Positions 1-64,000 of a DNA stretch of 64,000 bases are shown here, one piece after another. Origin of the DNA: Candidatus Eiseniibacteriota bacterium (GTDB taxonomy: Bacteria > Eisenbacteria > RBG-16-71-46); the NCBI GenBank assembly GCA_031370785.1, contig JANMQY010000063.1, forward strand, positions 1 through 64,000, given 5' to 3'. The notes below the pieces were generated by a model. That model saw only the letters and a list, made by a program, of their open reading frames with translations. It ran no database searches and was not told the origin of the DNA. The translations under genes were made by a program, and so were the position numbers. Within the stretch, counting starts at the first letter, position 1; every line of letters begins with the position of its first letter.

Positions 1-55
1 CGACCCGGCATTGAGTCTAAGGGCGCGATGAACGCGCGGAATTGTCAGAATCGCA

Positions 56-1252
56 ATGTCTGTAGGAACGAATATTTCGGAGGAAGTGCATGAGGCGGGC
101 AAAGAGCTTTGCGCCGCGACGCAGGAGACGATTGCCGGAATCCGCGTGGTCAAGGCTTTCGGCATGGAGGCGGCCGAGCGTGCGCGCTTCGACCGCGCGA
201 ACCAGGGCTACTTCCGGGCGTTCGTGCACCTGCGCCGCATCTCGGCCGCGGCGCGCCCGGTGAGCGAATACGCTGTGGTGATGCTGGCGGTCGGGCTGCT
301 GTGGTTCGTGGGGCGCGAGATCTTCGTGCACCATACCCTTCAGCCGCACACCTTCCTGATGTTCATCACCGCATTGCTCACCACCATCTCGCCGATCAAG
401 ACGCTGGCCGAGGTCAACACCAACATGCAGCAGGGCATCGCGGCGGCGACCCGCGTGTTCGGCACGCTCGACACCCCGCCCGCGATCGTCGATCGGCCGG
501 GTGCGATCGCGTTCCCGCCGCTTCGGGAGGCGATCCGCTTCGACTCGGTCTCGTTCAACTACGACCCGCTGGTGCCGGTGCTGCATGAGGTCTCCTTCGA
601 GGTACGCCGCGGCGAGGTGGTCGCACTGGTCGGCGCGAGCGGAGCCGGAAAGAGCACCGCGATGGACCTGGTCGCGCGGTTCTACGATCCGACCGGCGGA
701 GCGATCCGCTTCGATGGCGTGGACCTGCGCGAGGGAACCGTCGCATCGCTGCGCAGCCAGCTCGGGATCGTGACCCAGGAGAACATCCTGTTCCACGAAA
801 CGGTGCGCTACAACATCGCCTACGGCGCGGCCGCGGCTTCGGACGAGGCGGTGCGCGAAGCGGCGCGGGCCGCCAACGCGCTCGCGTTCATCGAACGGCT
901 GCCGCGCGGACTCGAAACCGTGATCGGCGAGCGGGGCGCCAAGCTCTCGGGAGGGGAGCGCCAGCGGCTGGCGATCGCCCGCGCGCTCCTGCGCAATCCG
1001 AAGATCCTTCTGCTCGACGAGGCGACCTCGGCGCTGGACAGCGAGAGCGAGCGGCTGGTGCAGGATGCGCTCGAGCGCCTGATGCGCGACCGCACCGTGC
1101 TGGTGATCGCGCACCGGCTCTCGACCGTGCAGCATGCGGCCCGCATCGTGGTGCTCGAGCACGGCAGGGTCGCGGCGAGCGGCACGCACGCCGAACTGAT
1201 GGAGCGGGGCGGCCTGTACCGGCGCCTTTACGACCTGCAGTTCGTGGCGTGA
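56..1252 (+). CDS. msbA: Lipid A/LPS flippase-type ABC exporter (MsbA family), 5'-truncated
   Basis: QETIAGIRVVKAF TMD motif, Walker A GASGAGKST, LSGGERQR signature, LLLDEATSALD. Lies next to LPS core genes. Homology seems to begin near nt 120, with an in-frame TGA at 29-31. Confidence 0.8.
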   Translation: MSVGTNISEEVHEAGKELCAATQETIAGIRVVKAFGMEAAERARFDRANQGYFRAFVHLRRISAAARPVSEYAVVMLAVGLLWFVGREIFVHHTLQPHTFLMFITALLTTISPIKTLAEVNTNMQQGIAAATRVFGTLDTPPAIVDRPGAIAFPPLREAIRFDSVSFNYDPLVPVLHEVSFEVRRGEVVALVGASGAGKSTAMDLVARFYDPTGGAIRFDGVDLREGTVASLRSQLGIVTQENILFHETVRYNIAYGAAAASDEAVREAARAANALAFIERLPRGLETVIGERGAKLSGGERQRLAIARALLRNPKILLLDEATSALDSESERLVQDALERLMRDRTVLVIAHRLSTVQHAARIVVLEHGRVAASGTHAELMERGGLYRRLYDLQFVA

Positions 1253-2322
1253 GCGGGATGCGCGCGCCCCGCCAAATCGTTCCGCCGCCCGAAGGCTACT
1301 CGGCGATTGCGGTGATCCGCCTCTCCTCGCTCGGCGACGTGATCCTGACGCTGCCGGTGGTGCACGCCCTGGCCGATGCGTTTCCCTCGGCGCGGCTCAC
1401 CTACTGGACCAAGGAAGAGTATCGCGACGTACTGCGTTTCGACCCGGCGGTCGCGCACGTGCGCGTGCTGGAGCGCGACGCGCGCCGGATCGAGGACGTG
1501 GTCTCGATGAGCGCCGAGCTCGAGGACGCGGACCTGATCGTCGATCTGCACGGGAATTCGCGTTCGCGACTGCTCACCTTCCGGCAGAAGGCTCCGGTGC
1601 TGCGCGCTCCTTCGTTTCGCCTGCTGCGCTCGCGATGGGTGCATGCGCGCTGGACCCACCCGCGGCCGACGCCCTCGGCGCCCGAACGATACGCGCGCGC
1701 GATCGCGCCGCTCGGACTCGTCGCGCCGGGCCCGCCGCGCGTGAACGTGGACCAGGATTCCGAGCGCTGGGCCGGCGAATGGCTCGCGACCTGGGCGCCG
1801 CGCGCCCCGGTCGCCCTCTGCCCCGCGGCACGCCACCCGACCAAGCGCTGGCTCGAGCCCTACTGGATCCAGGTCGTGGATCAGCTCGAGGCCCAGGGGC
1901 GTCCGGTGGTGTGCTTCTCGCTGGAAGCGGAACGGCGCGCGATGCCCGAGCTCTCGCGTCGGATCGAGGCCGGGCGGCTCGCGAGATGGTGCGTCGAGCC
2001 GCTGCCGCGCATGGCCGCGCTGCTGTCGCTCTGCGCCGCGGCGGTGACGTGCGACAGCGGGCTCATGCACCTCGCGGCCGCGCGCGGACTGCGGGTGGTC
2101 GCGCTGTTCGGCTCGACCGCACCCGAGCTGGGCTTCGCGCCCGCGGGGGAGGGCCATGTGGTGCTCTGCCGTCACGAGCCATGTCAGCCGTGTACGCTTC
2201 ACGGTCGCGCCACCTGCCCGAAGAAACACTTCCGCTGCATGGTCGAGCTCAAGCCCGAACAGGTGCTGACGGGGCTCGAGCGCGTCATCGCATCGACGGC
2301 GCCTGCGAGTCTCGAAAGTTGA
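1249..2322 (+). CDS. GT9 family LPS heptosyltransferase
   Basis: IRLSSLGDVILTLP N-terminal motif, DLHG, TKRW, DSGLMHLAAA..VVALFGST and a Cys-rich C-terminus. Confidence 0.88.
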   Translation: MSGMRAPRQIVPPPEGYSAIAVIRLSSLGDVILTLPVVHALADAFPSARLTYWTKEEYRDVLRFDPAVAHVRVLERDARRIEDVVSMSAELEDADLIVDLHGNSRSRLLTFRQKAPVLRAPSFRLLRSRWVHARWTHPRPTPSAPERYARAIAPLGLVAPGPPRVNVDQDSERWAGEWLATWAPRAPVALCPAARHPTKRWLEPYWIQVVDQLEAQGRPVVCFSLEAERRAMPELSRRIEAGRLARWCVEPLPRMAALLSLCAAAVTCDSGLMHLAAARGLRVVALFGSTAPELGFAPAGEGHVVLCRHEPCQPCTLHGRATCPKKHFRCMVELKPEQVLTGLERVIASTAPASLES

Positions 2323-2583
2323 CCGCGGGGCGCGCGGAAGCCTGCGCTTTCACGCGCCCGATCGGATCCGTAGCTCAGTGGGTGGCGGGGCGATCGATGG
2401 GAACGAACGCGCACGGCCGCCGGTTGGTCCCTCGGGCGCGGGAGCCCATCGGATGCGTTTCGAAACCCGCGGCGCAATGCGATCCGGAGTCTACGTCGCG
2501 CGACTGACACGGTCCGGGCACTCGGCGCTGCTGCGCTTCGCGATCCTGCGTTGAAGCCATGAAGGCGCTTCCGGCGCACTTGC

Positions 2584-2612
2584 TTGTTCGCCGCCGGACG
2601 CTTGCCTATACT
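2584..2612 (+). promoter_or_regulatory. Putative sigma70 promoter of proS
   Basis: TTGTTC-17 bp-TATACT, 85 bp upstream of the proS GTG. Confidence 0.5.
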
Positions 2613-2696
2613 CGCGCGCCTCATCCATTTCCCTGAAGCCACGGCGCCCGCGATGACGGCAGCCGATCGGACGCCGTCAACGCCCCGGAGCAGCGC

Positions 2697-4139
2697 GTGA
2701 GCGAAGCCCACGACAAGAAGCAGTTCGTCGAAGACCTGACCGACCAGTCCGACGACTTCGCGCGCTGGTATAACGAAGTCGTGCGCAAGGCGCAGCTCGC
2801 CGACTACGCCCCGGTGCGCGGGTGCATGGTGATCCGCCCGTATGGATATGGGCTGTGGGAGCACATGCAGCGCCTGCTGGATCAGCGGATCAAGGCGACC
2901 GGACATCAGAACGCGTATTTTCCGCTGCTGATCCCGGAGTCGCTGCTGCAGCTCGAGGCGGATCATGTCGAAGGCTTCGCGCCGGAGTGTGCGTGGGTCA
3001 CCGAGGGCGGGCGCGAAAAACTCGAGGAGCGTCTCGCGATCCGGCCCACCAGCGAGGCGGTGATCTGCAAGATGTATTCGCGCTGGATCGAGTCGTACCG
3101 CGACCTGCCGGTGCTCATGAACCAGTGGTGCAACGTCATGCGCTGGGAGAAGGTGACCCGGCTGTTCCTGCGCACCACCGAGTTCCTGTGGCAGGAGGGA
3201 CATACCGCTCACGCCACGGCCGAGGAGTGCCAGGAGGAAGTGCTGCGGATGCTCGAAGTGTACCGCGAGTTCGTCGAGACGGAGCTCGCGATTCCGGTGT
3301 TCGCTGGTCCCAAGAGCGAGTCCGAGCGCTTCGCGGGCGCCGAGATGACCTACTCGATCGAAGCGCTGATGCGCGACGGCAAGGCGCTGCAGGCCGGTAC
3401 CTCGCACAACCTCGGGCAACACTTCGCGAAAGTGTTCGACATCACGTTTCAGGACGAGCAGGGCAAGCGCCAGTTCGTCCATCAGACTTCGTGGGGCGTT
3501 TCCACGCGGCTGATCGGCGCGCTGATCATGACTCACGGCGACGATCAGGGCCTCAAGCTGCCGCCGCGCGTGGCTCCGGTGCAGGCGGTGGTGGTGCCGA
3601 TCTGGCGCAAGGCCGAGGACCGCACCGCGGTCACCGAGTTCGTGGACAAGGTAAAGAGCGCGCTCGGCGATCGGGTCCGACTGCTGGTCGACGATCGCGA
3701 TCAGTACACGCCCGGCTGGAAGTACAACGAGCACGAGCTTCGCGGGGTGCCGGTGCGGCTCGAAGTGGGCCCAAGGGATGTGACCAACGCCGCAGTGATG
3801 AGCGTCCGCCGGGACACCCGCGCCAAGGAATCGATTCCGCTGGCCGCGCTCGCCGACCGCCTGCCCGCGCTACTCGAAGAGATCCAGCGCGCGTTGTTCG
3901 ACGCCGCGAAGGCGTTTCGCGAGGCGAATACTACTCCGGTCCGTAACCTGGCCGACATCGAGGCGCACTTCGCCAGCAAGCGGGGATTCGTCGCGCTTCC
4001 GTGGGACGACGACGCCGCGCTCGAAGCCCGCATCAAGGAAACCACCGGCGCGACCCTGCGCTGCGTGCCTCTCGATCAGGCGCCGTTCGCGGCACATGGT
4101 GGTGGTCGCCGCGTCGCGCTGTTCGCGCGCGCCTACTGA
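2697..4139 (+). CDS. proS: Proline--tRNA ligase (archaeal/eukaryote-like type, no editing domain)
   Basis: VRGCMVIRPYG, RPTSE, FLRTTEFLWQEGHT, QAGTSHNLGQ, SWGVSTR and C-terminal FARAY. Confidence 0.96.
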   Translation: MSEAHDKKQFVEDLTDQSDDFARWYNEVVRKAQLADYAPVRGCMVIRPYGYGLWEHMQRLLDQRIKATGHQNAYFPLLIPESLLQLEADHVEGFAPECAWVTEGGREKLEERLAIRPTSEAVICKMYSRWIESYRDLPVLMNQWCNVMRWEKVTRLFLRTTEFLWQEGHTAHATAEECQEEVLRMLEVYREFVETELAIPVFAGPKSESERFAGAEMTYSIEALMRDGKALQAGTSHNLGQHFAKVFDITFQDEQGKRQFVHQTSWGVSTRLIGALIMTHGDDQGLKLPPRVAPVQAVVVPIWRKAEDRTAVTEFVDKVKSALGDRVRLLVDDRDQYTPGWKYNEHELRGVPVRLEVGPRDVTNAAVMSVRRDTRAKESIPLAALADRLPALLEEIQRALFDAAKAFREANTTPVRNLADIEAHFASKRGFVALPWDDDAALEARIKETTGATLRCVPLDQAPFAAHGGGRRVALFARAY

Positions 4140-4162
4140 CGAGCCTGGGGTCGCACTTCGAC

Positions 4163-5158
4163 GTGAGTCCGGTCTCTCGCATCCTGATCCGACTTCCGAA
4201 CTGGCTCGGCGATGCGTTGATGGCGCGTCCCATGCTCCACGAACTGGCGCGGCGTTTCCCGGGCGCCGAGCGCGTCGCGGTCGGCCCGAGGTCCCTGCTC
4301 GACCTGCTCGCAATGGATGGCCTGTTCGAGCGCGCCGAAGCGTGGCCGCCGGGCGCCGGCGATTCCGATTCTGAAGCGCGGCGCCGCATGCGCGAGTTTG
4401 CGCCGGATCTGGCTCTGGTGCTGCCTCCATCGTTCTCGAGCGCATGGCTCGCGTGGCGTAGCGGAGCGCGTGAGCGCGTCGGATTTGCGCACGAGGCGCG
4501 CACGGTTCTGCTCACGCGGGCGGTGCGCCGCCCGGCTCGCGGCGAGCAGCATCTTTCCGACGAGTACTGCGCGCTGCTCGAGCCCGAACCCGGCAGTGCT
4601 CCGGTCACGCCCGAGCTGCGATTGACGGCCGAGTCGCTGCGAAGTGCCGACCAGATCGTCCAGGCTCTCGGGGCCGGCGGCACTCGAATCGCGCTGATTG
4701 GGCCAGGAGCGCTGTATGGTCCGGCCAAGCGCTGGCCCGGCGAGCGCTTCGCGGACCTGGCCCGCAGGCTCACGGCACGTGGACTGACCGTGCTGGTGTG
4801 CGGTGCGCCGGCCGAGGCCGAGGCATGCGCCGCGGTGGCGCGCGCCGCCGGTGTGGAATCGCTCGCCACCCGCACCGACCTGCTGACGCAGGCGGGGCTC
4901 TGTGCGCGCGCCGCGCTCGCGGTGTGCAACGATTCGGGCCTTGCGCATCTGGCGGCCGCGGTCGGAACTCCAACGGTCGCGCTGTTCGGATCGACGAGCA
5001 GCGCCTGGAGCGCGCCGCTCGGCTCCAGAGTGCGCATCGTCCAGCATGCGCCAGTGTGCTCGCCGTGCTTCCGCCGCACGTGCCGGATCGGGTACCGGTG
5101 CCTGACCGCGATCGAGGTCGGCGAAGTCGATCGCGCGTGCCGGGAGCTCACGGCGTGA
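4163..5158 (+). CDS. waaF: LPS heptosyltransferase II (GT9)
   Basis: RLPNWLGDALM, PGALYGPAKRWP, NDSGLAHLAAAVG and CSPCFRRTC. GTG start picked at 4163. Confidence 0.85.
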   Translation: MSPVSRILIRLPNWLGDALMARPMLHELARRFPGAERVAVGPRSLLDLLAMDGLFERAEAWPPGAGDSDSEARRRMREFAPDLALVLPPSFSSAWLAWRSGARERVGFAHEARTVLLTRAVRRPARGEQHLSDEYCALLEPEPGSAPVTPELRLTAESLRSADQIVQALGAGGTRIALIGPGALYGPAKRWPGERFADLARRLTARGLTVLVCGAPAEAEACAAVARAAGVESLATRTDLLTQAGLCARAALAVCNDSGLAHLAAAVGTPTVALFGSTSSAWSAPLGSRVRIVQHAPVCSPCFRRTCRIGYRCLTAIEVGEVDRACRELTA

Positions 5159-5168
5159 GCGCGCGCGC

Positions 5169-6260
5169 GTGGCGAGGCGTGTGATGAGACTGCTGGTCGA
5201 CGCGCGCGGGCTGTCGGGCCGGGCCGCGCGACTCGCACCCGCCGCATCAGCGCTCGCCGAAAGGGGCCACGAGACCTGGTGGCTTGCCGGGGAGGCGAGC
5301 GCGCCCGCCGGGACCAAGCTCGCCCCCGGGGGCGCTGCGCTGTCTCGGATCACGGTCGATGTGGTGCTGGGCGGCTCGGCCGCCCCACTGCGCACGGCCT
5401 TTGCCGGCTGGAGGACCCGGGCCCGTGTGATGGTGCTCGCGCTGGATCGTGAGCAGATCGCGCGCTGGGGCGTGCTCGACCGCCTCGCGTGGGACACGCT
5501 CCACTCGGGAGGATTGATCGAGGAGGAGGAGGCGGACGCGATGCGCGCCGAGCCACACGGCCTCGACCGCGACCGGCTTGCGCTCTGGTCCGGGGAACCC
5601 GCGACTTCCATCCCGGATGTGTGCGCGATTGATGTCGAAATCCTCGAGCGCGCGTGCGAACGCGCGCTGGCGCGCCAGCGCAGTCGTTCGACGCGCGCCG
5701 CGGTTTTCGTGGATCGCGACGGCACGCTGGTGGTCGAGCGCGGCTATCTTTCGGATCCGGACGACCTCGAGCTGCTGACGGGCGTGCCGGCGGCGCTGCG
5801 CACGCTGCATGCGGCCGGCTATCCGATCATCGTGATCTCGAACCAGTCGGGAGTGGGGCGTGGGTTGTTTCCGCTGAGCCGGGTCTACGCCGCGATGGCC
5901 CGGCTACGGCGCGAGTTGCGGGCCCACGGAGTGGAGGTGGCCGCGGTGTATTTCTGCCCGCACCGTCCTGAGGAGGGCTGCGCGTGCCGCAAGCCCGGCA
6001 CCGAGCTGCTCGAGCGCGCGGCCGACGATCTTCTTCTCTCGCTCGAGCACTCGACCATGATCGGCGACAAGCTGCTCGACGCCGCGACCGGGAAGAACGC
6101 GGGTGGGCGCGGAGTGCTGCTGAGGACGGGATACGGACGCGATGAGGAGCGTCGCATCGAGAGCGAGCCCGCCGAACTGCGCCCGGACTACGTGGCCGAC
6201 GACCTGGCCGCGGCCGTGGCGTGGGTGGTGGCGAGCGATGAGGCGAGGGGAGCCACCTGA
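5169..6260 (+). CDS. gmhB: D,D-heptose 1,7-bisphosphate phosphatase (HAD-IIIA) with ~170-aa N-terminal extension
   Basis: FVDRDGTL, ISNQSG, CPHRPEEGCACRKP Zn motif and MIGDK. Start may be the ATG at 5184. Confidence 0.85.
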   Translation: MARRVMRLLVDARGLSGRAARLAPAASALAERGHETWWLAGEASAPAGTKLAPGGAALSRITVDVVLGGSAAPLRTAFAGWRTRARVMVLALDREQIARWGVLDRLAWDTLHSGGLIEEEEADAMRAEPHGLDRDRLALWSGEPATSIPDVCAIDVEILERACERALARQRSRSTRAAVFVDRDGTLVVERGYLSDPDDLELLTGVPAALRTLHAAGYPIIVISNQSGVGRGLFPLSRVYAAMARLRRELRAHGVEVAAVYFCPHRPEEGCACRKPGTELLERAADDLLLSLEHSTMIGDKLLDAATGKNAGGRGVLLRTGYGRDEERRIESEPAELRPDYVADDLAAAVAWVVASDEARGAT

Positions 6261-6334
6261 TCCTGCAGAGGTCGAAGCGCCGGGTGGCGCGTCGCCGTCC
6301 GAGGTGCTTCCGTGAGGCCGGGCCGGCGCGGAGA

Positions 6335-7414
6335 TCAGCGTTCGGCGACGACGGACAGGCGGTACTCCTGCCCATCACCCGAGCGCCGATAGCTGACCAG
6401 GTCACCCGGGATGCGGATCTGCGCCGGGCTCAGCCAGCGGTCTTCGACCAGGTCGGTAAGGCGCGCCGGATACGCGCCCCGCTCGCGGCGATACAGGTCG
6501 AGCGCAAAGCGCATGTCGCGCACCTGCGCGGTGACGAACATGTCATCGTCCGGAGCGTTGGCGGTCGCGGGCGGGAGCAGGCGTGAGCTCCAGTGCATGC
6601 CGAACAACGCCGCGATCACGAGCACCGCGAGCGCGAGCTCGCGCACCAGCGAGAGTCCCTGCTTGCGCACCTTCTGGGGCGCGGCGGCCAGAGCCTCCAG
6701 CCCGGGATTCTTCCGCCCGACGAACTCGATCCAGTTGGCCACCAGCATGCGGTGAAGGGCCTCGTAGGTCTCGTACTCGGAGAGCGGGGCCGCCTCGACC
6801 ACTTCGGCCACGGTGTGCTGGCCGTCGATGATCCCGAACATCTCGCGCTCCTCTTCGGAGAGCGGCTCGTTGGGATCGGGCAGATCGCGCACCCCGAGGA
6901 GCTGATAGGGATCCTTGAAGACGGTGACGAAACCCTTCTGCTCGTCGATGCGCCGTGCCGCCTCGATCAGGGCGCCTTCGATGTTGAGGCGCACCAGCGG
7001 GGTGTTGGGCCAGCGCTGATTCGGGTCGAAGCGGTAGTTGCCGTTTTCCCAGCGCGTCATGCGCATCAGGTCGTCGAGGATCTGGCGCTCGACGAAGCCC
7101 GCGAGCTCGTCAGTCTCGAGGTAGCGGCCGTTGAGGAGCAGGTCCTCGAGATCGCGGCTCGATTCGCGCTGGATCGCGAGGATGCCCCGATACTGTTCGT
7201 CGGAAAGCCGTCCCACGCCGATCAGAAACGCGAGCAGAGGATCGTCCTTGGTCATGCCCGGACGGCGGGTCGAGACGATCCGGCCTTCGTTCACGAATAC
7301 GATGGCGCGCTCGGCGTTCCACTCCAGCAACAGGCAGCCGGTCTTCTTCTGGCTGCCCAGCAGCTGAAGAATCTCGGTCGCGGCGAAGTCGCGAAGATTT
7401 CCCTGGAGGGCCAT
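6335..7414 (-). CDS. DUF4388 (PatA-N-like) domain membrane protein
   Basis: Begins MALQGNLRDFAATEILQLLGSQKKTGCL, typical of DUF4388. One TM helix, then a short T2SS-G-like C-terminal motif (ALDLYRRERGAYPARLTDLV). Confidence 0.75.
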   Translation of the reverse strand: MALQGNLRDFAATEILQLLGSQKKTGCLLLEWNAERAIVFVNEGRIVSTRRPGMTKDDPLLAFLIGVGRLSDEQYRGILAIQRESSRDLEDLLLNGRYLETDELAGFVERQILDDLMRMTRWENGNYRFDPNQRWPNTPLVRLNIEGALIEAARRIDEQKGFVTVFKDPYQLLGVRDLPDPNEPLSEEEREMFGIIDGQHTVAEVVEAAPLSEYETYEALHRMLVANWIEFVGRKNPGLEALAAAPQKVRKQGLSLVRELALAVLVIAALFGMHWSSRLLPPATANAPDDDMFVTAQVRDMRFALDLYRRERGAYPARLTDLVEDRWLSPAQIRIPGDLVSYRRSGDGQEYRLSVVAER

Positions 7415-7422
7415 GGGGTTCC

Positions 7423-9372
7423 TTACGCCGCTTCCGCGGCGCGGCGGGTGGCCTGAGCGATCCGCGTGTTGCGAGTCGGTGCCGCGTTGCTGGCGGCCTG
7501 CGCCTTCTCGTGCGCCACCCGGCCGAAGTAACCGAGGATGGAGGTCGCATAGATCAGCAGCCAGAGCCCGATCAGCAGGGGGACCGGCACCTCGGAGTTG
7601 CCGACAGTCAGCCTCGGCTCGAATGCGAATGGTTCGCTCATGCCGAACAGGCGCGCGGCGAGCGCGGCAGTTCCGCTGAGGAGCAGGATCGGGGTGAACA
7701 GACGCTGGAAGCACAGCAGCCCGAATCCCGGAATCAGGGTGGCGAGCGCGGTCCGGCACAGATGCACCGTGCCGTTGACTTTGCGGCTGCGCTGCGCCAG
7801 CAGCACCCGCGCGAAGTCGGGGCTCGCCGCGCGGCTCTCGACCGCGGCGCAATCGGTGCACAGGGCGAGCTCACGGCGGCGCCGGGCGCAGCGCCGGCAC
7901 ACCACGCTGCCACAGTTGCTGCACGTGCGCAGTGGAACCGAGCGTTGCTGCCAGATGCTCAATGCGACAGTCAGGAGCGCGATCACGGCGATCACGCCGC
8001 TGAACAGCAGCCCGGAGCATTCACGCAGTCCACGCCACGCCGGAGGCAGGCTCGGAGAGGATGGCGCCCTGGCGCTGCGCAGGGCACTCCACAGCGTGGT
8101 CGACGCCATCCACTGATCGACCAGCGGGAGGAGCCCGTCGTCGCTGGCGTCGGTCTGATACGACTTCACCATGTCGAAGTTCAGGGCCGAGGCACGCGAC
8201 AGCGCGTCGGTGGCGGCGCGGTACTCGAAGCGCTGGGTGTAGATCTGCGACGCGTTGAACCACGCGGCTGCATTGGAAGGATTGGTGTTGGTCGCCTTGC
8301 GGTAGAGCTCGAGCGCCTCGTCCTGCCGGCTCTTCATCGCCAGGGTGTTGCCGAGGTTGTTCATGACCCGGTCGTTGGTCGGCCACAACTCGAGCGCGCG
8401 CCGGTAGGCACGCTCGGCGGTCGCGAGATCGCCGCCACGGCGCGCGATCCACGCCAGTCCGAAGTGCACGAAGGGATCCGCCGGATGCTGCGAGGCGAGC
8501 GTGGCGAAGCGGTTCTGGCGCTCGGCGCGATACGGCTCGCCTTCGACCAGCCCGACTCCGTAGAGCGGACCGCGATCTTCGCGCAGCGGCGTCGAAAGAC
8601 GGTCCATCGACGAAATCACCCACGGAGCGCCGGCCAGCAGAGTGACCAGCGCCACGAAGATCGCGCGCTCACGCGCACGAAGCGACGGCCACAGCAGGCC
8701 GAGGAACGCGACGGTGGGCAGGGAGATTCCGAAGCCGGTGAAGTACGGAAGCACCACGAAGCTCCACGACCACCAGCGCGCCGTGCCCGGGGTCACGAAG
8801 TGCGAGAGCCCTTCCTGCCAGCGGTGGCGCAACTCGCGGTTGCGGATGCACACGATCAGGAAGCCGGCGGCGAGCAGGCCGATGAACAGCGCCTGCAATG
8901 CGAGGTACAGCAGGTTGGCGACCATCGCCAGCTGGAGCACGAAATTCTGGCGAGCCATTTCGAGCACGGCTGCGTACTGGAGCAGCGCCTGGCTCGGCTC
9001 GCCGAGCAGGAACCACGCGGCGAGCGTCAGGCGCGGAGCGACGAACGAAGGATCGAGGTTGGACGCGCCGCGCACCAGACGGATCGCTTCGTCATGGCTG
9101 CCGGACTGATGCGCCATGAGTCCGCGCCGGAAGAACAGGCGCGCTTCCTGCGGAAGCGCGGCAATGTGGTTGCGCGTCTTGTAGTCGAGCCAGCCCGAGA
9201 GATCGTTGAACATGGTCGGTGCGCCGGGCAGGGCGTCGGGCCTGAGCGTGCGCGCGGGCGTGGCGGATGCAGAGCCGGCGTTCGCGACGACGGAGGGCGT
9301 CGGCTGCGTGGCGGACCGGGCGGGCGTGACGAGGAGGGCGCCGAGGGCAAGCGCGAGCGCCGCGATGGTCAT
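7423..9372 (-). CDS. Multi-TM protein with TPR repeats and a Cys-rich zinc-finger-like segment
   Basis: Signal-like N-terminus MTIAALALALG, TPR motifs (AERAYRRALELWP, NNLGNTL, AWFNAS), CSNCGSVVCRRC...CTDC and several hydrophobic helices. Confidence 0.7.
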   Translation of the reverse strand: MTIAALALALGALLVTPARSATQPTPSVVANAGSASATPARTLRPDALPGAPTMFNDLSGWLDYKTRNHIAALPQEARLFFRRGLMAHQSGSHDEAIRLVRGASNLDPSFVAPRLTLAAWFLLGEPSQALLQYAAVLEMARQNFVLQLAMVANLLYLALQALFIGLLAAGFLIVCIRNRELRHRWQEGLSHFVTPGTARWWSWSFVVLPYFTGFGISLPTVAFLGLLWPSLRARERAIFVALVTLLAGAPWVISSMDRLSTPLREDRGPLYGVGLVEGEPYRAERQNRFATLASQHPADPFVHFGLAWIARRGGDLATAERAYRRALELWPTNDRVMNNLGNTLAMKSRQDEALELYRKATNTNPSNAAAWFNASQIYTQRFEYRAATDALSRASALNFDMVKSYQTDASDDGLLPLVDQWMASTTLWSALRSARAPSSPSLPPAWRGLRECSGLLFSGVIAVIALLTVALSIWQQRSVPLRTCSNCGSVVCRRCARRRRELALCTDCAAVESRAASPDFARVLLAQRSRKVNGTVHLCRTALATLIPGFGLLCFQRLFTPILLLSGTAALAARLFGMSEPFAFEPRLTVGNSEVPVPLLIGLWLLIYATSILGYFGRVAHEKAQAASNAAPTRNTRIAQATRRAAEAA

Positions 9373-9514
9373 CCGTCTGCGCAACGACAGCTCGCGCGCG
9401 TCCCGGCCGACCCGAATACGACTCGGGCGGTCGACGGGCTCGCCGTTGCGGAAACGGCAGGCGCTTCGGTTCGGATGGAATCGTCCCTGTGCCAGTGCCA
9501 TGCGGTGCAATCCC

Positions 9515-9543
9515 TTGACAGTCTCCGAGGGCATCCTTAACGT
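9515..9543 (+). promoter_or_regulatory. Putative sigma70 promoter of asnS
   Basis: TTGACA-17 bp-TAACGT in the divergent intergenic region. Confidence 0.6.
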
Positions 9544-9718
9544 GCTTCGGGTTCGTCGACGTTATCGGCGCTGCGGGTATCGGTCTTGAGCGTGAATGGA
9601 TTACGCGCCCGAATCCAGCGGCCACCGGAAGCCCGCCCGGGTCCGAATCCGGCGCCGGTCGCGATTTTTTGCCGTCCGCGGCCCACAAATCCAGACTGAA
9701 TCGAGGAGCACCCCAGCG

Positions 9719-11038
9719 ATGACCCCCGACTCCGCCACGGCCGCAGCGCCCTGGATTCGCATCGACGAGGCCCCTGCCCACGTGGGCCGGACCGTCGAGG
9801 TCCGGGGCTGGCTGACCCACCGCCGGTCGAGCGGCAAGGTTCAGTTCCTCGTGATCCGTGACGGCAGCGGATACCTGCAGTGCGTGGCCGGGGTGAACGA
9901 TCTGCCGGCCGAGACCTGGGAGGCGTGCGAGCGGCTCGGGCAGGAGTCCTCGCTCGTGGTTCGGGGCTCGCTTCGCGCCGACGCTCGCTCGCCGGGCGGA
10001 GTCGAGATGGGGCTGAGCGCCGTCGAAGTGCTGAGCGCGGCGGAGGGCTACCCGATCTCGCCCAAGGAACACGGCACCGATTTTCTGATGGACCACCGCC
10101 ATCTGTGGCTGCGCTCGCCGCGCCAGCAATCCATCCTGCGCATCCGTGCCGAGCTGATCGCCGCGTTCCGCGACTTCATGCACGGCGAGGGCTTCCTGCT
10201 GGTGGACGCTCCGATCTTCACGCCGAACGCGTGCGAAGGGACCACCAATCTTTTCGAGACCGAGTACTTCGACCAGAAGGCGTACCTGACCCAGAGCGGC
10301 CAGCTCTATGCGGAAGCCGCGGCGATGGCCTTCGGGAAGGTCTACTGTTTCGGTCCGGCGTTTCGCGCCGAAAAGAGCAAGACCCGTCGCCACCTGATTG
10401 AGTTCTGGATGATGGAGCCGGAGTGGGCGTTCGCGACCCTGGCCGACGTCATCGCGCTCGAAGAGCGGCTGCTGGTGTACGTCGTCGGTCGCGTGCTCGA
10501 GGCACGGGCCGAGGATCTGAAGACGGTGGAACGGGACACGTCGCGGCTCGAGAAGGTGAAAGCCCCGTTCCCGCGGGTCCACTACAACGACGCGGTGAAG
10601 CGCCTGCACGACGCCGGATTGCCGTTCGAGTGGGGCAGCGACTTCGGAGCGCCGGATGAGACTGCACTCTCGGAGCAGTACGAGACGCCGATCTTCGTCA
10701 CCCACTACCCGGCGGCGGTGAAGGCGTTCTACATGGAGCCGGATCCGGCGGACTCACGGCTGAGTCTTTCGTGCGACTGCCTCGCGCCCGAGGGGTATGG
10801 CGAGATCATCGGCGGGGGTCAGCGCATGGAATCGCTCGAGCTGCTCACCAGGCGCATCGACGAGCACGGCCTGCCGCAGCAGGCATTCGAGTGGTACAAG
10901 GATCTCAGGCGCTACGGTTCGGTTCCGCACTCGGGGTTTGGGATCGGAGTCGAGCGCACGCTGGCCTGGATCGCTGGTCTCGAGCACGTGCGCGAATCGA
11001 TTCCGTTCCCGCGCATGCTCAATCGCCTGCACCCCTAG
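9719..11038 (+). CDS. asnS: Asparagine--tRNA ligase
   Basis: OB-fold start (VRGWL..RDGSG), [30 protein letters not shown] and [20 protein letters not shown] precedes ATG 9719. Confidence 0.94.
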
Positions 11039-11051
11039 GCGTGCCCGGCGC

Positions 11052-12587
11052 TCACGGGCGCCGCTCGAGAATCCACAGCTCGAAGGGGCCCGGGCTTTGC
11101 GCGATCACGGTCGCCTTTTCGTACTTCGTCATCAGCGAGTCCCGCTCGCCGGCGTTTCGGAACGGAGCGCCGGCTCCGGCAAAGCCCTCGTTCGCCTCGA
11201 GCTCGCGGCGCCTGACCACCAGCCAGTCCGGCCTCTCGCGCTCCACCGTGTCGGTAAACCAGCCTGCGCCCTGCATGCGACGCTTCGCGACCGCGGGGGA
11301 GACGAGGCCGACTTCGTCCACCACGCGGAGCGGGCAGCTCCAGCCGATGATCCCGATCGGCTCGAGCATGACCTTCTGCCCGGGCTTCGCGTGCTCTGCC
11401 AGCCAGTCGGCCGCTCCACCAAAGTCACGAACCTCGGTCTGGACACGGCCCCGGTAGAGCGGCAGAACGCCGAGCCACATTCCGCTGAGGAACGCGGCGA
11501 GCGAGACGTAGAGCGCGATCCCTTTTACGATCTGCGGCACTCCGACCGCGATCAGCGTCGCGACTCCGGCCAGTGGGACGGCGAGGTACCACCAGAAGTA
11601 CGTGACTCCGAGAAGACTGTACGCGATCCAGATCAGCAGCAGCGCGGCTGTCGCGCGACCGAGCCGGGTGGAGTGCAGCGGCCATAGCGCCCGCGCACCC
11701 AGCACCACCGCCGGCGCGAACACCACCGCGGCCAGAAACAGATGAATGCCCTCGAGTGTCGAGGGAGGCCGACCCATCGTCACCGGAACCAGCCACTCCC
11801 ACCACAGCCGCCCGGCGACCGGACCAGGCGTGCCGTAGATCTGGGCCTTTGCGACCAGACTCTGCGGCACGATGGATCCGAAGTACGACTGAAGCGCGAC
11901 CAACGCCGGGGCCACCAGAATCGCGGCGACCAGGCGATCGCGCCACGAGGCGCCGAGCGCGAGGAACAGGGCCGCGGCGAATCCCTCCGGACGCGACAGC
12001 GCGAGCGCGGCGAGCGCGGGACCGGCCATCACATGCCGCTTCTCGGTGAGCGCCGCGCTCAATACCACCAGTGCCAGCACCACGCCGTTCTCCATTCCCG
12101 AAACCGCGACTGCCGAGAAGTAGAACCATCCGGCGAAGAACAGGGCGAAGCACCAGGCCGAGGCGCGCGAGACGTATCGCTCGAGCGCGGCGGTGGTCAG
12201 GATCAGGGTGACGACGTCGGCGGTCGCGGCCCAGAAGCGCGACCACGGGACCGGGTCATGCACGAGGCGGATGCCGAGCGCCATCCAGATCGTCCACAGC
12301 GGAGAGGTGAAACCCATGACGTGTTCGCCCGGGTTGTAGACCAGACCGTGGCCGCCCGCGAAACTTCGCGCGTAGCGGAACGTGATGAACGCATCTTCGG
12401 AGGCGGTGGGAAGCGCCCACGCGGCGAAGGCGCGCGACATGAGGATAATCACGAGCGGCAGGAGATACGGCGCTCGCGGATCGAGCCACGCGGTGCGGGC
12501 CGGCAGGAGGGCGTCCGCGGACACAGACTCGGACGGGTGCGCGTGGGTCACCGGGGCGCGGGTGGCAGCACGAGCGCGTCGCGACAT
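11052..12587 (-). CDS. Polytopic membrane protein, putative GT-C-fold glycosyltransferase
   Basis: EDAFITFRYA...GLVYNPGEHVMGFTSPLW first-loop motif, SGME, RPEG, about 11 TM helices and a soluble C-terminal domain. Confidence 0.65.
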   Translation of the reverse strand: MSRRARAATRAPVTHAHPSESVSADALLPARTAWLDPRAPYLLPLVIILMSRAFAAWALPTASEDAFITFRYARSFAGGHGLVYNPGEHVMGFTSPLWTIWMALGIRLVHDPVPWSRFWAATADVVTLILTTAALERYVSRASAWCFALFFAGWFYFSAVAVSGMENGVVLALVVLSAALTEKRHVMAGPALAALALSRPEGFAAALFLALGASWRDRLVAAILVAPALVALQSYFGSIVPQSLVAKAQIYGTPGPVAGRLWWEWLVPVTMGRPPSTLEGIHLFLAAVVFAPAVVLGARALWPLHSTRLGRATAALLLIWIAYSLLGVTYFWWYLAVPLAGVATLIAVGVPQIVKGIALYVSLAAFLSGMWLGVLPLYRGRVQTEVRDFGGAADWLAEHAKPGQKVMLEPIGIIGWSCPLRVVDEVGLVSPAVAKRRMQGAGWFTDTVERERPDWLVVRRRELEANEGFAGAGAPFRNAGERDSLMTKYEKATVIAQSPGPFELWILERRP

Positions 12588-12752
12588 GTCGGCGGGGTGA
12601 CTCCCGGTGTTTGTCTGGTCCGCATCGAGAACGGGCACATCACATCGGCGTGACGATGAAGAACCGACAGCTTACGGAACGTCCCGCTCCGGGGGCAACC
12701 GCACCACCCGGGCGCGCTCGTACTCGCGCGGCACGCAACGGCTGTGCGTTTC

Positions 12753-12782
12753 TTGACAGGAACGCACGGCGTTCTCTAGTGT
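12753..12782 (+). promoter_or_regulatory. Putative sigma70 promoter of the PstS-like/TPR/ExbBD/TonB operon
   Basis: TTGACA-18 bp-TAGTGT, with the -35 box inside an inverted repeat at 12744-12767. Confidence 0.55.
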
Positions 12783-12838
12783 GCCGCGCTGCTTCGCGAC
12801 GCGATCCGCTGCGGCTCCCGACCCACTCGAGCCATCGC

Positions 12839-13828
12839 ATGCCCGTGAAACGTTGGATTGACAGCAGGCTGGCCCACTTCCTAAACTCTCCGCACTTCGG
12901 TGTCCAGGAAACCGGTCGGCGGCCCCAGCTGCTGCTTGCGCTTGTGTTTCTCGTCATGGAAGGCGCAATCGGCTGCTCCCCTCAATCCGCACCCGGCCCG
13001 GTGGAAGATTCCCAGACCAGTGGGCGTATTTCAGTTGTATGCGCGCCCGAGGCCGCCAGCCTGATCACTCGCGAACGCTCAGCATTCCACGACCTCTATC
13101 CTCAGGCGAGTATCCAGGTGACGGTCGGCAGGTCGCGCGAGGCGATTCGTGCGCTGTTCGCGGCCGAGTGCGATCTCGCGGTCATCACGCGCGAGCTGAC
13201 CACCGAGGAGCGAGCGGCGGCAGTGCGGGGCAAGCTGGGGCTGGAAGGTTATCGGTTCGCAAGGGATGCGGTGGTGACGGTCGTCAGCCCGGCGAATCCG
13301 GTGGAGAATCTTTCGGTGGACGACCTGGCGAAAGTGTACCGGGGCGAGATCACCCGCTGGTCGCAACTCGGAGGCCGGGATCTGGCGATTGATCCGGTGG
13401 CGCAGCCGCCGGTGAGCGACATCACCGAGTATTTCATTGCACAGGTCATGGGGGGAGAGGCGATGACGGCGAAGGCGTTCCAGGCCGAGTCGGATTCCGC
13501 GGTGGTCGCGACGGTGGCGTCGCATCCCGGCGCGATCGGCTACCTCTCGCTGGCATGGGCTGAGCGCGGAGTTCGCGCGCTGCGCCTCTCCTCGCTCAAG
13601 GGACTGAACTATCAGAAACCAGATCTGGAGGCGGTATACAAGGGTGACTACCCGCTGACCCGGTTCTACAACTTCTATATGCGCTCGCGGGGGCCGAAGG
13701 CGGCAGCCGGGTTCATCACCTTCGTCACCAGCATGGAAGGGCAGGCTATGGTTCACGAAGCGGGACTGGTACCGACTGCGGTTCCGGTGCGCTTCGTTCG
13801 GCGCTCCCCGATGCTCGGCACTCACTGA
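12839..13828 (+). CDS. PstS-like periplasmic substrate-binding lipoprotein
   Basis: Hydrophobic stretch ending AIGC (lipobox), ARDAVVTVVSPANPV, IT.WSQLGG, GAIGYLS and YPLTR. Start uncertain. Confidence 0.78.
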   Translation: MPVKRWIDSRLAHFLNSPHFGVQETGRRPQLLLALVFLVMEGAIGCSPQSAPGPVEDSQTSGRISVVCAPEAASLITRERSAFHDLYPQASIQVTVGRSREAIRALFAAECDLAVITRELTTEERAAAVRGKLGLEGYRFARDAVVTVVSPANPVENLSVDDLAKVYRGEITRWSQLGGRDLAIDPVAQPPVSDITEYFIAQVMGGEAMTAKAFQAESDSAVVATVASHPGAIGYLSLAWAERGVRALRLSSLKGLNYQKPDLEAVYKGDYPLTRFYNFYMRSRGPKAAAGFITFVTSMEGQAMVHEAGLVPTAVPVRFVRRSPMLGTH

Positions 13829-13850
13829 AGAGGAGATCACGCACCCCACC

Positions 13851-15635
13851 ATGAAAGCACTCGCTCGGATCCTTACCCCGCCCATGGCGGGGCTGTGCCT
13901 GATCCTGTCATGCCTCGCGGTCGCACCGCAGGCCGCGCGGTCCGACGATCTCAAGGACGCTCGCGCGGCGCTTGCCGCCGGACGGCTCGATGATGCGGCG
14001 CGGTCCTTCGAGAAGGCCGCCGCTTCCGGTCTGGCCGAGGGCCGCGCCGGCGTCGGACTGGTCTTTCTGCGCCGCCGCCAGTACGACAAGGCGATGGAAG
14101 CCTTTCAGACCGCCCAGAAGATGGATCCGACACTCGCGCTCGCCTACTACGGGCAGGCCGAGGTGCTTCGCCAGCAGGACAAGTGCGATCAGGCGATCCC
14201 GCTGTACTTGCGCTCGACCGAGCTCGACAAGCGATTTCCCGAGGCCCAGCTCGCGCTCGGGCAATGCCTGATCGCGAGCAGGCAGCACGAACGAGCGGTG
14301 ACGGTGCTGAATGAAGGGCTCAAGTGGGGTCCCAGGTGGCGGCCGAAGTTCCTGGTCGCACTCGGCGATGCCGAGATGGCGAGGGATTCGCTCCGCGACG
14401 CGGGCATCTACTACACGCGCTCCCGCGAGGAATCACCGGAAGATCCCACGCCGCGCAAGGCGCTCGGCAACTTCTACGTGAGGCGCGGCACCTGGGCGCT
14501 GGCGATTCCCGAGTTCCAGGCAGCGCTGGCGATGGATTCGCTGGACGTCGAGACGCACTTCGGTCTCGGGCAGGCGCTGTACTACGACCATCGCTACAAC
14601 GAGGCGCTGGAAGAGTTCCGCTGGGTGGTGGCGCACGATCCCGACTTCCCGCCGGGTCAGCTCGCGCTCGGCAACCTGCTCTACCTCGCGGGGGAGCGCG
14701 ACCCGAAACGCTATCCCGAGGCGCGTGTCGCGCTCGAAAAGTACACGCAGCTCCGGCCCGAGGACGGGAAGGGGTGGAGCCTGCTCGGCCGCACCTACGC
14801 CGCGCTTCACATGAAGGACGAGGCGCTGGCCGCGATGCTCAAGGCGCAGGCGCTCGGCGACAAGAGCAAGGACATGTACACGAACCTGGGCCGCATCTAC
14901 GCCGAACGCAAGGAGTGGGACAAGGCGCTCGAGGCGTTCACCAAGGGCGATCCGACGCCCCGCGATCTGCTGCTCATCGGGCAGATGTACGTGTTCCAGA
15001 ACCGCCTGGCGCAGGCCGACTCGCTCTACCAGGTCATCATCAGCGCGGATTCGACGCGGGCCGACGCCCGCTTCGCCATGAACGAGCTGGCCAAGCTGCG
15101 CTTCCGCCAGAAGGACTATCCGGGAGCGATCGCCCTGCTCCAGAGGCGAATCGCGCTTGACCCAAACAACGACGAGGCTTACTACTATATCGGTTTATCG
15201 TACAAGGAGATGAAGCAGTACCCGGAGGCGCTGGCCGCGCTCCGTCAGGCGGCAACGCTCGGCGACGCGAAGGGCGACCGGCACTTCTGGCTGGGTATCC
15301 TGTACGAGCAGGCAGACTCGACCGCGCAGGCACTGCGTGAGTTCCAGCGCTCGCTCGAGCTGGATTCCACCAGCAATACAGCCGCCATCGCGAACCGGCA
15401 GATCGGTTACCGGAAGCTCCTCGCCAAGGACTACGCCGGAGCGATTCCGCTGCTGGAGCGCGCTGCGGCTCTGAATCCGAAGGATGTGCAGACGCTGGTG
15501 TGGCTGGCACAGGGATATCAGAACTCCGGAAATCGGGCGAAGGCGCTCGAGTACTACAACCGGGCGCTGGAGCTCGACCCCGCTCAGCCCGACGCGTTGA
15601 AGGGCAGGAAGAGCCTCACAGGAGGATCCAAATGA
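13851..15635 (+). CDS. Exported long tetratricopeptide-repeat protein
   Basis: Signal peptide followed by more than 12 TPR-like repeats (e.g. ALEYYNRALELDP). GAGGAG RBS. Confidence 0.88.
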   Translation: MKALARILTPPMAGLCLILSCLAVAPQAARSDDLKDARAALAAGRLDDAARSFEKAAASGLAEGRAGVGLVFLRRRQYDKAMEAFQTAQKMDPTLALAYYGQAEVLRQQDKCDQAIPLYLRSTELDKRFPEAQLALGQCLIASRQHERAVTVLNEGLKWGPRWRPKFLVALGDAEMARDSLRDAGIYYTRSREESPEDPTPRKALGNFYVRRGTWALAIPEFQAALAMDSLDVETHFGLGQALYYDHRYNEALEEFRWVVAHDPDFPPGQLALGNLLYLAGERDPKRYPEARVALEKYTQLRPEDGKGWSLLGRTYAALHMKDEALAAMLKAQALGDKSKDMYTNLGRIYAERKEWDKALEAFTKGDPTPRDLLLIGQMYVFQNRLAQADSLYQVIISADSTRADARFAMNELAKLRFRQKDYPGAIALLQRRIALDPNNDEAYYYIGLSYKEMKQYPEALAALRQAATLGDAKGDRHFWLGILYEQADSTAQALREFQRSLELDSTSNTAAIANRQIGYRKLLAKDYAGAIPLLERAAALNPKDVQTLVWLAQGYQNSGNRAKALEYYNRALELDPAQPDALKGRKSLTGGSK

Positions 15636-15979
15636 AGCAACGCCAGGTAGGCGCCATCGCGGTGCTGACGCCGAAGGGATATCTGACCGGCGGCGAAGAG
15701 ACGGACGAGCTCGAGCGCGCGATCAAGGCCCTCAGCGACGCGGGGAACAAGTATCTCGTCATCAATCTCGGCGAGACCCAGCACCTGAACTCGACTGCCC
15801 TTGGCGTGCTCATCTCTGCGCACTCCAACTACGTGAAGCGCGGCGGACAGATGAAGCTGTGCAGCGTGGACAAGCGCATCGAGAACATCTTCGTGATCAC
15901 CAAGCTGTCGCTGGTGTTCGACGTGTATCCGAAAGAAGAGCAGGCGATCGCCAGCTTTGCCGAGAAGGAGTCGGTCTAG
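15632..15979 (+). CDS. STAS-domain anti-sigma-factor antagonist
   Basis: VINLGETQHLNSTALGVL with the conserved Ser, and IFVITKL. GGAGG RBS; overlaps the TPR stop codon. Confidence 0.88.
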   Translation: MKQRQVGAIAVLTPKGYLTGGEETDELERAIKALSDAGNKYLVINLGETQHLNSTALGVLISAHSNYVKRGGQMKLCSVDKRIENIFVITKLSLVFDVYPKEEQAIASFAEKESV

Positions 15980-16013
15980 TCGCGGCTCGCGCCGCGGGAC
16001 CAGGGAGGACCAC

Positions 16014-16355
16014 TTGGCCGTCCGTCGCAAGCAGGTACGCAGCATCTCGGTGCTGTATCTGAAGGGAAGCTACTTCGGAGACACCGAGACCGACGAGCTC
16101 CAGAAGGCGATCATGGACGAGGCCGCGGCGGGGAACACGCGGCTGGTCTTGAACATGTCGGAATGCCAGGCGCTCAATTCAATCGCCATCGGCGTGCTGA
16201 TGAGGGGATTTACGAACTACAAGGGGCGAGGCGGCGAGATCAAGCTGTGCGGCCTCGGCAAGCGCGTGAAGGACGTGTTCGTGATGACCAAGCTGATCAT
16301 GGTGTTCGATCATCATGACACCGAGGAAAAGGCGATCGCGGCCTTCGCGGAGTAA
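16014..16355 (+). CDS. STAS-domain anti-sigma-factor antagonist (second copy)
   Basis: LNMSECQALNSIAIGVL and VFVMTKL. GGAGGA RBS precedes TTG 16014. Confidence 0.85.
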   Translation: MAVRRKQVRSISVLYLKGSYFGDTETDELQKAIMDEAAAGNTRLVLNMSECQALNSIAIGVLMRGFTNYKGRGGEIKLCGLGKRVKDVFVMTKLIMVFDHHDTEEKAIAAFAE

Positions 16356-16526
16356 CGAGGAATCATCACTGGCGCATTCCAGGCCGGACACCGTTTCATC
16401 AATGGGTGAGGAGAAGGGTCGGAGCGACCCTGGACCGAGCCGCACGGGCGGAGTACCGCTCACATCAGCCAACAACCCGCAGCGCGGAACAGTCCCGCGC
16501 ACGTGGGAATGGAGGAATTCCGTTCC

Positions 16527-17267
16527 ATGAATCGTTACATCGTGCAGATCGGTTTCGTGCTCGCCGCCGCGGTGTCCATCGGAATCTGGATAATGCTGCC
16601 GAAGCTCGGCGACATCGGGGACCAGATGCAGAAGGGCGGCCCCCTCGTTGCGGCGCTGATCATGCTGATGATCCTCCAGACCGCGTTCATCATCGAGCGA
16701 CTGCTCAGCCTCAAGAAGGCCCAGGGGCGCGGGCCGCTGCCTGACTTCCTGAACGCCGTACGCAAGAAGCTCCACGCCGGGGATGTCGAGGGCGCGATCA
16801 AGCTGTGCGCCGCGCAGCGCGGCTCGGCGGCTAACGTGATCCGGGCCGGACTCGAGCGCTACCTGCAGGTCAGGTCCGAAGGCGCATCGAAGGACAAGAT
16901 CGTCAGCGAGACCCAGGCCGCGATTCAGGAAGCGAATGGCCTCGAGGTGCCGCTGCTCGAGCGCAATCTGATTGCGCTGTCCACGATCGCGTCGATCTCG
17001 ACCATGATCGGACTGCTCGGAACCGTGATCGGCATGATCCGTTCGTTCGCGGCGCTCGGTCACACCGGCTCGGTGGACGCCTCCAAGCTCGCCGTCGGTA
17101 TTTCCGAGGCGCTGATCAACACCGCAGGCGGACTGTTCTCGGCCATCGCCGGCATCGTGGCGTACAATGTATTCGTGACTCGCGTCGACAACTTCAACTA
17201 CATGATGGACGAGGCCTCGTACGAGGCGGTCCAGCTGCTGTCCGCGTCGACCTCGGATCGGAAGTAG
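16527..17267 (+). CDS. exbB: MotA/TolQ/ExbB proton channel protein
   Basis: IASISTMIGLLGTVIGMIRSF and GISEALINTAGGL. Confidence 0.9.
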   Translation: MNRYIVQIGFVLAAAVSIGIWIMLPKLGDIGDQMQKGGPLVAALIMLMILQTAFIIERLLSLKKAQGRGPLPDFLNAVRKKLHAGDVEGAIKLCAAQRGSAANVIRAGLERYLQVRSEGASKDKIVSETQAAIQEANGLEVPLLERNLIALSTIASISTMIGLLGTVIGMIRSFAALGHTGSVDASKLAVGISEALINTAGGLFSAIAGIVAYNVFVTRVDNFNYMMDEASYEAVQLLSASTSDRK

Positions 17268-17280
17268 GGGGAGCACTCTC

Positions 17281-17778
17281 ATGCTCAAGAAAAAGCGCCG
17301 CATCGGCATCGCGATCGACATGACGCCGATGGTCGACGTGGCCTTCCTGCTGCTGATCTTCTTCATGTGCACGACGCAGTTCAAGCCGCCGGAGAAGGAC
17401 AAGATCACGCTGCCCGAGTCCAACTCCGAGGCCAAGGCCCCGGAGACCGGGGTCATCACCATCGCGGTGACCGCGCCCAAGCCCGAGAGCGGAAACGTCT
17501 CGAAAGTGCGCGTGATCTATCGCCAGGGCGGGCAGGAGGTGTCGCGCGAGATCGCTCCCGAATCAATCCTCGCCGACATGCCGCTGATCCTCTCGAACGC
17601 ACGTGCCGCGAATCCTTCGGCGCGCATCATCGTCAAGATGGACAAGGATGCTTCGTACGGAATCATGGCGGACGTCATGCCCGCGCTGCAGTCGGCGAAC
17701 GCTCCGCGCTTCAACGTCCAGACCGATCTGGCCGGCACCGGCGGCATGTTCAGGCGGGCCGGCGCTACCAGGCCCTGA
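17281..17778 (+). CDS. exbD: ExbD/TolR family protein
   Basis: IDMTPMVDVAFLLLIFFM with the conserved Asp. Confidence 0.9.
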   Translation: MLKKKRRIGIAIDMTPMVDVAFLLLIFFMCTTQFKPPEKDKITLPESNSEAKAPETGVITIAVTAPKPESGNVSKVRVIYRQGGQEVSREIAPESILADMPLILSNARAANPSARIIVKMDKDASYGIMADVMPALQSANAPRFNVQTDLAGTGGMFRRAGATRP

Positions 17779-17804
17779 ACGCCACTCGAGAGAGGTGAGA
17801 CACC

Positions 17805-18296
17805 ATGGGTGCCGTAGACACCCCCGATCGCAAATCCGGTAAGAAGAAGGGCAAGGGAATGTCGCGCCCCAAGCGGCGCGTCGGAATTCGCATCGACATG
17901 ACGCCGATGGTGGACGTGGCGTTCCTGCTGCTCATCTTCTTCATGGTCACGACCGTGTTCCGGACGCCGCAGGCGCTGGAGATCAACCTGCCGCCCGACA
18001 AGGAAGCCAAGGTCGACGTCGCCGAGTCGAAGGTGCTCACCATCCGGGTGCTTCCGGATCGCACCTACTGGCGGCATGCCAGGGACCCGTGGGCCCGCAC
18101 CGACGTCAACGCGCTCAGCTCCGTGCTCAAGCAGTATCAGAATCTTCCCGAAACGATCGTGCTGATCCAGATCGATCGGGATGCGAAGTTCAACAACATG
18201 GTCAAGATCATCGACGACCTCGACCTTGCCAGGATGACCCGGTTCTCGCTGGGCACCTTGACTCCCGAAGCGAAGAAGGAGGTCGAGTCGCTGTGA
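17805..18296 (+). CDS. exbD: ExbD/TolR family protein (second copy)
   Basis: IDMTPMVDVAFLLLIFFMVTT. Confidence 0.9.
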   Translation: MGAVDTPDRKSGKKKGKGMSRPKRRVGIRIDMTPMVDVAFLLLIFFMVTTVFRTPQALEINLPPDKEAKVDVAESKVLTIRVLPDRTYWRHARDPWARTDVNALSSVLKQYQNLPETIVLIQIDRDAKFNNMVKIIDDLDLARMTRFSLGTLTPEAKKEVESL

Positions 18297-19027
18297 GCAC
18301 CGACGTCAAGCGGAACCCGGAAGACGAAGGGCTGTTCGAATTCATGCCCTACGGGGCGCCCGAGCTCAAGCAGGTCGCGAAGCCCTACATGTTCCGCGCG
18401 ACCTGGACCAGCATGGGCGCGTGGGCCCTGCTGTTCCTGCTGGCATTCACCACCAGCTTCATCCTCGCGCATCGCCCGCGTGAGACCAGCGTCATCGTCG
18501 TGCCGTACCGCGAGCTGGCCGCGCCGCCGCCGCTGACCGACAAGCCGCCGCCGCCCAAGGTCGAGGTCGCGCAGCAGATCGCGCCGCCGACCGCCGCCGC
18601 GCCGGTGCCGGTGCCCGATGCCGAGGCGCCTCCCGAGCAGCAGATCGCCACGCAGGATCAACTGGCCGCGGTCAGCCCGGGGCCCGCCACCGACGGCAAG
18701 GACATCGTGGTCGCCCCGCCCGACGACGATGCACTGCCCAAGTTCGGGGACTACGTGTACGTCGAGGAGCTGCCGGAAGCGATCACCAAGGTGCAGCCGA
18801 TCTATCCCGACATGGCGCGCGAGGCGAACGTCGACGGCACCGTGCTGGTACAGGCGCTGGTCGGCAAGGACGGCAGGGTGAAGGACGTGAAGGTGGTCAA
18901 GGGGCTGCCGATGCTCGATGCTTCCGCGGTGACCGCGGTCAAGCAGTGGATCTTCAAGCCCGCGCTTTCGAACAACAAGCCGGTCGCGGTGTGGGTCGCC
19001 GTACCGGTGCGCTTCACCCTGCACTAG
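18293..19027 (+). CDS. tonB: Energy transducer TonB
   Basis: N-terminal TM, Pro-rich linker and TonB-C domain (YPDMAREANVDGTV...W.FKPA...VPVRF). Confidence 0.88.
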   Translation: MSTDVKRNPEDEGLFEFMPYGAPELKQVAKPYMFRATWTSMGAWALLFLLAFTTSFILAHRPRETSVIVVPYRELAAPPPLTDKPPPPKVEVAQQIAPPTAAAPVPVPDAEAPPEQQIATQDQLAAVSPGPATDGKDIVVAPPDDDALPKFGDYVYVEELPEAITKVQPIYPDMAREANVDGTVLVQALVGKDGRVKDVKVVKGLPMLDASAVTAVKQWIFKPALSNNKPVAVWVAVPVRFTLH

Positions 19028-19087
19028 CACGCAGGGCAGCACTCGAATTCTGGGACCGGGTCTCTCAGGAGGTGCTGGGAGGTTTCC

Positions 19088-19810
19088 GTGGTCCAGTCGG
19101 TTTCCGTACCCGAGCACTCCATGCCTTATGGAGCGCCGGAGCTCAAAGCGGTCGCCAGGAGTTTCATGCTCCGGGCGACCGCATCTGCTTCTCTGCTGTG
19201 GCTGCTGTTGTTCGCGGCACTGGTGATCTTTGCCTGGTTCGCACCGCCTGAGCCCCTCATCTTCGTTTCGAATCCTCACGACCCGATTCCGTACGATCCA
19301 CGGACCGAATCGGCCGAGCCGCGCCTGATCGAGGCGAAGCAGCACACGAAGATTGCCCCTGATCGTGGAGTGGTCGTGCCGGTCCGCGACGATCCCCAGG
19401 CGCCCCCTGAAATAATCACGGCCCCTCCATTGGAGGACGGCGCAGGGACCGAGGGCGCCTTCTCGGACATGAAGGATGGGGCCATGCAGCAGAACCAGGG
19501 TCCCGTCGAGCCGCCGCCACCACTGCGCACTGAATACCGTGTGTATGACCGGGATCCGGTCGCAATCCTCCACAAGCCACCCGGCTACCCGGATATCGCG
19601 AAACAGGCGGGAGTCGAGGGTCGGGTCGTGATCGCGTTGCTGATCGATCGCACCGGCCATGTGCGCGAGGCGGTCGTGGAGCGCTCGGTGCCGATGCTCG
19701 ACGATGCGGTGATCGAAGCGACGCGGCGCTGGGTATTCGATCCGGCGCTGATCGACAATCGCCCCGTCATGGCCTGGGTGCGCGTGCCGGTCGAATTCCG
19801 CCTGCACTGA
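19088..19810 (+). CDS. TonB paralogue
   Basis: Shares the MPYGAPELK.VA...M.RAT N-terminus with the upstream TonB. TonB-C domain YPDIAKQAGVEGRV. Start may be 19121. Confidence 0.82.
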   Translation: MVQSVSVPEHSMPYGAPELKAVARSFMLRATASASLLWLLLFAALVIFAWFAPPEPLIFVSNPHDPIPYDPRTESAEPRLIEAKQHTKIAPDRGVVVPVRDDPQAPPEIITAPPLEDGAGTEGAFSDMKDGAMQQNQGPVEPPPPLRTEYRVYDRDPVAILHKPPGYPDIAKQAGVEGRVVIALLIDRTGHVREAVVERSVPMLDDAVIEATRRWVFDPALIDNRPVMAWVRVPVEFRLH

Positions 19811-19825
19811 AGAGCGCAAGTCTCC

Positions 19826-19857
19826 GCAGGCCCGGGCGCTCCCCCGCCCGGGTCTGC
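19826..19857 (+). terminator. GC-rich hairpin after the tonB operon (possible terminator, no U-tract)
   Basis: GCAGGCCCGGGCG-ctcccc-CGCCCGGGTCTGC, a 13-bp stem. Confidence 0.35.
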
Positions 19858-20009
19858 GCAACGCAGCGCTGGAAGCGTGAGATCGCCGCGACTGGTGCGC
19901 CCGGGCACGGATTTCCCGCGCCGGTGGGGGCTCGTTTGACCCGACCGACCGTGCTCCATACTCTGTCGGCTCCCATTCGCACACCCCCTTGTCATGAGGA
20001 GTTGCCCCC

Positions 20010-20774
20010 ATGGAGCCCGTGGCGGAGACCGCAGCCACAGCATCCCCGCAATCCGCGTCGGCTCCGATGTCGCCGGTCGCGCGTGCCATCGCCATCTTCA
20101 CCCGCCCGACTCAGGCATGGAGCGGACTCGAGACCCGCGCGCAGTGGTGGTTCCCGACCCTGATCGTGACCCTGATCGCCATGATCGGGAACGTGCTGAT
20201 CTACAACCGCGCGGTGCTTCCCATGATGCTCAATCAATGGGAGACCGCGGTGCAGAACGGCACCATGTCCGCGAAGCAGTTCCAGGACATGGAGCAGTTC
20301 ATGAGCGGCCGGATGGGGATGGTAGTGAGCGTCGCGCCGGTCGCGGTGATCCTTCCGATCTCGATCCTGCTGATCGGGCTGGTGGTGTGGTTCGGCGCCG
20401 GATTCGTTCTGGGCAGAAGCTTTCGATACCGTCACGCGCTCGAAGTGGCCGCATGGTCGTCGCTGGTCAGCGTTCCGGGTCAGATCCTCGGGCTGGTTCT
20501 CGCCTGGATCCATGAGAGCGTTCGCGGCATCCATACCGGGTTCGGAGTGCTGATCCCGGACTCGGATCCGCCCTCCAAACTTCTCAGCGGACTGGCCGCG
20601 TTTCTCGACGGGCTGGGTCCGCTCGCACTGTGGAGCGTCGCAGTCGCGATCATCGGAGCTTCCGCGCTCTCGGGCGCGCCGCGCAAGCAGGTCGCGTGGG
20701 TGCTCGGCGGACTCTATGTCGCGCTGCTCGCACTGTTCTGCGCGCTCGGCGCTTTGTTCGGCCAGGCCGCGTAA
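20010..20774 (+). CDS. Yip1-family membrane protein
   Basis: AIFTRPTQAW N-terminal motif, about 5 TM helices, position ahead of a MacAB-type exporter. Confidence 0.75.
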   Translation: MEPVAETAATASPQSASAPMSPVARAIAIFTRPTQAWSGLETRAQWWFPTLIVTLIAMIGNVLIYNRAVLPMMLNQWETAVQNGTMSAKQFQDMEQFMSGRMGMVVSVAPVAVILPISILLIGLVVWFGAGFVLGRSFRYRHALEVAAWSSLVSVPGQILGLVLAWIHESVRGIHTGFGVLIPDSDPPSKLLSGLAAFLDGLGPLALWSVAVAIIGASALSGAPRKQVAWVLGGLYVALLALFCALGALFGQAA

Positions 20775-20857
20775 CCCCTGAAACCTTTACTCGTCGCCAG
20801 CGTAGAACGATCCGGCCTGGCACTCATGCCGCCGGGGTCATGGGATGGAGGATCTTC

Positions 20858-22210
20858 ATGAGGATGATGCTGCGAACGATCGCCGTGCTGAGCCTGATCG
20901 GAGCCGCGAGAACCGCGACTGCCGAAACCCTGACCGCGGACAAGGCGGTGGAGCTGGCGCTCAAGCGCAGTACCGCGGCGATCAACGCCGATCTCGGCGT
21001 GCTCGATGCGCGTGGGGGGCTGTACGGCGCATACTCGGGCGTCCTGCCCAGCGTCTCGGCCAGACTCACGCGCTCGGGATCGCTCAGCACTCACAACACC
21101 GGCAGCCAGCTGTTCGGCGCCTTCACGATTCCGTCGGACCCCTACGACAGCGAGAGCTACAGCACCACCCCGCAGATCTCGGGCCGCTGGAATGTGCTCG
21201 ACCTGTCGGGCCTCTCCAGCGTGTCATCGGCGCGGCAGGGCCTGCGGGCCGCAGAGATGCGGCGCACGGCCTCGCGCCAGGACATCGCGCTCAGTGCCCG
21301 CCGGCAGTTCTACGAGGTGGTGAAGGCGGTGCGGCTGTCGGATGTATCGATCCGCGCGCTTCAGCTCTCTCGCAGCGACGAGCGTCGGGTCCGCGCCCTG
21401 TTCGAGGTCGGCTCGGTCTCGCGCAGCGACCTGCTCAAGGCCCAGGTGCGCACCGCGCAGAGTCAGCTCGATTCGCTGACCGCGATCGACAACATCACGA
21501 TCCAGCGTATCTCGCTGGGAACGCTGATCGGCGTCGCCGAGCGCGATCTGGGGGACGTGGACACGGTGCTGAACGTGCAGACCCAGAGCTACGACCCGGC
21601 GGCGGTGCTGGCCGAGGCGGCGAAGAACCGTCCCGACGTGAAGGCCGCGGAGCTCGAGTTCAAGTCCGCGGGCTTAGGTCTGCGCGCGGCGAATCTCGCG
21701 CGGCTCCCGTACATCTCGCTTTCGGGCAGCGCCGAATACAACCCGTTCCGCACCACGAGCTCGACCGTCGACAGCGGCGGTCTCGGCACGACGTTCCTGA
21801 GCCGAAGCGTGCGCAACGAGACCGACCGCGTGGTGAGCGGATCGGTCGCGCTCAACTGGGACATCTTCAGCGGCATGAGCACCGAATCGCGGATTGCCTC
21901 GGCGCGGGCCAAGCTCGAGCGCGCCCGCGACACGCGCGCCGTCGCCCTTCGCAACCTGGAGGGAGAGGTGCACGAGGCTCTGCTCGCGCATGAAGAAGCC
22001 CTCGAGCGGAACCGCCTGGGCCAGAGCGCATACGAGTCCGCGGCGGAGAATCTCAAGTTGACACAGCAGAAGTACAACGTCGGCTCCGCAACGATTCTGG
22101 AGCTGATCGACGCCCAGGTGCAGCTGCAGCGTGCCGAGAGCGATCAGGTGACGGCGCTCGCAGCGCTGCGCGTGGCCGAGGCCCAGCTCGACCGGGTCCG
22201 CGGGCGCTAG
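20858..22210 (+). CDS. TolC-family outer membrane efflux protein
   Basis: Signal peptide and two OEP repeats (LFEVGSVSRSDLL; KYNVGSATILELIDAQ). Confidence 0.9.
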   Translation: MRMMLRTIAVLSLIGAARTATAETLTADKAVELALKRSTAAINADLGVLDARGGLYGAYSGVLPSVSARLTRSGSLSTHNTGSQLFGAFTIPSDPYDSESYSTTPQISGRWNVLDLSGLSSVSSARQGLRAAEMRRTASRQDIALSARRQFYEVVKAVRLSDVSIRALQLSRSDERRVRALFEVGSVSRSDLLKAQVRTAQSQLDSLTAIDNITIQRISLGTLIGVAERDLGDVDTVLNVQTQSYDPAAVLAEAAKNRPDVKAAELEFKSAGLGLRAANLARLPYISLSGSAEYNPFRTTSSTVDSGGLGTTFLSRSVRNETDRVVSGSVALNWDIFSGMSTESRIASARAKLERARDTRAVALRNLEGEVHEALLAHEEALERNRLGQSAYESAAENLKLTQQKYNVGSATILELIDAQVQLQRAESDQVTALAALRVAEAQLDRVRGR

Positions 22211-22241
22211 GCATGAATCGAACGGAAGGAGCAGGCCGCTG

Positions 22242-23528
22242 ATGAAGAGAAAAAAGGCGTTGTGGATCGGAGCCGCCGCGGTGGTGGTCATACTCCTGAT
22301 CGCGGTGAACGTCGCACGGCAGGCCAGGGGTAACGTCATTCCCGTCCAGTTCTCGCGCGTGCGTGCCGAGGACATCACCTCGCGGGTCCGGGCGCCGGGC
22401 AAGATCGAGCCGCGAACCCAGGTGAAGATCAGCGCCGACATCCCGGGCAAGGTGGCTCGTCTCCTGATCAAGGAAGGCGACCGCGTCCGTCGCGGACAGC
22501 TCATGCTCCAGCTCGACGACACGCAGTATCGCGCCGCCTACGGTCAGGCGCGGGCGTCATTGGCTTCGGCCCGGGCGCGGGTCCGCGATACCGAAGGCTC
22601 GCTCAAGGTGTCGGATGCGAACTACTCGCGCCAGCGCACCCTGTTCGAGCAGAAGCTGCTCTCGCAGGCGGAGTGGGATCAGGCGAGCAGTGCGAACGAG
22701 TCGGCGCACGCCGCGGCCTCGGCCGCACACGAAGAGGTCGCCCGCGCCCAGGCCGCGCTCGACGGCGCGGCCGACAACCTCTCCAAGACCCGTTTCGCGG
22801 CCCCGTTCGACGGAGTGGTGAGCGCGCTCAACGTCGAGCAGGGCGAGATCGTGATCACCGGAACCATGAACAACCCGGGCACGCAGATCCTGGTGGTCTC
22901 GGACCTGTCACGCATGCTGGTCCGCGCCGACGTCGACGAGACCGACATCGTGAACATGCGAACCGGACAGAAGGCCAAGATCACGGTCGACGCGATGCCG
23001 GATACGTTCTTCATGGGCACGGTGACCGAGATCGGCAACACCGCGAAGCGTTCGCTGATGTCCACGGTCGAGGGACAGACCAACTTCGAGGTGAAGGTGG
23101 TGTTCGACGCGCTGGTGCCACAGGTGCGGCCGGGGATGACCGCTGACGTGGACATCGAGACCGCGACCCACGTCAAGGCGACCGGCGTGCCGATCCAGGC
23201 GGTGGTGGTGCGCACGCAGCGTGATCTGGACCGCGCGGCGCGCAAGGCGGGCGCGCGGCGTGAACGGAAGGGCGATGCAGCCGCGGCCGAGGAAGACACG
23301 GTCGGGCGCAAGGACCCCGAGATCACCGGAGTGTTCGCGGTGAAGGACGGGGTCGCCAGGTTCGTGCCGGTCCGGACCGGTATCGCGAGCGAGACCACGA
23401 TCGAGATCTTCGGCGACGTGAAGCCGGGCGAGCAGGTGGTCGCGGGCCCCTACAAGGCGCTGCGCGAGCTCAAGCCGAACAGCAAGGTGAAGGCCGAGGC
23501 GCCGGGCAAGGGCGGCGGTAAGTCCTGA
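22242..23528 (+). CDS. Periplasmic adaptor (MacA/HlyD family)
   Basis: N-terminal [17 protein letters not shown], coiled coil, APFDGVV and RPGMTA. Confidence 0.9.
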
Positions 23529-24235
23529 TGCTCATCGCGATCCGAGACCTGCACCGCATCTATCAGGTGGGCACCGAGGAAGTCCACGCTCTGAACGGCG
23601 TCGACCTCGATATCGCCGCGAACGAGTACGTGGCGATCATGGGCCCTTCCGGATCCGGCAAGTCGACACTGATGAACCTGCTCGGCTGTCTGGACACGCC
23701 CACCAGCGGTTCGTACCGGCTCAAGGATCACGAGATCGGCAGCATGTCGGACGACGAGCTGGCGCGCATCCGCAACCAGGAGATCGGCTTCGTCTTTCAG
23801 ACCTTCAACCTGCTGGCCCGCGCCGACGCGATTCACAACGTCGAGCTGCCGCTGGTGTACGCCGGGATCAAGCACGAGGAGCGGCGGAAGCGCGCGCGCG
23901 AGGCGCTGGAGATGGTCGGCCTGGGCGACCGCATGAAGCACAAGCCGAACGAGCTCTCGGGAGGGCAGCGCCAGCGGGTCGCGATCGCGCGCGCGCTGGT
24001 CAACCGGCCGAGCATCATCCTGGCTGACGAGCCCACCGGAAACCTGGACAGCACCACCGGTGAAGAGATCATGTCCGCCTTCGAACGCATCTGGCAGCAG
24101 GGCAACACCGTGATCGTCGTCACCCACGAGCCCGACATCGCGCAGCACGCGAATCGGGTGGTGCGCATGCGCGACGGCAAGATCGAGAGCGACACGGTCA
24201 ACGAACGCCGCGCCGCCCGGACGGTCCCCGCATGA
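23528..24235 (+). CDS. ABC transporter ATP-binding protein (MacB/LolD family)
   Basis: [35 protein letters not shown] and ADEPTGNLD. Confidence 0.93.
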
Positions 24236-25449
24236 ACCTGCGCGAGAGCACGGGAATCGCCCTGACCGCGATTCGAGCGAACAAGCTGCGCTCGTTCCTG
24301 ACGCTGCTGGGCACCATCATCGGGGTCGCCTCGGTGATCGCCGTGATCTCGTTCGTCGAAGGTCTGAACCGCTTCGTGGCCGACAAGCTCATCGATGCCG
24401 GCTCGAACGTCTTCGTCGTCGACAAATACGGCTTCATCACCAGCAACGAGGCGTGGGAACAGGCGCAGAAGCGACCCGACATCACGCCTGAAGACGCCGA
24501 TGCGCTGCGCGCCGGAGTCCAGCACGCAAAGATGGTCGTCGCGCACAGCTCGACCGTCGAACGCATCCACTATCGGGCGAAGCACGTCGATGGGGTCAAC
24601 GTGCGAGGCGACGGTCCCGGCTATGAAGTGATCTCGGACTACACCATCGCCGAGGGGCGCCACCTGGGCGAGATCGACGATCAGCATCGCCAGCTGGCGT
24701 GCGTGCTCGGCCCCGAAGTCGCCGACGACCTGTTCCCCGGAGCCGATCCGATCGGCAAGCAGATCCGGATCGGCGAGCAGACCTATCGAGTGGTGGGGGT
24801 AACCAGGGCCAAGGGCAAGATGCTCGGGCAGAGCCAGGATCGCTTCGCGGTGATCCCGATCCGCACCTTCCAGAAGTACAAGGCCGAGCGCGGCTCGATC
24901 GAGATCAACATCAAGAGTCTCGATCAGGCCGCGCTGCCGGTCGCGATTCAGGAGGCGCGCAACATCCTGCGCGGGCGCCGTCACATCGCGCCGGGCAAAC
25001 CCGACAACTTCGGCATCACCACCGCCGACACCTGGCTCGAGTTCTATCGCACGCTGACCGGCGGCATCTTCGTGGTCATGATCGGCGTGGCCTCGATCGC
25101 GCTGGTGGTGGGCGGCATCGTGATCATGAACATCATGCTGGTCTCGGTCACCGAGCGCACCCGCGAGATCGGCGTACGCAAGGCGCTCGGCGCCCGCCGC
25201 CGCGACATCCTCACCCAGTTCCTGGTCGAGGCGACGACGCTCTCGCTCGCCGGCGGCCTGATCGGCATCCTGCTCGGGGTGGGACTGGCGCTCGTTGTCG
25301 GAGCGATCAGCCCGCTGCCGGCGGGAGTGAACGGCTTCGCAATCGTGCTCGGCATCGCGATGTCGTCGCTGGTCGGCATCTTCTTCGGTTCATATCCGGC
25401 GTTCCTTGCGGCGAAGCTGGATCCCATTGAAGCGCTGCGCTACGAGTGA
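24232..25449 (+). CDS. MacB-type ABC permease
   Basis: [34 protein letters not shown] and [10 protein letters not shown]. Confidence 0.92.
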
Positions 25450-25451
25450 CC

Positions 25452-26720
25452 ATGAAACTGTTCCTGCTGGGAGAGACCCTGCGGATGGCGTCCCGGTCGC
25501 TGCTCGCGAACCGGCTGCGGTCGCTGCTCGCGCTGCTCGGGATCGTCATCGGAGTGGGAACCGTGATCGGGATGGTCGCGCTGATCAACGGATTCCAGCG
25601 CTCGTTCCAGCAGAGCATCCGCTCGCTCGGCAACAACACCATCTATATCCGGCGCATCCGTCCCGGCGTGAACTTCAGCGGCCAGATCCCGGACAGCCTC
25701 AAGCAGCGTCGCGCATTCAGCATGGCGGACGCGCAGGCGATCATGGAGCACTGCCCTTCGGTGCGCGCGGTTTCCCCCTTCAAGTTCCCGTACGACGGGC
25801 TGCGGCTCGGATACCGCGACAAGCTCACCAAGGTGACGTTCGTCTTCGGCACCGATCATCAGTACCTGCTGACTCACGGGCAGGACCTGGGGCGCGGACG
25901 CTTCTTCACCGAGGAAGAGGTGCGGCACCGCGCGAACGTGGTGGTGATCGGAAAGGACACGCGTGAAGCCCTGTTCGGCAACGTCACCGCGATCGGCAAG
26001 ACCGTGCACGTCGGCGCCATCCCGTTCACGGTGGTCGGCGAGTTCGAGCCCAAAGGCAAGCTGCTCGGCGAGAACTTCGACGAGGTGGCGGTCATTCCCT
26101 ACCCGCTGATGGACAAGTATTTCCCCGCGCCCGATGACGCGCCGCCGTGGTTTCCCAAGCGCGGCGAGCTGTTCCTCGATGCGACCGCGATCTCGCCGGC
26201 CGAAAGCGACCGCGCGCAGCAGCAGATCATCGACATCCTGCGCATCCGCCGTCACGTGCCCAGCAACAAGCAGAACAACTTCGTGGTGTTCACCGACGAC
26301 GCATTCCTCCAGCTCTATCAGACGGTCACCGGCGGCATCGTGGCCCTGATGACCCTGATCTCGTCGATCGCGCTGCTGGTGGGGGGAATCGGCGTCATGA
26401 ACATCATGCTGGTCGCGGTCACCGAGCGTACCCGCGAGATCGGAGTGCGCAAGGCGCTGGGCGCGCCGAGCAGGGCGATCATGCTGCAGTTCCTGATCGA
26501 ATCCGTGGTGCTCACGGCGGTGGGCGGTCTGCTCGGCGTGCTGCTCGGCGCGTCGATCTCGTGGCTCGTGCACTCGGTGAGCCCGTTGCCCACCTACGTC
26601 TCGGTGTGGTCGGTCGTGACCGGCCTCCTGTTCTCGGCCGTGGTCGGGGTGTTCTTCGGCCTGTATCCCGCGATGCGCGCCGCCCGACTGGACCCGGTGG
26701 ACTCGCTGCGCTGGGAATAG
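25452..26720 (+). CDS. MacB-type ABC permease (second copy)
   Basis: [21 protein letters not shown] and LDPVDSLRWE. Confidence 0.92.
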   Translation: MKLFLLGETLRMASRSLLANRLRSLLALLGIVIGVGTVIGMVALINGFQRSFQQSIRSLGNNTIYIRRIRPGVNFSGQIPDSLKQRRAFSMADAQAIMEHCPSVRAVSPFKFPYDGLRLGYRDKLTKVTFVFGTDHQYLLTHGQDLGRGRFFTEEEVRHRANVVVIGKDTREALFGNVTAIGKTVHVGAIPFTVVGEFEPKGKLLGENFDEVAVIPYPLMDKYFPAPDDAPPWFPKRGELFLDATAISPAESDRAQQQIIDILRIRRHVPSNKQNNFVVFTDDAFLQLYQTVTGGIVALMTLISSIALLVGGIGVMNIMLVAVTERTREIGVRKALGAPSRAIMLQFLIESVVLTAVGGLLGVLLGASISWLVHSVSPLPTYVSVWSVVTGLLFSAVVGVFFGLYPAMRAARLDPVDSLRWE

Positions 26721-26751
26721 CGCTCGACAGCCGTGCTATGTTCGGTTGCTC

Positions 26752-29646
<2,895 letters not shown>

Positions 29647-29649
29647 TCC

Positions 29650-30756
29650 ATGAACCCGACTCCGGCAACGACCACCCAACCCCGAACGCCAACCGCGACC
29701 CGCGCGCGCATCATGAAGGCCGTGGTCAAATCCTCGCGTGGACCCGGCGCCGAAATCCGCGAAGTGCCCGTTCCCACCTGCGACCCGGGTGAGCTGCTGC
29801 TGCGCGTCCTGCGCGCTGGAGTGTGCGGCACCGACCTGCACATCTACACGTGGGATCGCTGGTCGGAGGGTCGCATCCGGCCGCCGGTCACGCTCGGCCA
29901 CGAGTTCGTCGGCGAGATCGTGGAGCGCGGCGCGAACGTCACCCAGTTCGAGATCGGGGAGCGGGTGTCGTGCGAGAGCCACATCATCTGCAACATCTGC
30001 CTCGCGTGCCGCACCGGCAACGGCCACGTGTGCGAGAACACCCGAATCCTTGGCGTCGACGTCAACGGCGGGTTCGCCGAGTACGTCGCGGTCCCGGCCT
30101 CGAACGCATGGCGGGCTCCGGCCAACGTGCCGATCGAAGTCGCCGGCGTCATGGAGCCGCTTGGGAACGCGGTGCACACCGCATTCTCTGGCGCCCTGTC
30201 CGCATGCACGATCGCAATCGCCGGGTGCGGACCCATCGGACTGTTCGCGATCGGCGTGGCGCGCGCCGCCGGGGCCTCGCAGGTGATCGCGAGCGACGTC
30301 TCGCCCTATCGCCTCGACCTCGCGCGCCGCATGCATGCCGACGCGGTGATCGACCCCTCGAAGGAGAACTTCGTCGAGCGCGTGATGCAGCTCACCGGCG
30401 GCCGCGGCCTCGATGGAGTGCTCGAGATGTCGGGCAGCCCGCAGGCGATGCGCGATGGCCTCGGCGCGCTGCGCAACGGTGGAAGGTTGTCGTTGCTCGG
30501 CCTGCCCAAGGAACCGTTCGATCTCGACTGGAACCGACTGGTGATCTTCAAAGGCGTCACCATCCACGGCATCATTGGCCGGCGCATGTACCAGACCTGG
30601 TACCAGATGGACAACCTGCTCACTTCGGGCCGTCTCGACATCCGCCCGGCGATCACGCACGTCATGCCGATGGAGAAGTTCGAGGAGGCGATCGCGCTGC
30701 TGCGCTCCGGCAACGCGGGGAAGGTGGTGCTGGTGCCGTGGGGCGCGGAGGGATGA
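29650..30756 (+). CDS. tdh: L-threonine 3-dehydrogenase
   Basis: CGTDLHIY.WD.W, GHE, structural Zn CNICLAC..C and GI.GRRMY.TW. Start may be 29713. Confidence 0.93.
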   Translation: MNPTPATTTQPRTPTATRARIMKAVVKSSRGPGAEIREVPVPTCDPGELLLRVLRAGVCGTDLHIYTWDRWSEGRIRPPVTLGHEFVGEIVERGANVTQFEIGERVSCESHIICNICLACRTGNGHVCENTRILGVDVNGGFAEYVAVPASNAWRAPANVPIEVAGVMEPLGNAVHTAFSGALSACTIAIAGCGPIGLFAIGVARAAGASQVIASDVSPYRLDLARRMHADAVIDPSKENFVERVMQLTGGRGLDGVLEMSGSPQAMRDGLGALRNGGRLSLLGLPKEPFDLDWNRLVIFKGVTIHGIIGRRMYQTWYQMDNLLTSGRLDIRPAITHVMPMEKFEEAIALLRSGNAGKVVLVPWGAEG

Positions 30757-31181
30757 GGAGAGTCGGAGGAATGTTGATCCTGCTCGCCTCGGCAGTCGCT
30801 TCCAGCTGCGTGACCGAAGCCAACCTTCCGACTGCACTCGTGCCCCTCCCGAGTCCGCCTGGATGTCCTCAGGCGATTCACGCCGCGCCGCCTCCCTACG
30901 GAAGCAATCCCGACGTGGACTGGAAACCAGTCCCGACGCGCAGGGTTCCGCCCGAGTATCCGGACATGGCGCGCGAAGCGAATGTGGATGGAACGGTCCT
31001 GGTGGCAGCGCTGGTCTGCGAGCACGGTCACGTCGTGGATACACGCGTGGTAAGTGGCCTTCCCATGCTGGATGCGGCCGCGGTCCAGAGCGTGCGGCAA
31101 TGGACATTTCATCCGGCGCGCATCGGCCTGAAGGGCGTCCCGTACTGGACCGAGGTGCCGGTCCGATTCAGCCTTCACTAA
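30753..31181 (+). CDS. Small lipoprotein with a TonB C-terminal domain
   Basis: MRRVGGMLILLASAVASSC lipobox, then YPDMAREANVDGTVLV...WTFHPA...VPVRF. ATG overlaps the tdh stop codon. Confidence 0.75.
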   Translation: MRRVGGMLILLASAVASSCVTEANLPTALVPLPSPPGCPQAIHAAPPPYGSNPDVDWKPVPTRRVPPEYPDMAREANVDGTVLVAALVCEHGHVVDTRVVSGLPMLDAAAVQSVRQWTFHPARIGLKGVPYWTEVPVRFSLH

Positions 31182-31196
31182 CGGCACGAGGAGAAC

Positions 31197-32408
31197 ATGT
31201 ACGACAGCCTGAAACCCCACGTCGAAGCCGAGCTGCAGAAGATCCGCGACGCGGGGCTGTGGAAGGAAGAGCGCGTGCTGGCCTCTCCGCAGGGCCCGGT
31301 GGTCAGGCTGGCCGATGGGCGCGAGGTGCTGGTGTTCTGCGCCAACAACTATCTCGGTCTCTCGAGCCACCCGAAGATTGTCGAGGCCTCGCATCGCGCG
31401 CTCGAGAGCCATGGCTTCGGACTGTCCTCGGTGCGGTTCATCTGTGGCACTCAGGACATTCACAAGACGCTCGAGAGGAAGCTCTCCGAGTTCGTCGGCC
31501 AGGAGGACACGATCCTCTACGCCGCCTGCTTCGACGCGAACGGCGGCGTGTTCGAGCCGCTGCTCGGGGAGTCGGACGCGGTCATCAGCGATGCGCTCAA
31601 CCACGCCTCGATCATCGACGGCGTGCGGCTGTGCAAGGCGCAGCGCTGGCGCTACGAACACGCCGATCTCAGGGACCTCGAACGCTGCTTGAAGGAAGCC
31701 ACAGCGAAGGGTTGTCCGCAGAAGCTCATCGCCACCGACGGTGTGTTCAGCATGGACGGGCACGTCGCCGACCTGAAGGGCATCTGCGATCTGGCCGACC
31801 GCTACCGTGCCCTGGTCATGGTGGACGATTGCCACGCCACCGGCATTGTTGGCGCCACCGGCCGGGGGACGGCCGAGCACTGCGGCGTCATGGGGCGGGT
31901 GGACATCGTCACCGGGACGCTGGGGAAAGCGCTCGGCGGGGCGCTGGGCGGGTTCACGGCGGCACGGAAGGAGATCGTCGCCCTGCTTCGCCAGCGATCG
32001 CGGCCTTACCTCTTCTCCAATAGCCTTCCGCCCGCCGTCGTGGGGGCCGGAATTGGCGCGCTCGATCTGCTGGCGGGCAGCCCGGATCTCCGCAACCGGC
32101 TGGCTCGCAACACGAATCAGTTCCGGACCGCGATGACGGCGGCCGGCTTCGAGATCCGGCCCGGCGACCACCCGATCGTGCCGATCATGCTCTTCGACGA
32201 ACGTCTTGCGCACGAAATGGCCCGGCGACTGCTCGAGCGGGGGGTTTACGTGATCGGCTTTTCTTTTCCGGTGGTGCCGAAGGGGCAGGCCCGGATCCGG
32301 GTTCAGCTCTCCGCTGCGCACGAGGCCGAGCACCTCGAGCGTGCGGTCGCGGCCTTCGCCGCGGTCGGTCAGGAGCTCGGCGTGCTGAAGGGTGCCGGGC
32401 GGCCGTAG
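31197..32408 (+). CDS. kbl: Glycine C-acetyltransferase (2-amino-3-ketobutyrate CoA ligase)
   Basis: [34 protein letters not shown] (PLP Lys) and RPYLFSN. Confidence 0.96.
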
Positions 32409-32623
32409 CCCCGGCCCGGAACGCAAACCCGGGGAATTTCCTCTAGTATCCGGCCTGACAACTCCGTAATATATCGCTCGTGGCCGCTCGGTCCCCCGAG
32501 TCGAGCGGTATCTTTTTTTTCTGTCGTGAAGCTCGAACGTCACGACTGCGCCGCCAGAGTCCCCAGGTTGTCACGCTTCAGCACGTGGTTTCTCTCACGT
32601 AGCCCCTTGTCCGGAGGTCCCAG

Positions 32624-35497
32624 ATGCCACGACTGTCACTCAGCTTGCGAAGCGCCCTCACGTATCTCGCGCTCGCCGCGCTGATCGGCTTGACGCCGGC
32701 GGCCGCGAGAAACGCCTCGGCGCAGGAAGATGTCGCCTCGCGCATGCAGATGGTTCGCGACACCAAGCAGCAGATGATTCTCGACGAATTCCGCGGACGC
32801 AAAATGGAAGCTCGCGAGCGCGCCGAGAGGGCGAAGAAGGCGCGCAAGCACGGCAACAAGGTCAAGCGCGACGACGTTTTCGGCGAGCAGGCGGCCGGCT
32901 TCGCGAAGGCCACGTCCTCGACCGCACCCTTCAACGCGCACAGCACGCTGGTCGCGCCGACCAACACCAAGACCAACAACAAGGCCGGTGACGCCGCGAA
33001 CGCCGGCCAGGCCGAGCAGAGCATCGCATTCCTCGGCCAGAAGGGCCTGTGCGCGTGGAACGACGGGCAGGGATTTGTCGTCGGTCCCGACGTTCAGGGC
33101 TACGCCTACACCACCGATGGTGGTGCGACCTGGGTCGATGGCGGCGCTCCGCCGCACACGGCCGCGATCACCGGGTGGAGCAGCGACCCGGTCGTGACCG
33201 TCAACGAGAAGACTGGTGACTTCTACTATTGCGGGCTCTTCAACGGGCCGGCCTCCACGAACGGCGTCGGAATCGTGCGCGGCTACTTCGTCGGGAACGT
33301 GTTCAACTGGGATACCCCGCGCGTCGTCGCGGTCGGCCCGAACGCGTCGGCGGGCTACGACAAGCAGTGGATGGCGGCGGATTCGCTGAACGGCAATCTG
33401 TACGTGTCCTACACCCTGTTCGTCGTGGGCGGCGACAACATTTTCGTGCAGCGCTCGATCAACAATGGTGTGGCGTGGGATCCGGCGATTCAGATGAACG
33501 TAGCGGGCGACTTCGGCTACGTGCAGGGCTCGCGCCCCGCGGTCGGCCCGAACGGAGAGGTGTACGTCATCTACAGCGCTCTCGGTCCGGTCGATGCCGA
33601 CTTCATGAAGATCCGCAAGTCCACGGACGCAGGGCTCACCTACGGCGCCGAGGTGATTGCGGCGAGCGTGATCGCGAACTTCGGCACCGGCGCGCCGGGC
33701 TTCAATCGCAGCCGTGGAATCACGTTTCCGAGCATCGCGGTGGACCGGAGCCTGGGTCCGAATCGCGGCCACGTGTACGTGACCTACAACGAAGCGGTGA
33801 ACTGGTACAACGAGTACTACGCCGGCACGCTGGGCGTAACTGGCGCGCAGAACGAAATCGAAAACAACGCCAGCTTCGGAAACGCGACCGCCTTCACCAT
33901 CGGCCAGACGCTGCGCGGAGTGCAGGGCACCACCACCGACATCGACCACTACAAGTTCAGCGCCGTGCAGGGCACGAACTACATCTTCGTCGCGGACTCG
34001 CTGCGCTCGACTCTGCGCTACACGCTGCGCATCTACTGCCCGAACGACACGACGTTCGTCTCCCGCCTCGCACTGGGTGGCGACTCTCAGACTGCCGGCC
34101 GGTTTGCATACGTCCTGTGGACGGCTCCGTCGACCGCGACGTACTACCTGCGCTGGCAGGGTGCCGCGAGCACGGGCGGCTACCGGATCCAGACCGGTAC
34201 GCACACGCTGACTGCGTTCGACAACGCTCGTGATCAGCGCGACGCGAACGTGGTGCGCTCGTCGAACGGCCTGACGTGGAGTGGCCCGACCCGCATGAAC
34301 GACGATTCGCCGTGGTACGACAACTGGCTGCCGGAAGTGGCGGTCCCGTGCGATGGCAACGTCTACGGCATGTGGTTCGACTTCCGTGACGCTGCGCCGA
34401 GCTGCGGCGGCGGCTCGCACATCTACCTCACGCGCTCGACCAACGACGGCGTGTCGTGGGCGGCGAACCAGGTGGCCACCACCGCGCAGACTCCGAACTG
34501 GACGCAGGTCGCGACCAACATCGCGCCCAACCAGGGCGACTACAACGGCATGTACGGCGGGGATGCGGTCGGGCTCGCGTGGGCCGACGGTCGCCTTGGC
34601 GACGTCGACGTGTTCGCTGCCCGCCTCGACATCCATCCGGTGATCACCTGCCCGAACGACACCACCGTGCTCGCGGCGACCACCTACAACACGACCCTCT
34701 ACATCACCAACCCGAACCAGATGTTCTCCAACGAGGAGTTCGTCAATGTGACGCTCGACCGCAACTGGCCGGGCGTTCCCTCGTCGGGCTCGGCGGGCGT
34801 TCTTGGTCCGCTCGGTTCGACCGGCTACGGGTTCTCGCTGGCGATTCCGGACTCGGCAGCCAACGGTGACGTGCACCTGTGCTTCACGGTCACATGCGCC
34901 GGCGGAACCTGTGTGCAGACCTGCTGCGTGACCCTGCACGTGGTCAACCTCGCCACCGCGACGCTCGCTTCGCTCATCGACGCCTCCGCCGACAACGGGA
35001 CGGTGCGGGTGAGCTGGCAGCTCGCGAGCAACGCGAACGCCCACCTGTACCGGTCGGTCGACGGAACGGGCTGGAGCTACCTGACGACGCTGACGCCGGA
35101 CGGCAGCCAGCGCGTCACCTACGAGGACGGCGCGGTGGTGCGCGGTCAGCGCTACTGGTACCGTCTGGGCATCGTGCAGCCGACCGGTGAAGTGCCGGCG
35201 GGCGAAGTCGCGGTGGACGTGCCGCTCAACGTCGCGTTCGCTCTGAACGGCGCGCGTCCCAACCCGTCGTCGGGTCGCGTGACGCTGTCGTTCTCGCTGA
35301 TCGACAACTCGCCGGCCAGGATCGAGCTGGTGGACCTCGGCGGACGCCGCGTGTTCGAGCGTGAAGTGGGCTCGATGGGCGCTGGCTTCCACGTACTGCC
35401 CATCGGTCAGGATCGCATGCTGCCGATTGGTATCTACGCCGTGCGTCTCACGCAGCATGGTCGTGTGCTGAGCAGCAAGGTGACGATCATCCGCTAG
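32624..35497 (+). CDS. Large secreted Asp-box (BNR) beta-propeller protein with PPC-like insert and C-terminal sorting-type domain
   Basis: Signal peptide. Asp-boxes YTTDGGATW, RSINNGVAW, KSTDAGLTY, RSTNDGVSW. Ends with ARPNPSSG...GIYAVRL...KVTIIR. Confidence 0.75.
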   Translation: MPRLSLSLRSALTYLALAALIGLTPAAARNASAQEDVASRMQMVRDTKQQMILDEFRGRKMEARERAERAKKARKHGNKVKRDDVFGEQAAGFAKATSSTAPFNAHSTLVAPTNTKTNNKAGDAANAGQAEQSIAFLGQKGLCAWNDGQGFVVGPDVQGYAYTTDGGATWVDGGAPPHTAAITGWSSDPVVTVNEKTGDFYYCGLFNGPASTNGVGIVRGYFVGNVFNWDTPRVVAVGPNASAGYDKQWMAADSLNGNLYVSYTLFVVGGDNIFVQRSINNGVAWDPAIQMNVAGDFGYVQGSRPAVGPNGEVYVIYSALGPVDADFMKIRKSTDAGLTYGAEVIAASVIANFGTGAPGFNRSRGITFPSIAVDRSLGPNRGHVYVTYNEAVNWYNEYYAGTLGVTGAQNEIENNASFGNATAFTIGQTLRGVQGTTTDIDHYKFSAVQGTNYIFVADSLRSTLRYTLRIYCPNDTTFVSRLALGGDSQTAGRFAYVLWTAPSTATYYLRWQGAASTGGYRIQTGTHTLTAFDNARDQRDANVVRSSNGLTWSGPTRMNDDSPWYDNWLPEVAVPCDGNVYGMWFDFRDAAPSCGGGSHIYLTRSTNDGVSWAANQVATTAQTPNWTQVATNIAPNQGDYNGMYGGDAVGLAWADGRLGDVDVFAARLDIHPVITCPNDTTVLAATTYNTTLYITNPNQMFSNEEFVNVTLDRNWPGVPSSGSAGVLGPLGSTGYGFSLAIPDSAANGDVHLCFTVTCAGGTCVQTCCVTLHVVNLATATLASLIDASADNGTVRVSWQLASNANAHLYRSVDGTGWSYLTTLTPDGSQRVTYEDGAVVRGQRYWYRLGIVQPTGEVPAGEVAVDVPLNVAFALNGARPNPSSGRVTLSFSLIDNSPARIELVDLGGRRVFEREVGSMGAGFHVLPIGQDRMLPIGIYAVRLTQHGRVLSSKVTIIR

Positions 35498-35510
35498 GAT
35501 CAGCTCACGC

Positions 35511-35555
35511 AAAAGACGGACGGCCGGCGCTTCACGCGTCGGCCGTCCGTCTTTT
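35511..35555 (+). terminator. Intrinsic terminator (probably bidirectional)
   Basis: AAAAGACGGACGGCCGGCGC-TTCAC-GCGTCGGCCGTCCGTCTTTT directly after the stop codon. Confidence 0.85.
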
Positions 35556-35577
35556 CAGGCGTTCGGGGGCCCTTCGC

Positions 35578-35606
35578 TTGACCCTGCGCGGGGCATTCGA
35601 TAGCTT
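35578..35606 (+). promoter_or_regulatory. Putative sigma70 promoter of the gcv operon
   Basis: TTGACC-17 bp-TAGCTT, 30 bp upstream of gcvT. Confidence 0.55.
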
Positions 35607-35635
35607 CGATCCGTTTTGCCACCCAGGAGCCGACT

Positions 35636-36742
35636 GTGCAGCGCACCAGCGCCCCGATTCGAACTCCGTTCTACGACTTCCACGTCGCCGCCGGCGGCCG
35701 GCTGATCGACTTTGCCGGCTTCGAGATGCCCGTGCGCTATACTGGCGACGTGCGCGAGCACCTGTGCGTGCGCAAGGCCGCCGGGCTGTTCGACATCTCG
35801 CACATGGGGGAGTTCCGGGTCAGCGGGCAGGGCGCGGCTGAGTTCCTGCACCGGATGGTGACCAACGACGTGCTGGGCCTCGAGGTCGCTCAGGCGGTCT
35901 ATTCGCCGTTGTGCCGCCCGGACGGCGGCATCGTCGACGACCTGCTGGTCTATCGCGCGGCGGATCACCACATGGTGGTGGTCAACGCCTCGAACATCGC
36001 CAAGGATTTCGCGTGGTTGAAGGAGCACTGCCCGGCGGGGGTCACGCTCGCGGATCGTTCCGAGGAGACCGTGTTGCTGGCGGTGCAGGGACCCAAGGCC
36101 GCCGCGGTGCTGCGCGGACACGTGCCGGAGCCGGCGCTCGATCTCGGCTACTACCGCTTTCTCGAAGGAAAGCTGTTCGGCGTCCCGGCGCTGATCTCGC
36201 GCACCGGCTACACCGGGGAAGACGGCTTCGAGCTGTACTTCCATCCGCGGGACGCGGCCGCGGTATGGGAGGGACTCATGGTCGCGGGCCGGCCGCACGG
36301 CCTGGAGCCGGTGGGCTTGGGCGCGCGCGACACGCTGCGACTCGAGATGGGTTACATGCTCTACGGGAACGACATCACCGACACGACTTCACCGCTCGAA
36401 GCCGGCCTCGGCTGGACGGTCAAGCTCAAGAAGGACGATTTCGTGGGCAAGCAGGCGCTGGTGCAGCAGAAGACCGATGGGCTGAGCCGCAAGCTCGTCG
36501 GATTCCGGCTCGAAGGGCGACGCGTGCCGCGGCACGACATGCCCATCGAATCGGACGGCCGGATCGTGGGAGTGGTGACCAGCGGCACGTTCAGCCCGAG
36601 TCTCGAGGTACCGATCGGGATGGGCTACGTGGAATCCCGGTTTTCCGCGCTGGAAACGCCGCTCGCGATCCGGGCCGGCGAAACACTTCTTCCGGCGCGC
36701 GTCGTGGCGCGCCCGTTCTACACCCAGGGCTCACGCCTCTGA
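35636..36742 (+). CDS. gcvT: Glycine cleavage aminomethyltransferase (T protein)
   Basis: GLFDISHMG, SRTGYTGEDGFE and GLGARDTLRLE. Confidence 0.96.
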   Translation: MQRTSAPIRTPFYDFHVAAGGRLIDFAGFEMPVRYTGDVREHLCVRKAAGLFDISHMGEFRVSGQGAAEFLHRMVTNDVLGLEVAQAVYSPLCRPDGGIVDDLLVYRAADHHMVVVNASNIAKDFAWLKEHCPAGVTLADRSEETVLLAVQGPKAAAVLRGHVPEPALDLGYYRFLEGKLFGVPALISRTGYTGEDGFELYFHPRDAAAVWEGLMVAGRPHGLEPVGLGARDTLRLEMGYMLYGNDITDTTSPLEAGLGWTVKLKKDDFVGKQALVQQKTDGLSRKLVGFRLEGRRVPRHDMPIESDGRIVGVVTSGTFSPSLEVPIGMGYVESRFSALETPLAIRAGETLLPARVVARPFYTQGSRL

Positions 36743-36866
36743 ACACTCGCGGCACTCTGGCGACACGCAACTCGACTTTCGCAGTCCGAGCCGGCGGCCA
36801 GGCGGCCCTCCGGATCGTACGCATCGACCGTTCGCATTTGGCGGCGGTTTTTTTCAGGAGGATCCG

Positions 36867-37256
36867 TTGGCTTACCCCGAAGACGTGCGGTACACCGCCG
36901 AGCACGAGTGGGCGCGCCTCGAGTCGGGGGTGGTCCGGGTGGGAATCACCGGCTACGCCACCGAGCAGCTCGGTGACGTCGTGTTCGTGGAGCTTCCCGA
37001 GGTGGGCAAGAAGCTCGAAGCGAAGAAGCCGTTCGGCGTGGTCGAGGCGGTCAAGACCGTGAGCGACCTGTACGCGCCGGTCTCGGGCGAAGTCATCGAG
37101 GTCAACGGTGCGCTCGCCGACAATCCGGCGCTGGTCAACCAGGAACCGTACGGTGACGGCTGGATGATCCGCATCCGCCCGAACAATCCCGCAGAGATCG
37201 AGAAGCTGCTCAATCACGTCGACTACGAGAAGCTCATCGAGGAGCAGCACGCATGA
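36867..37256 (+). CDS. gcvH: Glycine cleavage H protein
   Basis: YTAEHEW, LGDVVFVELP, VEAVKTVSD (lipoyl Lys) and PYGDGW. AGGAGG RBS with TTG start. Confidence 0.96.
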   Translation: MAYPEDVRYTAEHEWARLESGVVRVGITGYATEQLGDVVFVELPEVGKKLEAKKPFGVVEAVKTVSDLYAPVSGEVIEVNGALADNPALVNQEPYGDGWMIRIRPNNPAEIEKLLNHVDYEKLIEEQHA

Positions 37257-38599
37257 GCTTCGTCGGTCTGACCGCTGAAGAAGAAAAGCGCATGCTCGGC
37301 GACATCGGCGTCGCCGCATTCGACGAGTTGCTCGAGGCGGTCCCGGCCAGGGCGCGGCTCGCGCGCGCGCTGGCGATTCCAGGGCCTCTCTCCGAGATCG
37401 AGCTGCGTCGCAAGCTTGGCGGCTGGGCCGGGCAGAACCTGGCCGCGCACGCGGTCTCCTTCATGGGCGGCGGCGCCTACGATCAGTTCGTGCCGGCCGC
37501 GGTGAATGCGATCGCGATGCGTTCCGAGTTCGCGACCGCCTACACGCCGTATCAGCCCGAGGTCGCGCAGGGCACGCTGACCGTGATCTTCGAATTCCAG
37601 AGCATGATCGCGGAGCTCACGGGCATGGAGGTCGCGAACGCCTCGCTCTATGACGGCGCGACTGCCGTGGTCGAGGGCGTGCTGCTGGCCCGCACCCAGA
37701 CCGGTCGAGCGCGCGTAGTCGTGGCCGGTGCACTTCATCCACACTATCTCGAAGTGCTGCAGACCTATCTCGACGGGCACGACCTGACCGTGATCCCCGA
37801 CCGTTCTGGCGTGTGCGCGCCCGAAGACCTGCGCGCGGCGCTCGGCCCGGACGTGGCCGCGGTGGTGTACCAGCATCCCAACTTCTTCGGGCTGCTCGAG
37901 AGTCCCTCTGCCCTCCATGCGATGGCGCACGAAGCCGGCGCGCTGGCGGTCGCATGCTGCGATCCGATCGCGCTCGCGCTGCTCGAGCCGCCGGGCGCCT
38001 CGGGGGCGGACATCGTGGTCGGAGAGGGCCAGCCGCTCGGAAACTATCCGAGCTTTGGCGGGCCGGCGCTCGGGTTTTTCGCCTGCCGCTCCTCCCTGGT
38101 GCGGCGCATGCCCGGACGCCTCGCGGCCGAGACCGTCGACAGGGATGGAAAGCGCGGCTTCGTGCTCACGCTCCAGACCCGCGAGCAGCACATCCGGCGC
38201 GAACGGGCGACCTCGAACATCTGCACCAACCAGGGCCTGCTCGCGCTGCGCGCCACCGTCTACATGGGACTGATGGGGCGCGAAGGCATGCGCGAGGTCG
38301 CGACGCTGTGTGTGCAGAAGTCGCACTGGGCCGCCGAGCTGGCGGTGGCGGTGCCGGGTTACCGCCTCGCTTGGCCCGGCGCGTTCTTCCGCGAGTTCGT
38401 GCTCGAGTGCCCGGTGCCGGCCACAGACGTGATCCGCGCCGGACGCGACCAGGGCCTCATGGCGGGCGTGGATCTCGGGCGCTTCCGCCCGGAGTGGAAT
38501 CGCCTGCTGCTGGTTGCGGTGACCGAGCAGCGCAGCCGCGAGGAGATCGAGCGCTGGGCCGAAGCCCTGCACGCCGCGGGCGGAGGGAAGAAGCGATGA
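37253..38599 (+). CDS. gcvPA: Glycine dehydrogenase (decarboxylating) subunit 1
   Basis: TAYTPYQPE, NASLYDG and REQHIRRERATSNICTNQ. Confidence 0.95.
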   Translation: MSFVGLTAEEEKRMLGDIGVAAFDELLEAVPARARLARALAIPGPLSEIELRRKLGGWAGQNLAAHAVSFMGGGAYDQFVPAAVNAIAMRSEFATAYTPYQPEVAQGTLTVIFEFQSMIAELTGMEVANASLYDGATAVVEGVLLARTQTGRARVVVAGALHPHYLEVLQTYLDGHDLTVIPDRSGVCAPEDLRAALGPDVAAVVYQHPNFFGLLESPSALHAMAHEAGALAVACCDPIALALLEPPGASGADIVVGEGQPLGNYPSFGGPALGFFACRSSLVRRMPGRLAAETVDRDGKRGFVLTLQTREQHIRRERATSNICTNQGLLALRATVYMGLMGREGMREVATLCVQKSHWAAELAVAVPGYRLAWPGAFFREFVLECPVPATDVIRAGRDQGLMAGVDLGRFRPEWNRLLLVAVTEQRSREEIERWAEALHAAGGGKKR

Positions 38600-40098
38600 A
38601 CCTCGAGCGCCGTCTGCTGATCGAGCAGGGTGGGCCGGGCCATCGCGGTCCCTCGCTTCCCAGGTGCGACGTTCCGGAGCGGCCGCTGGCCGAACTCATG
38701 CCGGGCGTCCGGCTGCGCGCGACGCTCGCGTTCCCGCAGGTCACCGAGCCCGAGGTGGTGCGCCACTTCATCGAGCTGAGCACGCTCAATCATCACATCG
38801 ACCGCGGGTTCTATCCGCTCGGCTCGTGCACCATGAAGCACAATCCGAAGATCAACGACGAGATCGCGCTCCTTGCCGGATTCGCGCTCGACCATCCGCT
38901 GGGGCTAGATGAGGACTGCCAGGGATCGTTGCGGGTGCTGCGCGAGCTGCAGAACGTGCTCGCCGAGATCACCGGCTTCGCCGCGGTCACGACCCAGCCC
39001 GCCGCCGGCGCGCAGGGCGAGATGACTGGCCTGCTCCTGATCCGCGCTTATCACCGCTCGCGCAGCGAAGGCGAGAAGCGCCGGCGCGTGATCGTGCCGG
39101 ACTCGGCGCACGGCACCAATCCCGCGAGCGTGCATCTGGTCGGCTACGAGATCGTGACCATCCCCTCCGAGGAGCACGCCACCGTCAACCTCGACGCGCT
39201 GCGGGCCGCTCTCGACGACCGGACCGCTGCGGTGATGCTGACCGTGCCGAACACGCTCGGCCTGTTCGAGCCGCACATCCTCGAGGTGACCCGCATGGCG
39301 CACGAGGCCGGAGCGCAGGTCTACCTGGACGGCGCCAATCTCAACGCGCTGATCGGGTTGGTGCGACCGGGAGATCTCGGGTTCGACGTGATGCACATCA
39401 ACGTGCACAAGACCTTCTCGACCCCCCACGGCGGTGGCGGTCCCGGCGCCGGCCCGGTCGCGGTCGCAAAGCATCTCGAGCCGTTCCTGCCGCTGCCGGT
39501 GGTGGTGGAAGAGGGCGGTGTGCTCAGGCTGTCGTCCGATCGGCCACAGAGCGTCGGGCGGATCCATTCGTTCCACGGCAACTTCGGGATCCTGGTTCGC
39601 GCGCTGACCTACATCCTCGGGCTTGGGCCCGAGGGACTCCGTCAGGTGAGCCGGACCGCGATCCTCAACGCGAACTGGCTCATGTGCAGACTCGCAAAAG
39701 TGTACGAGCTGCCGCACCCCGAGCACTGCATGCACGAGTTCGTGCTGAGCGGCCGCAACCTGCGCAAGTACGGGGTCAAGACCCTGGATGTGGCGAAGCG
39801 GCTGCTCGATTTCGGCGTGCATGCGCCGACCGTCTACTTCCCGCTGATCGTCGAAGAGGCGATGATGATCGAGCCGACCGAGACCGAGACCCTGGATCGG
39901 CTGTTGCACTTCGCGGAGGCAATGGAGCGCATCGCCGAAGAGGCGCGCACCAATCCCCAGATCCTCCACGATGCGCCGCTGACCACACCGGTGCGGCGGC
40001 TCGACGAAGGCCGCGCCGCGCGGGAGCTCAAGCTGCGCTGGAACGCGGAACCGGCGAGGCGCGAAGCGCGGGCGCAGGAACCCGCGGCCCGCGGATGA
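38596..40098 (+). CDS. gcvPB: Glycine dehydrogenase (decarboxylating) subunit 2
   Basis: YPLGSCTMK, SAHGTNPAS, HKTFSTPHGGGGPG and IEPTETE. Confidence 0.95.
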   Translation: MNLERRLLIEQGGPGHRGPSLPRCDVPERPLAELMPGVRLRATLAFPQVTEPEVVRHFIELSTLNHHIDRGFYPLGSCTMKHNPKINDEIALLAGFALDHPLGLDEDCQGSLRVLRELQNVLAEITGFAAVTTQPAAGAQGEMTGLLLIRAYHRSRSEGEKRRRVIVPDSAHGTNPASVHLVGYEIVTIPSEEHATVNLDALRAALDDRTAAVMLTVPNTLGLFEPHILEVTRMAHEAGAQVYLDGANLNALIGLVRPGDLGFDVMHINVHKTFSTPHGGGGPGAGPVAVAKHLEPFLPLPVVVEEGGVLRLSSDRPQSVGRIHSFHGNFGILVRALTYILGLGPEGLRQVSRTAILNANWLMCRLAKVYELPHPEHCMHEFVLSGRNLRKYGVKTLDVAKRLLDFGVHAPTVYFPLIVEEAMMIEPTETETLDRLLHFAEAMERIAEEARTNPQILHDAPLTTPVRRLDEGRAARELKLRWNAEPARREARAQEPAARG

Positions 40099-40577
40099 GC
40101 GTTGCCATGGAGCAGCAGCCCCGCGCCGAGAACGCGGCGCCAGAACCGGTCGCGAACGAGTCCGCGGCTCCGCTCGAGTGGAGCTACAACCCGTGGCACG
40201 AACGTGGCGGGCGCTCCGCGGTTGCCGCGATCGCACTGCTCGCGATCTGCCTCGCGCTGACCAGCCTCCACGAGAGCGCGGTGCTGACCCTGGGACTGTG
40301 CCTCGCGGCTGCTGGAGCGCTCGCGCCGCTGCTCACTCCGAATCGCTGCCGGATCGATCAGTCCGGCATCGCGTGCCGGGGCGCGCTGGGCTGGGAGCGA
40401 AGGCGCTGGAGTGAGCTGCGCCGCGCATCGGTGACCGCGGGGGGCGTGCTGTGCTCACCCTACGCCGCCGCGCACTGGCTGGATTCGCAGCGCGCCATGT
40501 TCCTGCCACTGCCGCGCACGCTGCGGGCCGCGCTGCTCTCCGAGATCCGCCCGAGGCTGGCCCGGCATGGCCTCTGA
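40095..40577 (+). CDS. Hypothetical membrane protein (2 TM plus small PH-like beta domain)
   Basis: ATGA overlap with gcvPB, two hydrophobic helices and codon usage like the flanking genes. Confidence 0.6.
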   Translation: MSVAMEQQPRAENAAPEPVANESAAPLEWSYNPWHERGGRSAVAAIALLAICLALTSLHESAVLTLGLCLAAAGALAPLLTPNRCRIDQSGIACRGALGWERRRWSELRRASVTAGGVLCSPYAAAHWLDSQRAMFLPLPRTLRAALLSEIRPRLARHGL

Positions 40578-40890
40578 GCCCGCGACCATCCGCGACGAAG
40601 ATCGGGTTCTGATCGAGCGCGTCGCGCGCCGCATCGTCGAGCTCCACATGGAGGTGCCGGCGATCCTCACCCTCGAGAGCGGAAAGCCGCTGTCGCTGCT
40701 CGCGAGCCAGATCCTGGTTTTCCTCGAGCCGATCGTGCTCGCGCTGCTGCCGATCGGAGACTACCGCCGCTTCGCGTTGCTCATCGAGCACCGCGACGTG
40801 GTCGAGGCGCTCATCCTGTCCATTGAAGCCGGAGCCGAGGCGAGGCGCGCCGTGAAGCGCGCCGAGGCCGCGGCGCGGCGCGCACCCTAG
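40567..40890 (+). CDS. Hypothetical protein
   Basis: Overlaps the upstream gene. PAILTLESGKPLS..SQ.L.FLEP segment. Confidence 0.65.
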   Translation: MASEPATIRDEDRVLIERVARRIVELHMEVPAILTLESGKPLSLLASQILVFLEPIVLALLPIGDYRRFALLIEHRDVVEALILSIEAGAEARRAVKRAEAAARRAP

Positions 40891-40915
40891 CAACAGGCCG
40901 AAGCGTTCGAGGAAC

Positions 40916-42751
40916 ATGGAGATCCTGCCCGAAAACATCCAATCCATCCTGGCCACGGACTGTGGGTCCACCACGACCAAGGCCATCCTGATCGAAAAGC
41001 GTGGCGACAGCTATCGGCTGATCGTGCGCGGCGAAGCCCCGACCACCGTCGAAGCTCCGTTCGAGGACGTGACCCGCGGCGTGCTGAACGCGGTGCGTGA
41101 GGTCGAGGAGCTGGCCGGCCGCAAGATCCTCGAAGGCGAGCGCATCATCTCCCCGCAGAAGGGCAGCGAGGGCGTGGATCTGTACGTCAGCACCTCGAGC
41201 GCCGGAGGTGGCCTGCAGATGATGGTCTCCGGGCTGGTCCTCCAGATGACTGGCGAGAGCGCGCAGCGCGCCGCACTCGGGGCCGGCGCGATCGTGATGG
41301 ACGTGATCGCGCTCAATGACGGGCGTCGCGCGCACGAGAAGATCCGCCGCCTGCGCCAGCTGCGCCCCGACATGATCCTGCTCTCGGGCGGCACCGACGG
41401 CGGAGACATCAAGCGCGTCGCCGAGATGGCTGAGATCCTGGTGGCCGCCGATCCCAAGGCGCGGCTCGGGACCGGCTACGAACTGCCGGTGATCTACGCC
41501 GGCAACAAGGATGCGGCCCAGATCGTGCGCGACCTGCTCGAGAAGCGCACCGCCCTGTCGGTCGTTCCGAACCTGCGACCCTCGCTCGAGCGCGAAAACC
41601 TGGGCCCGGCACGGGACGCCATCCACGAGCTGTTCATGGAGCACGTGATGGCCCACGCTCCCGGCTACAAGAAGCTCATGACCTGGTCGCCGGTTCCGAT
41701 CATGCCGACTCCGGGCGCGGTCGGGCTCATCATCGAGAAGATCTCGAAGCGCGACGACATCGCGGTGGTGGGGGTGGATATCGGCGGCGCGACCACCGAC
41801 GTGTTCTCGGTGTTCCGCGAGAGGGTCAAGGACAAGCTCGAGGACAAGTTCAACCGCACCGTGTCCGCCAACCTTGGAATGAGTTACTCGGTCTCGAACG
41901 TCATGGCCGAGGCCGGTATCGAGAACATCCTGCGCTGGGTGCCGTTCGAGGTGGACGAGGTCGAGCTGCGCAATCGGATCAAGAATAAGATGATCCGGCC
42001 TACCACCATCCCGCAGACCCTGGAAGACCTGGTGATCGAGCAGGCCATCGCGCGCGAGGCGCTGCGCCTCGCGTTCGATCAGCACAAGGCGCTCGCGGTC
42101 GGGCTCAAGGGCATCCAGACCGCCCGCGACATCTCCGACATCGTGAGTCAGACGCAGAGCGGCTCGACGCTGGTCAACCTGCTCGATCTGGGGCTGCTGG
42201 TCGGCTCGGGCGGCGTGCTGTCGCACGCGCCGCGCCGGGTGCAGAGCGCGCTCATGATGATCGACGCGTTCCTGCCCGAGGGGTTCACCAATCTCGCGGT
42301 CGACAGCATCTTCATGGCCCCTCAGCTCGGCGTGCTCTCGACCGTGCACGAGAAGGCGGCGACCGAGGTGTTCGAGCGCGATTGCCTGATCCGGCTCGGC
42401 GGGGTGGTGGCGCCGATCGGCTCCGCCCGGTCCGGCCAGCCGTGCCTGAGCGTCGAGCTGAGCATGCCGGGCCAGCCGGATGTGAGCCGGAAGATCCCGT
42501 TCGGCGAGCTGGTGCTGCTGCCGTTGCCGGCCGAGGGTGTTGGAAAGCTCACCGCGGTTCCCGAGCGCGCCTTCGACCTCGGCCCGGGGAAGGGACGAGC
42601 ACTCAGCGTCGAGCTGCACGGCGGCGTGGTGGGCCTGATCGTGGACACGCGCGGGCGGCGGCCGTTCACACTGCCGGCACAGCATGCCGAGCGCATCCAG
42701 CGCCTGCGCGCCTGGAACGCGGCGCTCGGGATGTATCCCAGGGAGGTGTGA
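40916..42751 (+). CDS. GlmL/MutL (glutamate mutase L)-like ASKHA-fold ATPase
   Basis: ATDCGSTTTKA (phosphate 1), TSSAGGGL, LSGGTDGG, GVDIGGATTDVFS (phosphate 2) and GSGGVLSHAP (adenosine). Confidence 0.82.
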   Translation: MEILPENIQSILATDCGSTTTKAILIEKRGDSYRLIVRGEAPTTVEAPFEDVTRGVLNAVREVEELAGRKILEGERIISPQKGSEGVDLYVSTSSAGGGLQMMVSGLVLQMTGESAQRAALGAGAIVMDVIALNDGRRAHEKIRRLRQLRPDMILLSGGTDGGDIKRVAEMAEILVAADPKARLGTGYELPVIYAGNKDAAQIVRDLLEKRTALSVVPNLRPSLERENLGPARDAIHELFMEHVMAHAPGYKKLMTWSPVPIMPTPGAVGLIIEKISKRDDIAVVGVDIGGATTDVFSVFRERVKDKLEDKFNRTVSANLGMSYSVSNVMAEAGIENILRWVPFEVDEVELRNRIKNKMIRPTTIPQTLEDLVIEQAIAREALRLAFDQHKALAVGLKGIQTARDISDIVSQTQSGSTLVNLLDLGLLVGSGGVLSHAPRRVQSALMMIDAFLPEGFTNLAVDSIFMAPQLGVLSTVHEKAATEVFERDCLIRLGGVVAPIGSARSGQPCLSVELSMPGQPDVSRKIPFGELVLLPLPAEGVGKLTAVPERAFDLGPGKGRALSVELHGGVVGLIVDTRGRRPFTLPAQHAERIQRLRAWNAALGMYPREV

Positions 42752-42752
42752 G

Positions 42753-43880
42753 ATGGCCCACTCCTATACGCCCGGGCTGCGTGTCACCGACTCCGCGACG
42801 CTGACGCGCGAGCGGCGCCTGCCGCTCAAGGGCGCGGTGCTGGTGGGCGTGGGCGAGCAGGTCACTTCGGAGCAGGTGGTCGCGCGCTGCGAGCTGCCGG
42901 GCAACGTGCAGACCCTGAACCTCGCCTCGCGCCTCTCGGTCGATCCCGCGAACGTCGGCAGCACGCTGCGCGTTCCGATCGGGAGCGCGGTGAAGAAGGG
43001 CGACGTGCTCGCCGCAGCGAAAAGCCTTTTCGGGCTCGTCACCAACACGGTCACCGCCCCGACCGACGGTGTGCTCGAAAGCATCTCGAGCATCACCGGC
43101 CAGCTGATCCTGCGCGAGCCGCCGATTCCGGTCGAGGTGAACGCGTTCGTGGACGGAACGGTGCGCGAAGTGATCCCGGACGAGGGCGTGGTGGTCGAGA
43201 CCCGGGCCGCATTCCTGCAGGGCATCTTCGGAATCGGTGGAGAAACCTGGGGCGAGATCGTGGTCGCGGTGAGCGGACCCGATCAGGATCTCGAGGTCGC
43301 GGACCTCAAGAGCGAGCATCGCGGCAAGGTGGTGGTCGGTGGCGCATACGTCTCGTACGCGGCACTGACACGCGCGCGCGAGCTTGGCGTGGCCGCTGTC
43401 GTGGTCGGCGGATTCGACGACCGCGACCTGCGCCAGCTGCTGGGCCGCGATCTGGGAGTTGCGATCACGGGCTCGGAGGAGCTCGGAATCACGCTGGTCC
43501 TGAGCGAGGGCTTCGGCCGCATCCGCATGGCCGAACGCAGCTGGAAGCTGCTCACGCGCTACGCCGGGCACGCGGCGTCGGTGAGCGGGGCCACGCAGAT
43601 TCGCGCCGGCGTGATGCGCCCCGAGATCCTGATCGCTCACGACCGGGCCGAGTCCGCGAGCGCGGGCGCGGGTGGCGCGGAGCGCGGGCTCGAGATTGGC
43701 TCGCTGCTGCGGGTGATCCGTGAGCCGCACTTCGGGCGGATCGGAAACGTGGTCGAGCTCCCGAGCGATCTCAAGGAGCTGGAGAGCGAGGCGAAGGTGC
43801 GCGTACTCGTGGTCGAGTTCGTTGACGATCACACCCGCGTGACGGTGCCGCGCGCCAACGTGGAGCTCATCGCCAGCTGA
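42753..43880 (+). CDS. Hypothetical protein with barrel-sandwich-hybrid (lipoyl-like) motifs and KOW-like C-terminus
   Basis: GGAGGTG RBS. VPIGSAVKKGDVLA...APTDGVL and GSLLRVIREPHFGRIG...VPRANVELI. Confidence 0.72.
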   Translation: MAHSYTPGLRVTDSATLTRERRLPLKGAVLVGVGEQVTSEQVVARCELPGNVQTLNLASRLSVDPANVGSTLRVPIGSAVKKGDVLAAAKSLFGLVTNTVTAPTDGVLESISSITGQLILREPPIPVEVNAFVDGTVREVIPDEGVVVETRAAFLQGIFGIGGETWGEIVVAVSGPDQDLEVADLKSEHRGKVVVGGAYVSYAALTRARELGVAAVVVGGFDDRDLRQLLGRDLGVAITGSEELGITLVLSEGFGRIRMAERSWKLLTRYAGHAASVSGATQIRAGVMRPEILIAHDRAESASAGAGGAERGLEIGSLLRVIREPHFGRIGNVVELPSDLKELESEAKVRVLVVEFVDDHTRVTVPRANVELIAS

Positions 43881-43937
43881 GTGCCGGGGCAACGGGTTGC
43901 GTTCGCCGGGCCGAGGCTCGCGCTTGCGGCAATTCCA

Positions 43938-43966
43938 TTGACAGGCCATGCGGGCCACTCTAGGTT
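43938..43966 (+). promoter_or_regulatory. Putative sigma70 promoter of the four-gene membrane module
   Basis: TTGACA-17 bp-TAGGTT. Confidence 0.6.
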
Positions 43967-44041
43967 CGACGCGGTCGTACGCATTGGGAAGCCGCGGCCA
44001 GGCAGTTTCGGCCGCACGGAGAGACATCGACGGGGGGTCCG

Positions 44042-45244
44042 TTGGCACGATTCGCGGCGCGTCGTTCCGCCATTGGCGCCACTGTTTTCGCCGCCGCGTT
44101 GCTGATGTCCATGTTGCACTCCCCGTGCGGCGCTCAGGGCACGACCCCGCCCTCCGGCGGCATGCCCGCCCCGGCACCGGCTTCGGGCCTCACCTGGACC
44201 GATGTCGTAAACGACGCCGGCCGCGCGGTGACGCTGACCTGGAAGCTCTCGCCCGACGACGACGGGCGCCGCGTCCTCTACTACTACATCGAGCGCTCGA
44301 ACTCGCCGGCCGGACCCTGGACCGTCGTGGATTCCACGATCGCCGGAGTCAACACCCGGACCGACCAGAAGGTGCGCCGCAACACCGACTATTTCTACCG
44401 GATCACGACCGTCGGGCCCGGTGGAAAAACGCCGGCCCTCAGCGTGACCGGTCCGGTGCGCGCGACCTCGCAGTGGATCAACCAGACGCGCTGGAGCGTG
44501 CTGGTATTCATGGTGATGTTCTTCGGCTTCGTCCTCTACTTCATCGCGAGCGCGCAGGCCGGGCGCAAGCCGTTCGTCCGCCGCATCCCCGGCATCGATG
44601 CGATCGAAGAGGCGATCGGGCGCGCCACCGAGATGGGGCGCTCGGTGCTGTTCATCCCCGGGGTCCAGGACATCGACGACATCCAGACCGTCGCCGGCCT
44701 CGTGATCCTCGAGAGCGTGGCCAAGATCACCGCGCGCTACGAGACTCCGCTCACGGTCCCGGTCGCCTACCCGATTCCGTTCACGATCGCCGAGGAGATG
44801 GTCAAGAGCGGCTATCTCCATGCCGGCAAGCCCGACCGCTACGACCCGAACAGCGTGCGCTTCGTCTCCCCGGAGCAGTTCGCGTACGTGGCCGCGATCA
44901 CCGGCATCATGGTCCGCGACAGGCCGGCCGCGCACATCTTCATGGGCTCCTTCTACGCCGAGTCGCTGATGCTCGCCGAGACCGGCTTCTCGACCGGGGC
45001 GATCCAGGTGGCGGGCACCGCCAACGTGCATCAGCTTCCGTTCTTCGTGGTGGCCTGCGACTACACCCTGCTCGGCGAAGAGCTGTATGCAGCGAGCGCG
45101 TACCTCTCCGGCGAGGCCAAGCTGGTCGGCAGCCTCAAGGGCGCCGATCTCCTCAAGATCGTCGTGATCGTGACCGTGATCGTCGGCTGCATTCTCGAGA
45201 CCATGAATCTTCATGGTCTCACCGAGTGGATGAAGACGCAGTGA
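44042..45244 (+). CDS. Fibronectin type III plus DUF6754-like membrane protein
   Basis: Signal peptide, FN3 (VTLTWKLSPDD...YFYRI), TM, VRRIPGIDAIEEAIGRATEMG, GEELYAASAYL and C-terminal TM. Confidence 0.75.
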   Translation: MARFAARRSAIGATVFAAALLMSMLHSPCGAQGTTPPSGGMPAPAPASGLTWTDVVNDAGRAVTLTWKLSPDDDGRRVLYYYIERSNSPAGPWTVVDSTIAGVNTRTDQKVRRNTDYFYRITTVGPGGKTPALSVTGPVRATSQWINQTRWSVLVFMVMFFGFVLYFIASAQAGRKPFVRRIPGIDAIEEAIGRATEMGRSVLFIPGVQDIDDIQTVAGLVILESVAKITARYETPLTVPVAYPIPFTIAEEMVKSGYLHAGKPDRYDPNSVRFVSPEQFAYVAAITGIMVRDRPAAHIFMGSFYAESLMLAETGFSTGAIQVAGTANVHQLPFFVVACDYTLLGEELYAASAYLSGEAKLVGSLKGADLLKIVVIVTVIVGCILETMNLHGLTEWMKTQ

Positions 45245-45257
45245 TGGGGGACAAGGC

Positions 45258-45908
45258 ATGAAGCGCGAAATCCCGCTGTTCATCACCGCGGCGATCGGCC
45301 TGTACATGATCCTGTCGTTCTTCGTGCCGCACCAGTTCGTGAGCGTGCCGGCTGACTTCCTCCAGCAATGCGCGATCATCCTCGTGGCCTTCGGCTACGT
45401 GCTCGGCGGGGCCAACGCGCTACGCGTCAACTTCGACACGATCTACAAGCGCCAGAGCGGCTGGCCGTACAAGGCGGTGCTGGTCGCCGGCCTGCTGACC
45501 ACGCTCATCATCGGGCTGGCCGACGGGCGGAACTGGCAGGACGAAACCACGCGCTCGATGTGGATCTACAACCGGCTCTACTCGCCGATGCAGGCCACCA
45601 TGTTCGCGCTGCTGGCGTTCTTCATCGCCTCGGCCGCGTTCCGCGCGTTCCGCATCCGCACCGTGGAAGCCGGTCTGCTGGCGGTGGCGGCGCTCATCGT
45701 CATGCTCGGTCGGGTTCCGGTCGGGAACTGGGCGACCGGTTTCCTGCCGCACTGGGCCCAGCTCGGCACCGTCCAGGAGTGGATCATGAACTTCCCACAG
45801 AACGCTGCGAAGCGCGCGATCCTGATCGGCGCCGCGCTCGGCGTGATGGCGACAGGCCTGCGCGTGATCCTCGGGATCGAGCGCTCCTACCTGAGCGGGG
45901 AGGACTAG
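45258..45908 (+). CDS. Uncharacterised polytopic membrane protein (~6 TM)
   Basis: ATMFALLAFFIASAAFRAFR and AAKRAILIGAALG. Confidence 0.75.
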   Translation: MKREIPLFITAAIGLYMILSFFVPHQFVSVPADFLQQCAIILVAFGYVLGGANALRVNFDTIYKRQSGWPYKAVLVAGLLTTLIIGLADGRNWQDETTRSMWIYNRLYSPMQATMFALLAFFIASAAFRAFRIRTVEAGLLAVAALIVMLGRVPVGNWATGFLPHWAQLGTVQEWIMNFPQNAAKRAILIGAALGVMATGLRVILGIERSYLSGED

Positions 45909-45911
45909 ACC

Positions 45912-46757
45912 GTGGGTCTCGAATCGATCGAGAAACTCGACCGTCGCTGGCTTTTCCTGCTGATGGGCCTGCTCGTGCTCGGGCCGCTGATCGCGCCGAT
46001 CGGTCTCCCGCTCACCGTCTCGGTTCCGGTGCAGGGTTTCTTCGATACGGTGGCGAAGGTCCCGGATGGAAGCACCGTGCTGATGTCGTGTGACTACGAT
46101 CCGGCCTCGCGTCCCGAGCTGGTACCGATGACCAAGACCGCCATGCACCAGCTGATGGACAAGAACTGCAAGGTCGTGGTGACCGTGCTGTGGCCTGGCG
46201 GACCCGGAATCGTCGATCAGACCCTGCGCGAGGTGATGCGCGAGTCCTATCCGGCCAAGAAGTACGGGGTGGACTGGGTGAATCTCGGATACAAGGCAGG
46301 CAACGAGGCGGTGATGGTGGTGATGGGGCAGGGGATCGCGAACGCGTTCCCGGAGGACTACACCAGCCAGTCCACGACCGACTACACCAAGCTCCCGATC
46401 ATGCGCGGCGTGCGGGACTATTCCAGCTTCCCGCTGCTGGTGAACATTTCGGCGGGCTACCCGGGAACCAAGGAATGGGTGCAGCAGGTGCAGTCGCGTT
46501 TCCATCTGCCGATGGTCTCGGGCTGCACCGCGGTGAGCGCGCCCGAGTACTACCCGTATCTGCAGTCCGGACAGCTGCAGGGATTGCTCGGCGGCATGGC
46601 GGGCGCGGCGGAGTACGAGAAGGCATACGGCCACGGCTTGAAGGGCGCGGCGACCAAGGGCATGGACGCGCAGTCGCTGGCGCACGTGTTCGTCGCGATC
46701 TGCATCCTGCTCGGCAACGTGGTGCAGATCACGCGTCGCCCGGGAGGTGCGGCGTGA
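45912..46757 (+). CDS. Uncharacterised membrane-anchored alpha/beta protein
   Basis: N- and C-terminal TM helices. YGVDWVNLGYKAG and GLLGGMAGAAEYE. Confidence 0.75.
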   Translation: MGLESIEKLDRRWLFLLMGLLVLGPLIAPIGLPLTVSVPVQGFFDTVAKVPDGSTVLMSCDYDPASRPELVPMTKTAMHQLMDKNCKVVVTVLWPGGPGIVDQTLREVMRESYPAKKYGVDWVNLGYKAGNEAVMVVMGQGIANAFPEDYTSQSTTDYTKLPIMRGVRDYSSFPLLVNISAGYPGTKEWVQQVQSRFHLPMVSGCTAVSAPEYYPYLQSGQLQGLLGGMAGAAEYEKAYGHGLKGAATKGMDAQSLAHVFVAICILLGNVVQITRRPGGAA

Positions 46758-47410
46758 GCCACGACTTCGGCCTCTGGATCGCAGCGTTGCTCACGCTGTG
46801 CATCTTCTCGTTTCTGTACAAGGACAATCCGTTCTACAAATTTGCGGAGCATCTGTTCGTCGGTGTGTCCGCCGGCTACTACATCGTGCTCAATTTCTGG
46901 ACCGTGATCATGACCAACCTGTGGGATCCGCTGGTCAAGGCGTTCAGCAATCCGGGTACGTTCTCGCCCCAGCAGGGCGACTACCGCGCTCTGCTGCTGA
47001 TCCCGGGCATCCTCGGCTTGCTGCTGTTCACGCGGCTCTTCGGCAAGATCGGCTGGATGTCGCGCTGGGCGCTGGCGGTCATCATTGGCGTCTACGCCGG
47101 GCTCAAGACCACCGGGTTTGCGCAGAGCGATCTGGTCGCGCAGGTGCAGGCCAGCCTTCAGCCGTTGTGGACGGGGAGCCTCGGCCAGAGCATCAGCGTG
47201 ATCCTGTTCACGATCGGGCTGATCTGCTCGCTGCTGTTCTTCTTCTTCAGCCGCGAGCACAAGGGCGCGCTGGGCGTGGCCTCGAAGATCGGCGTCTACT
47301 TCCTCATGATTTCCTTCGGCGCGGGCTACGGCTACACCGTGATGTCGCGCGTGTCGCTGCTCATCGGCCGATTCCAGTTTCTGCTCGAGGACTGGCTTGG
47401 CTTCAAATAG
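46754..47410 (+). CDS. Uncharacterised polytopic membrane protein (~6 TM)
   Basis: GTGA overlap. FSFLYKDNPFYKFAEHLFVGVSAGY and FLMISFGAGYGYTVMSR. Confidence 0.75.
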   Translation: MSHDFGLWIAALLTLCIFSFLYKDNPFYKFAEHLFVGVSAGYYIVLNFWTVIMTNLWDPLVKAFSNPGTFSPQQGDYRALLLIPGILGLLLFTRLFGKIGWMSRWALAVIIGVYAGLKTTGFAQSDLVAQVQASLQPLWTGSLGQSISVILFTIGLICSLLFFFFSREHKGALGVASKIGVYFLMISFGAGYGYTVMSRVSLLIGRFQFLLEDWLGFK

Positions 47411-47440
47411 GTGCTGACCCGATCTCGAGGGCGCAGCATC

Positions 47441-47471
47441 CCCCCGGCCGCGCGGTCGGGGGTTCGTGTTT
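47441..47471 (+). terminator. Probable intrinsic terminator
   Basis: CCCCCGGCC-gcgc-GGTCGGGGG followed by TTCGTGTTT. Confidence 0.55.
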
Positions 47472-47516
47472 CATCCTGAGCGCGCGGCGCGAAGACCTGA
47501 GCGCTGTGGAGATGAC

Positions 47517-48329
47517 GTGATCCTGTGGTGCGATGGGGCGCACGACGCTCCCGAGAACATGCGGCGCGACCGGGCGCTGCTCGAAGCGGCCGAGGAGCGT
47601 GCCGGATGCGGAGAGCCGGTCGAGCCGTTGCTCAGGCTGTTCCGCTTTTCGCCGTTCGCGGTCACCCTCGGCCATGCTCAGGACCCCGCGCGAGAGCTGG
47701 ATCTCGAGCGCTGCCGGCGTGACGGCGTCGCGTGGGCGGTGCGGCCGACCGGCGGGCGCGCGATCTTTCACGCCGAGGAGTGGACCTACTCGTTCACCGC
47801 GGCGATCTCCGACCCGCAGTGGGGCGGGAGCCTTGGCGAAGCCTACGACCGCCTCGCGCGCGTGCTGCATGCGTCGCTCCTGCGCCTCGCGGTGCCTGCG
47901 GAGCTGGCCCTGGGCGCGGCGCGCGAGTCATGTGAGGATTCATGGGATCGCGAAGGGCCGGCACCGCCGTGCTTCGCATCGACCGCGCGACACGAGATCG
48001 TGCGTGACGGGCTCAAGCTGGTGGGTAGTGCGCAGCGCCGCACCGCGCACGCGCTGCTCCAGCAGGGAAGCGTTCTGCTCGGCAATGGCCACCTGCGCCT
48101 CGCCGACTATCTCGCGCTTCCCGAGGCGAAGCGCGCCTCGGTTCGCGCGGCGCTGGCCCGATCCAGCCGGCCGGCCGGGGACGTGCTCGGCTCGGGTGCA
48201 CCGCTCGCGCGCTGGGCGGACGCCCTCAGCGCGGTGCTGGGGCCCGGCGTCCGGACCACGACCGATGCGGCCCCCGCGTTTCCATTGCTTGCACCCAAGT
48301 CCGCTCTCTATACTCGGCCAGCCGTGTAA
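47517..48329 (+). CDS. Lipoate-protein ligase / octanoyltransferase (LplA/LipM family, catalytic domain only)
   Basis: NMRRDRALL, RPTGGRAIFH, CF...HEI and KLVGSAQRR. GGAGA RBS precedes GTG 47517. Confidence 0.85.
   Translation: MILWCDGAHDAPENMRRDRALLEAAEERAGCGEPVEPLLRLFRFSPFAVTLGHAQDPARELDLERCRRDGVAWAVRPTGGRAIFHAEEWTYSFTAAISDPQWGGSLGEAYDRLARVLHASLLRLAVPAELALGAARESCEDSWDREGPAPPCFASTARHEIVRDGLKLVGSAQRRTAHALLQQGSVLLGNGHLRLADYLALPEAKRASVRAALARSSRPAGDVLGSGAPLARWADALSAVLGPGVRTTTDAAPAFPLLAPKSALYTRPAV
48285..48314 (+). promoter_or_regulatory. Putative sigma70 promoter of the peptide ABC operon
   Basis: TTGCTT-18 bp-TATACT inside the 3' end of the ligase gene. Confidence 0.4.
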
Positions 48330-48365
48330 CGGATTGGCCCGCAAGGTCCCGGGAGGCATCGCCTG

Positions 48366-50183
48366 ATGCATCGACGCAGGTTGCCCGCGTTGAGCACTCC
48401 ACTGATCGCAGTCGCCCTTCTGCTGGTCGCCTCGTGCACACCCGGGGCGAACCGGACCGCGAAGAGGCAGTTCCCGCCGCTGCCGCCCGACACACTGACC
48501 CTTCCCACCGCGCAGATCGGTACCTATGGCGGACGCTTCACGATCGCGCAGACCAGCAGCCCGCGTACCTACAACGCGCTGCTCGCCACCGAGCAGTCCT
48601 CGCGCGAGGTCACGAACCTGTTGTTCGCGGCGCTTGCCAATCTCGACTACGCGACCATGCGCGACTACGGCGAGCTGGCGAAATCGTGGGAGTCGAGCGC
48701 CGACGGCCGGGTCTGGACCTGGCACCTGCGCCGGGGCGCGCGCTTCTCCGACGGCCATCCGATCACCTCGGAAGACGTGCTGTTCTCGTTCGAGATCGTC
48801 TACGACGACTCGCTGCATCCATCCACCCAGGACCTGATCAAGCTCGAAGGCCGCAAGTTCGAGATCACCGCTCCGGATTCGTACACGGTGGTGATGAAGA
48901 TCCCCAGGCCCTACCCGTTGATGGTCGATGCCGTGGGCGCGGTGCGCATCATGCCGAAGCACGTGCTCGAGCGCGCGTACCGCCGTGGCACGTTCGCCTC
49001 GGCCTACGGCATCGACACGCGTCCCGAGAGTCTGGTCACGAGCGGTCCATGGAAGCTGAAGGAGTTCCGGCAGGGCGAGAAAACCGTCATCGAGCCCAAC
49101 CCGTGGTGGATCGGTGTCGACGCGCGTGGCCAGCGGCTGCCGTACCTGAACGAAGTCGTGTTCGTCATTGTTCCCGACCAGAACACGGCCGCGCTCAAGT
49201 TCCAGGCCGGCGACGTGGATGGGATCGACAACGTGAAGCCGGAGGACTACTCCACGTATGCCGATTCGGCCCGCTCGCGCGCGCAGCACTACACCCTCCA
49301 TGATGTCGGCACTTCCCTCACCTCCTCGTTCTTCTGGTTCAACCTCAATCGGGTCTCGCATCCGACTGCCGGGCAGAAGGTCGGGGATCCGAGCGTCGGC
49401 GCGGCCAAGTACGCGTGGTTCAGCAATCCCGTTTTCCGTCGCGCCGTCTCGAAGGCGATCGACCGGGATGCAATCATCCGCGGTCCCTACTTCGGAAACG
49501 CGGTGAAGAACTGGTCTCCGCTCACGCCGGGAAGCGTGCAATGGCATGTGCCCGGATTGACCGGCGACGACTACGATCCCGAAGGCTCGAAGCGTCTGCT
49601 GGCGAGCCTGGGCCTGCGCGATCGGGATCACGACGGTGTGCTCGAGGACGCGCGCGGCAACGCCGTGAGCTTCACCCTGAAGACCAACAGCGACAACAAC
49701 GTCCGGGTCGCGATGTGCAACTTCATTCGCGACGACCTGGCGCGGGTCGGAGTCCGCGTGACGCCGGTGCCGGTCGAGATGAATGCGCTCATGACCAACA
49801 CCCGGGAGGACTTTCAATACGATGCGGCGCTCACCGGGCTCGGAAGCGCGGTGCCGTGCGACCCGGGGATGTACCAGAATTTCTTCCGCTCGAGCGGCGT
49901 GCTCCATTACTGGCACATCCGTCAGACGACTCCGGAGACGGCCGTCGAACGTGACCTCGACCACCTGATGGACGCGATCAGCATGACCCGCGATTCGGTC
50001 GAGCGCCACGCGATCTGGGTGAAGATGCAGCGCCGCCTCAACGACGCCTGCTTCGTGGTCTGGCTGCCTTCGCAGATCATGAAGCTCCCGGTCCGCGAGG
50101 GGTTCGGCAACGTGCAGCCGATGCTCCTCCCGCATCGCCTGCTGTGGAATATCGACCGCGTGTTCGTGAAGCCGCGCGGCTGA
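48366..50183 (+). CDS. Oligopeptide ABC transporter substrate-binding lipoprotein (SBP family 5)
   Basis: LVASC lipobox, LAKSWESSADG..W..HLR.G..FSDG.PIT..DV.FS and FRRAVSKAIDR. Confidence 0.92.
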   Translation: MHRRRLPALSTPLIAVALLLVASCTPGANRTAKRQFPPLPPDTLTLPTAQIGTYGGRFTIAQTSSPRTYNALLATEQSSREVTNLLFAALANLDYATMRDYGELAKSWESSADGRVWTWHLRRGARFSDGHPITSEDVLFSFEIVYDDSLHPSTQDLIKLEGRKFEITAPDSYTVVMKIPRPYPLMVDAVGAVRIMPKHVLERAYRRGTFASAYGIDTRPESLVTSGPWKLKEFRQGEKTVIEPNPWWIGVDARGQRLPYLNEVVFVIVPDQNTAALKFQAGDVDGIDNVKPEDYSTYADSARSRAQHYTLHDVGTSLTSSFFWFNLNRVSHPTAGQKVGDPSVGAAKYAWFSNPVFRRAVSKAIDRDAIIRGPYFGNAVKNWSPLTPGSVQWHVPGLTGDDYDPEGSKRLLASLGLRDRDHDGVLEDARGNAVSFTLKTNSDNNVRVAMCNFIRDDLARVGVRVTPVPVEMNALMTNTREDFQYDAALTGLGSAVPCDPGMYQNFFRSSGVLHYWHIRQTTPETAVERDLDHLMDAISMTRDSVERHAIWVKMQRRLNDACFVVWLPSQIMKLPVREGFGNVQPMLLPHRLLWNIDRVFVKPRG

Positions 50184-50199
50184 CGGGCCAGGCCGCCCG

Positions 50200-51168
50200 T
50201 TGCGCACCTACGTCCTCAGGCGCCTGCTCCAGACCCTGCCGCTCCTGCTCGGCGTTTCGGCGCTGACCTTTCTGCTGCTGCAGCTGGCGCCCGGCGACTT
50301 CCTCAACACGCTGGCGGAGAATCCCTCGATCTCGGCCGAGACGCTCGATGCGATGCGGCACCGCTTCGGACTGGATCGTCCCTGGACCGTGCAGTATGTG
50401 CTGTACCTGAAGAACCTGATGCTCCACTTCGACCTGGGCGAATCGTTCTCGCATCACCAGCCCGTGGTGGCGGTCCTGCGCCCCGCGCTGGGAAACACTC
50501 TGCTGCTCGCGATCGCAGCAGCGCTCGTGACCTGGGGGCTGGCGATCCCGCTCGGAGTCTGGGCGGCGGCACGTCCACGCGGTTTCGTCGACCGGACGCT
50601 CTCTTTGCTAGCGTTCGTATGGCTGTCGGTGCCCGAGGTGCTTTCGGGCCTGCTGCTGCTGCTGCTTGCGGCGCGCACCGGCTGGTTCCCGATCGGCGGC
50701 ATGCGCTCGCTGGACTGGGACACGCTTTCGCTCGGCGGGAAGATCCTCGACCTGCTGCGCCACCTGGCGCTGCCCGCGCTCGTGGTCGGGCTGGTGCCGC
50801 TCGCCTCGCGCCTGCGCCAGATGCGCGGCAATCTGCTCGACGTGCTTCATCAGGACTACATCACGACCGCCCGCGCCAAGGGGCTGGGGGAGCGGCAGGT
50901 TCTGTTCAAGCACGCGCTGCGCAATGCGCTCAATCCGATGATCACGCTGTTCGGGTTCACGCTGGGCGCGCTGGTCTCGGGCTCGTTCGTGGCCGAAGTG
51001 ATCTTCTCCTGGCCGGGGCTCGGGCGCGTCACCCTGGATGCGATCCTGGCGCGCGATCCTTACCTCGTGATGGGCGCGGTGCTCATGGCCTCGCTGGTGC
51101 TGGTCGCCGGCAACCTGATCGCCGACCTGCTGCTCGCGGTGGCAGACCCGCGGATCGCGCATGCCTGA
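50200..51168 (+). CDS. Peptide ABC transporter permease (OppB/DppB-like)
   Basis: LAPGD, DYITTARAKGL and EVIFSWPGLG. Confidence 0.92.
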   Translation: MRTYVLRRLLQTLPLLLGVSALTFLLLQLAPGDFLNTLAENPSISAETLDAMRHRFGLDRPWTVQYVLYLKNLMLHFDLGESFSHHQPVVAVLRPALGNTLLLAIAAALVTWGLAIPLGVWAAARPRGFVDRTLSLLAFVWLSVPEVLSGLLLLLLAARTGWFPIGGMRSLDWDTLSLGGKILDLLRHLALPALVVGLVPLASRLRQMRGNLLDVLHQDYITTARAKGLGERQVLFKHALRNALNPMITLFGFTLGALVSGSFVAEVIFSWPGLGRVTLDAILARDPYLVMGAVLMASLVLVAGNLIADLLLAVADPRIAHA

Positions 51169-52249
51169 TCACGTCCGCCTCGCATCCCCGGCGCGGCGTA
51201 CCTGGCGGGAGCTGCGCCGCAGCCGACCCGCGATCGCCGCCGCGCTGGTGCTGGCGCTGCTCTACATCGCCGCGGCCGGCGCCCCGTTCCTCGCGCCATA
51301 CGCCGAAGACCGGATGGATCGGACACGCTTCTACCACCCGCCGCAGCGCATCCACTGGGTGGACGCCGCGGGTCGCTGGCACGCGCGACCGTTCGTGTAC
51401 GCGACCCGTCCGCTGGACTCGGCGGCGCTCAGCTATCGCGAGGAGCGCGCAAAGGCGCTGCCGCTGCGCTTCTTCGTGCGCGGCGGTCGCTACCGCCTGC
51501 TGGGCCTCGTGCCGAGCAACCGGCATCTTTACGGAGTCGCAGGCGCGAACCAGAGTGTGTTCCTGCTCGGCGCCGACGGCTATGGCCGCGACGAGCTGAC
51601 CCGCCTGCTGTTCGGCGCGCAGGTCTCCCTGACCGTCGGGCTGGTGGGGATTGCGATCTCGTTCACGCTCGGGTTGGCTCTCGGCGGGATCTCCGGCTAT
51701 TACGGAGGATGGGTCGATGCGCTGCTCATGCGCGGGAGCGAATTGCTGCTGAGCATCCCGGGGCTCTACCTGATCGTCGCGCTGCGCACGGTGTTTCCGG
51801 CCGAGATGCCGAGTCGCCGGGTGTATCTGATGATCATCGCGATCCTCGCGCTGATCGGCTGGGCGAGCCTCGCGCGCGTGATCCGCGGCATGGTGCTCTC
51901 CATCCGGCGCGCGGATTTCGTGCTCGCGGCCGAGGCGCTCGGGGTTCCGCGCTGGCGCATCGTCGTGTGGCACATCCTGCCGAATACGATGTCGTTCGTG
52001 ATCGTTGCGGCCACGGTCGCGGTGCCGGGGTATATTCTCGCCGAGGTGTTCCTGTCGTTTCTCGGTGTGGGCGTGCAGGAGCCGAGCGCCTCGTGGGGCA
52101 ACATGTTGAACCAGGCGAGGAGCTTGAGGGTGCTGCACTCGTTCCCGTGGCTGCTGTACGCGCCCGGGGCAGCGATCTTCGTGACCGTGATGGCGTTCAA
52201 TCTGCTCGGCGACGGGCTGCGCGACGCGTTCGATCCGCGCCGCGCCTAG
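51161..52249 (+). CDS. Peptide ABC transporter permease (OppC/DppC-like)
   Basis: [23 protein letters not shown] and [15 protein letters not shown]. Confidence 0.92.
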
Positions 52250-52267
52250 AGGAGGACGGACAACCCG

Positions 52268-53282
<1,015 letters not shown>

Positions 53283-53290
<8 letters not shown>

Positions 53291-54290
53291 TGTCCTGCTC
53301 GAGGTCCGCGATCTGAAGAAGCACTTCCCGATCCGGCGCGGACTGTTCGGGCGCACGGCGGGGCAGGTGAAGGCGGTCGACGGCGTTTCGTTCTCGGTCG
53401 GCGCCGGGGAGGTGCTGGGGCTGGTGGGCGAGAGCGGCTGCGGCAAGACCACCACTGGACGCTGCATCCTGCGCCTGATCGAGCCGACTTCCGGCAGCGT
53501 GAGGTTCGAAGGCCGCGAGGTGACGACGCTTCCCGCGCGCGAGCTGCGCGCGCTGCGGCGCGAAATGCAGATCGTGTTCCAGGATCCCTACTCGAGCCTG
53601 AACCCGCGTCTCACCGTGGGTAGCATGCTGACCGAGGCGCTCACCATCCACCGCCTCGCCCGTGGCGCCGCGGCGCGCGCGCGCGTCGCGGAACTGCTCA
53701 CACTGGTCGGGCTTTCGCCGGACCACGCGCGACGCTATCCGCACGAATTCTCGGGCGGTCAACGCCAGCGCATCGGCGTGGCTCGCGCGCTGGCGGTGCG
53801 GCCCAGGCTGATCGTGGCCGACGAGCCGGTCTCCGCGCTCGACGTCTCGATCCAGGCGCAGATCATCAACTTGCTGCGCGATCTCCAGAAGCGCCTCGGG
53901 CTGACCTATCTTTTCGTCGCCCACGATCTCTCGGTGGTCGAGCACATCAGCGACCGGGTTGCGGTCATGTACCTGGGCCGGATCGTCGAGCTGGCCGGGA
54001 GCGCCGAGCTCTACCGCCAGCCTCTGCATCCCTACACCCAGTCGCTGCTGTCGGCGATTCCCCAGCCCAATCCGGAGCGCCGCCGCCGCCGCATGGTGCT
54101 CAAGGGCGACGTGCCGAGCCCGGCGCATCCGCCTCTGGGGTGCCACTTTCACCCGCGTTGCTTCATGGCTCAGCCGAAGTGCGCGGTCGACGAGCCGCTG
54201 CTGCGCGAAGTGCGCCCGGGCCACTGGGCGGCGTGCCATTTCGCCGAGCAGCTCATGAGTCCAGCCCAGGTCCCCGCGGGCGATCGATAG
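53283..54290 (+). CDS. Peptide ABC transporter ATP-binding protein (OppF-like)
   Basis: [21 protein letters not shown] and GCHFHPRC. Confidence 0.93.
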
Positions 54291-54504
54291 TTCTTCGGGC
54301 TCCACGCCTGTCGAACCCAGACTCATTGGGGCGGATTGCCCCAGACGCCCCATCCCACGGGGCCAATCCCCCCGTCAGGCGCCCTCGCGACCCTCCACGT
54401 GGGCAAAAAACCGCCACCGTGGCGCAACGGCCACGCCACTCAATCCTGCCTTCGGCAATCACTTCCGCTGCCCACCTCACCCGCCGGGTCAGGCAGGTGC
54501 CGGG

Positions 54505-54519
54505 TGGCACCCAGCTTGC
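54505..54519 (+). promoter_or_regulatory. Putative sigma54 (-24/-12) promoter
   Basis: TGGCAC-CCAGC-TTGC with exact GG-N10-GC spacing. Confidence 0.5.
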
Positions 54520-54924
54520 GGAAGGGTAGAGGTGTCGTCGCGGCTCGGCGCCCTGGAGAGGGGCCCGTGTCGCGGCCCAAGCCTCGAAAAAATCGAATGC
54601 GGTTCCCTGTGTGACGCGTGCTAGCCGGCTGCCGGGCTGATCCCCCTATCGCGAGCGAAGGAGTCTTGCGGCCAGGTTCACGGTCAAGGCGGGGAACCAT
54701 CTTCGGGCCCCGAGCCTGCGGCTCCCTGCATCCACGCACGACATTGCCGCCGCGATCGGGGCCCATGAATCTTCAGGGCGCACATCCCTCGCGCCGCGCG
54801 ACGATCTGCTCGCGAGCACAGCGCCAGATCTCTTCGTCGCGTTCGCCCGGTCCGCTGTTGAGCACCACGCCTACCATCGCGCGTGCCCTCGCGACCTCCA
54901 TGCCCAATGCCGAGCGCTGGTGCG

Positions 54925-54953
54925 TTGACCCACATCGGCATCCCTGCTAGCGT
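54925..54953 (+). promoter_or_regulatory. Putative sigma70 promoter of the BMC operon
   Basis: TTGACC-17 bp-TAGCGT with an extended -10 TG. Confidence 0.55.
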
Positions 54954-55016
54954 GCCCCTCTCGATGCACGGCAAGTGACGTGCTCGCAAGCACCTTGAGG
55001 AGGACGCATCACACCG

Positions 55017-55298
55017 GTGACGCGTGAGGCGTTGGGGATGGTCGAGACCCGCGGGTGGGTCGCCGCAGTCGAGGCGGCGGACGCGATGTGCAAGACCGCG
55101 AGGGTCCACCTGACGCGCTACGAAGTCACCCCGGGCGCCCTGGTCACGATTCTGGTGCGCGGCTCGCTGGGCGACGTCGAGGCGGCGGTCGAGGCAGGGG
55201 CCCGCGCGGCGGCACGCGTGGGAGAAATGGTCGTCCGCCATGTCATTCCGTCACCCGATCCACAGCTGGAAGAACCCATCACGGGCCTGGGCCGATGA
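55017..55298 (+). CDS. BMC shell hexamer protein (BMC-H)
   Basis: ALGMVETRG..AAVEAADAM.K.A and HVIPSP. GAGGAGG RBS. Confidence 0.92.
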   Translation: MTREALGMVETRGWVAAVEAADAMCKTARVHLTRYEVTPGALVTILVRGSLGDVEAAVEAGARAAARVGEMVVRHVIPSPDPQLEEPITGLGR

Positions 55299-55342
55299 CG
55301 AGCCCGGCTCGCATTCAACTTTCGACGTGAGGAGCACATCCC

Positions 55343-55642
55343 ATGAATGAAGAAGCTCTGGGCCTGATCGAGACGCGCGGGTTCGTGGCCATGGTCGAAG
55401 CCTCCGACGCCATGGTCAAGGCCGCTCGCGTCACGCTGGTACATTACGAGAAGATCGGCGCCGGCTACGTCACCACCGTTGTGCGCGGCGACGTCGCTGC
55501 GGTGCGTGCCGCGACCGAGGCCGGTGCGGCTGCGGCCGCCAAGGTCGGTGAGGTGGTCTCGGTGCACGTAATTCCGCGCCCGCACGCGATGCTCGAGGAG
55601 GCGCTTCCCATCCGCCGTCTCGAGCCCGCGTCCAAGAAGTAA
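55343..55642 (+). CDS. BMC shell hexamer protein (BMC-H, EutM/PduA-like)
   Basis: [21 protein letters not shown] and HVIPRPH. Confidence 0.94.
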
Positions 55643-55648
55643 CATCGC

Positions 55649-55954
55649 GTGATCCTGGCGCAGGTGGTCGGCACAGTCGTCTCCACGCGCAAGGACAAGG
55701 GACTTCTCGGGCTCAAGCTGTTGCTCGCCCGCGAAGTCGACGGCGCATTCAAGCCTACCGGCAACTTCGTGGTGGCCGCGGATGCGGTCGGAGCGGGAGT
55801 GGACGAGCTGGTGCTGATCGCGGCGGGTTCTTCGGCCCGCCTCACCGAGGTCTCTCGCGACCGGCCGGTGGACGCCGTGATCTGCGGCATCGTGGACACG
55901 GTCGAGATGAACGGGCGCGACGTGTACCTGAAGGGAGCCGGCGCGAAGGGCTGA
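55649..55954 (+). CDS. BMC vertex pentamer (BMC-P, EutN/CcmL family)
   Basis: [23 protein letters not shown] and DAVICGIVD. Confidence 0.93.
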
Positions 55955-55979
55955 GGCCCTGAACCCCGGAACTCCGCTC

Positions 55980-57407
55980 ATGGCCCTCGACCCCAGAAGC
56001 ATCGAGTCGATCGTCGCAGAGGTTCTCGAGCGGCTGGATAGCGGCGGAAAGCCAGCCGGCTCCGAGGCCGGCGCGCCGCTCGGTGTGCACCGCGATCTCG
56101 ACACCGCGGTCAAGGCGGCTCAAGCCGCCTTCGAGGCCTACGACAAGGTCCCGCTCAGCACGCGCTACGCGGTGGTCGCCGCGATGCGCGACACGCTGCG
56201 CGGCAGCTGGCGAGCCCTCGCCGAGCTTGCGGTCGAAGAGACCGGGCTGGGGCGGGTCGAGGACAAGATCACCAAGAACCGGATCGTCACCGAGCTCACG
56301 CCCGGCCCCGAGGATCTCGAGCCGCGCGCGTGGACCGGGGATCACGGCCTGACCCTCGAGGAGCGCGCTCCCTACGGAGTGATCTCGGTGATCACTCCGG
56401 TGACCAATCCGAGCGAGACTGTGATCAACAACGGGATCTCGATGGTCTCGGGCGGCAATACCGTGGTGCTGTGCCCGCATCCGAACGCGCGCAAGGTTTC
56501 GATCCTGACCGTGGACCTGATGAACCGCGCCGCGCGCCGCGCTGGCGCCCCCGCGCCGCTGCTCCATTCGGTGGCCGAGCCCAGCATCGAGGTCGCGCAG
56601 CAGATGCTGCGCTATCCCGGCATCCGGCTCAACGTCGTCACCGGCGGCCCGGCGGTGGTGAAGGAGGCGCTCAATGCCGGAAAGAAGGCGATCACCGCGG
56701 GTCCGGGCAATCCGCCGTCGATCGTGGACGAGACCGCGGATATTGAGAAGGCCGCGCGTGACCTGATCGCGGGCGCCTCGCTCGACAACAACGTCATCTG
56801 CACCGACGAGAAGGAAGTGATTGCGGTCGCGATCATCGCCGACCGGCTCAAGGAGGTGTTCTCGCGCGCGGACTCGGGCGCGATCGTGCTCGCCCCGCAT
56901 CAGACCGAGCAGCTGCGTCGGGTGGTGCTCGAGAAGGAGCAGGGCCCGCGCCAGTACGCGATCATCAACCGCAAGTACGTGGGGAAGAACATCGACATGA
57001 TCCTGCGGGAGGCCGGCATCCCGTGCGATCCCTCGAAGCGGCTGGCCGTCTGCGAGGTCGACAACGACCACCCGTTCGTGTGGACCGAGATGATGATGCC
57101 GATCCTGCCCATGACCCGGGTGCGCAACGTCGATGAGGCGATCGACTACGCGGTGCTGGTCGAGCACGGTTTCCGCCACACCGCCTCCATGCACTCGCGC
57201 AACGTCGACAAGCTGTCGAAGATGGCGCGGGCGTGCAACTGCTCGATCTTCGTCAAGAACGGTCCGAACTTCGCGGGTCTCGGCTGGGGCGGGGAAGGCC
57301 CGACCAGCTTCACCATCGCCAGCCCGACCGGCGAGGGCATGACCTCGGCGCGCAGCTTCACACGGATCCGGCGCTGCACGCTGGTCGACAACTTTCGGAT
57401 CGTGTAA
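55980..57407 (+). CDS. CoA-acylating aldehyde dehydrogenase (EutE/PduP family) with N-terminal encapsulation peptide
   Basis: MALDPRSIESIVAEVLERL amphipathic peptide, PVTNPSET, GPGNPP, NVICTDEKE (catalytic Cys) and TIASPTGEG. Confidence 0.92.
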   Translation: MALDPRSIESIVAEVLERLDSGGKPAGSEAGAPLGVHRDLDTAVKAAQAAFEAYDKVPLSTRYAVVAAMRDTLRGSWRALAELAVEETGLGRVEDKITKNRIVTELTPGPEDLEPRAWTGDHGLTLEERAPYGVISVITPVTNPSETVINNGISMVSGGNTVVLCPHPNARKVSILTVDLMNRAARRAGAPAPLLHSVAEPSIEVAQQMLRYPGIRLNVVTGGPAVVKEALNAGKKAITAGPGNPPSIVDETADIEKAARDLIAGASLDNNVICTDEKEVIAVAIIADRLKEVFSRADSGAIVLAPHQTEQLRRVVLEKEQGPRQYAIINRKYVGKNIDMILREAGIPCDPSKRLAVCEVDNDHPFVWTEMMMPILPMTRVRNVDEAIDYAVLVEHGFRHTASMHSRNVDKLSKMARACNCSIFVKNGPNFAGLGWGGEGPTSFTIASPTGEGMTSARSFTRIRRCTLVDNFRIV

Positions 57408-57958
57408 TGGCGCATGTCGCGGTTGCCGCGCTCGAGACCAGCAGCATCGCCCAGGGTGTGGTGGCCAGCGACGCCATGGTCAAGACCGCGAACGTCGAGC
57501 TGATCGAAGCCTGTGCGGTCTCCCCGGGGAAATTCTGGGTGCTGATCGGGGGCGAGGTCGCCTCCGTGCGCGCGGCGTTCCAGCGTGGCGTCGACACTGC
57601 GGCCGAAACCCTGCTCGACTCGCTGCTGATTCCGCAGCTGCACGAGGGCGTGCTTGCCGCGTTGCGCGGGGTCGCATCCGCGGAGGATCACGACGCGCTC
57701 GGAGTGATCGAGACCCTGACCGCCGCGGCAGCGATCGTGGCCGCCGACCGTGCCGCCAAGGCGGCGAGCGTGACCCTGCGCGACCTGCGCCTCGCCAACG
57801 GGCTCGGGGGCAAGGGCGTGCTGTATCTGTCCGGCGACGTGAGCAACGTCGAGGCTGCGGTGGCCGCGGGCCGCGCCGAGGCGCTCAGCCGTGGCCTGCT
57901 GACTCGCGCAGTGGTAATCCCGCGCCTTCACGCCCAGCTCAAGGCGCGGGTGCTCTGA
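57407..57958 (+). CDS. Tandem-domain BMC shell protein (BMC-T, PduT-like)
   Basis: LETSSIAQG..SDAMVK, SPGKF, ALGVIET and RLANGLGGKG. Confidence 0.88.
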   Translation: MAHVAVAALETSSIAQGVVASDAMVKTANVELIEACAVSPGKFWVLIGGEVASVRAAFQRGVDTAAETLLDSLLIPQLHEGVLAALRGVASAEDHDALGVIETLTAAAAIVAADRAAKAASVTLRDLRLANGLGGKGVLYLSGDVSNVEAAVAAGRAEALSRGLLTRAVVIPRLHAQLKARVL

Positions 57959-58236
57959 TGCACTTCGCGCGCGTGATCGGCACGGTGGTCTGCACCGAGC
58001 GCGTCCCGTCGTGGCGCGGCCAGCGCATGCTGCTGCTCGAGCCGACCGACGCCGCGGGGAAGGCCTCCGGGCGCTCGCTGGTCGCGATCGACCTGGTCTC
58101 GGCCGCCCCCGGCCAGCGGGTTTTCTACGTGCGTGGGCGCGAGGCCGCGAACGCGCTTCCCGACGCCGAGAATCCCGCGGACGCCGCGATCGTCGGCATC
58201 GTCGATCATGCCCGTCTCGAACCGGAGAAGGCCTGA
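57958..58236 (+). CDS. BMC vertex pentamer (BMC-P)
   Basis: ARVIGTVVCT, VAIDLV.A and DAAIVGIVD. Confidence 0.9.
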   Translation: MHFARVIGTVVCTERVPSWRGQRMLLLEPTDAAGKASGRSLVAIDLVSAAPGQRVFYVRGREAANALPDAENPADAAIVGIVDHARLEPEKA

Positions 58237-58239
58237 GCC

Positions 58240-58512
58240 ATGTTCCTCGCGCGGGTCGTTGGCGAGGTGGTGGCCACCATCAAGCATCGCGATCTCGATG
58301 CGCGCGCGCTGCTGCTCGTGCAGCCGGTCACTCCGACCGGGGAGCCCACTGGGAAGATCGCGATCGCGGTCGATGCGGCGCAGGCCGGTATCGGAGATCG
58401 GGTGCTGGTTGCCGATGAGGGCAACGGTGCGGCGCAGGTCCTCCGTCGTGCGCGCGGGACGGTGCGCACCGTGATCGTCGGAGTCGTGGACGAGGTGAGC
58501 GTCGGGAGCTGA
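58240..58512 (+). CDS. BMC vertex pentamer (BMC-P)
   Basis: ARVVGEVVATIK, AVDAAQAG.GD and IVGVVD. Confidence 0.9.
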   Translation: MFLARVVGEVVATIKHRDLDARALLLVQPVTPTGEPTGKIAIAVDAAQAGIGDRVLVADEGNGAAQVLRRARGTVRTVIVGVVDEVSVGS

Positions 58513-58682
58513 GCGCCTCACGAATGGAACAACCGTTCCTAAGCACGCGCGCCGCATGCTAGATTGACCGCGACTTGGGATGGTGAGCAGTTGGGAACGG
58601 AGGGTGGGTTCGCGCGGCACGGACGACTGTGCGCGCCGGCGAAGTGCCTAGCAGCCCCACAGCCGATTCAAGGAGGAGAGCG

Positions 58683-58994
58683 ATGACCAAGGCGGATCTC
58701 GTCGAGGAGGTTTCGACCCAGACCGGGGTCTCGAAGCAGCACACCGCCCTGATCGTGGACGGGCTGCTGGACGCCGTGTGCCGGGCGCTCAGCGAAGGGC
58801 GGCACCTCGAAATCCGTGGATTCGGGACGTTCAAGGTTCGTGAGCGCCGCGCGCGCCGCGCCCGCAATCCGCGCAGTGGATCGGAAGTGATGGTTCCGGC
58901 CAAGCTCGTTCCGGTGTTCAAGCCGAGCAAGGAGCTGAAGGGCCAGGTGCTCGAAGCGGTCGAGGCGACCGAGGCGGTCGCCGGACAGGTGTGA
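58683..58994 (+). CDS. HU/IHF family DNA-binding protein
   Basis: MTKADLV, IRGFGTF, ARNPRSG and PVFKPSKELK. Confidence 0.93.
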   Translation: MTKADLVEEVSTQTGVSKQHTALIVDGLLDAVCRALSEGRHLEIRGFGTFKVRERRARRARNPRSGSEVMVPAKLVPVFKPSKELKGQVLEAVEATEAVAGQV

Positions 58995-59012
58995 GCCGAC
59001 AAAGGAGACGGA

Positions 59013-59108
59013 ATGGGGTCTGGAAAGAAGCGGAAGCGCAAGAAGATCGCAACGCACAAGCGAAAGAAGCGTCTGCGGAAGAATCGCCATAAGAAGCGCA
59101 TCCGCTAG
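59013..59108 (+). CDS. Small basic ribosomal protein, bS22/AURKAIP1-COX24-like (not in the ORF track)
   Basis: AAGGAG RBS. MGSGKKRKRKKIATHKRKKRLRKNRHKKRIR (31 aa). Confidence 0.85.
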   Translation: MGSGKKRKRKKIATHKRKKRLRKNRHKKRIR

Positions 59109-59175
59109 GGCACCCTTCGAAGCGGAGCAGGCTCCGCGTCTCCTCGGCCGCGCGCATCATGCGCGCGGCCGTTGG

Positions 59176-60843
59176 ATGTTTGATCCTGCCCGTCGCTGGC
59201 GCGGCGGGCCGCGCGAGCTCAAGTGGAAGGGCCCGCATGCCCCTGAGGACGGGGACTTCGTCATCGCTGAAGTCCCATCCGATGGCCCCGCGTTCCTGGT
59301 TGAGGTGCTGGGCGCCGACGACCGTCCCGAGTGGGACGACGACGTCGTTGCCTCCCAGTTCCGGTTGCGGCGCCGGTTTCCAGGCGCGGCCGAGCGTGAG
59401 TCGGCCGCCTTCTCCGAACCGGGTGCAAAGGAACGCCACGGGCGCGTCGACCTGCGCGAGGCGCTCGCCTTCACCATCGACCCGGAGGATGCACGGGACC
59501 ACGACGATGCGCTCTCGGTCCATCCGCTCGAGCGCGGCCGGGTCGAGATCGGCATCCACATCGCCGACGTCTCGCACTACGTCACCCCGGGCTCCGCGCT
59601 CGATGCCGAGGCGAAGGAGCGTGGCACCAGCTGCTATCTCCCGGGCGGCGTGATCCCGATGCTGCCCGAGCACCTGTCGGGAGATCTGTGCTCGCTGCGC
59701 GAGAACTCCGATCGCCTGGCGCTGACTGTAATGGCCGAGCTGGATCAGGCCGGCCGGCTTCATGGTTACCGCATGGCGGAGACCGTGATCCGCAGCCGGC
59801 ACCGGCTGTCCTATGGCGAAGTCCAGGACGCGATCGACGGGACCGCCCCACGCACCGCCCCGCTGCAGGGCGCGCTCGAGATGCTGCGCGACCTGGCCCG
59901 GGCGTTGCGCAGCCGCCGGCGCGCGGCCGGCGCACTCGAACTCGACATTCCGGAGGCCAAGGTCAAGGTGGACGAGAATGGCGTTCCGCTCATCATCGAG
60001 CGCCGGCCGCACCTCGAAAGCCACGAGCTGATCGAGGAATTCATGCTGCTCGCCAATCACTGTGTAGGCGAAGAGGGCACGCGGCGCCGCGCCGGCGTGC
60101 TCTACCGCGTGCACGAAGCACCCTCGCCGACGCGGCTCGCGGAGCTCGACGAGATGCTCAAGACGCTGGGGCTTCCGCGCCTCGGCTCGCGCACCGATGC
60201 CGTGGCGGCGCTGCAGGCGCTACTCGCCGTGCCGCTCGATCCGCCGCACCGCCGGTTGCTGCACCGACTGGTGCTGCGCACGCTGCCGCGCGCGCGCTAC
60301 CTCGAGCGTGATCTCGGACACTTCGGCCTGGCGACCCGCGAGTACTGCCATTTCACCTCTCCGATCCGCCGCTACCCGGATCTGCACAATCACCGGCGGG
60401 TACGCGAGTGGATCCGGCGCCAGCCCGACGCGGCGTGGGACGAACCCGCGCGCGCGGCACTCGCGCTCCAGTGCAGCGGTACCGAACAGAACGCTACCGA
60501 CGCCGAACGCGAGGCGATCCGGGTCAAGGGACTGCGCCATCTTGAGGGGCGACTTGGGGAGGTCGCCTCGGGTATTATCGCCGGGTTGATTCCTCAGGGA
60601 TTCTTCGTCGAGCTCGACGACGTTCCTGTCGACGGATTCGTCCGGGTCTCGCGTGATCTCGACGATCATTTCGTTCTCGACAGCACGGGCATCCGTCTGG
60701 TCGGCCGGCGAACCCGGCGCCGTTTCACGCTTGGCGACGCCGTGCGCGTGACGATCGCGAGAGTCGATGTACCGGCGCGAGAATGCGATTTCGCGCTGGA
60801 AGAGCCGCCGCGGCGGGGCCGCCGCGATCATGGGAGGGGTTGA
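59176..60843 (+). CDS. rnr: Ribonuclease R / RNB-family exoribonuclease (short N-terminus)
   Basis: FTIDPEDARDHDDALS, HIADV, IEEFMLLAN, HFTSPIRRYPD and C-terminal S1 domain. Confidence 0.88.
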   Translation: MFDPARRWRGGPRELKWKGPHAPEDGDFVIAEVPSDGPAFLVEVLGADDRPEWDDDVVASQFRLRRRFPGAAERESAAFSEPGAKERHGRVDLREALAFTIDPEDARDHDDALSVHPLERGRVEIGIHIADVSHYVTPGSALDAEAKERGTSCYLPGGVIPMLPEHLSGDLCSLRENSDRLALTVMAELDQAGRLHGYRMAETVIRSRHRLSYGEVQDAIDGTAPRTAPLQGALEMLRDLARALRSRRRAAGALELDIPEAKVKVDENGVPLIIERRPHLESHELIEEFMLLANHCVGEEGTRRRAGVLYRVHEAPSPTRLAELDEMLKTLGLPRLGSRTDAVAALQALLAVPLDPPHRRLLHRLVLRTLPRARYLERDLGHFGLATREYCHFTSPIRRYPDLHNHRRVREWIRRQPDAAWDEPARAALALQCSGTEQNATDAEREAIRVKGLRHLEGRLGEVASGIIAGLIPQGFFVELDDVPVDGFVRVSRDLDDHFVLDSTGIRLVGRRTRRRFTLGDAVRVTIARVDVPARECDFALEEPPRRGRRDHGRG

Positions 60844-60844
60844 G

Positions 60845-61351
60845 ATGCCGCAGAAACGGACGACGCGCCGGTCGGAACGTCGGCGCGAGCCACGCGCCGA
60901 CGCGCGGCTCAGCATGCGACTCGAAGGATCCGTTCCGGACGTCGAGGACCGCACTCAGATCGTCACCGAGAGTCAGAACATCTCCGCCAGCGGGGTCTAC
61001 TGCATGGCCTCGCACTACCTTGCGCCGACGTCCCGGGTCGCGCTCACCATCGTGCTGCCCCGCCTGCCAGGCTCGCGCGGCTCAAAGGAGCTGATCAAGT
61101 GCGACGGGATCGTGGTGCGCTGCGACACCGTCGCCTCGAGCGCGCGCGAGAAGCACTACGAGCTGGCCTGCTCGTTCTCCGGTCTCGACGATCGGCGCCG
61201 CATGCTGATCGAGGAATTCGTGACCTGGCGAAACCTGCAGTCGCTGCGCTCGGCGATCGGGGCGGTCAACGGGACCAAGCGACCGGCACGCCGCACCGCG
61301 ACCAAGAAGAGCACGCGCAAGAGCACGGCCAAGCGCCGCACCGTTCACTAG
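60845..61351 (+). CDS. PilZ-domain protein with basic C-terminal tail
   Basis: RREPR (RxxxR) and NISASG ([D/N]xSxxG) c-di-GMP motifs. Confidence 0.8.
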   Translation: MPQKRTTRRSERRREPRADARLSMRLEGSVPDVEDRTQIVTESQNISASGVYCMASHYLAPTSRVALTIVLPRLPGSRGSKELIKCDGIVVRCDTVASSAREKHYELACSFSGLDDRRRMLIEEFVTWRNLQSLRSAIGAVNGTKRPARRTATKKSTRKSTAKRRTVH

Positions 61352-61427
61352 GAATGCCGGTTCGATCTCGACCCGCCGCTCCTCCGGCCTTGATCGGTCG
61401 CGACGGTGTGGCGGCGCTGCATCTCGC

Positions 61428-62747
61428 ATGAAGCCCACGCCCCTGATCGTCGAGCCGGGCCCCGCGCTGTTCGGCGCGTTCACGCCGCCCGGCGACAAGT
61501 CGATCACGCATCGCGCCTGGCTTTTGGCACTGCTCGCGGAAGGTGATACCCACGTGAGCGGCGCGAATCCCGGCGCCGACTGCGAAGGCACGCTCCACGC
61601 CGTGCAGGCGCTCGGCGTCTCGGTCACCGGCACGCCCGATGCACGCACCCTCACCGGACTCGGCGGTCGCGTGCGCGAGCCGGAGGCCGTGCTCGATTGC
61701 GGCAACTCGGGCACGATGCTGCGGCTGCTCGCCGGCGTGCTGGCCGCTCAGCCGTTCCTGAGCGTGCTGACTGGCGATGATTCACTGCGCCGCCGCCCGG
61801 TTGCACGCGTGATCGAGCCGCTACGCGCGATGGGCGCGACGCTGTTCGCACGGGACGGCGACCGGCTGCCGCCGCTGGTGATTCGCGGCGCGCGGCTCGC
61901 CGCAGTCCGGCACTCGCTGCCGGTCGCGAGCGCGCAGGTGGCCTCGAGCGTGCTGCTGGCCGGGCTCGGCGCGGACGGCGAGACCTCGGTCGAGATCCCG
62001 GGCCCGGCGCGCGATCACACCGAGCGCATGCTGCGCGCCGCGGGGGTCGCAGTCGTGGAGACCGCGCTCGCGGCCGGCGGGCGGCGCGTGTCGGTGCGCG
62101 GGCACGCGTTGCCCCGCGGGCTCCGCCTCAGCGTACCGGGCGACTTCTCGGCGGCTGCGTTCTTCCTTGCCGCCGCCGCCGCGACTCCGGGCTCGCGCAT
62201 CACCGCGAACGGGGTGGGGCTCAACCCCACCCGCACCGGATTGCTCGACGTGCTGGAACGCATGGGCGCGAAGGTGGAGCGGAGCGAGCTCAGGATTGAA
62301 GCGGGGGAGGAACTGGGAAACGTCACCGTCGAAGGACCCGCGCGGCTCGCGTCGTTCGACGTTCCGGTCGAGTGGATCCCGCGGCTCATCGATGAAGTCC
62401 CGGCGTGGACAGTGGTGGCTTCGGCCGCCGCCGGCGTCTCACGGCTCGCGGGCGCGGCCGAGTTGCGCGTCAAGGAGAGCGACCGGCTGTCCACGCTGGC
62501 GCGCAACCTCGCCGCGCTCGGCGTTCACGTCCGCGAGCTTCGGGACGGACTCGAGATCGAGGGCGGCAGGATCGCGGGAGGCGCGGCGCGCGCGGAAGGC
62601 GATCATCGGATCGCGATGGCGTTCGCGGTGCTCGGAACCCGGGCCGCCTCCGCGGTGCGAATTGACGACGCCGCCAGCATCGCGACATCCTATCCGGGCT
62701 TCGTCTCGACCCTGGTCGCGCTCGGCGGCCGGGCCGGCTCGGCTTGA
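61428..62747 (+). CDS. aroA: 3-phosphoshikimate 1-carboxyvinyltransferase
   Basis: PGDKSITHRA, DCGNSGT, ASAQV, RDHTERML, ELRVKESDR and DHRIAM. Confidence 0.95.
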   Translation: MKPTPLIVEPGPALFGAFTPPGDKSITHRAWLLALLAEGDTHVSGANPGADCEGTLHAVQALGVSVTGTPDARTLTGLGGRVREPEAVLDCGNSGTMLRLLAGVLAAQPFLSVLTGDDSLRRRPVARVIEPLRAMGATLFARDGDRLPPLVIRGARLAAVRHSLPVASAQVASSVLLAGLGADGETSVEIPGPARDHTERMLRAAGVAVVETALAAGGRRVSVRGHALPRGLRLSVPGDFSAAAFFLAAAAATPGSRITANGVGLNPTRTGLLDVLERMGAKVERSELRIEAGEELGNVTVEGPARLASFDVPVEWIPRLIDEVPAWTVVASAAAGVSRLAGAAELRVKESDRLSTLARNLAALGVHVRELRDGLEIEGGRIAGGAARAEGDHRIAMAFAVLGTRAASAVRIDDAASIATSYPGFVSTLVALGGRAGSA

Positions 62748-62763
62748 AGGAACCTCCGCACCC

Positions 62764-63456
62764 ATGAGCTTCGTAGTCACCATCGACGGACCGGCCGCAG
62801 CCGGCAAGAGCACGACCGCGCGCGCGGTCGCCTCGGCGCTCGGCTTTCTTTATTTGGACACCGGCGCATTCTATCGCGCGCTCGCCTACAAGGCGCTCGA
62901 GCAGGGGATCGCCCCGGATGACGACGAGGCCCTGGCCACCTGCCTCGAGAACACGAAGCTCGACCTTTCGGGCGCACCCGATGAGGCGCACGTGTGGCTG
63001 GACGGGGAGGACGTCTCGGATCGCATCCGCACGCCGGCCGTGAGCGAGATGGCATCACGTCTGGCCGCGCGTCCGGCGGTGCGCCGGCGACTGGTCGAGA
63101 TCCAGCGCGCGCTGCGCGAGCGGGGCCCGCTGGTCGGAGAGGGACGTGATCTCGGAACGGTGGTGTTTCCGGATGCGGAGGTGAAGATCTATCTCGACGC
63201 CGACGTCGAGACCCGGGCGAGGCGCCGCAGTCGCGAGCTTCACGACCGCGGAATCCCGATGGCGGTGGATGCCGTGAAGACCGAGCTCGAACGTCGCGAC
63301 GCGCGCGACCGGACGCGCGAGGACAGCCCGCTTCAGGCTGCTTCGGGCGCGCTGGTCGTCGACACTTCGGGCATGGATGTGGACGGTCAGGTGGCCGCCG
63401 TGCTGGACATGGTGAAGCGACACCCCGCCTATCCGACCGTCAGGGAGAGTGCATAG
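62764..63456 (+). CDS. cmk: Cytidylate kinase
   Basis: IDGPAAAGKST, LDTGAFYR and EGRDLGTVVFP. Confidence 0.95.
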   Translation: MSFVVTIDGPAAAGKSTTARAVASALGFLYLDTGAFYRALAYKALEQGIAPDDDEALATCLENTKLDLSGAPDEAHVWLDGEDVSDRIRTPAVSEMASRLAARPAVRRRLVEIQRALRERGPLVGEGRDLGTVVFPDAEVKIYLDADVETRARRRSRELHDRGIPMAVDAVKTELERRDARDRTREDSPLQAASGALVVDTSGMDVDGQVAAVLDMVKRHPAYPTVRESA

Positions 63457-63567
63457 CCGCTGCGGATTGCGCGGAGGATTTCGAGCGGATTCCGGGTCGC
63501 GCTTGGGCGCGGTCTGGCCAAGGCGGACCCGGCCCTAATTCCCGGGGAGATCCGGTTAGGAGTTTTG

Positions 63568-64000
63568 GTGGGCGCGTATTATAGTGCTATCCGGCTTTTT
63601 GCAAGTGCCACCTTCGGATTGATTTCGGGGTGGGAGGTGCGAGGGCGCGAGAACGTTCCGCGCAACGGCGGATTGATCGTGGCCTCGAATCACATCTCGT
63701 TCTGGGATCCGCCCATGGTCGGCTCGGCCCTTCCTCGGGAATCCCATTTCCTCGCGAAGGAAGAGCTGTTCGAGACTCCGGTCCTGGGAGCGTTGATCCG
63801 GGGACTCAATTCCATACCGATCCGGCGCGGAGTGGCCGACATGTCCGGCCTGTCGCGCGCGATCGAGACGTTGAAGAGCGGATCGGCGCTGCTGATGTTT
63901 CCGGAAGGAACCCGGATGCGCGACGGGGAGTTGCATCCGGCGCGGCCCGGGGTGGGCATGATCGCGGTACAGGCCAACGTGCCGATCCTGCCCTGCTATA
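63568..64000 (+). CDS. plsC: 1-acyl-sn-glycerol-3-phosphate acyltransferase (runs off the window end)
   Basis: Read manually from GTG 63568: NHISFWD, FLAKEELF and FPEGTR. AGGAG RBS. Confidence 0.88.
   Translation, partial: MGAYYSAIRLFASATFGLISGWEVRGRENVPRNGGLIVASNHISFWDPPMVGSALPRESHFLAKEELFETPVLGALIRGLNSIPIRRGVADMSGLSRAIETLKSGSALLMFPEGTRMRDGELHPARPGVGMIAVQANVPILPCY

Follow-up and report, generated by a model that had tools for sequence, protein, structure and literature searches.

A block of eight genes lying between gcvPB and a lipoate ligase-type gene encodes an ATPase of the family labeled "glutamate mutase L" together with several membrane proteins, raising the question of what such an ATPase does in this setting. 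The window analyzed here is a 64,000-nucleotide stretch, in which the original prediction had described eight co-oriented genes flanked by gcvPB and an LplA/LipM gene. All eight open reading frames were found on the plus strand between 40095 and 47410 (Table 1), and both flanks were identified, one by an NCBIfam NF003346 match above cut-off (gcvPB) and the other by an LplA/LipM-type catalytic domain (PF21948, E 3e-20). Gene spacing within the block ranges from -11 to 25 nt, with 161 nt before g5 as the sole exception. As 33 of the 58 related loci with 5.5 kb of downstream DNA have g4 to g8 complete after g3, the block is not a chance arrangement. The eight genes form an undescribed two-part system, consisting of a soluble part (g2, g3 and g4) and a membrane cassette (g5 to g8). 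Literature searches on DUF6754, GlmL and PF13941, with most subscription journals and supplements beyond reach, found no description of the system, and none of the eight proteins matched a known transporter family or, by sequence, a solved structure. A search of plasmids for DUF6754 gave no match. Two RNA runs with a small share of matching words yielded long contigs whose depth was flat, possibly from DNA, and give no evidence of expression.

Table 1 Features of the eight-gene block
Feature	Coordinates	Strand	Size	Description
g1	40095..40577	+	160 aa	Two hydrophobic segments and a PH-like domain; accessory
g2	40567..40890	+	107 aa	Small core protein outside known families; probable adaptor
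g3	40916..42751	+	611 aa	Long-form GlmL/MutL-family ASKHA (actin/Hsp70-fold) ATPase with an extra C-terminal domain of ~120 aa
g4	42753..43880	+	375 aa	Soluble partner of g3
Promoter	43938..43966	+		Predicted, sigma-70-type (TTGACA, 17 nt, TAGGTT), before the membrane cassette
g5	44042..45244	+	up to 400 aa	DUF6754 protein; start codon uncertain
g6	45258..45908	+	216 aa	Six predicted TM helices, N-terminus inside
g7	45912..46757	+	281 aa	TM, extracytoplasmic Rossmann-like alpha/beta domain, TM
g8	46754..47410	+	218 aa	Six predicted TM helices, N-terminus outside

Residues 11-490 of g3 match PF13941 (E 5e-127), but the protein does not reach the NCBIfam cut-offs set for GlmL (NF040745, 227 vs 475 bits), Or-4 (NF040744, 212 vs 600 bits) and TIGR01319 (169 vs 204 bits). 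The proposal that it keeps all three nucleotide motifs, whose names we assigned by presumed analogy with actin and Hsp70, was confirmed by their conservation in 66 long-form relatives: D15 (98%), G17 (97%) and K22 (85%) in motif 1, D288 (95%), G290 (98%) and D295 (85%) in motif 2, and G432 (98%) and G433 (89%) in motif 3. In a midpoint-rooted FastTree phylogeny of 71 rows, from which the ancestral form cannot be told, five canonical GlmL/Or-4 proteins without the C-terminal domain formed a separate clade with a support of 1.0. For the long-form ATPase, the name "glutamate mutase L" misleads. Sequence searches of solved structures returned nothing useful for g3, g4 or g7, and the sole match of a g3-family profile was an archaeal ASKHA protein (E 0.004). 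Some relatives of the ATPase carry additional fused parts, either HTH/GntR domains or an exported M1-peptidase-like region that includes a TM segment.

An accessory role for a B12 mutase, or for glycine cleavage or lipoate metabolism, would fit the membership of g3 in PF13941, the methylmalonyl-CoA mutase of the genome and the gcv...lplA setting, which recurs in Eisenbacteria, Edwardsbacteria and WOR-3 loci. This explanation is largely refuted, and we regard it as very improbable. Canonical GlmL examples lie between glmS and glmE; glutamate mutase E (PF06368) was above cut-off in none of the 111 genomes of the window's phylum, 99 of which carry PF13941 above cut-off, and one genome (G137) keeps a canonical glmS-glmL-glmE operon plus, separately, two long forms with g4. 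The window was said to contain no mutase or B12-binding protein; this applies to the window itself, as the genome (100% complete by markers) has three B12-binding matches outside it but no glutamate mutase E. Two of these matches are above cut-off, a methylmalonyl-CoA mutase and a methionine synthase with no aminomutase among them, and the third (L005) is below. A link to glycine or amino-acid catabolism, which had also been suggested, is not supported because GcvP and GcvH are kept in all 10 searched genomes missing the ATPase pair (9 of which miss the whole system), g4 cannot carry lipoate at the usual position (see below) and the neighbors of dispersed cassettes are not enriched in peptidases or amino-acid enzymes relative to more distant genes. 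In three genomes without the system (G024, G055 and G057), gcvH directly adjoins lplA. Using our own classification of gene categories, peptidases accounted for 6/87 adjacent and 5/101 distal genes (p 0.76), and peptide or amino-acid genes for 12/87 and 11/101 (p 0.66). A peptidase-rich neighborhood, convincing by eye, was rejected after failing this adjacent-versus-distal control.

The partner protein g4, whose start was placed at 42753 rather than at the longer open reading frame start of 42684, comprises a barrel-sandwich hybrid (residues ~49-123), a swivelling beta/beta/alpha domain (~152-299) and a KOW/SH3-like domain (~310-375). Its AlphaFold2 model (mean pLDDT 88.7) matched the folds of the enzyme I His-domain (Z 9.0, rmsd 3.1, 108 aligned), RraA (Z 8.7-9.2), rifampin phosphotransferase (Z 8.6) and KOW domains (Z 8.7), and its barrel-sandwich domain matched the N-terminus of RnfC/NqrA (Z 7.2-7.6; RnfC Z 7.6). 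We take the swivelling domains of g4 and of the dehydratase reactivases to share one SCOP fold class; no reactivase was listed among the fold matches of g4, an outcome that speaks neither for nor against a likeness. The earlier description of g4 as lipoyl-like holds for the fold only. The hairpin tip reads [KR]-x-L-F-G, with position 90 being K in 27, R in 15 and S in 3 of 45 sequences; it has no conserved lysine, which rules out lipoylation of g4 at the usual site. The phosphohistidine carriers among the swivel matches (enzyme I, rifampin phosphotransferase), together with the conserved C339, D340, E346 and E347 of g5, would suit kinase-coupled group translocation, in which g3 would phosphorylate the g4 swivel and the phosphate would pass to g5 or the incoming substrate in a PTS-like relay. 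Such a relay is improbable, as no histidine of the swivel core (residues 152-299) exceeds 65% conservation, the only candidates in g4 being H3 (40/45) and H189 (29/45), and RraA and other non-phosphorylated domains score equally well.

The two small genes upstream differ in how closely they follow the ATPase. The probable adaptor g2 accompanies g3 relatives in 75 of 80 loci, and in one protein (P0159) it is joined to the N-terminus of the ATPase; it adjoins the membrane cassette in L155, L210, L214, L219 and G083. Accessory g1, with a weak PF10756 bPH_6 match below cut-off (E 0.03), occurs in 57 of 105 g2-holding loci and never without g2; it was not seen in the surveyed WOR-3 loci and was lost along with g3 and g4 in G083.

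A survey of the kind suggested in the original prediction found the long-form ATPase together with DUF6754 and the other membrane genes, not with glutamate mutase E. The ATPase, g4 and DUF6754 are all present in 100 of the 111 genomes of the window's phylum, with none of the three in 10 and DUF6754 alone in 1. Similarly, 56 of 61 WOR-3 genomes hold all three and 3 hold none, with only the ATPase match missing in 1 and DUF6754 alone in 1. Fusions of g3 to g4 were observed in 43 of 150 representatives and in 11/11 second-copy loci (one frameshifted), and the order g5-g6-g7-g8 was held in 18/18 DUF6754 loci examined. Many genomes carry several cassettes per ATPase, up to seven in G056 alongside one split and one fused ATPase module, and the g7 proteins of diverged cassette copies are 32-44% identical to that of the window. 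Many WOR-3 genomes have g3, g4 and the cassettes at separate sites. Overall, a conserved, mutase-independent system tying ATPase, partner and membrane genes together is supported. The proposal that the ATPase serves a membrane complex was thus borne out as far as the tie to the membrane genes (co-occurrence, fusions and joint loss); among the three mechanisms put forward with it, transport is our preference.

The membrane cassette is predicted to have its own conserved promoter, as the pattern was present in 33 of 37 g4-g5 spacers and in 0.3% of shuffles; a stricter consensus scan missed it. Its first protein, g5, matches DUF6754 (PF20539, E 2e-112) and is ordered as signal peptide, exported FN3-like domain, TM segment, cytoplasmic DUF6754 domain and TM segment. 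The exported FN3 domain had been predicted; its domain matches come from relatives, and it is optional, being absent from L155, L210, L214 and L219. K/R bias places the DUF6754 domain inside in 32 of 33 sequences, and within it lies a GRATEMG helix (residues 193-199) whose motif, G-R-[ASC]-T-E-x-G, is kept in 87 of 90 relatives. A protein atlas yielded nothing but unnamed clusters for g7 and no usable match for the g5 domain. For g6, neither Pfam nor NCBIfam gave a family; the protein has conserved S125, R129, R186 and G191xxxG195 and an N-terminus predicted inside in 44/44 sequences. Both ends of g7 are predicted inside in 50/50, and H258 and N269 are conserved in its last TM segment; its AlphaFold2 model (mean pLDDT 93.7) was most similar to MT0777 (Z 10.3, rmsd 3.2, 140 aligned), followed by generic Rossmann folds (Z 8-8.8). 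In four loci (L149, L155, L214 and L219), g7 carries an N-terminal zinc-ribbon and acidic, proline-rich tails of 600-700 residues. The N-terminus of g8 is predicted outside in 46/53 sequences, E32 and R199 are conserved, and a loop near residue 132 accepts EF-hand or helix-hairpin-helix inserts.

Accordingly oriented by K/R bias, g5 and g7, and likewise g6 and g8, are predicted to sit in the membrane in opposite orientations; the helices contain conserved polar residues as well as GxxxG motifs. These orientations are backed by a natural g7-g8 fusion (P0311), which has an additional hydrophobic segment in its linker, and by the N-terminal zinc-ribbon tails of g7. An inverted repeat was not shown, because profile comparisons of g5 with g7 and g6 with g8 gave homology no higher than reversed or block-shuffled controls; a three-hairpin repeat within g6 and g8 was rejected against the same type of controls. 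Complex prediction of g5 (136-400) with g6, g8 and g7 scored 0.77, compared to 0.75 for a control with g5 replaced, and is evidence neither way. One cassette (L127) sits within a V/A-type ATPase operon.

Across both groups surveyed, 159 genomes have a DUF6754 match, and 2 of these are missing both g3 and g4. In one such genome (G083), g5 has in-frame changes at G193, T196, E197 and G199, and the number of altered conserved positions is 11 of 152, compared to 0-5 in 34 comparison loci, in a single-genome comparison with conserved positions defined on alignments that include those loci; g7 kept 31/31. The G083 cassette has also diverged more than the genes flanking it. In the other (G174), no g3 or g4 match was found, yet the motif is kept in all 4 g5 copies; an assembly gap is possible. 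The changes in G083 make the GRATEMG helix a candidate docking site for the ATPase pair. Intact-looking cassettes without an ATPase could also indicate that g5 to g8 work alone as an ion-coupled secondary transporter or channel, with g3 and g4 acting as an ATP-sensing gate as RCK rings do on Ktr/Trk. The oppositely oriented membrane pairs, the intramembrane polar residues and the L127 cassette point the same way, but cassettes without the ATPase pair are rare, that of G083 is more diverged than its flanking genes, and the RCK fold matches are generic (Z 8.1-8.6) and fall on the g7 domain, which is outside. We consider this arrangement unlikely.

From gene content, co-occurrence, fusions, motifs, and predicted folds and topology, we infer a non-ABC, ATP-driven transporter of two separable modules with a shared energizing module, to which we assign a probability of about 45%. 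The soluble module (g3 and g4, with g2) would dock on the part of g5 that faces the cytoplasm, and there probably on the GRATEMG helix. An open/close cycle of the ASKHA fold upon ATP hydrolysis would let the assembled module bind and release g5, akin to a dehydratase reactivase acting on its partner subunit, and this cycle would switch a route leading through g6 and g8, the six-helix proteins of opposite orientation. Cargo, for which small organic nutrients are a guess, would be captured by g7, through its outer domain, and by the optional modules on the outside (FN3, EF-hand, HhH), and one soluble module may serve several paralogous cassettes, as does the shared energizing module of ECF transporters. 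Several observations sit uneasily with transport: no subunit matches a known transporter family, the neighbors give no substrate clue, the motif is kept in G174, the components are scattered in many WOR-3 genomes, and the long acidic disordered g7 tails of some loci would be unusual for a plain importer. A possible, if doubtful, alternative is a machine for envelope remodeling, scaffolding or signaling, in which the ATPase pair would act as a reactivase-like chaperone or nucleotide switch with no bulk transport. It would account for the zinc-ribbon and acidic tails of g7, the inserts in g8, the ATPase fusions to HTH/GntR or M1-peptidase-like regions and the lack of enrichment of catabolic neighbors, and the nearest architecture is that of a chaperone-like reactivase. 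Against it, a genome may have as many as seven diverged cassettes for one or two ATPase modules, a ratio suggestive of cargo-specific paralogues, and the system is dispensable, having been lost several times.

Known primary transporters use few ATPase folds, and we know of no precedent for an ASKHA-driven one; if true, the transporter reading would mean a new way of coupling ATP to membrane work. We tentatively propose a new class of primary active transporters, in which the place of an ABC, P-type or rotary ATPase would be taken by an actin/Hsp70-fold ATPase and its swivel partner, forming one energizing module for many four-subunit cassettes. The system is near-universal in the two uncultured phyla surveyed, and "glutamate mutase L" proteins may have arisen as a minor offshoot of its ATPase family. 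As the system is found in about nine-tenths of the genomes of these phyla, often with several cassettes, it probably covers a basic need missed by metabolic reconstructions. Natural fused ATPase-partner proteins, the predicted docking helix and the predicted topology make it directly testable.

Compared to GlmL/MutL and Or-4 (PF13941), g3 shares the ASKHA family, the nucleotide motifs and ~30% identity, but differs by its ~120 additional C-terminal residues, scores below three cut-offs and separate clade, and by having a fixed partner (g4) and a membrane cassette instead of an adjoining mutase. The alpha subunit of glycerol/diol dehydratase reactivase is described with ATPase, insert, linker and swivelling domains, and subunit release is driven by ATP (PMC7674605). 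ATPase and swivelling domain are united there in one unit; here, an ATPase and a domain of predicted swivel-type fold are divided between g3 and g4, which are often fused. There is no sequence match to g3 or g4, which have their domains in tandem with an extra barrel-sandwich and KOW domain, are tied to membrane proteins and lie in an operon without a beta-subunit-type gene; no dehydratase client was seen. Unlike biotinyl/lipoyl carriers, g4 is missing the conserved hairpin-tip lysine, and unlike phosphohistidine swivel domains (PTS enzyme I, PPDK) the conserved acceptor histidine. In Rnf/Nqr complexes, two oppositely oriented six-helix proteins of ~200 aa (RnfA/RnfE, NqrD/NqrE) are found with RnfC/NqrA. 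The g6/g8 pair is alike in predicted orientation and in size, and the g4 barrel-sandwich resembles the RnfC/NqrA N-terminus, but there was no PF02508 match (Pfam, E 0.1), g6 and g8 have no conserved cysteines and no mutual homology above controls, and flavin or Fe-S subunits are missing here. Group II ECF transporters combine a shared energizing module with many substrate-specific membrane units. Compared to these and other ABC systems, the ATPase here is actin-fold, with no ABC domain among the eight proteins and no EcfT or S-component match, and each cassette has four genes; likewise, one soluble energizing module would serve several dispersed cassettes.

As in the original prediction, the eight reading frames g1 to g8 follow one another closely and in one orientation, with gcvPB on one side and a gene of LplA/LipM type on the other, and each is single-copy in its own genome. 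They comprise an accessory PH-like protein (g1), a 107-aa protein (g2), a 611-aa GlmL-family ASKHA ATPase (g3) with its 375-aa soluble partner (g4), and a membrane cassette (g5-g8), and only g3 (PF13941) and g5 (PF20539, DUF6754) reached a Pfam cut-off. Relatives were mostly found in genomes named Candidatus Eisenbacteria, while protein atlas clusters for g7 came from Chloroflexota, Fidelibacterota and Zixiibacteriota. Among 111 genomes of the window's phylum, PF13941 and the g4 profile occurred in the same 100 and DUF6754 in 101, counts that include three contig-edge or weak-fragment matches; ten lacked all three and one (G083) held DUF6754 alone. In the WOR-3 group (61 genomes), the respective numbers were 56, 57 and 58, with three lacking all. 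Co-occurrence p-values were given no weight because kin genomes are not independent, and the expectation that the genes are conserved together elsewhere is borne out by the joint presence of ATPase, g4 and DUF6754 in 100/111 and 56/61. Distant metagenome loci showed the orders g2-g5-g6-g7-g8-g3-g4 (L155, L214, L219), which we take to be Chloroflexota-like, and g3-g4...g5-g8-g2 (L210, L211), presumably archaeal. Overall, the system is real and widespread and, as far as our searches reach, undescribed in the literature. We read it as an ATPase-coupled membrane complex (probability about 0.85); that it drives transport with ATP is a tentative proposal, rated slightly below even odds.

Features of the window and of related loci
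Sequence	Positions	Feature
Window	29650-40098	tdh-kbl-gcvTHPaPb, one cluster
Window	32624-35497	Exported protein of 957 aa, its gene inserted in the kbl-gcvT interval; not at this spot in many relatives
Window	40095-47410 (+)	g1-g8
Window	43938-43966	Sigma-70-type promoter pattern upstream of g5
Window	48366-54290	ABC operon of Opp/Dpp type directly after lplA, complete with SBP_bac_5 protein, permease pair and ATPase pair
Window	55017-57407 and beyond	Bacterial microcompartment locus with EutM-like BMC-H shell genes, an aldehyde dehydrogenase (NF011927) and, by eye, a vertex gene of EutN/CcmL type
L127	4708-13229	g5-g8 cassette within V/A-type ATPase operon, between subunit C and subunit F genes (single case)
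L236 (G045)	6296-6844	Remnant gene between gcvH and lplA, coding for the g5 signal peptide and FN3 part
L120	10365-12442	DUF4388 genes, then roadblock-like genes (by eye)
L128	1095-3450	DUF4388 genes, then roadblock-like genes (by eye)
L149	891-3917	g7 relative, N-terminal zinc ribbon and long tail
L155	6660-9299	g7 relative, N-terminal zinc ribbon and long tail
L214	3607-6579	g7 relative, N-terminal zinc ribbon and long tail
L219	6693-9320	g7 relative, N-terminal zinc ribbon and long tail

MutL/GlmL is termed, in a passage of PMC4682846, a chaperone for reactivating glutamate mutase. Such a helper role is unlikely for g3, which keeps all ASKHA nucleotide motifs: its scores against the GlmL and Or-4 models were far too low, PF06368 exceeded its cut-off in 0/111 genomes of the phylum (PF13941 in 99/111), and canonical proteins grouped separately. 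A FastTree tree was built from 71 sequences, five of them canonical and 66 of the long form, these being a sample of 121 non-redundant ones; the canonical proteins formed one clade (support 1.0), all without the C-terminal domain. G137 provides an internal control: in this genome glmS and glmE flank a canonical GlmL of 474 aa, and a g4 gene comes after each of two long forms encoded elsewhere. The system's ATPase is a PF13941 member but not a GlmL. Glutamate mutase E was matched neither in the own genome nor over cut-off in the 111; the own genome's two B12-binding matches over cut-off, both outside the window, were methylmalonyl-CoA mutase and methionine synthase.

The proposed link to glycine catabolism was not borne out. 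Clean loss, with gcvH abutting lplA, was found in G024, G055 and G057, and in G045 the front of g5 is the sole remnant. GcvP and GcvH were kept in 10/10 ATPase-less genomes searched (G097 left out), so glycine cleavage does not need g1-g8, and inherited gene order is the best reading of the gcv...lplA setting. The Opp/Dpp-type operon stays in place in genomes without the system. Among related loci (L008, L017, L020, L026, L232-L234, L236), several have dropped split gcvPA/PB from the cluster, and a long single-chain GcvP frame lies elsewhere in four checked genomes (G024, G045, G055, G057). The 957-aa protein had no Pfam match at E 0.001. In loci of WOR-3 and Edwardsbacteria type, DUF4388 genes with roadblock-like genes after them recur just 3' of either g8 or lplA.

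Individual neighbourhoods included two cassettes within a sarcosine-oxidase/amino-acid-oxidase type operon (L126), C26 and S58 peptidases upstream of g1 (L159) and M20 adjoining g3 (L210). ATPase relatives P0133, P0139, P0184 and P0214 are fused to exported domains with TM segments or to GntR/HTH domains, one exported region, a single case, being M1-peptidase-like. When the two nearest genes per side were compared with more distant genes at 23 cassette loci, neither peptidases (6/87 adjacent, 5/101 distal) nor peptide/amino-acid genes (12/87, 11/101) were enriched; cargo is therefore not assignable from gene context, and a link to amino-acid catabolism found no support.

The ATPase pair and the cassette appear as separate modules. 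g3 and g4 form one polypeptide in 43 of the best 150 representatives and in 11/11 second-copy loci (one frameshifted), and a single ATPase relative carries g2 as a fused part. The order g5-g6-g7-g8 was constant in 18/18 cassette loci of one fetched set, some cassettes of a second set were tandem or truncated, and G056 carries seven verified cassettes versus two ATPase modules. A promoter pattern occurred in 33/37 g4-g5 spacers versus 0.3% of shuffles, and this predicted promoter fits a cassette that may be movable and copyable by itself.

Topology was predicted from lysine/arginine bias with helix limits set by hand, placing the g5 DUF6754 domain (32/33) and the g6 N-terminus (44/44) inside, and the g7 Rossmann-like domain (50/50) and g8 N-terminus (46/53) outside. 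Independent support came from one additional hydrophobic segment in a g7-g8 fusion linker, another at the start of two N-terminally extended g8 relatives, N-terminal zinc ribbons on g7 relatives, and EF-hand or HhH inserts in the predicted outer loop of g8. Conserved polar residues lie in helices of g5 (K372), g6 (S125, R186), g7 (H258, N269) and g8 (E32, R199), and comparison within the g5/g7 and g6/g8 pairs, whose members have opposite predicted orientations, established no sequence homology. In the four tabulated g7 relatives the tail is 600-700 residues long and made of repeats that are acidic, rich in proline and marked by PDWL-like motifs, and ATPase P0258 ends in a similar tail.

An inside helix of g5 after the first TM, ending G-R-[ASC]-T-E-x-G, is a candidate docking site; the motif is kept in 87/90 relatives, the three others being divergent loci that retain E and, nearby, G. 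G083 (98% complete, 20 contigs) has lost g1, g3 and g4 and kept g2 and g5-g8; its motif reads ARAAARR via in-frame substitutions, and 11/152 conserved cassette positions changed versus 0-5 in 34 comparison loci, a partly circular comparison from one genome, with g7 untouched and gcv genes not unusually diverged. However, in G174, where neither g3 nor g4 was matched, four g5 copies have the motif intact, which counts against this reading of the helix.

In the predicted g4 model, a barrel-sandwich domain resembling the N-terminus of RnfC/NqrA is combined with a swivelling domain of beta/beta/alpha type and with a KOW domain, structural matches (Z 7-9) signifying likeness at fold level only. Its hairpin reads [KR]-x-L-F-G where lipoyl domains carry lysine, and the swivel domain has invariant motifs (GVAITGxE, EGFG, GxTQIRAGVxRPE) and no conserved histidine. 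Passages of PMC7674605 describe a glycerol dehydratase reactivase alpha subunit whose ATPase is joined to a swivelling domain, from which ATP hydrolysis releases the partner subunit. The g3-g4 pair may be likened to this ATPase-plus-swivel build as an analogy of architecture, not as a homology. Most plausibly, the system would work like an ATPase of reactivase type coupled to several membrane cassettes in the manner of ECF transporters.
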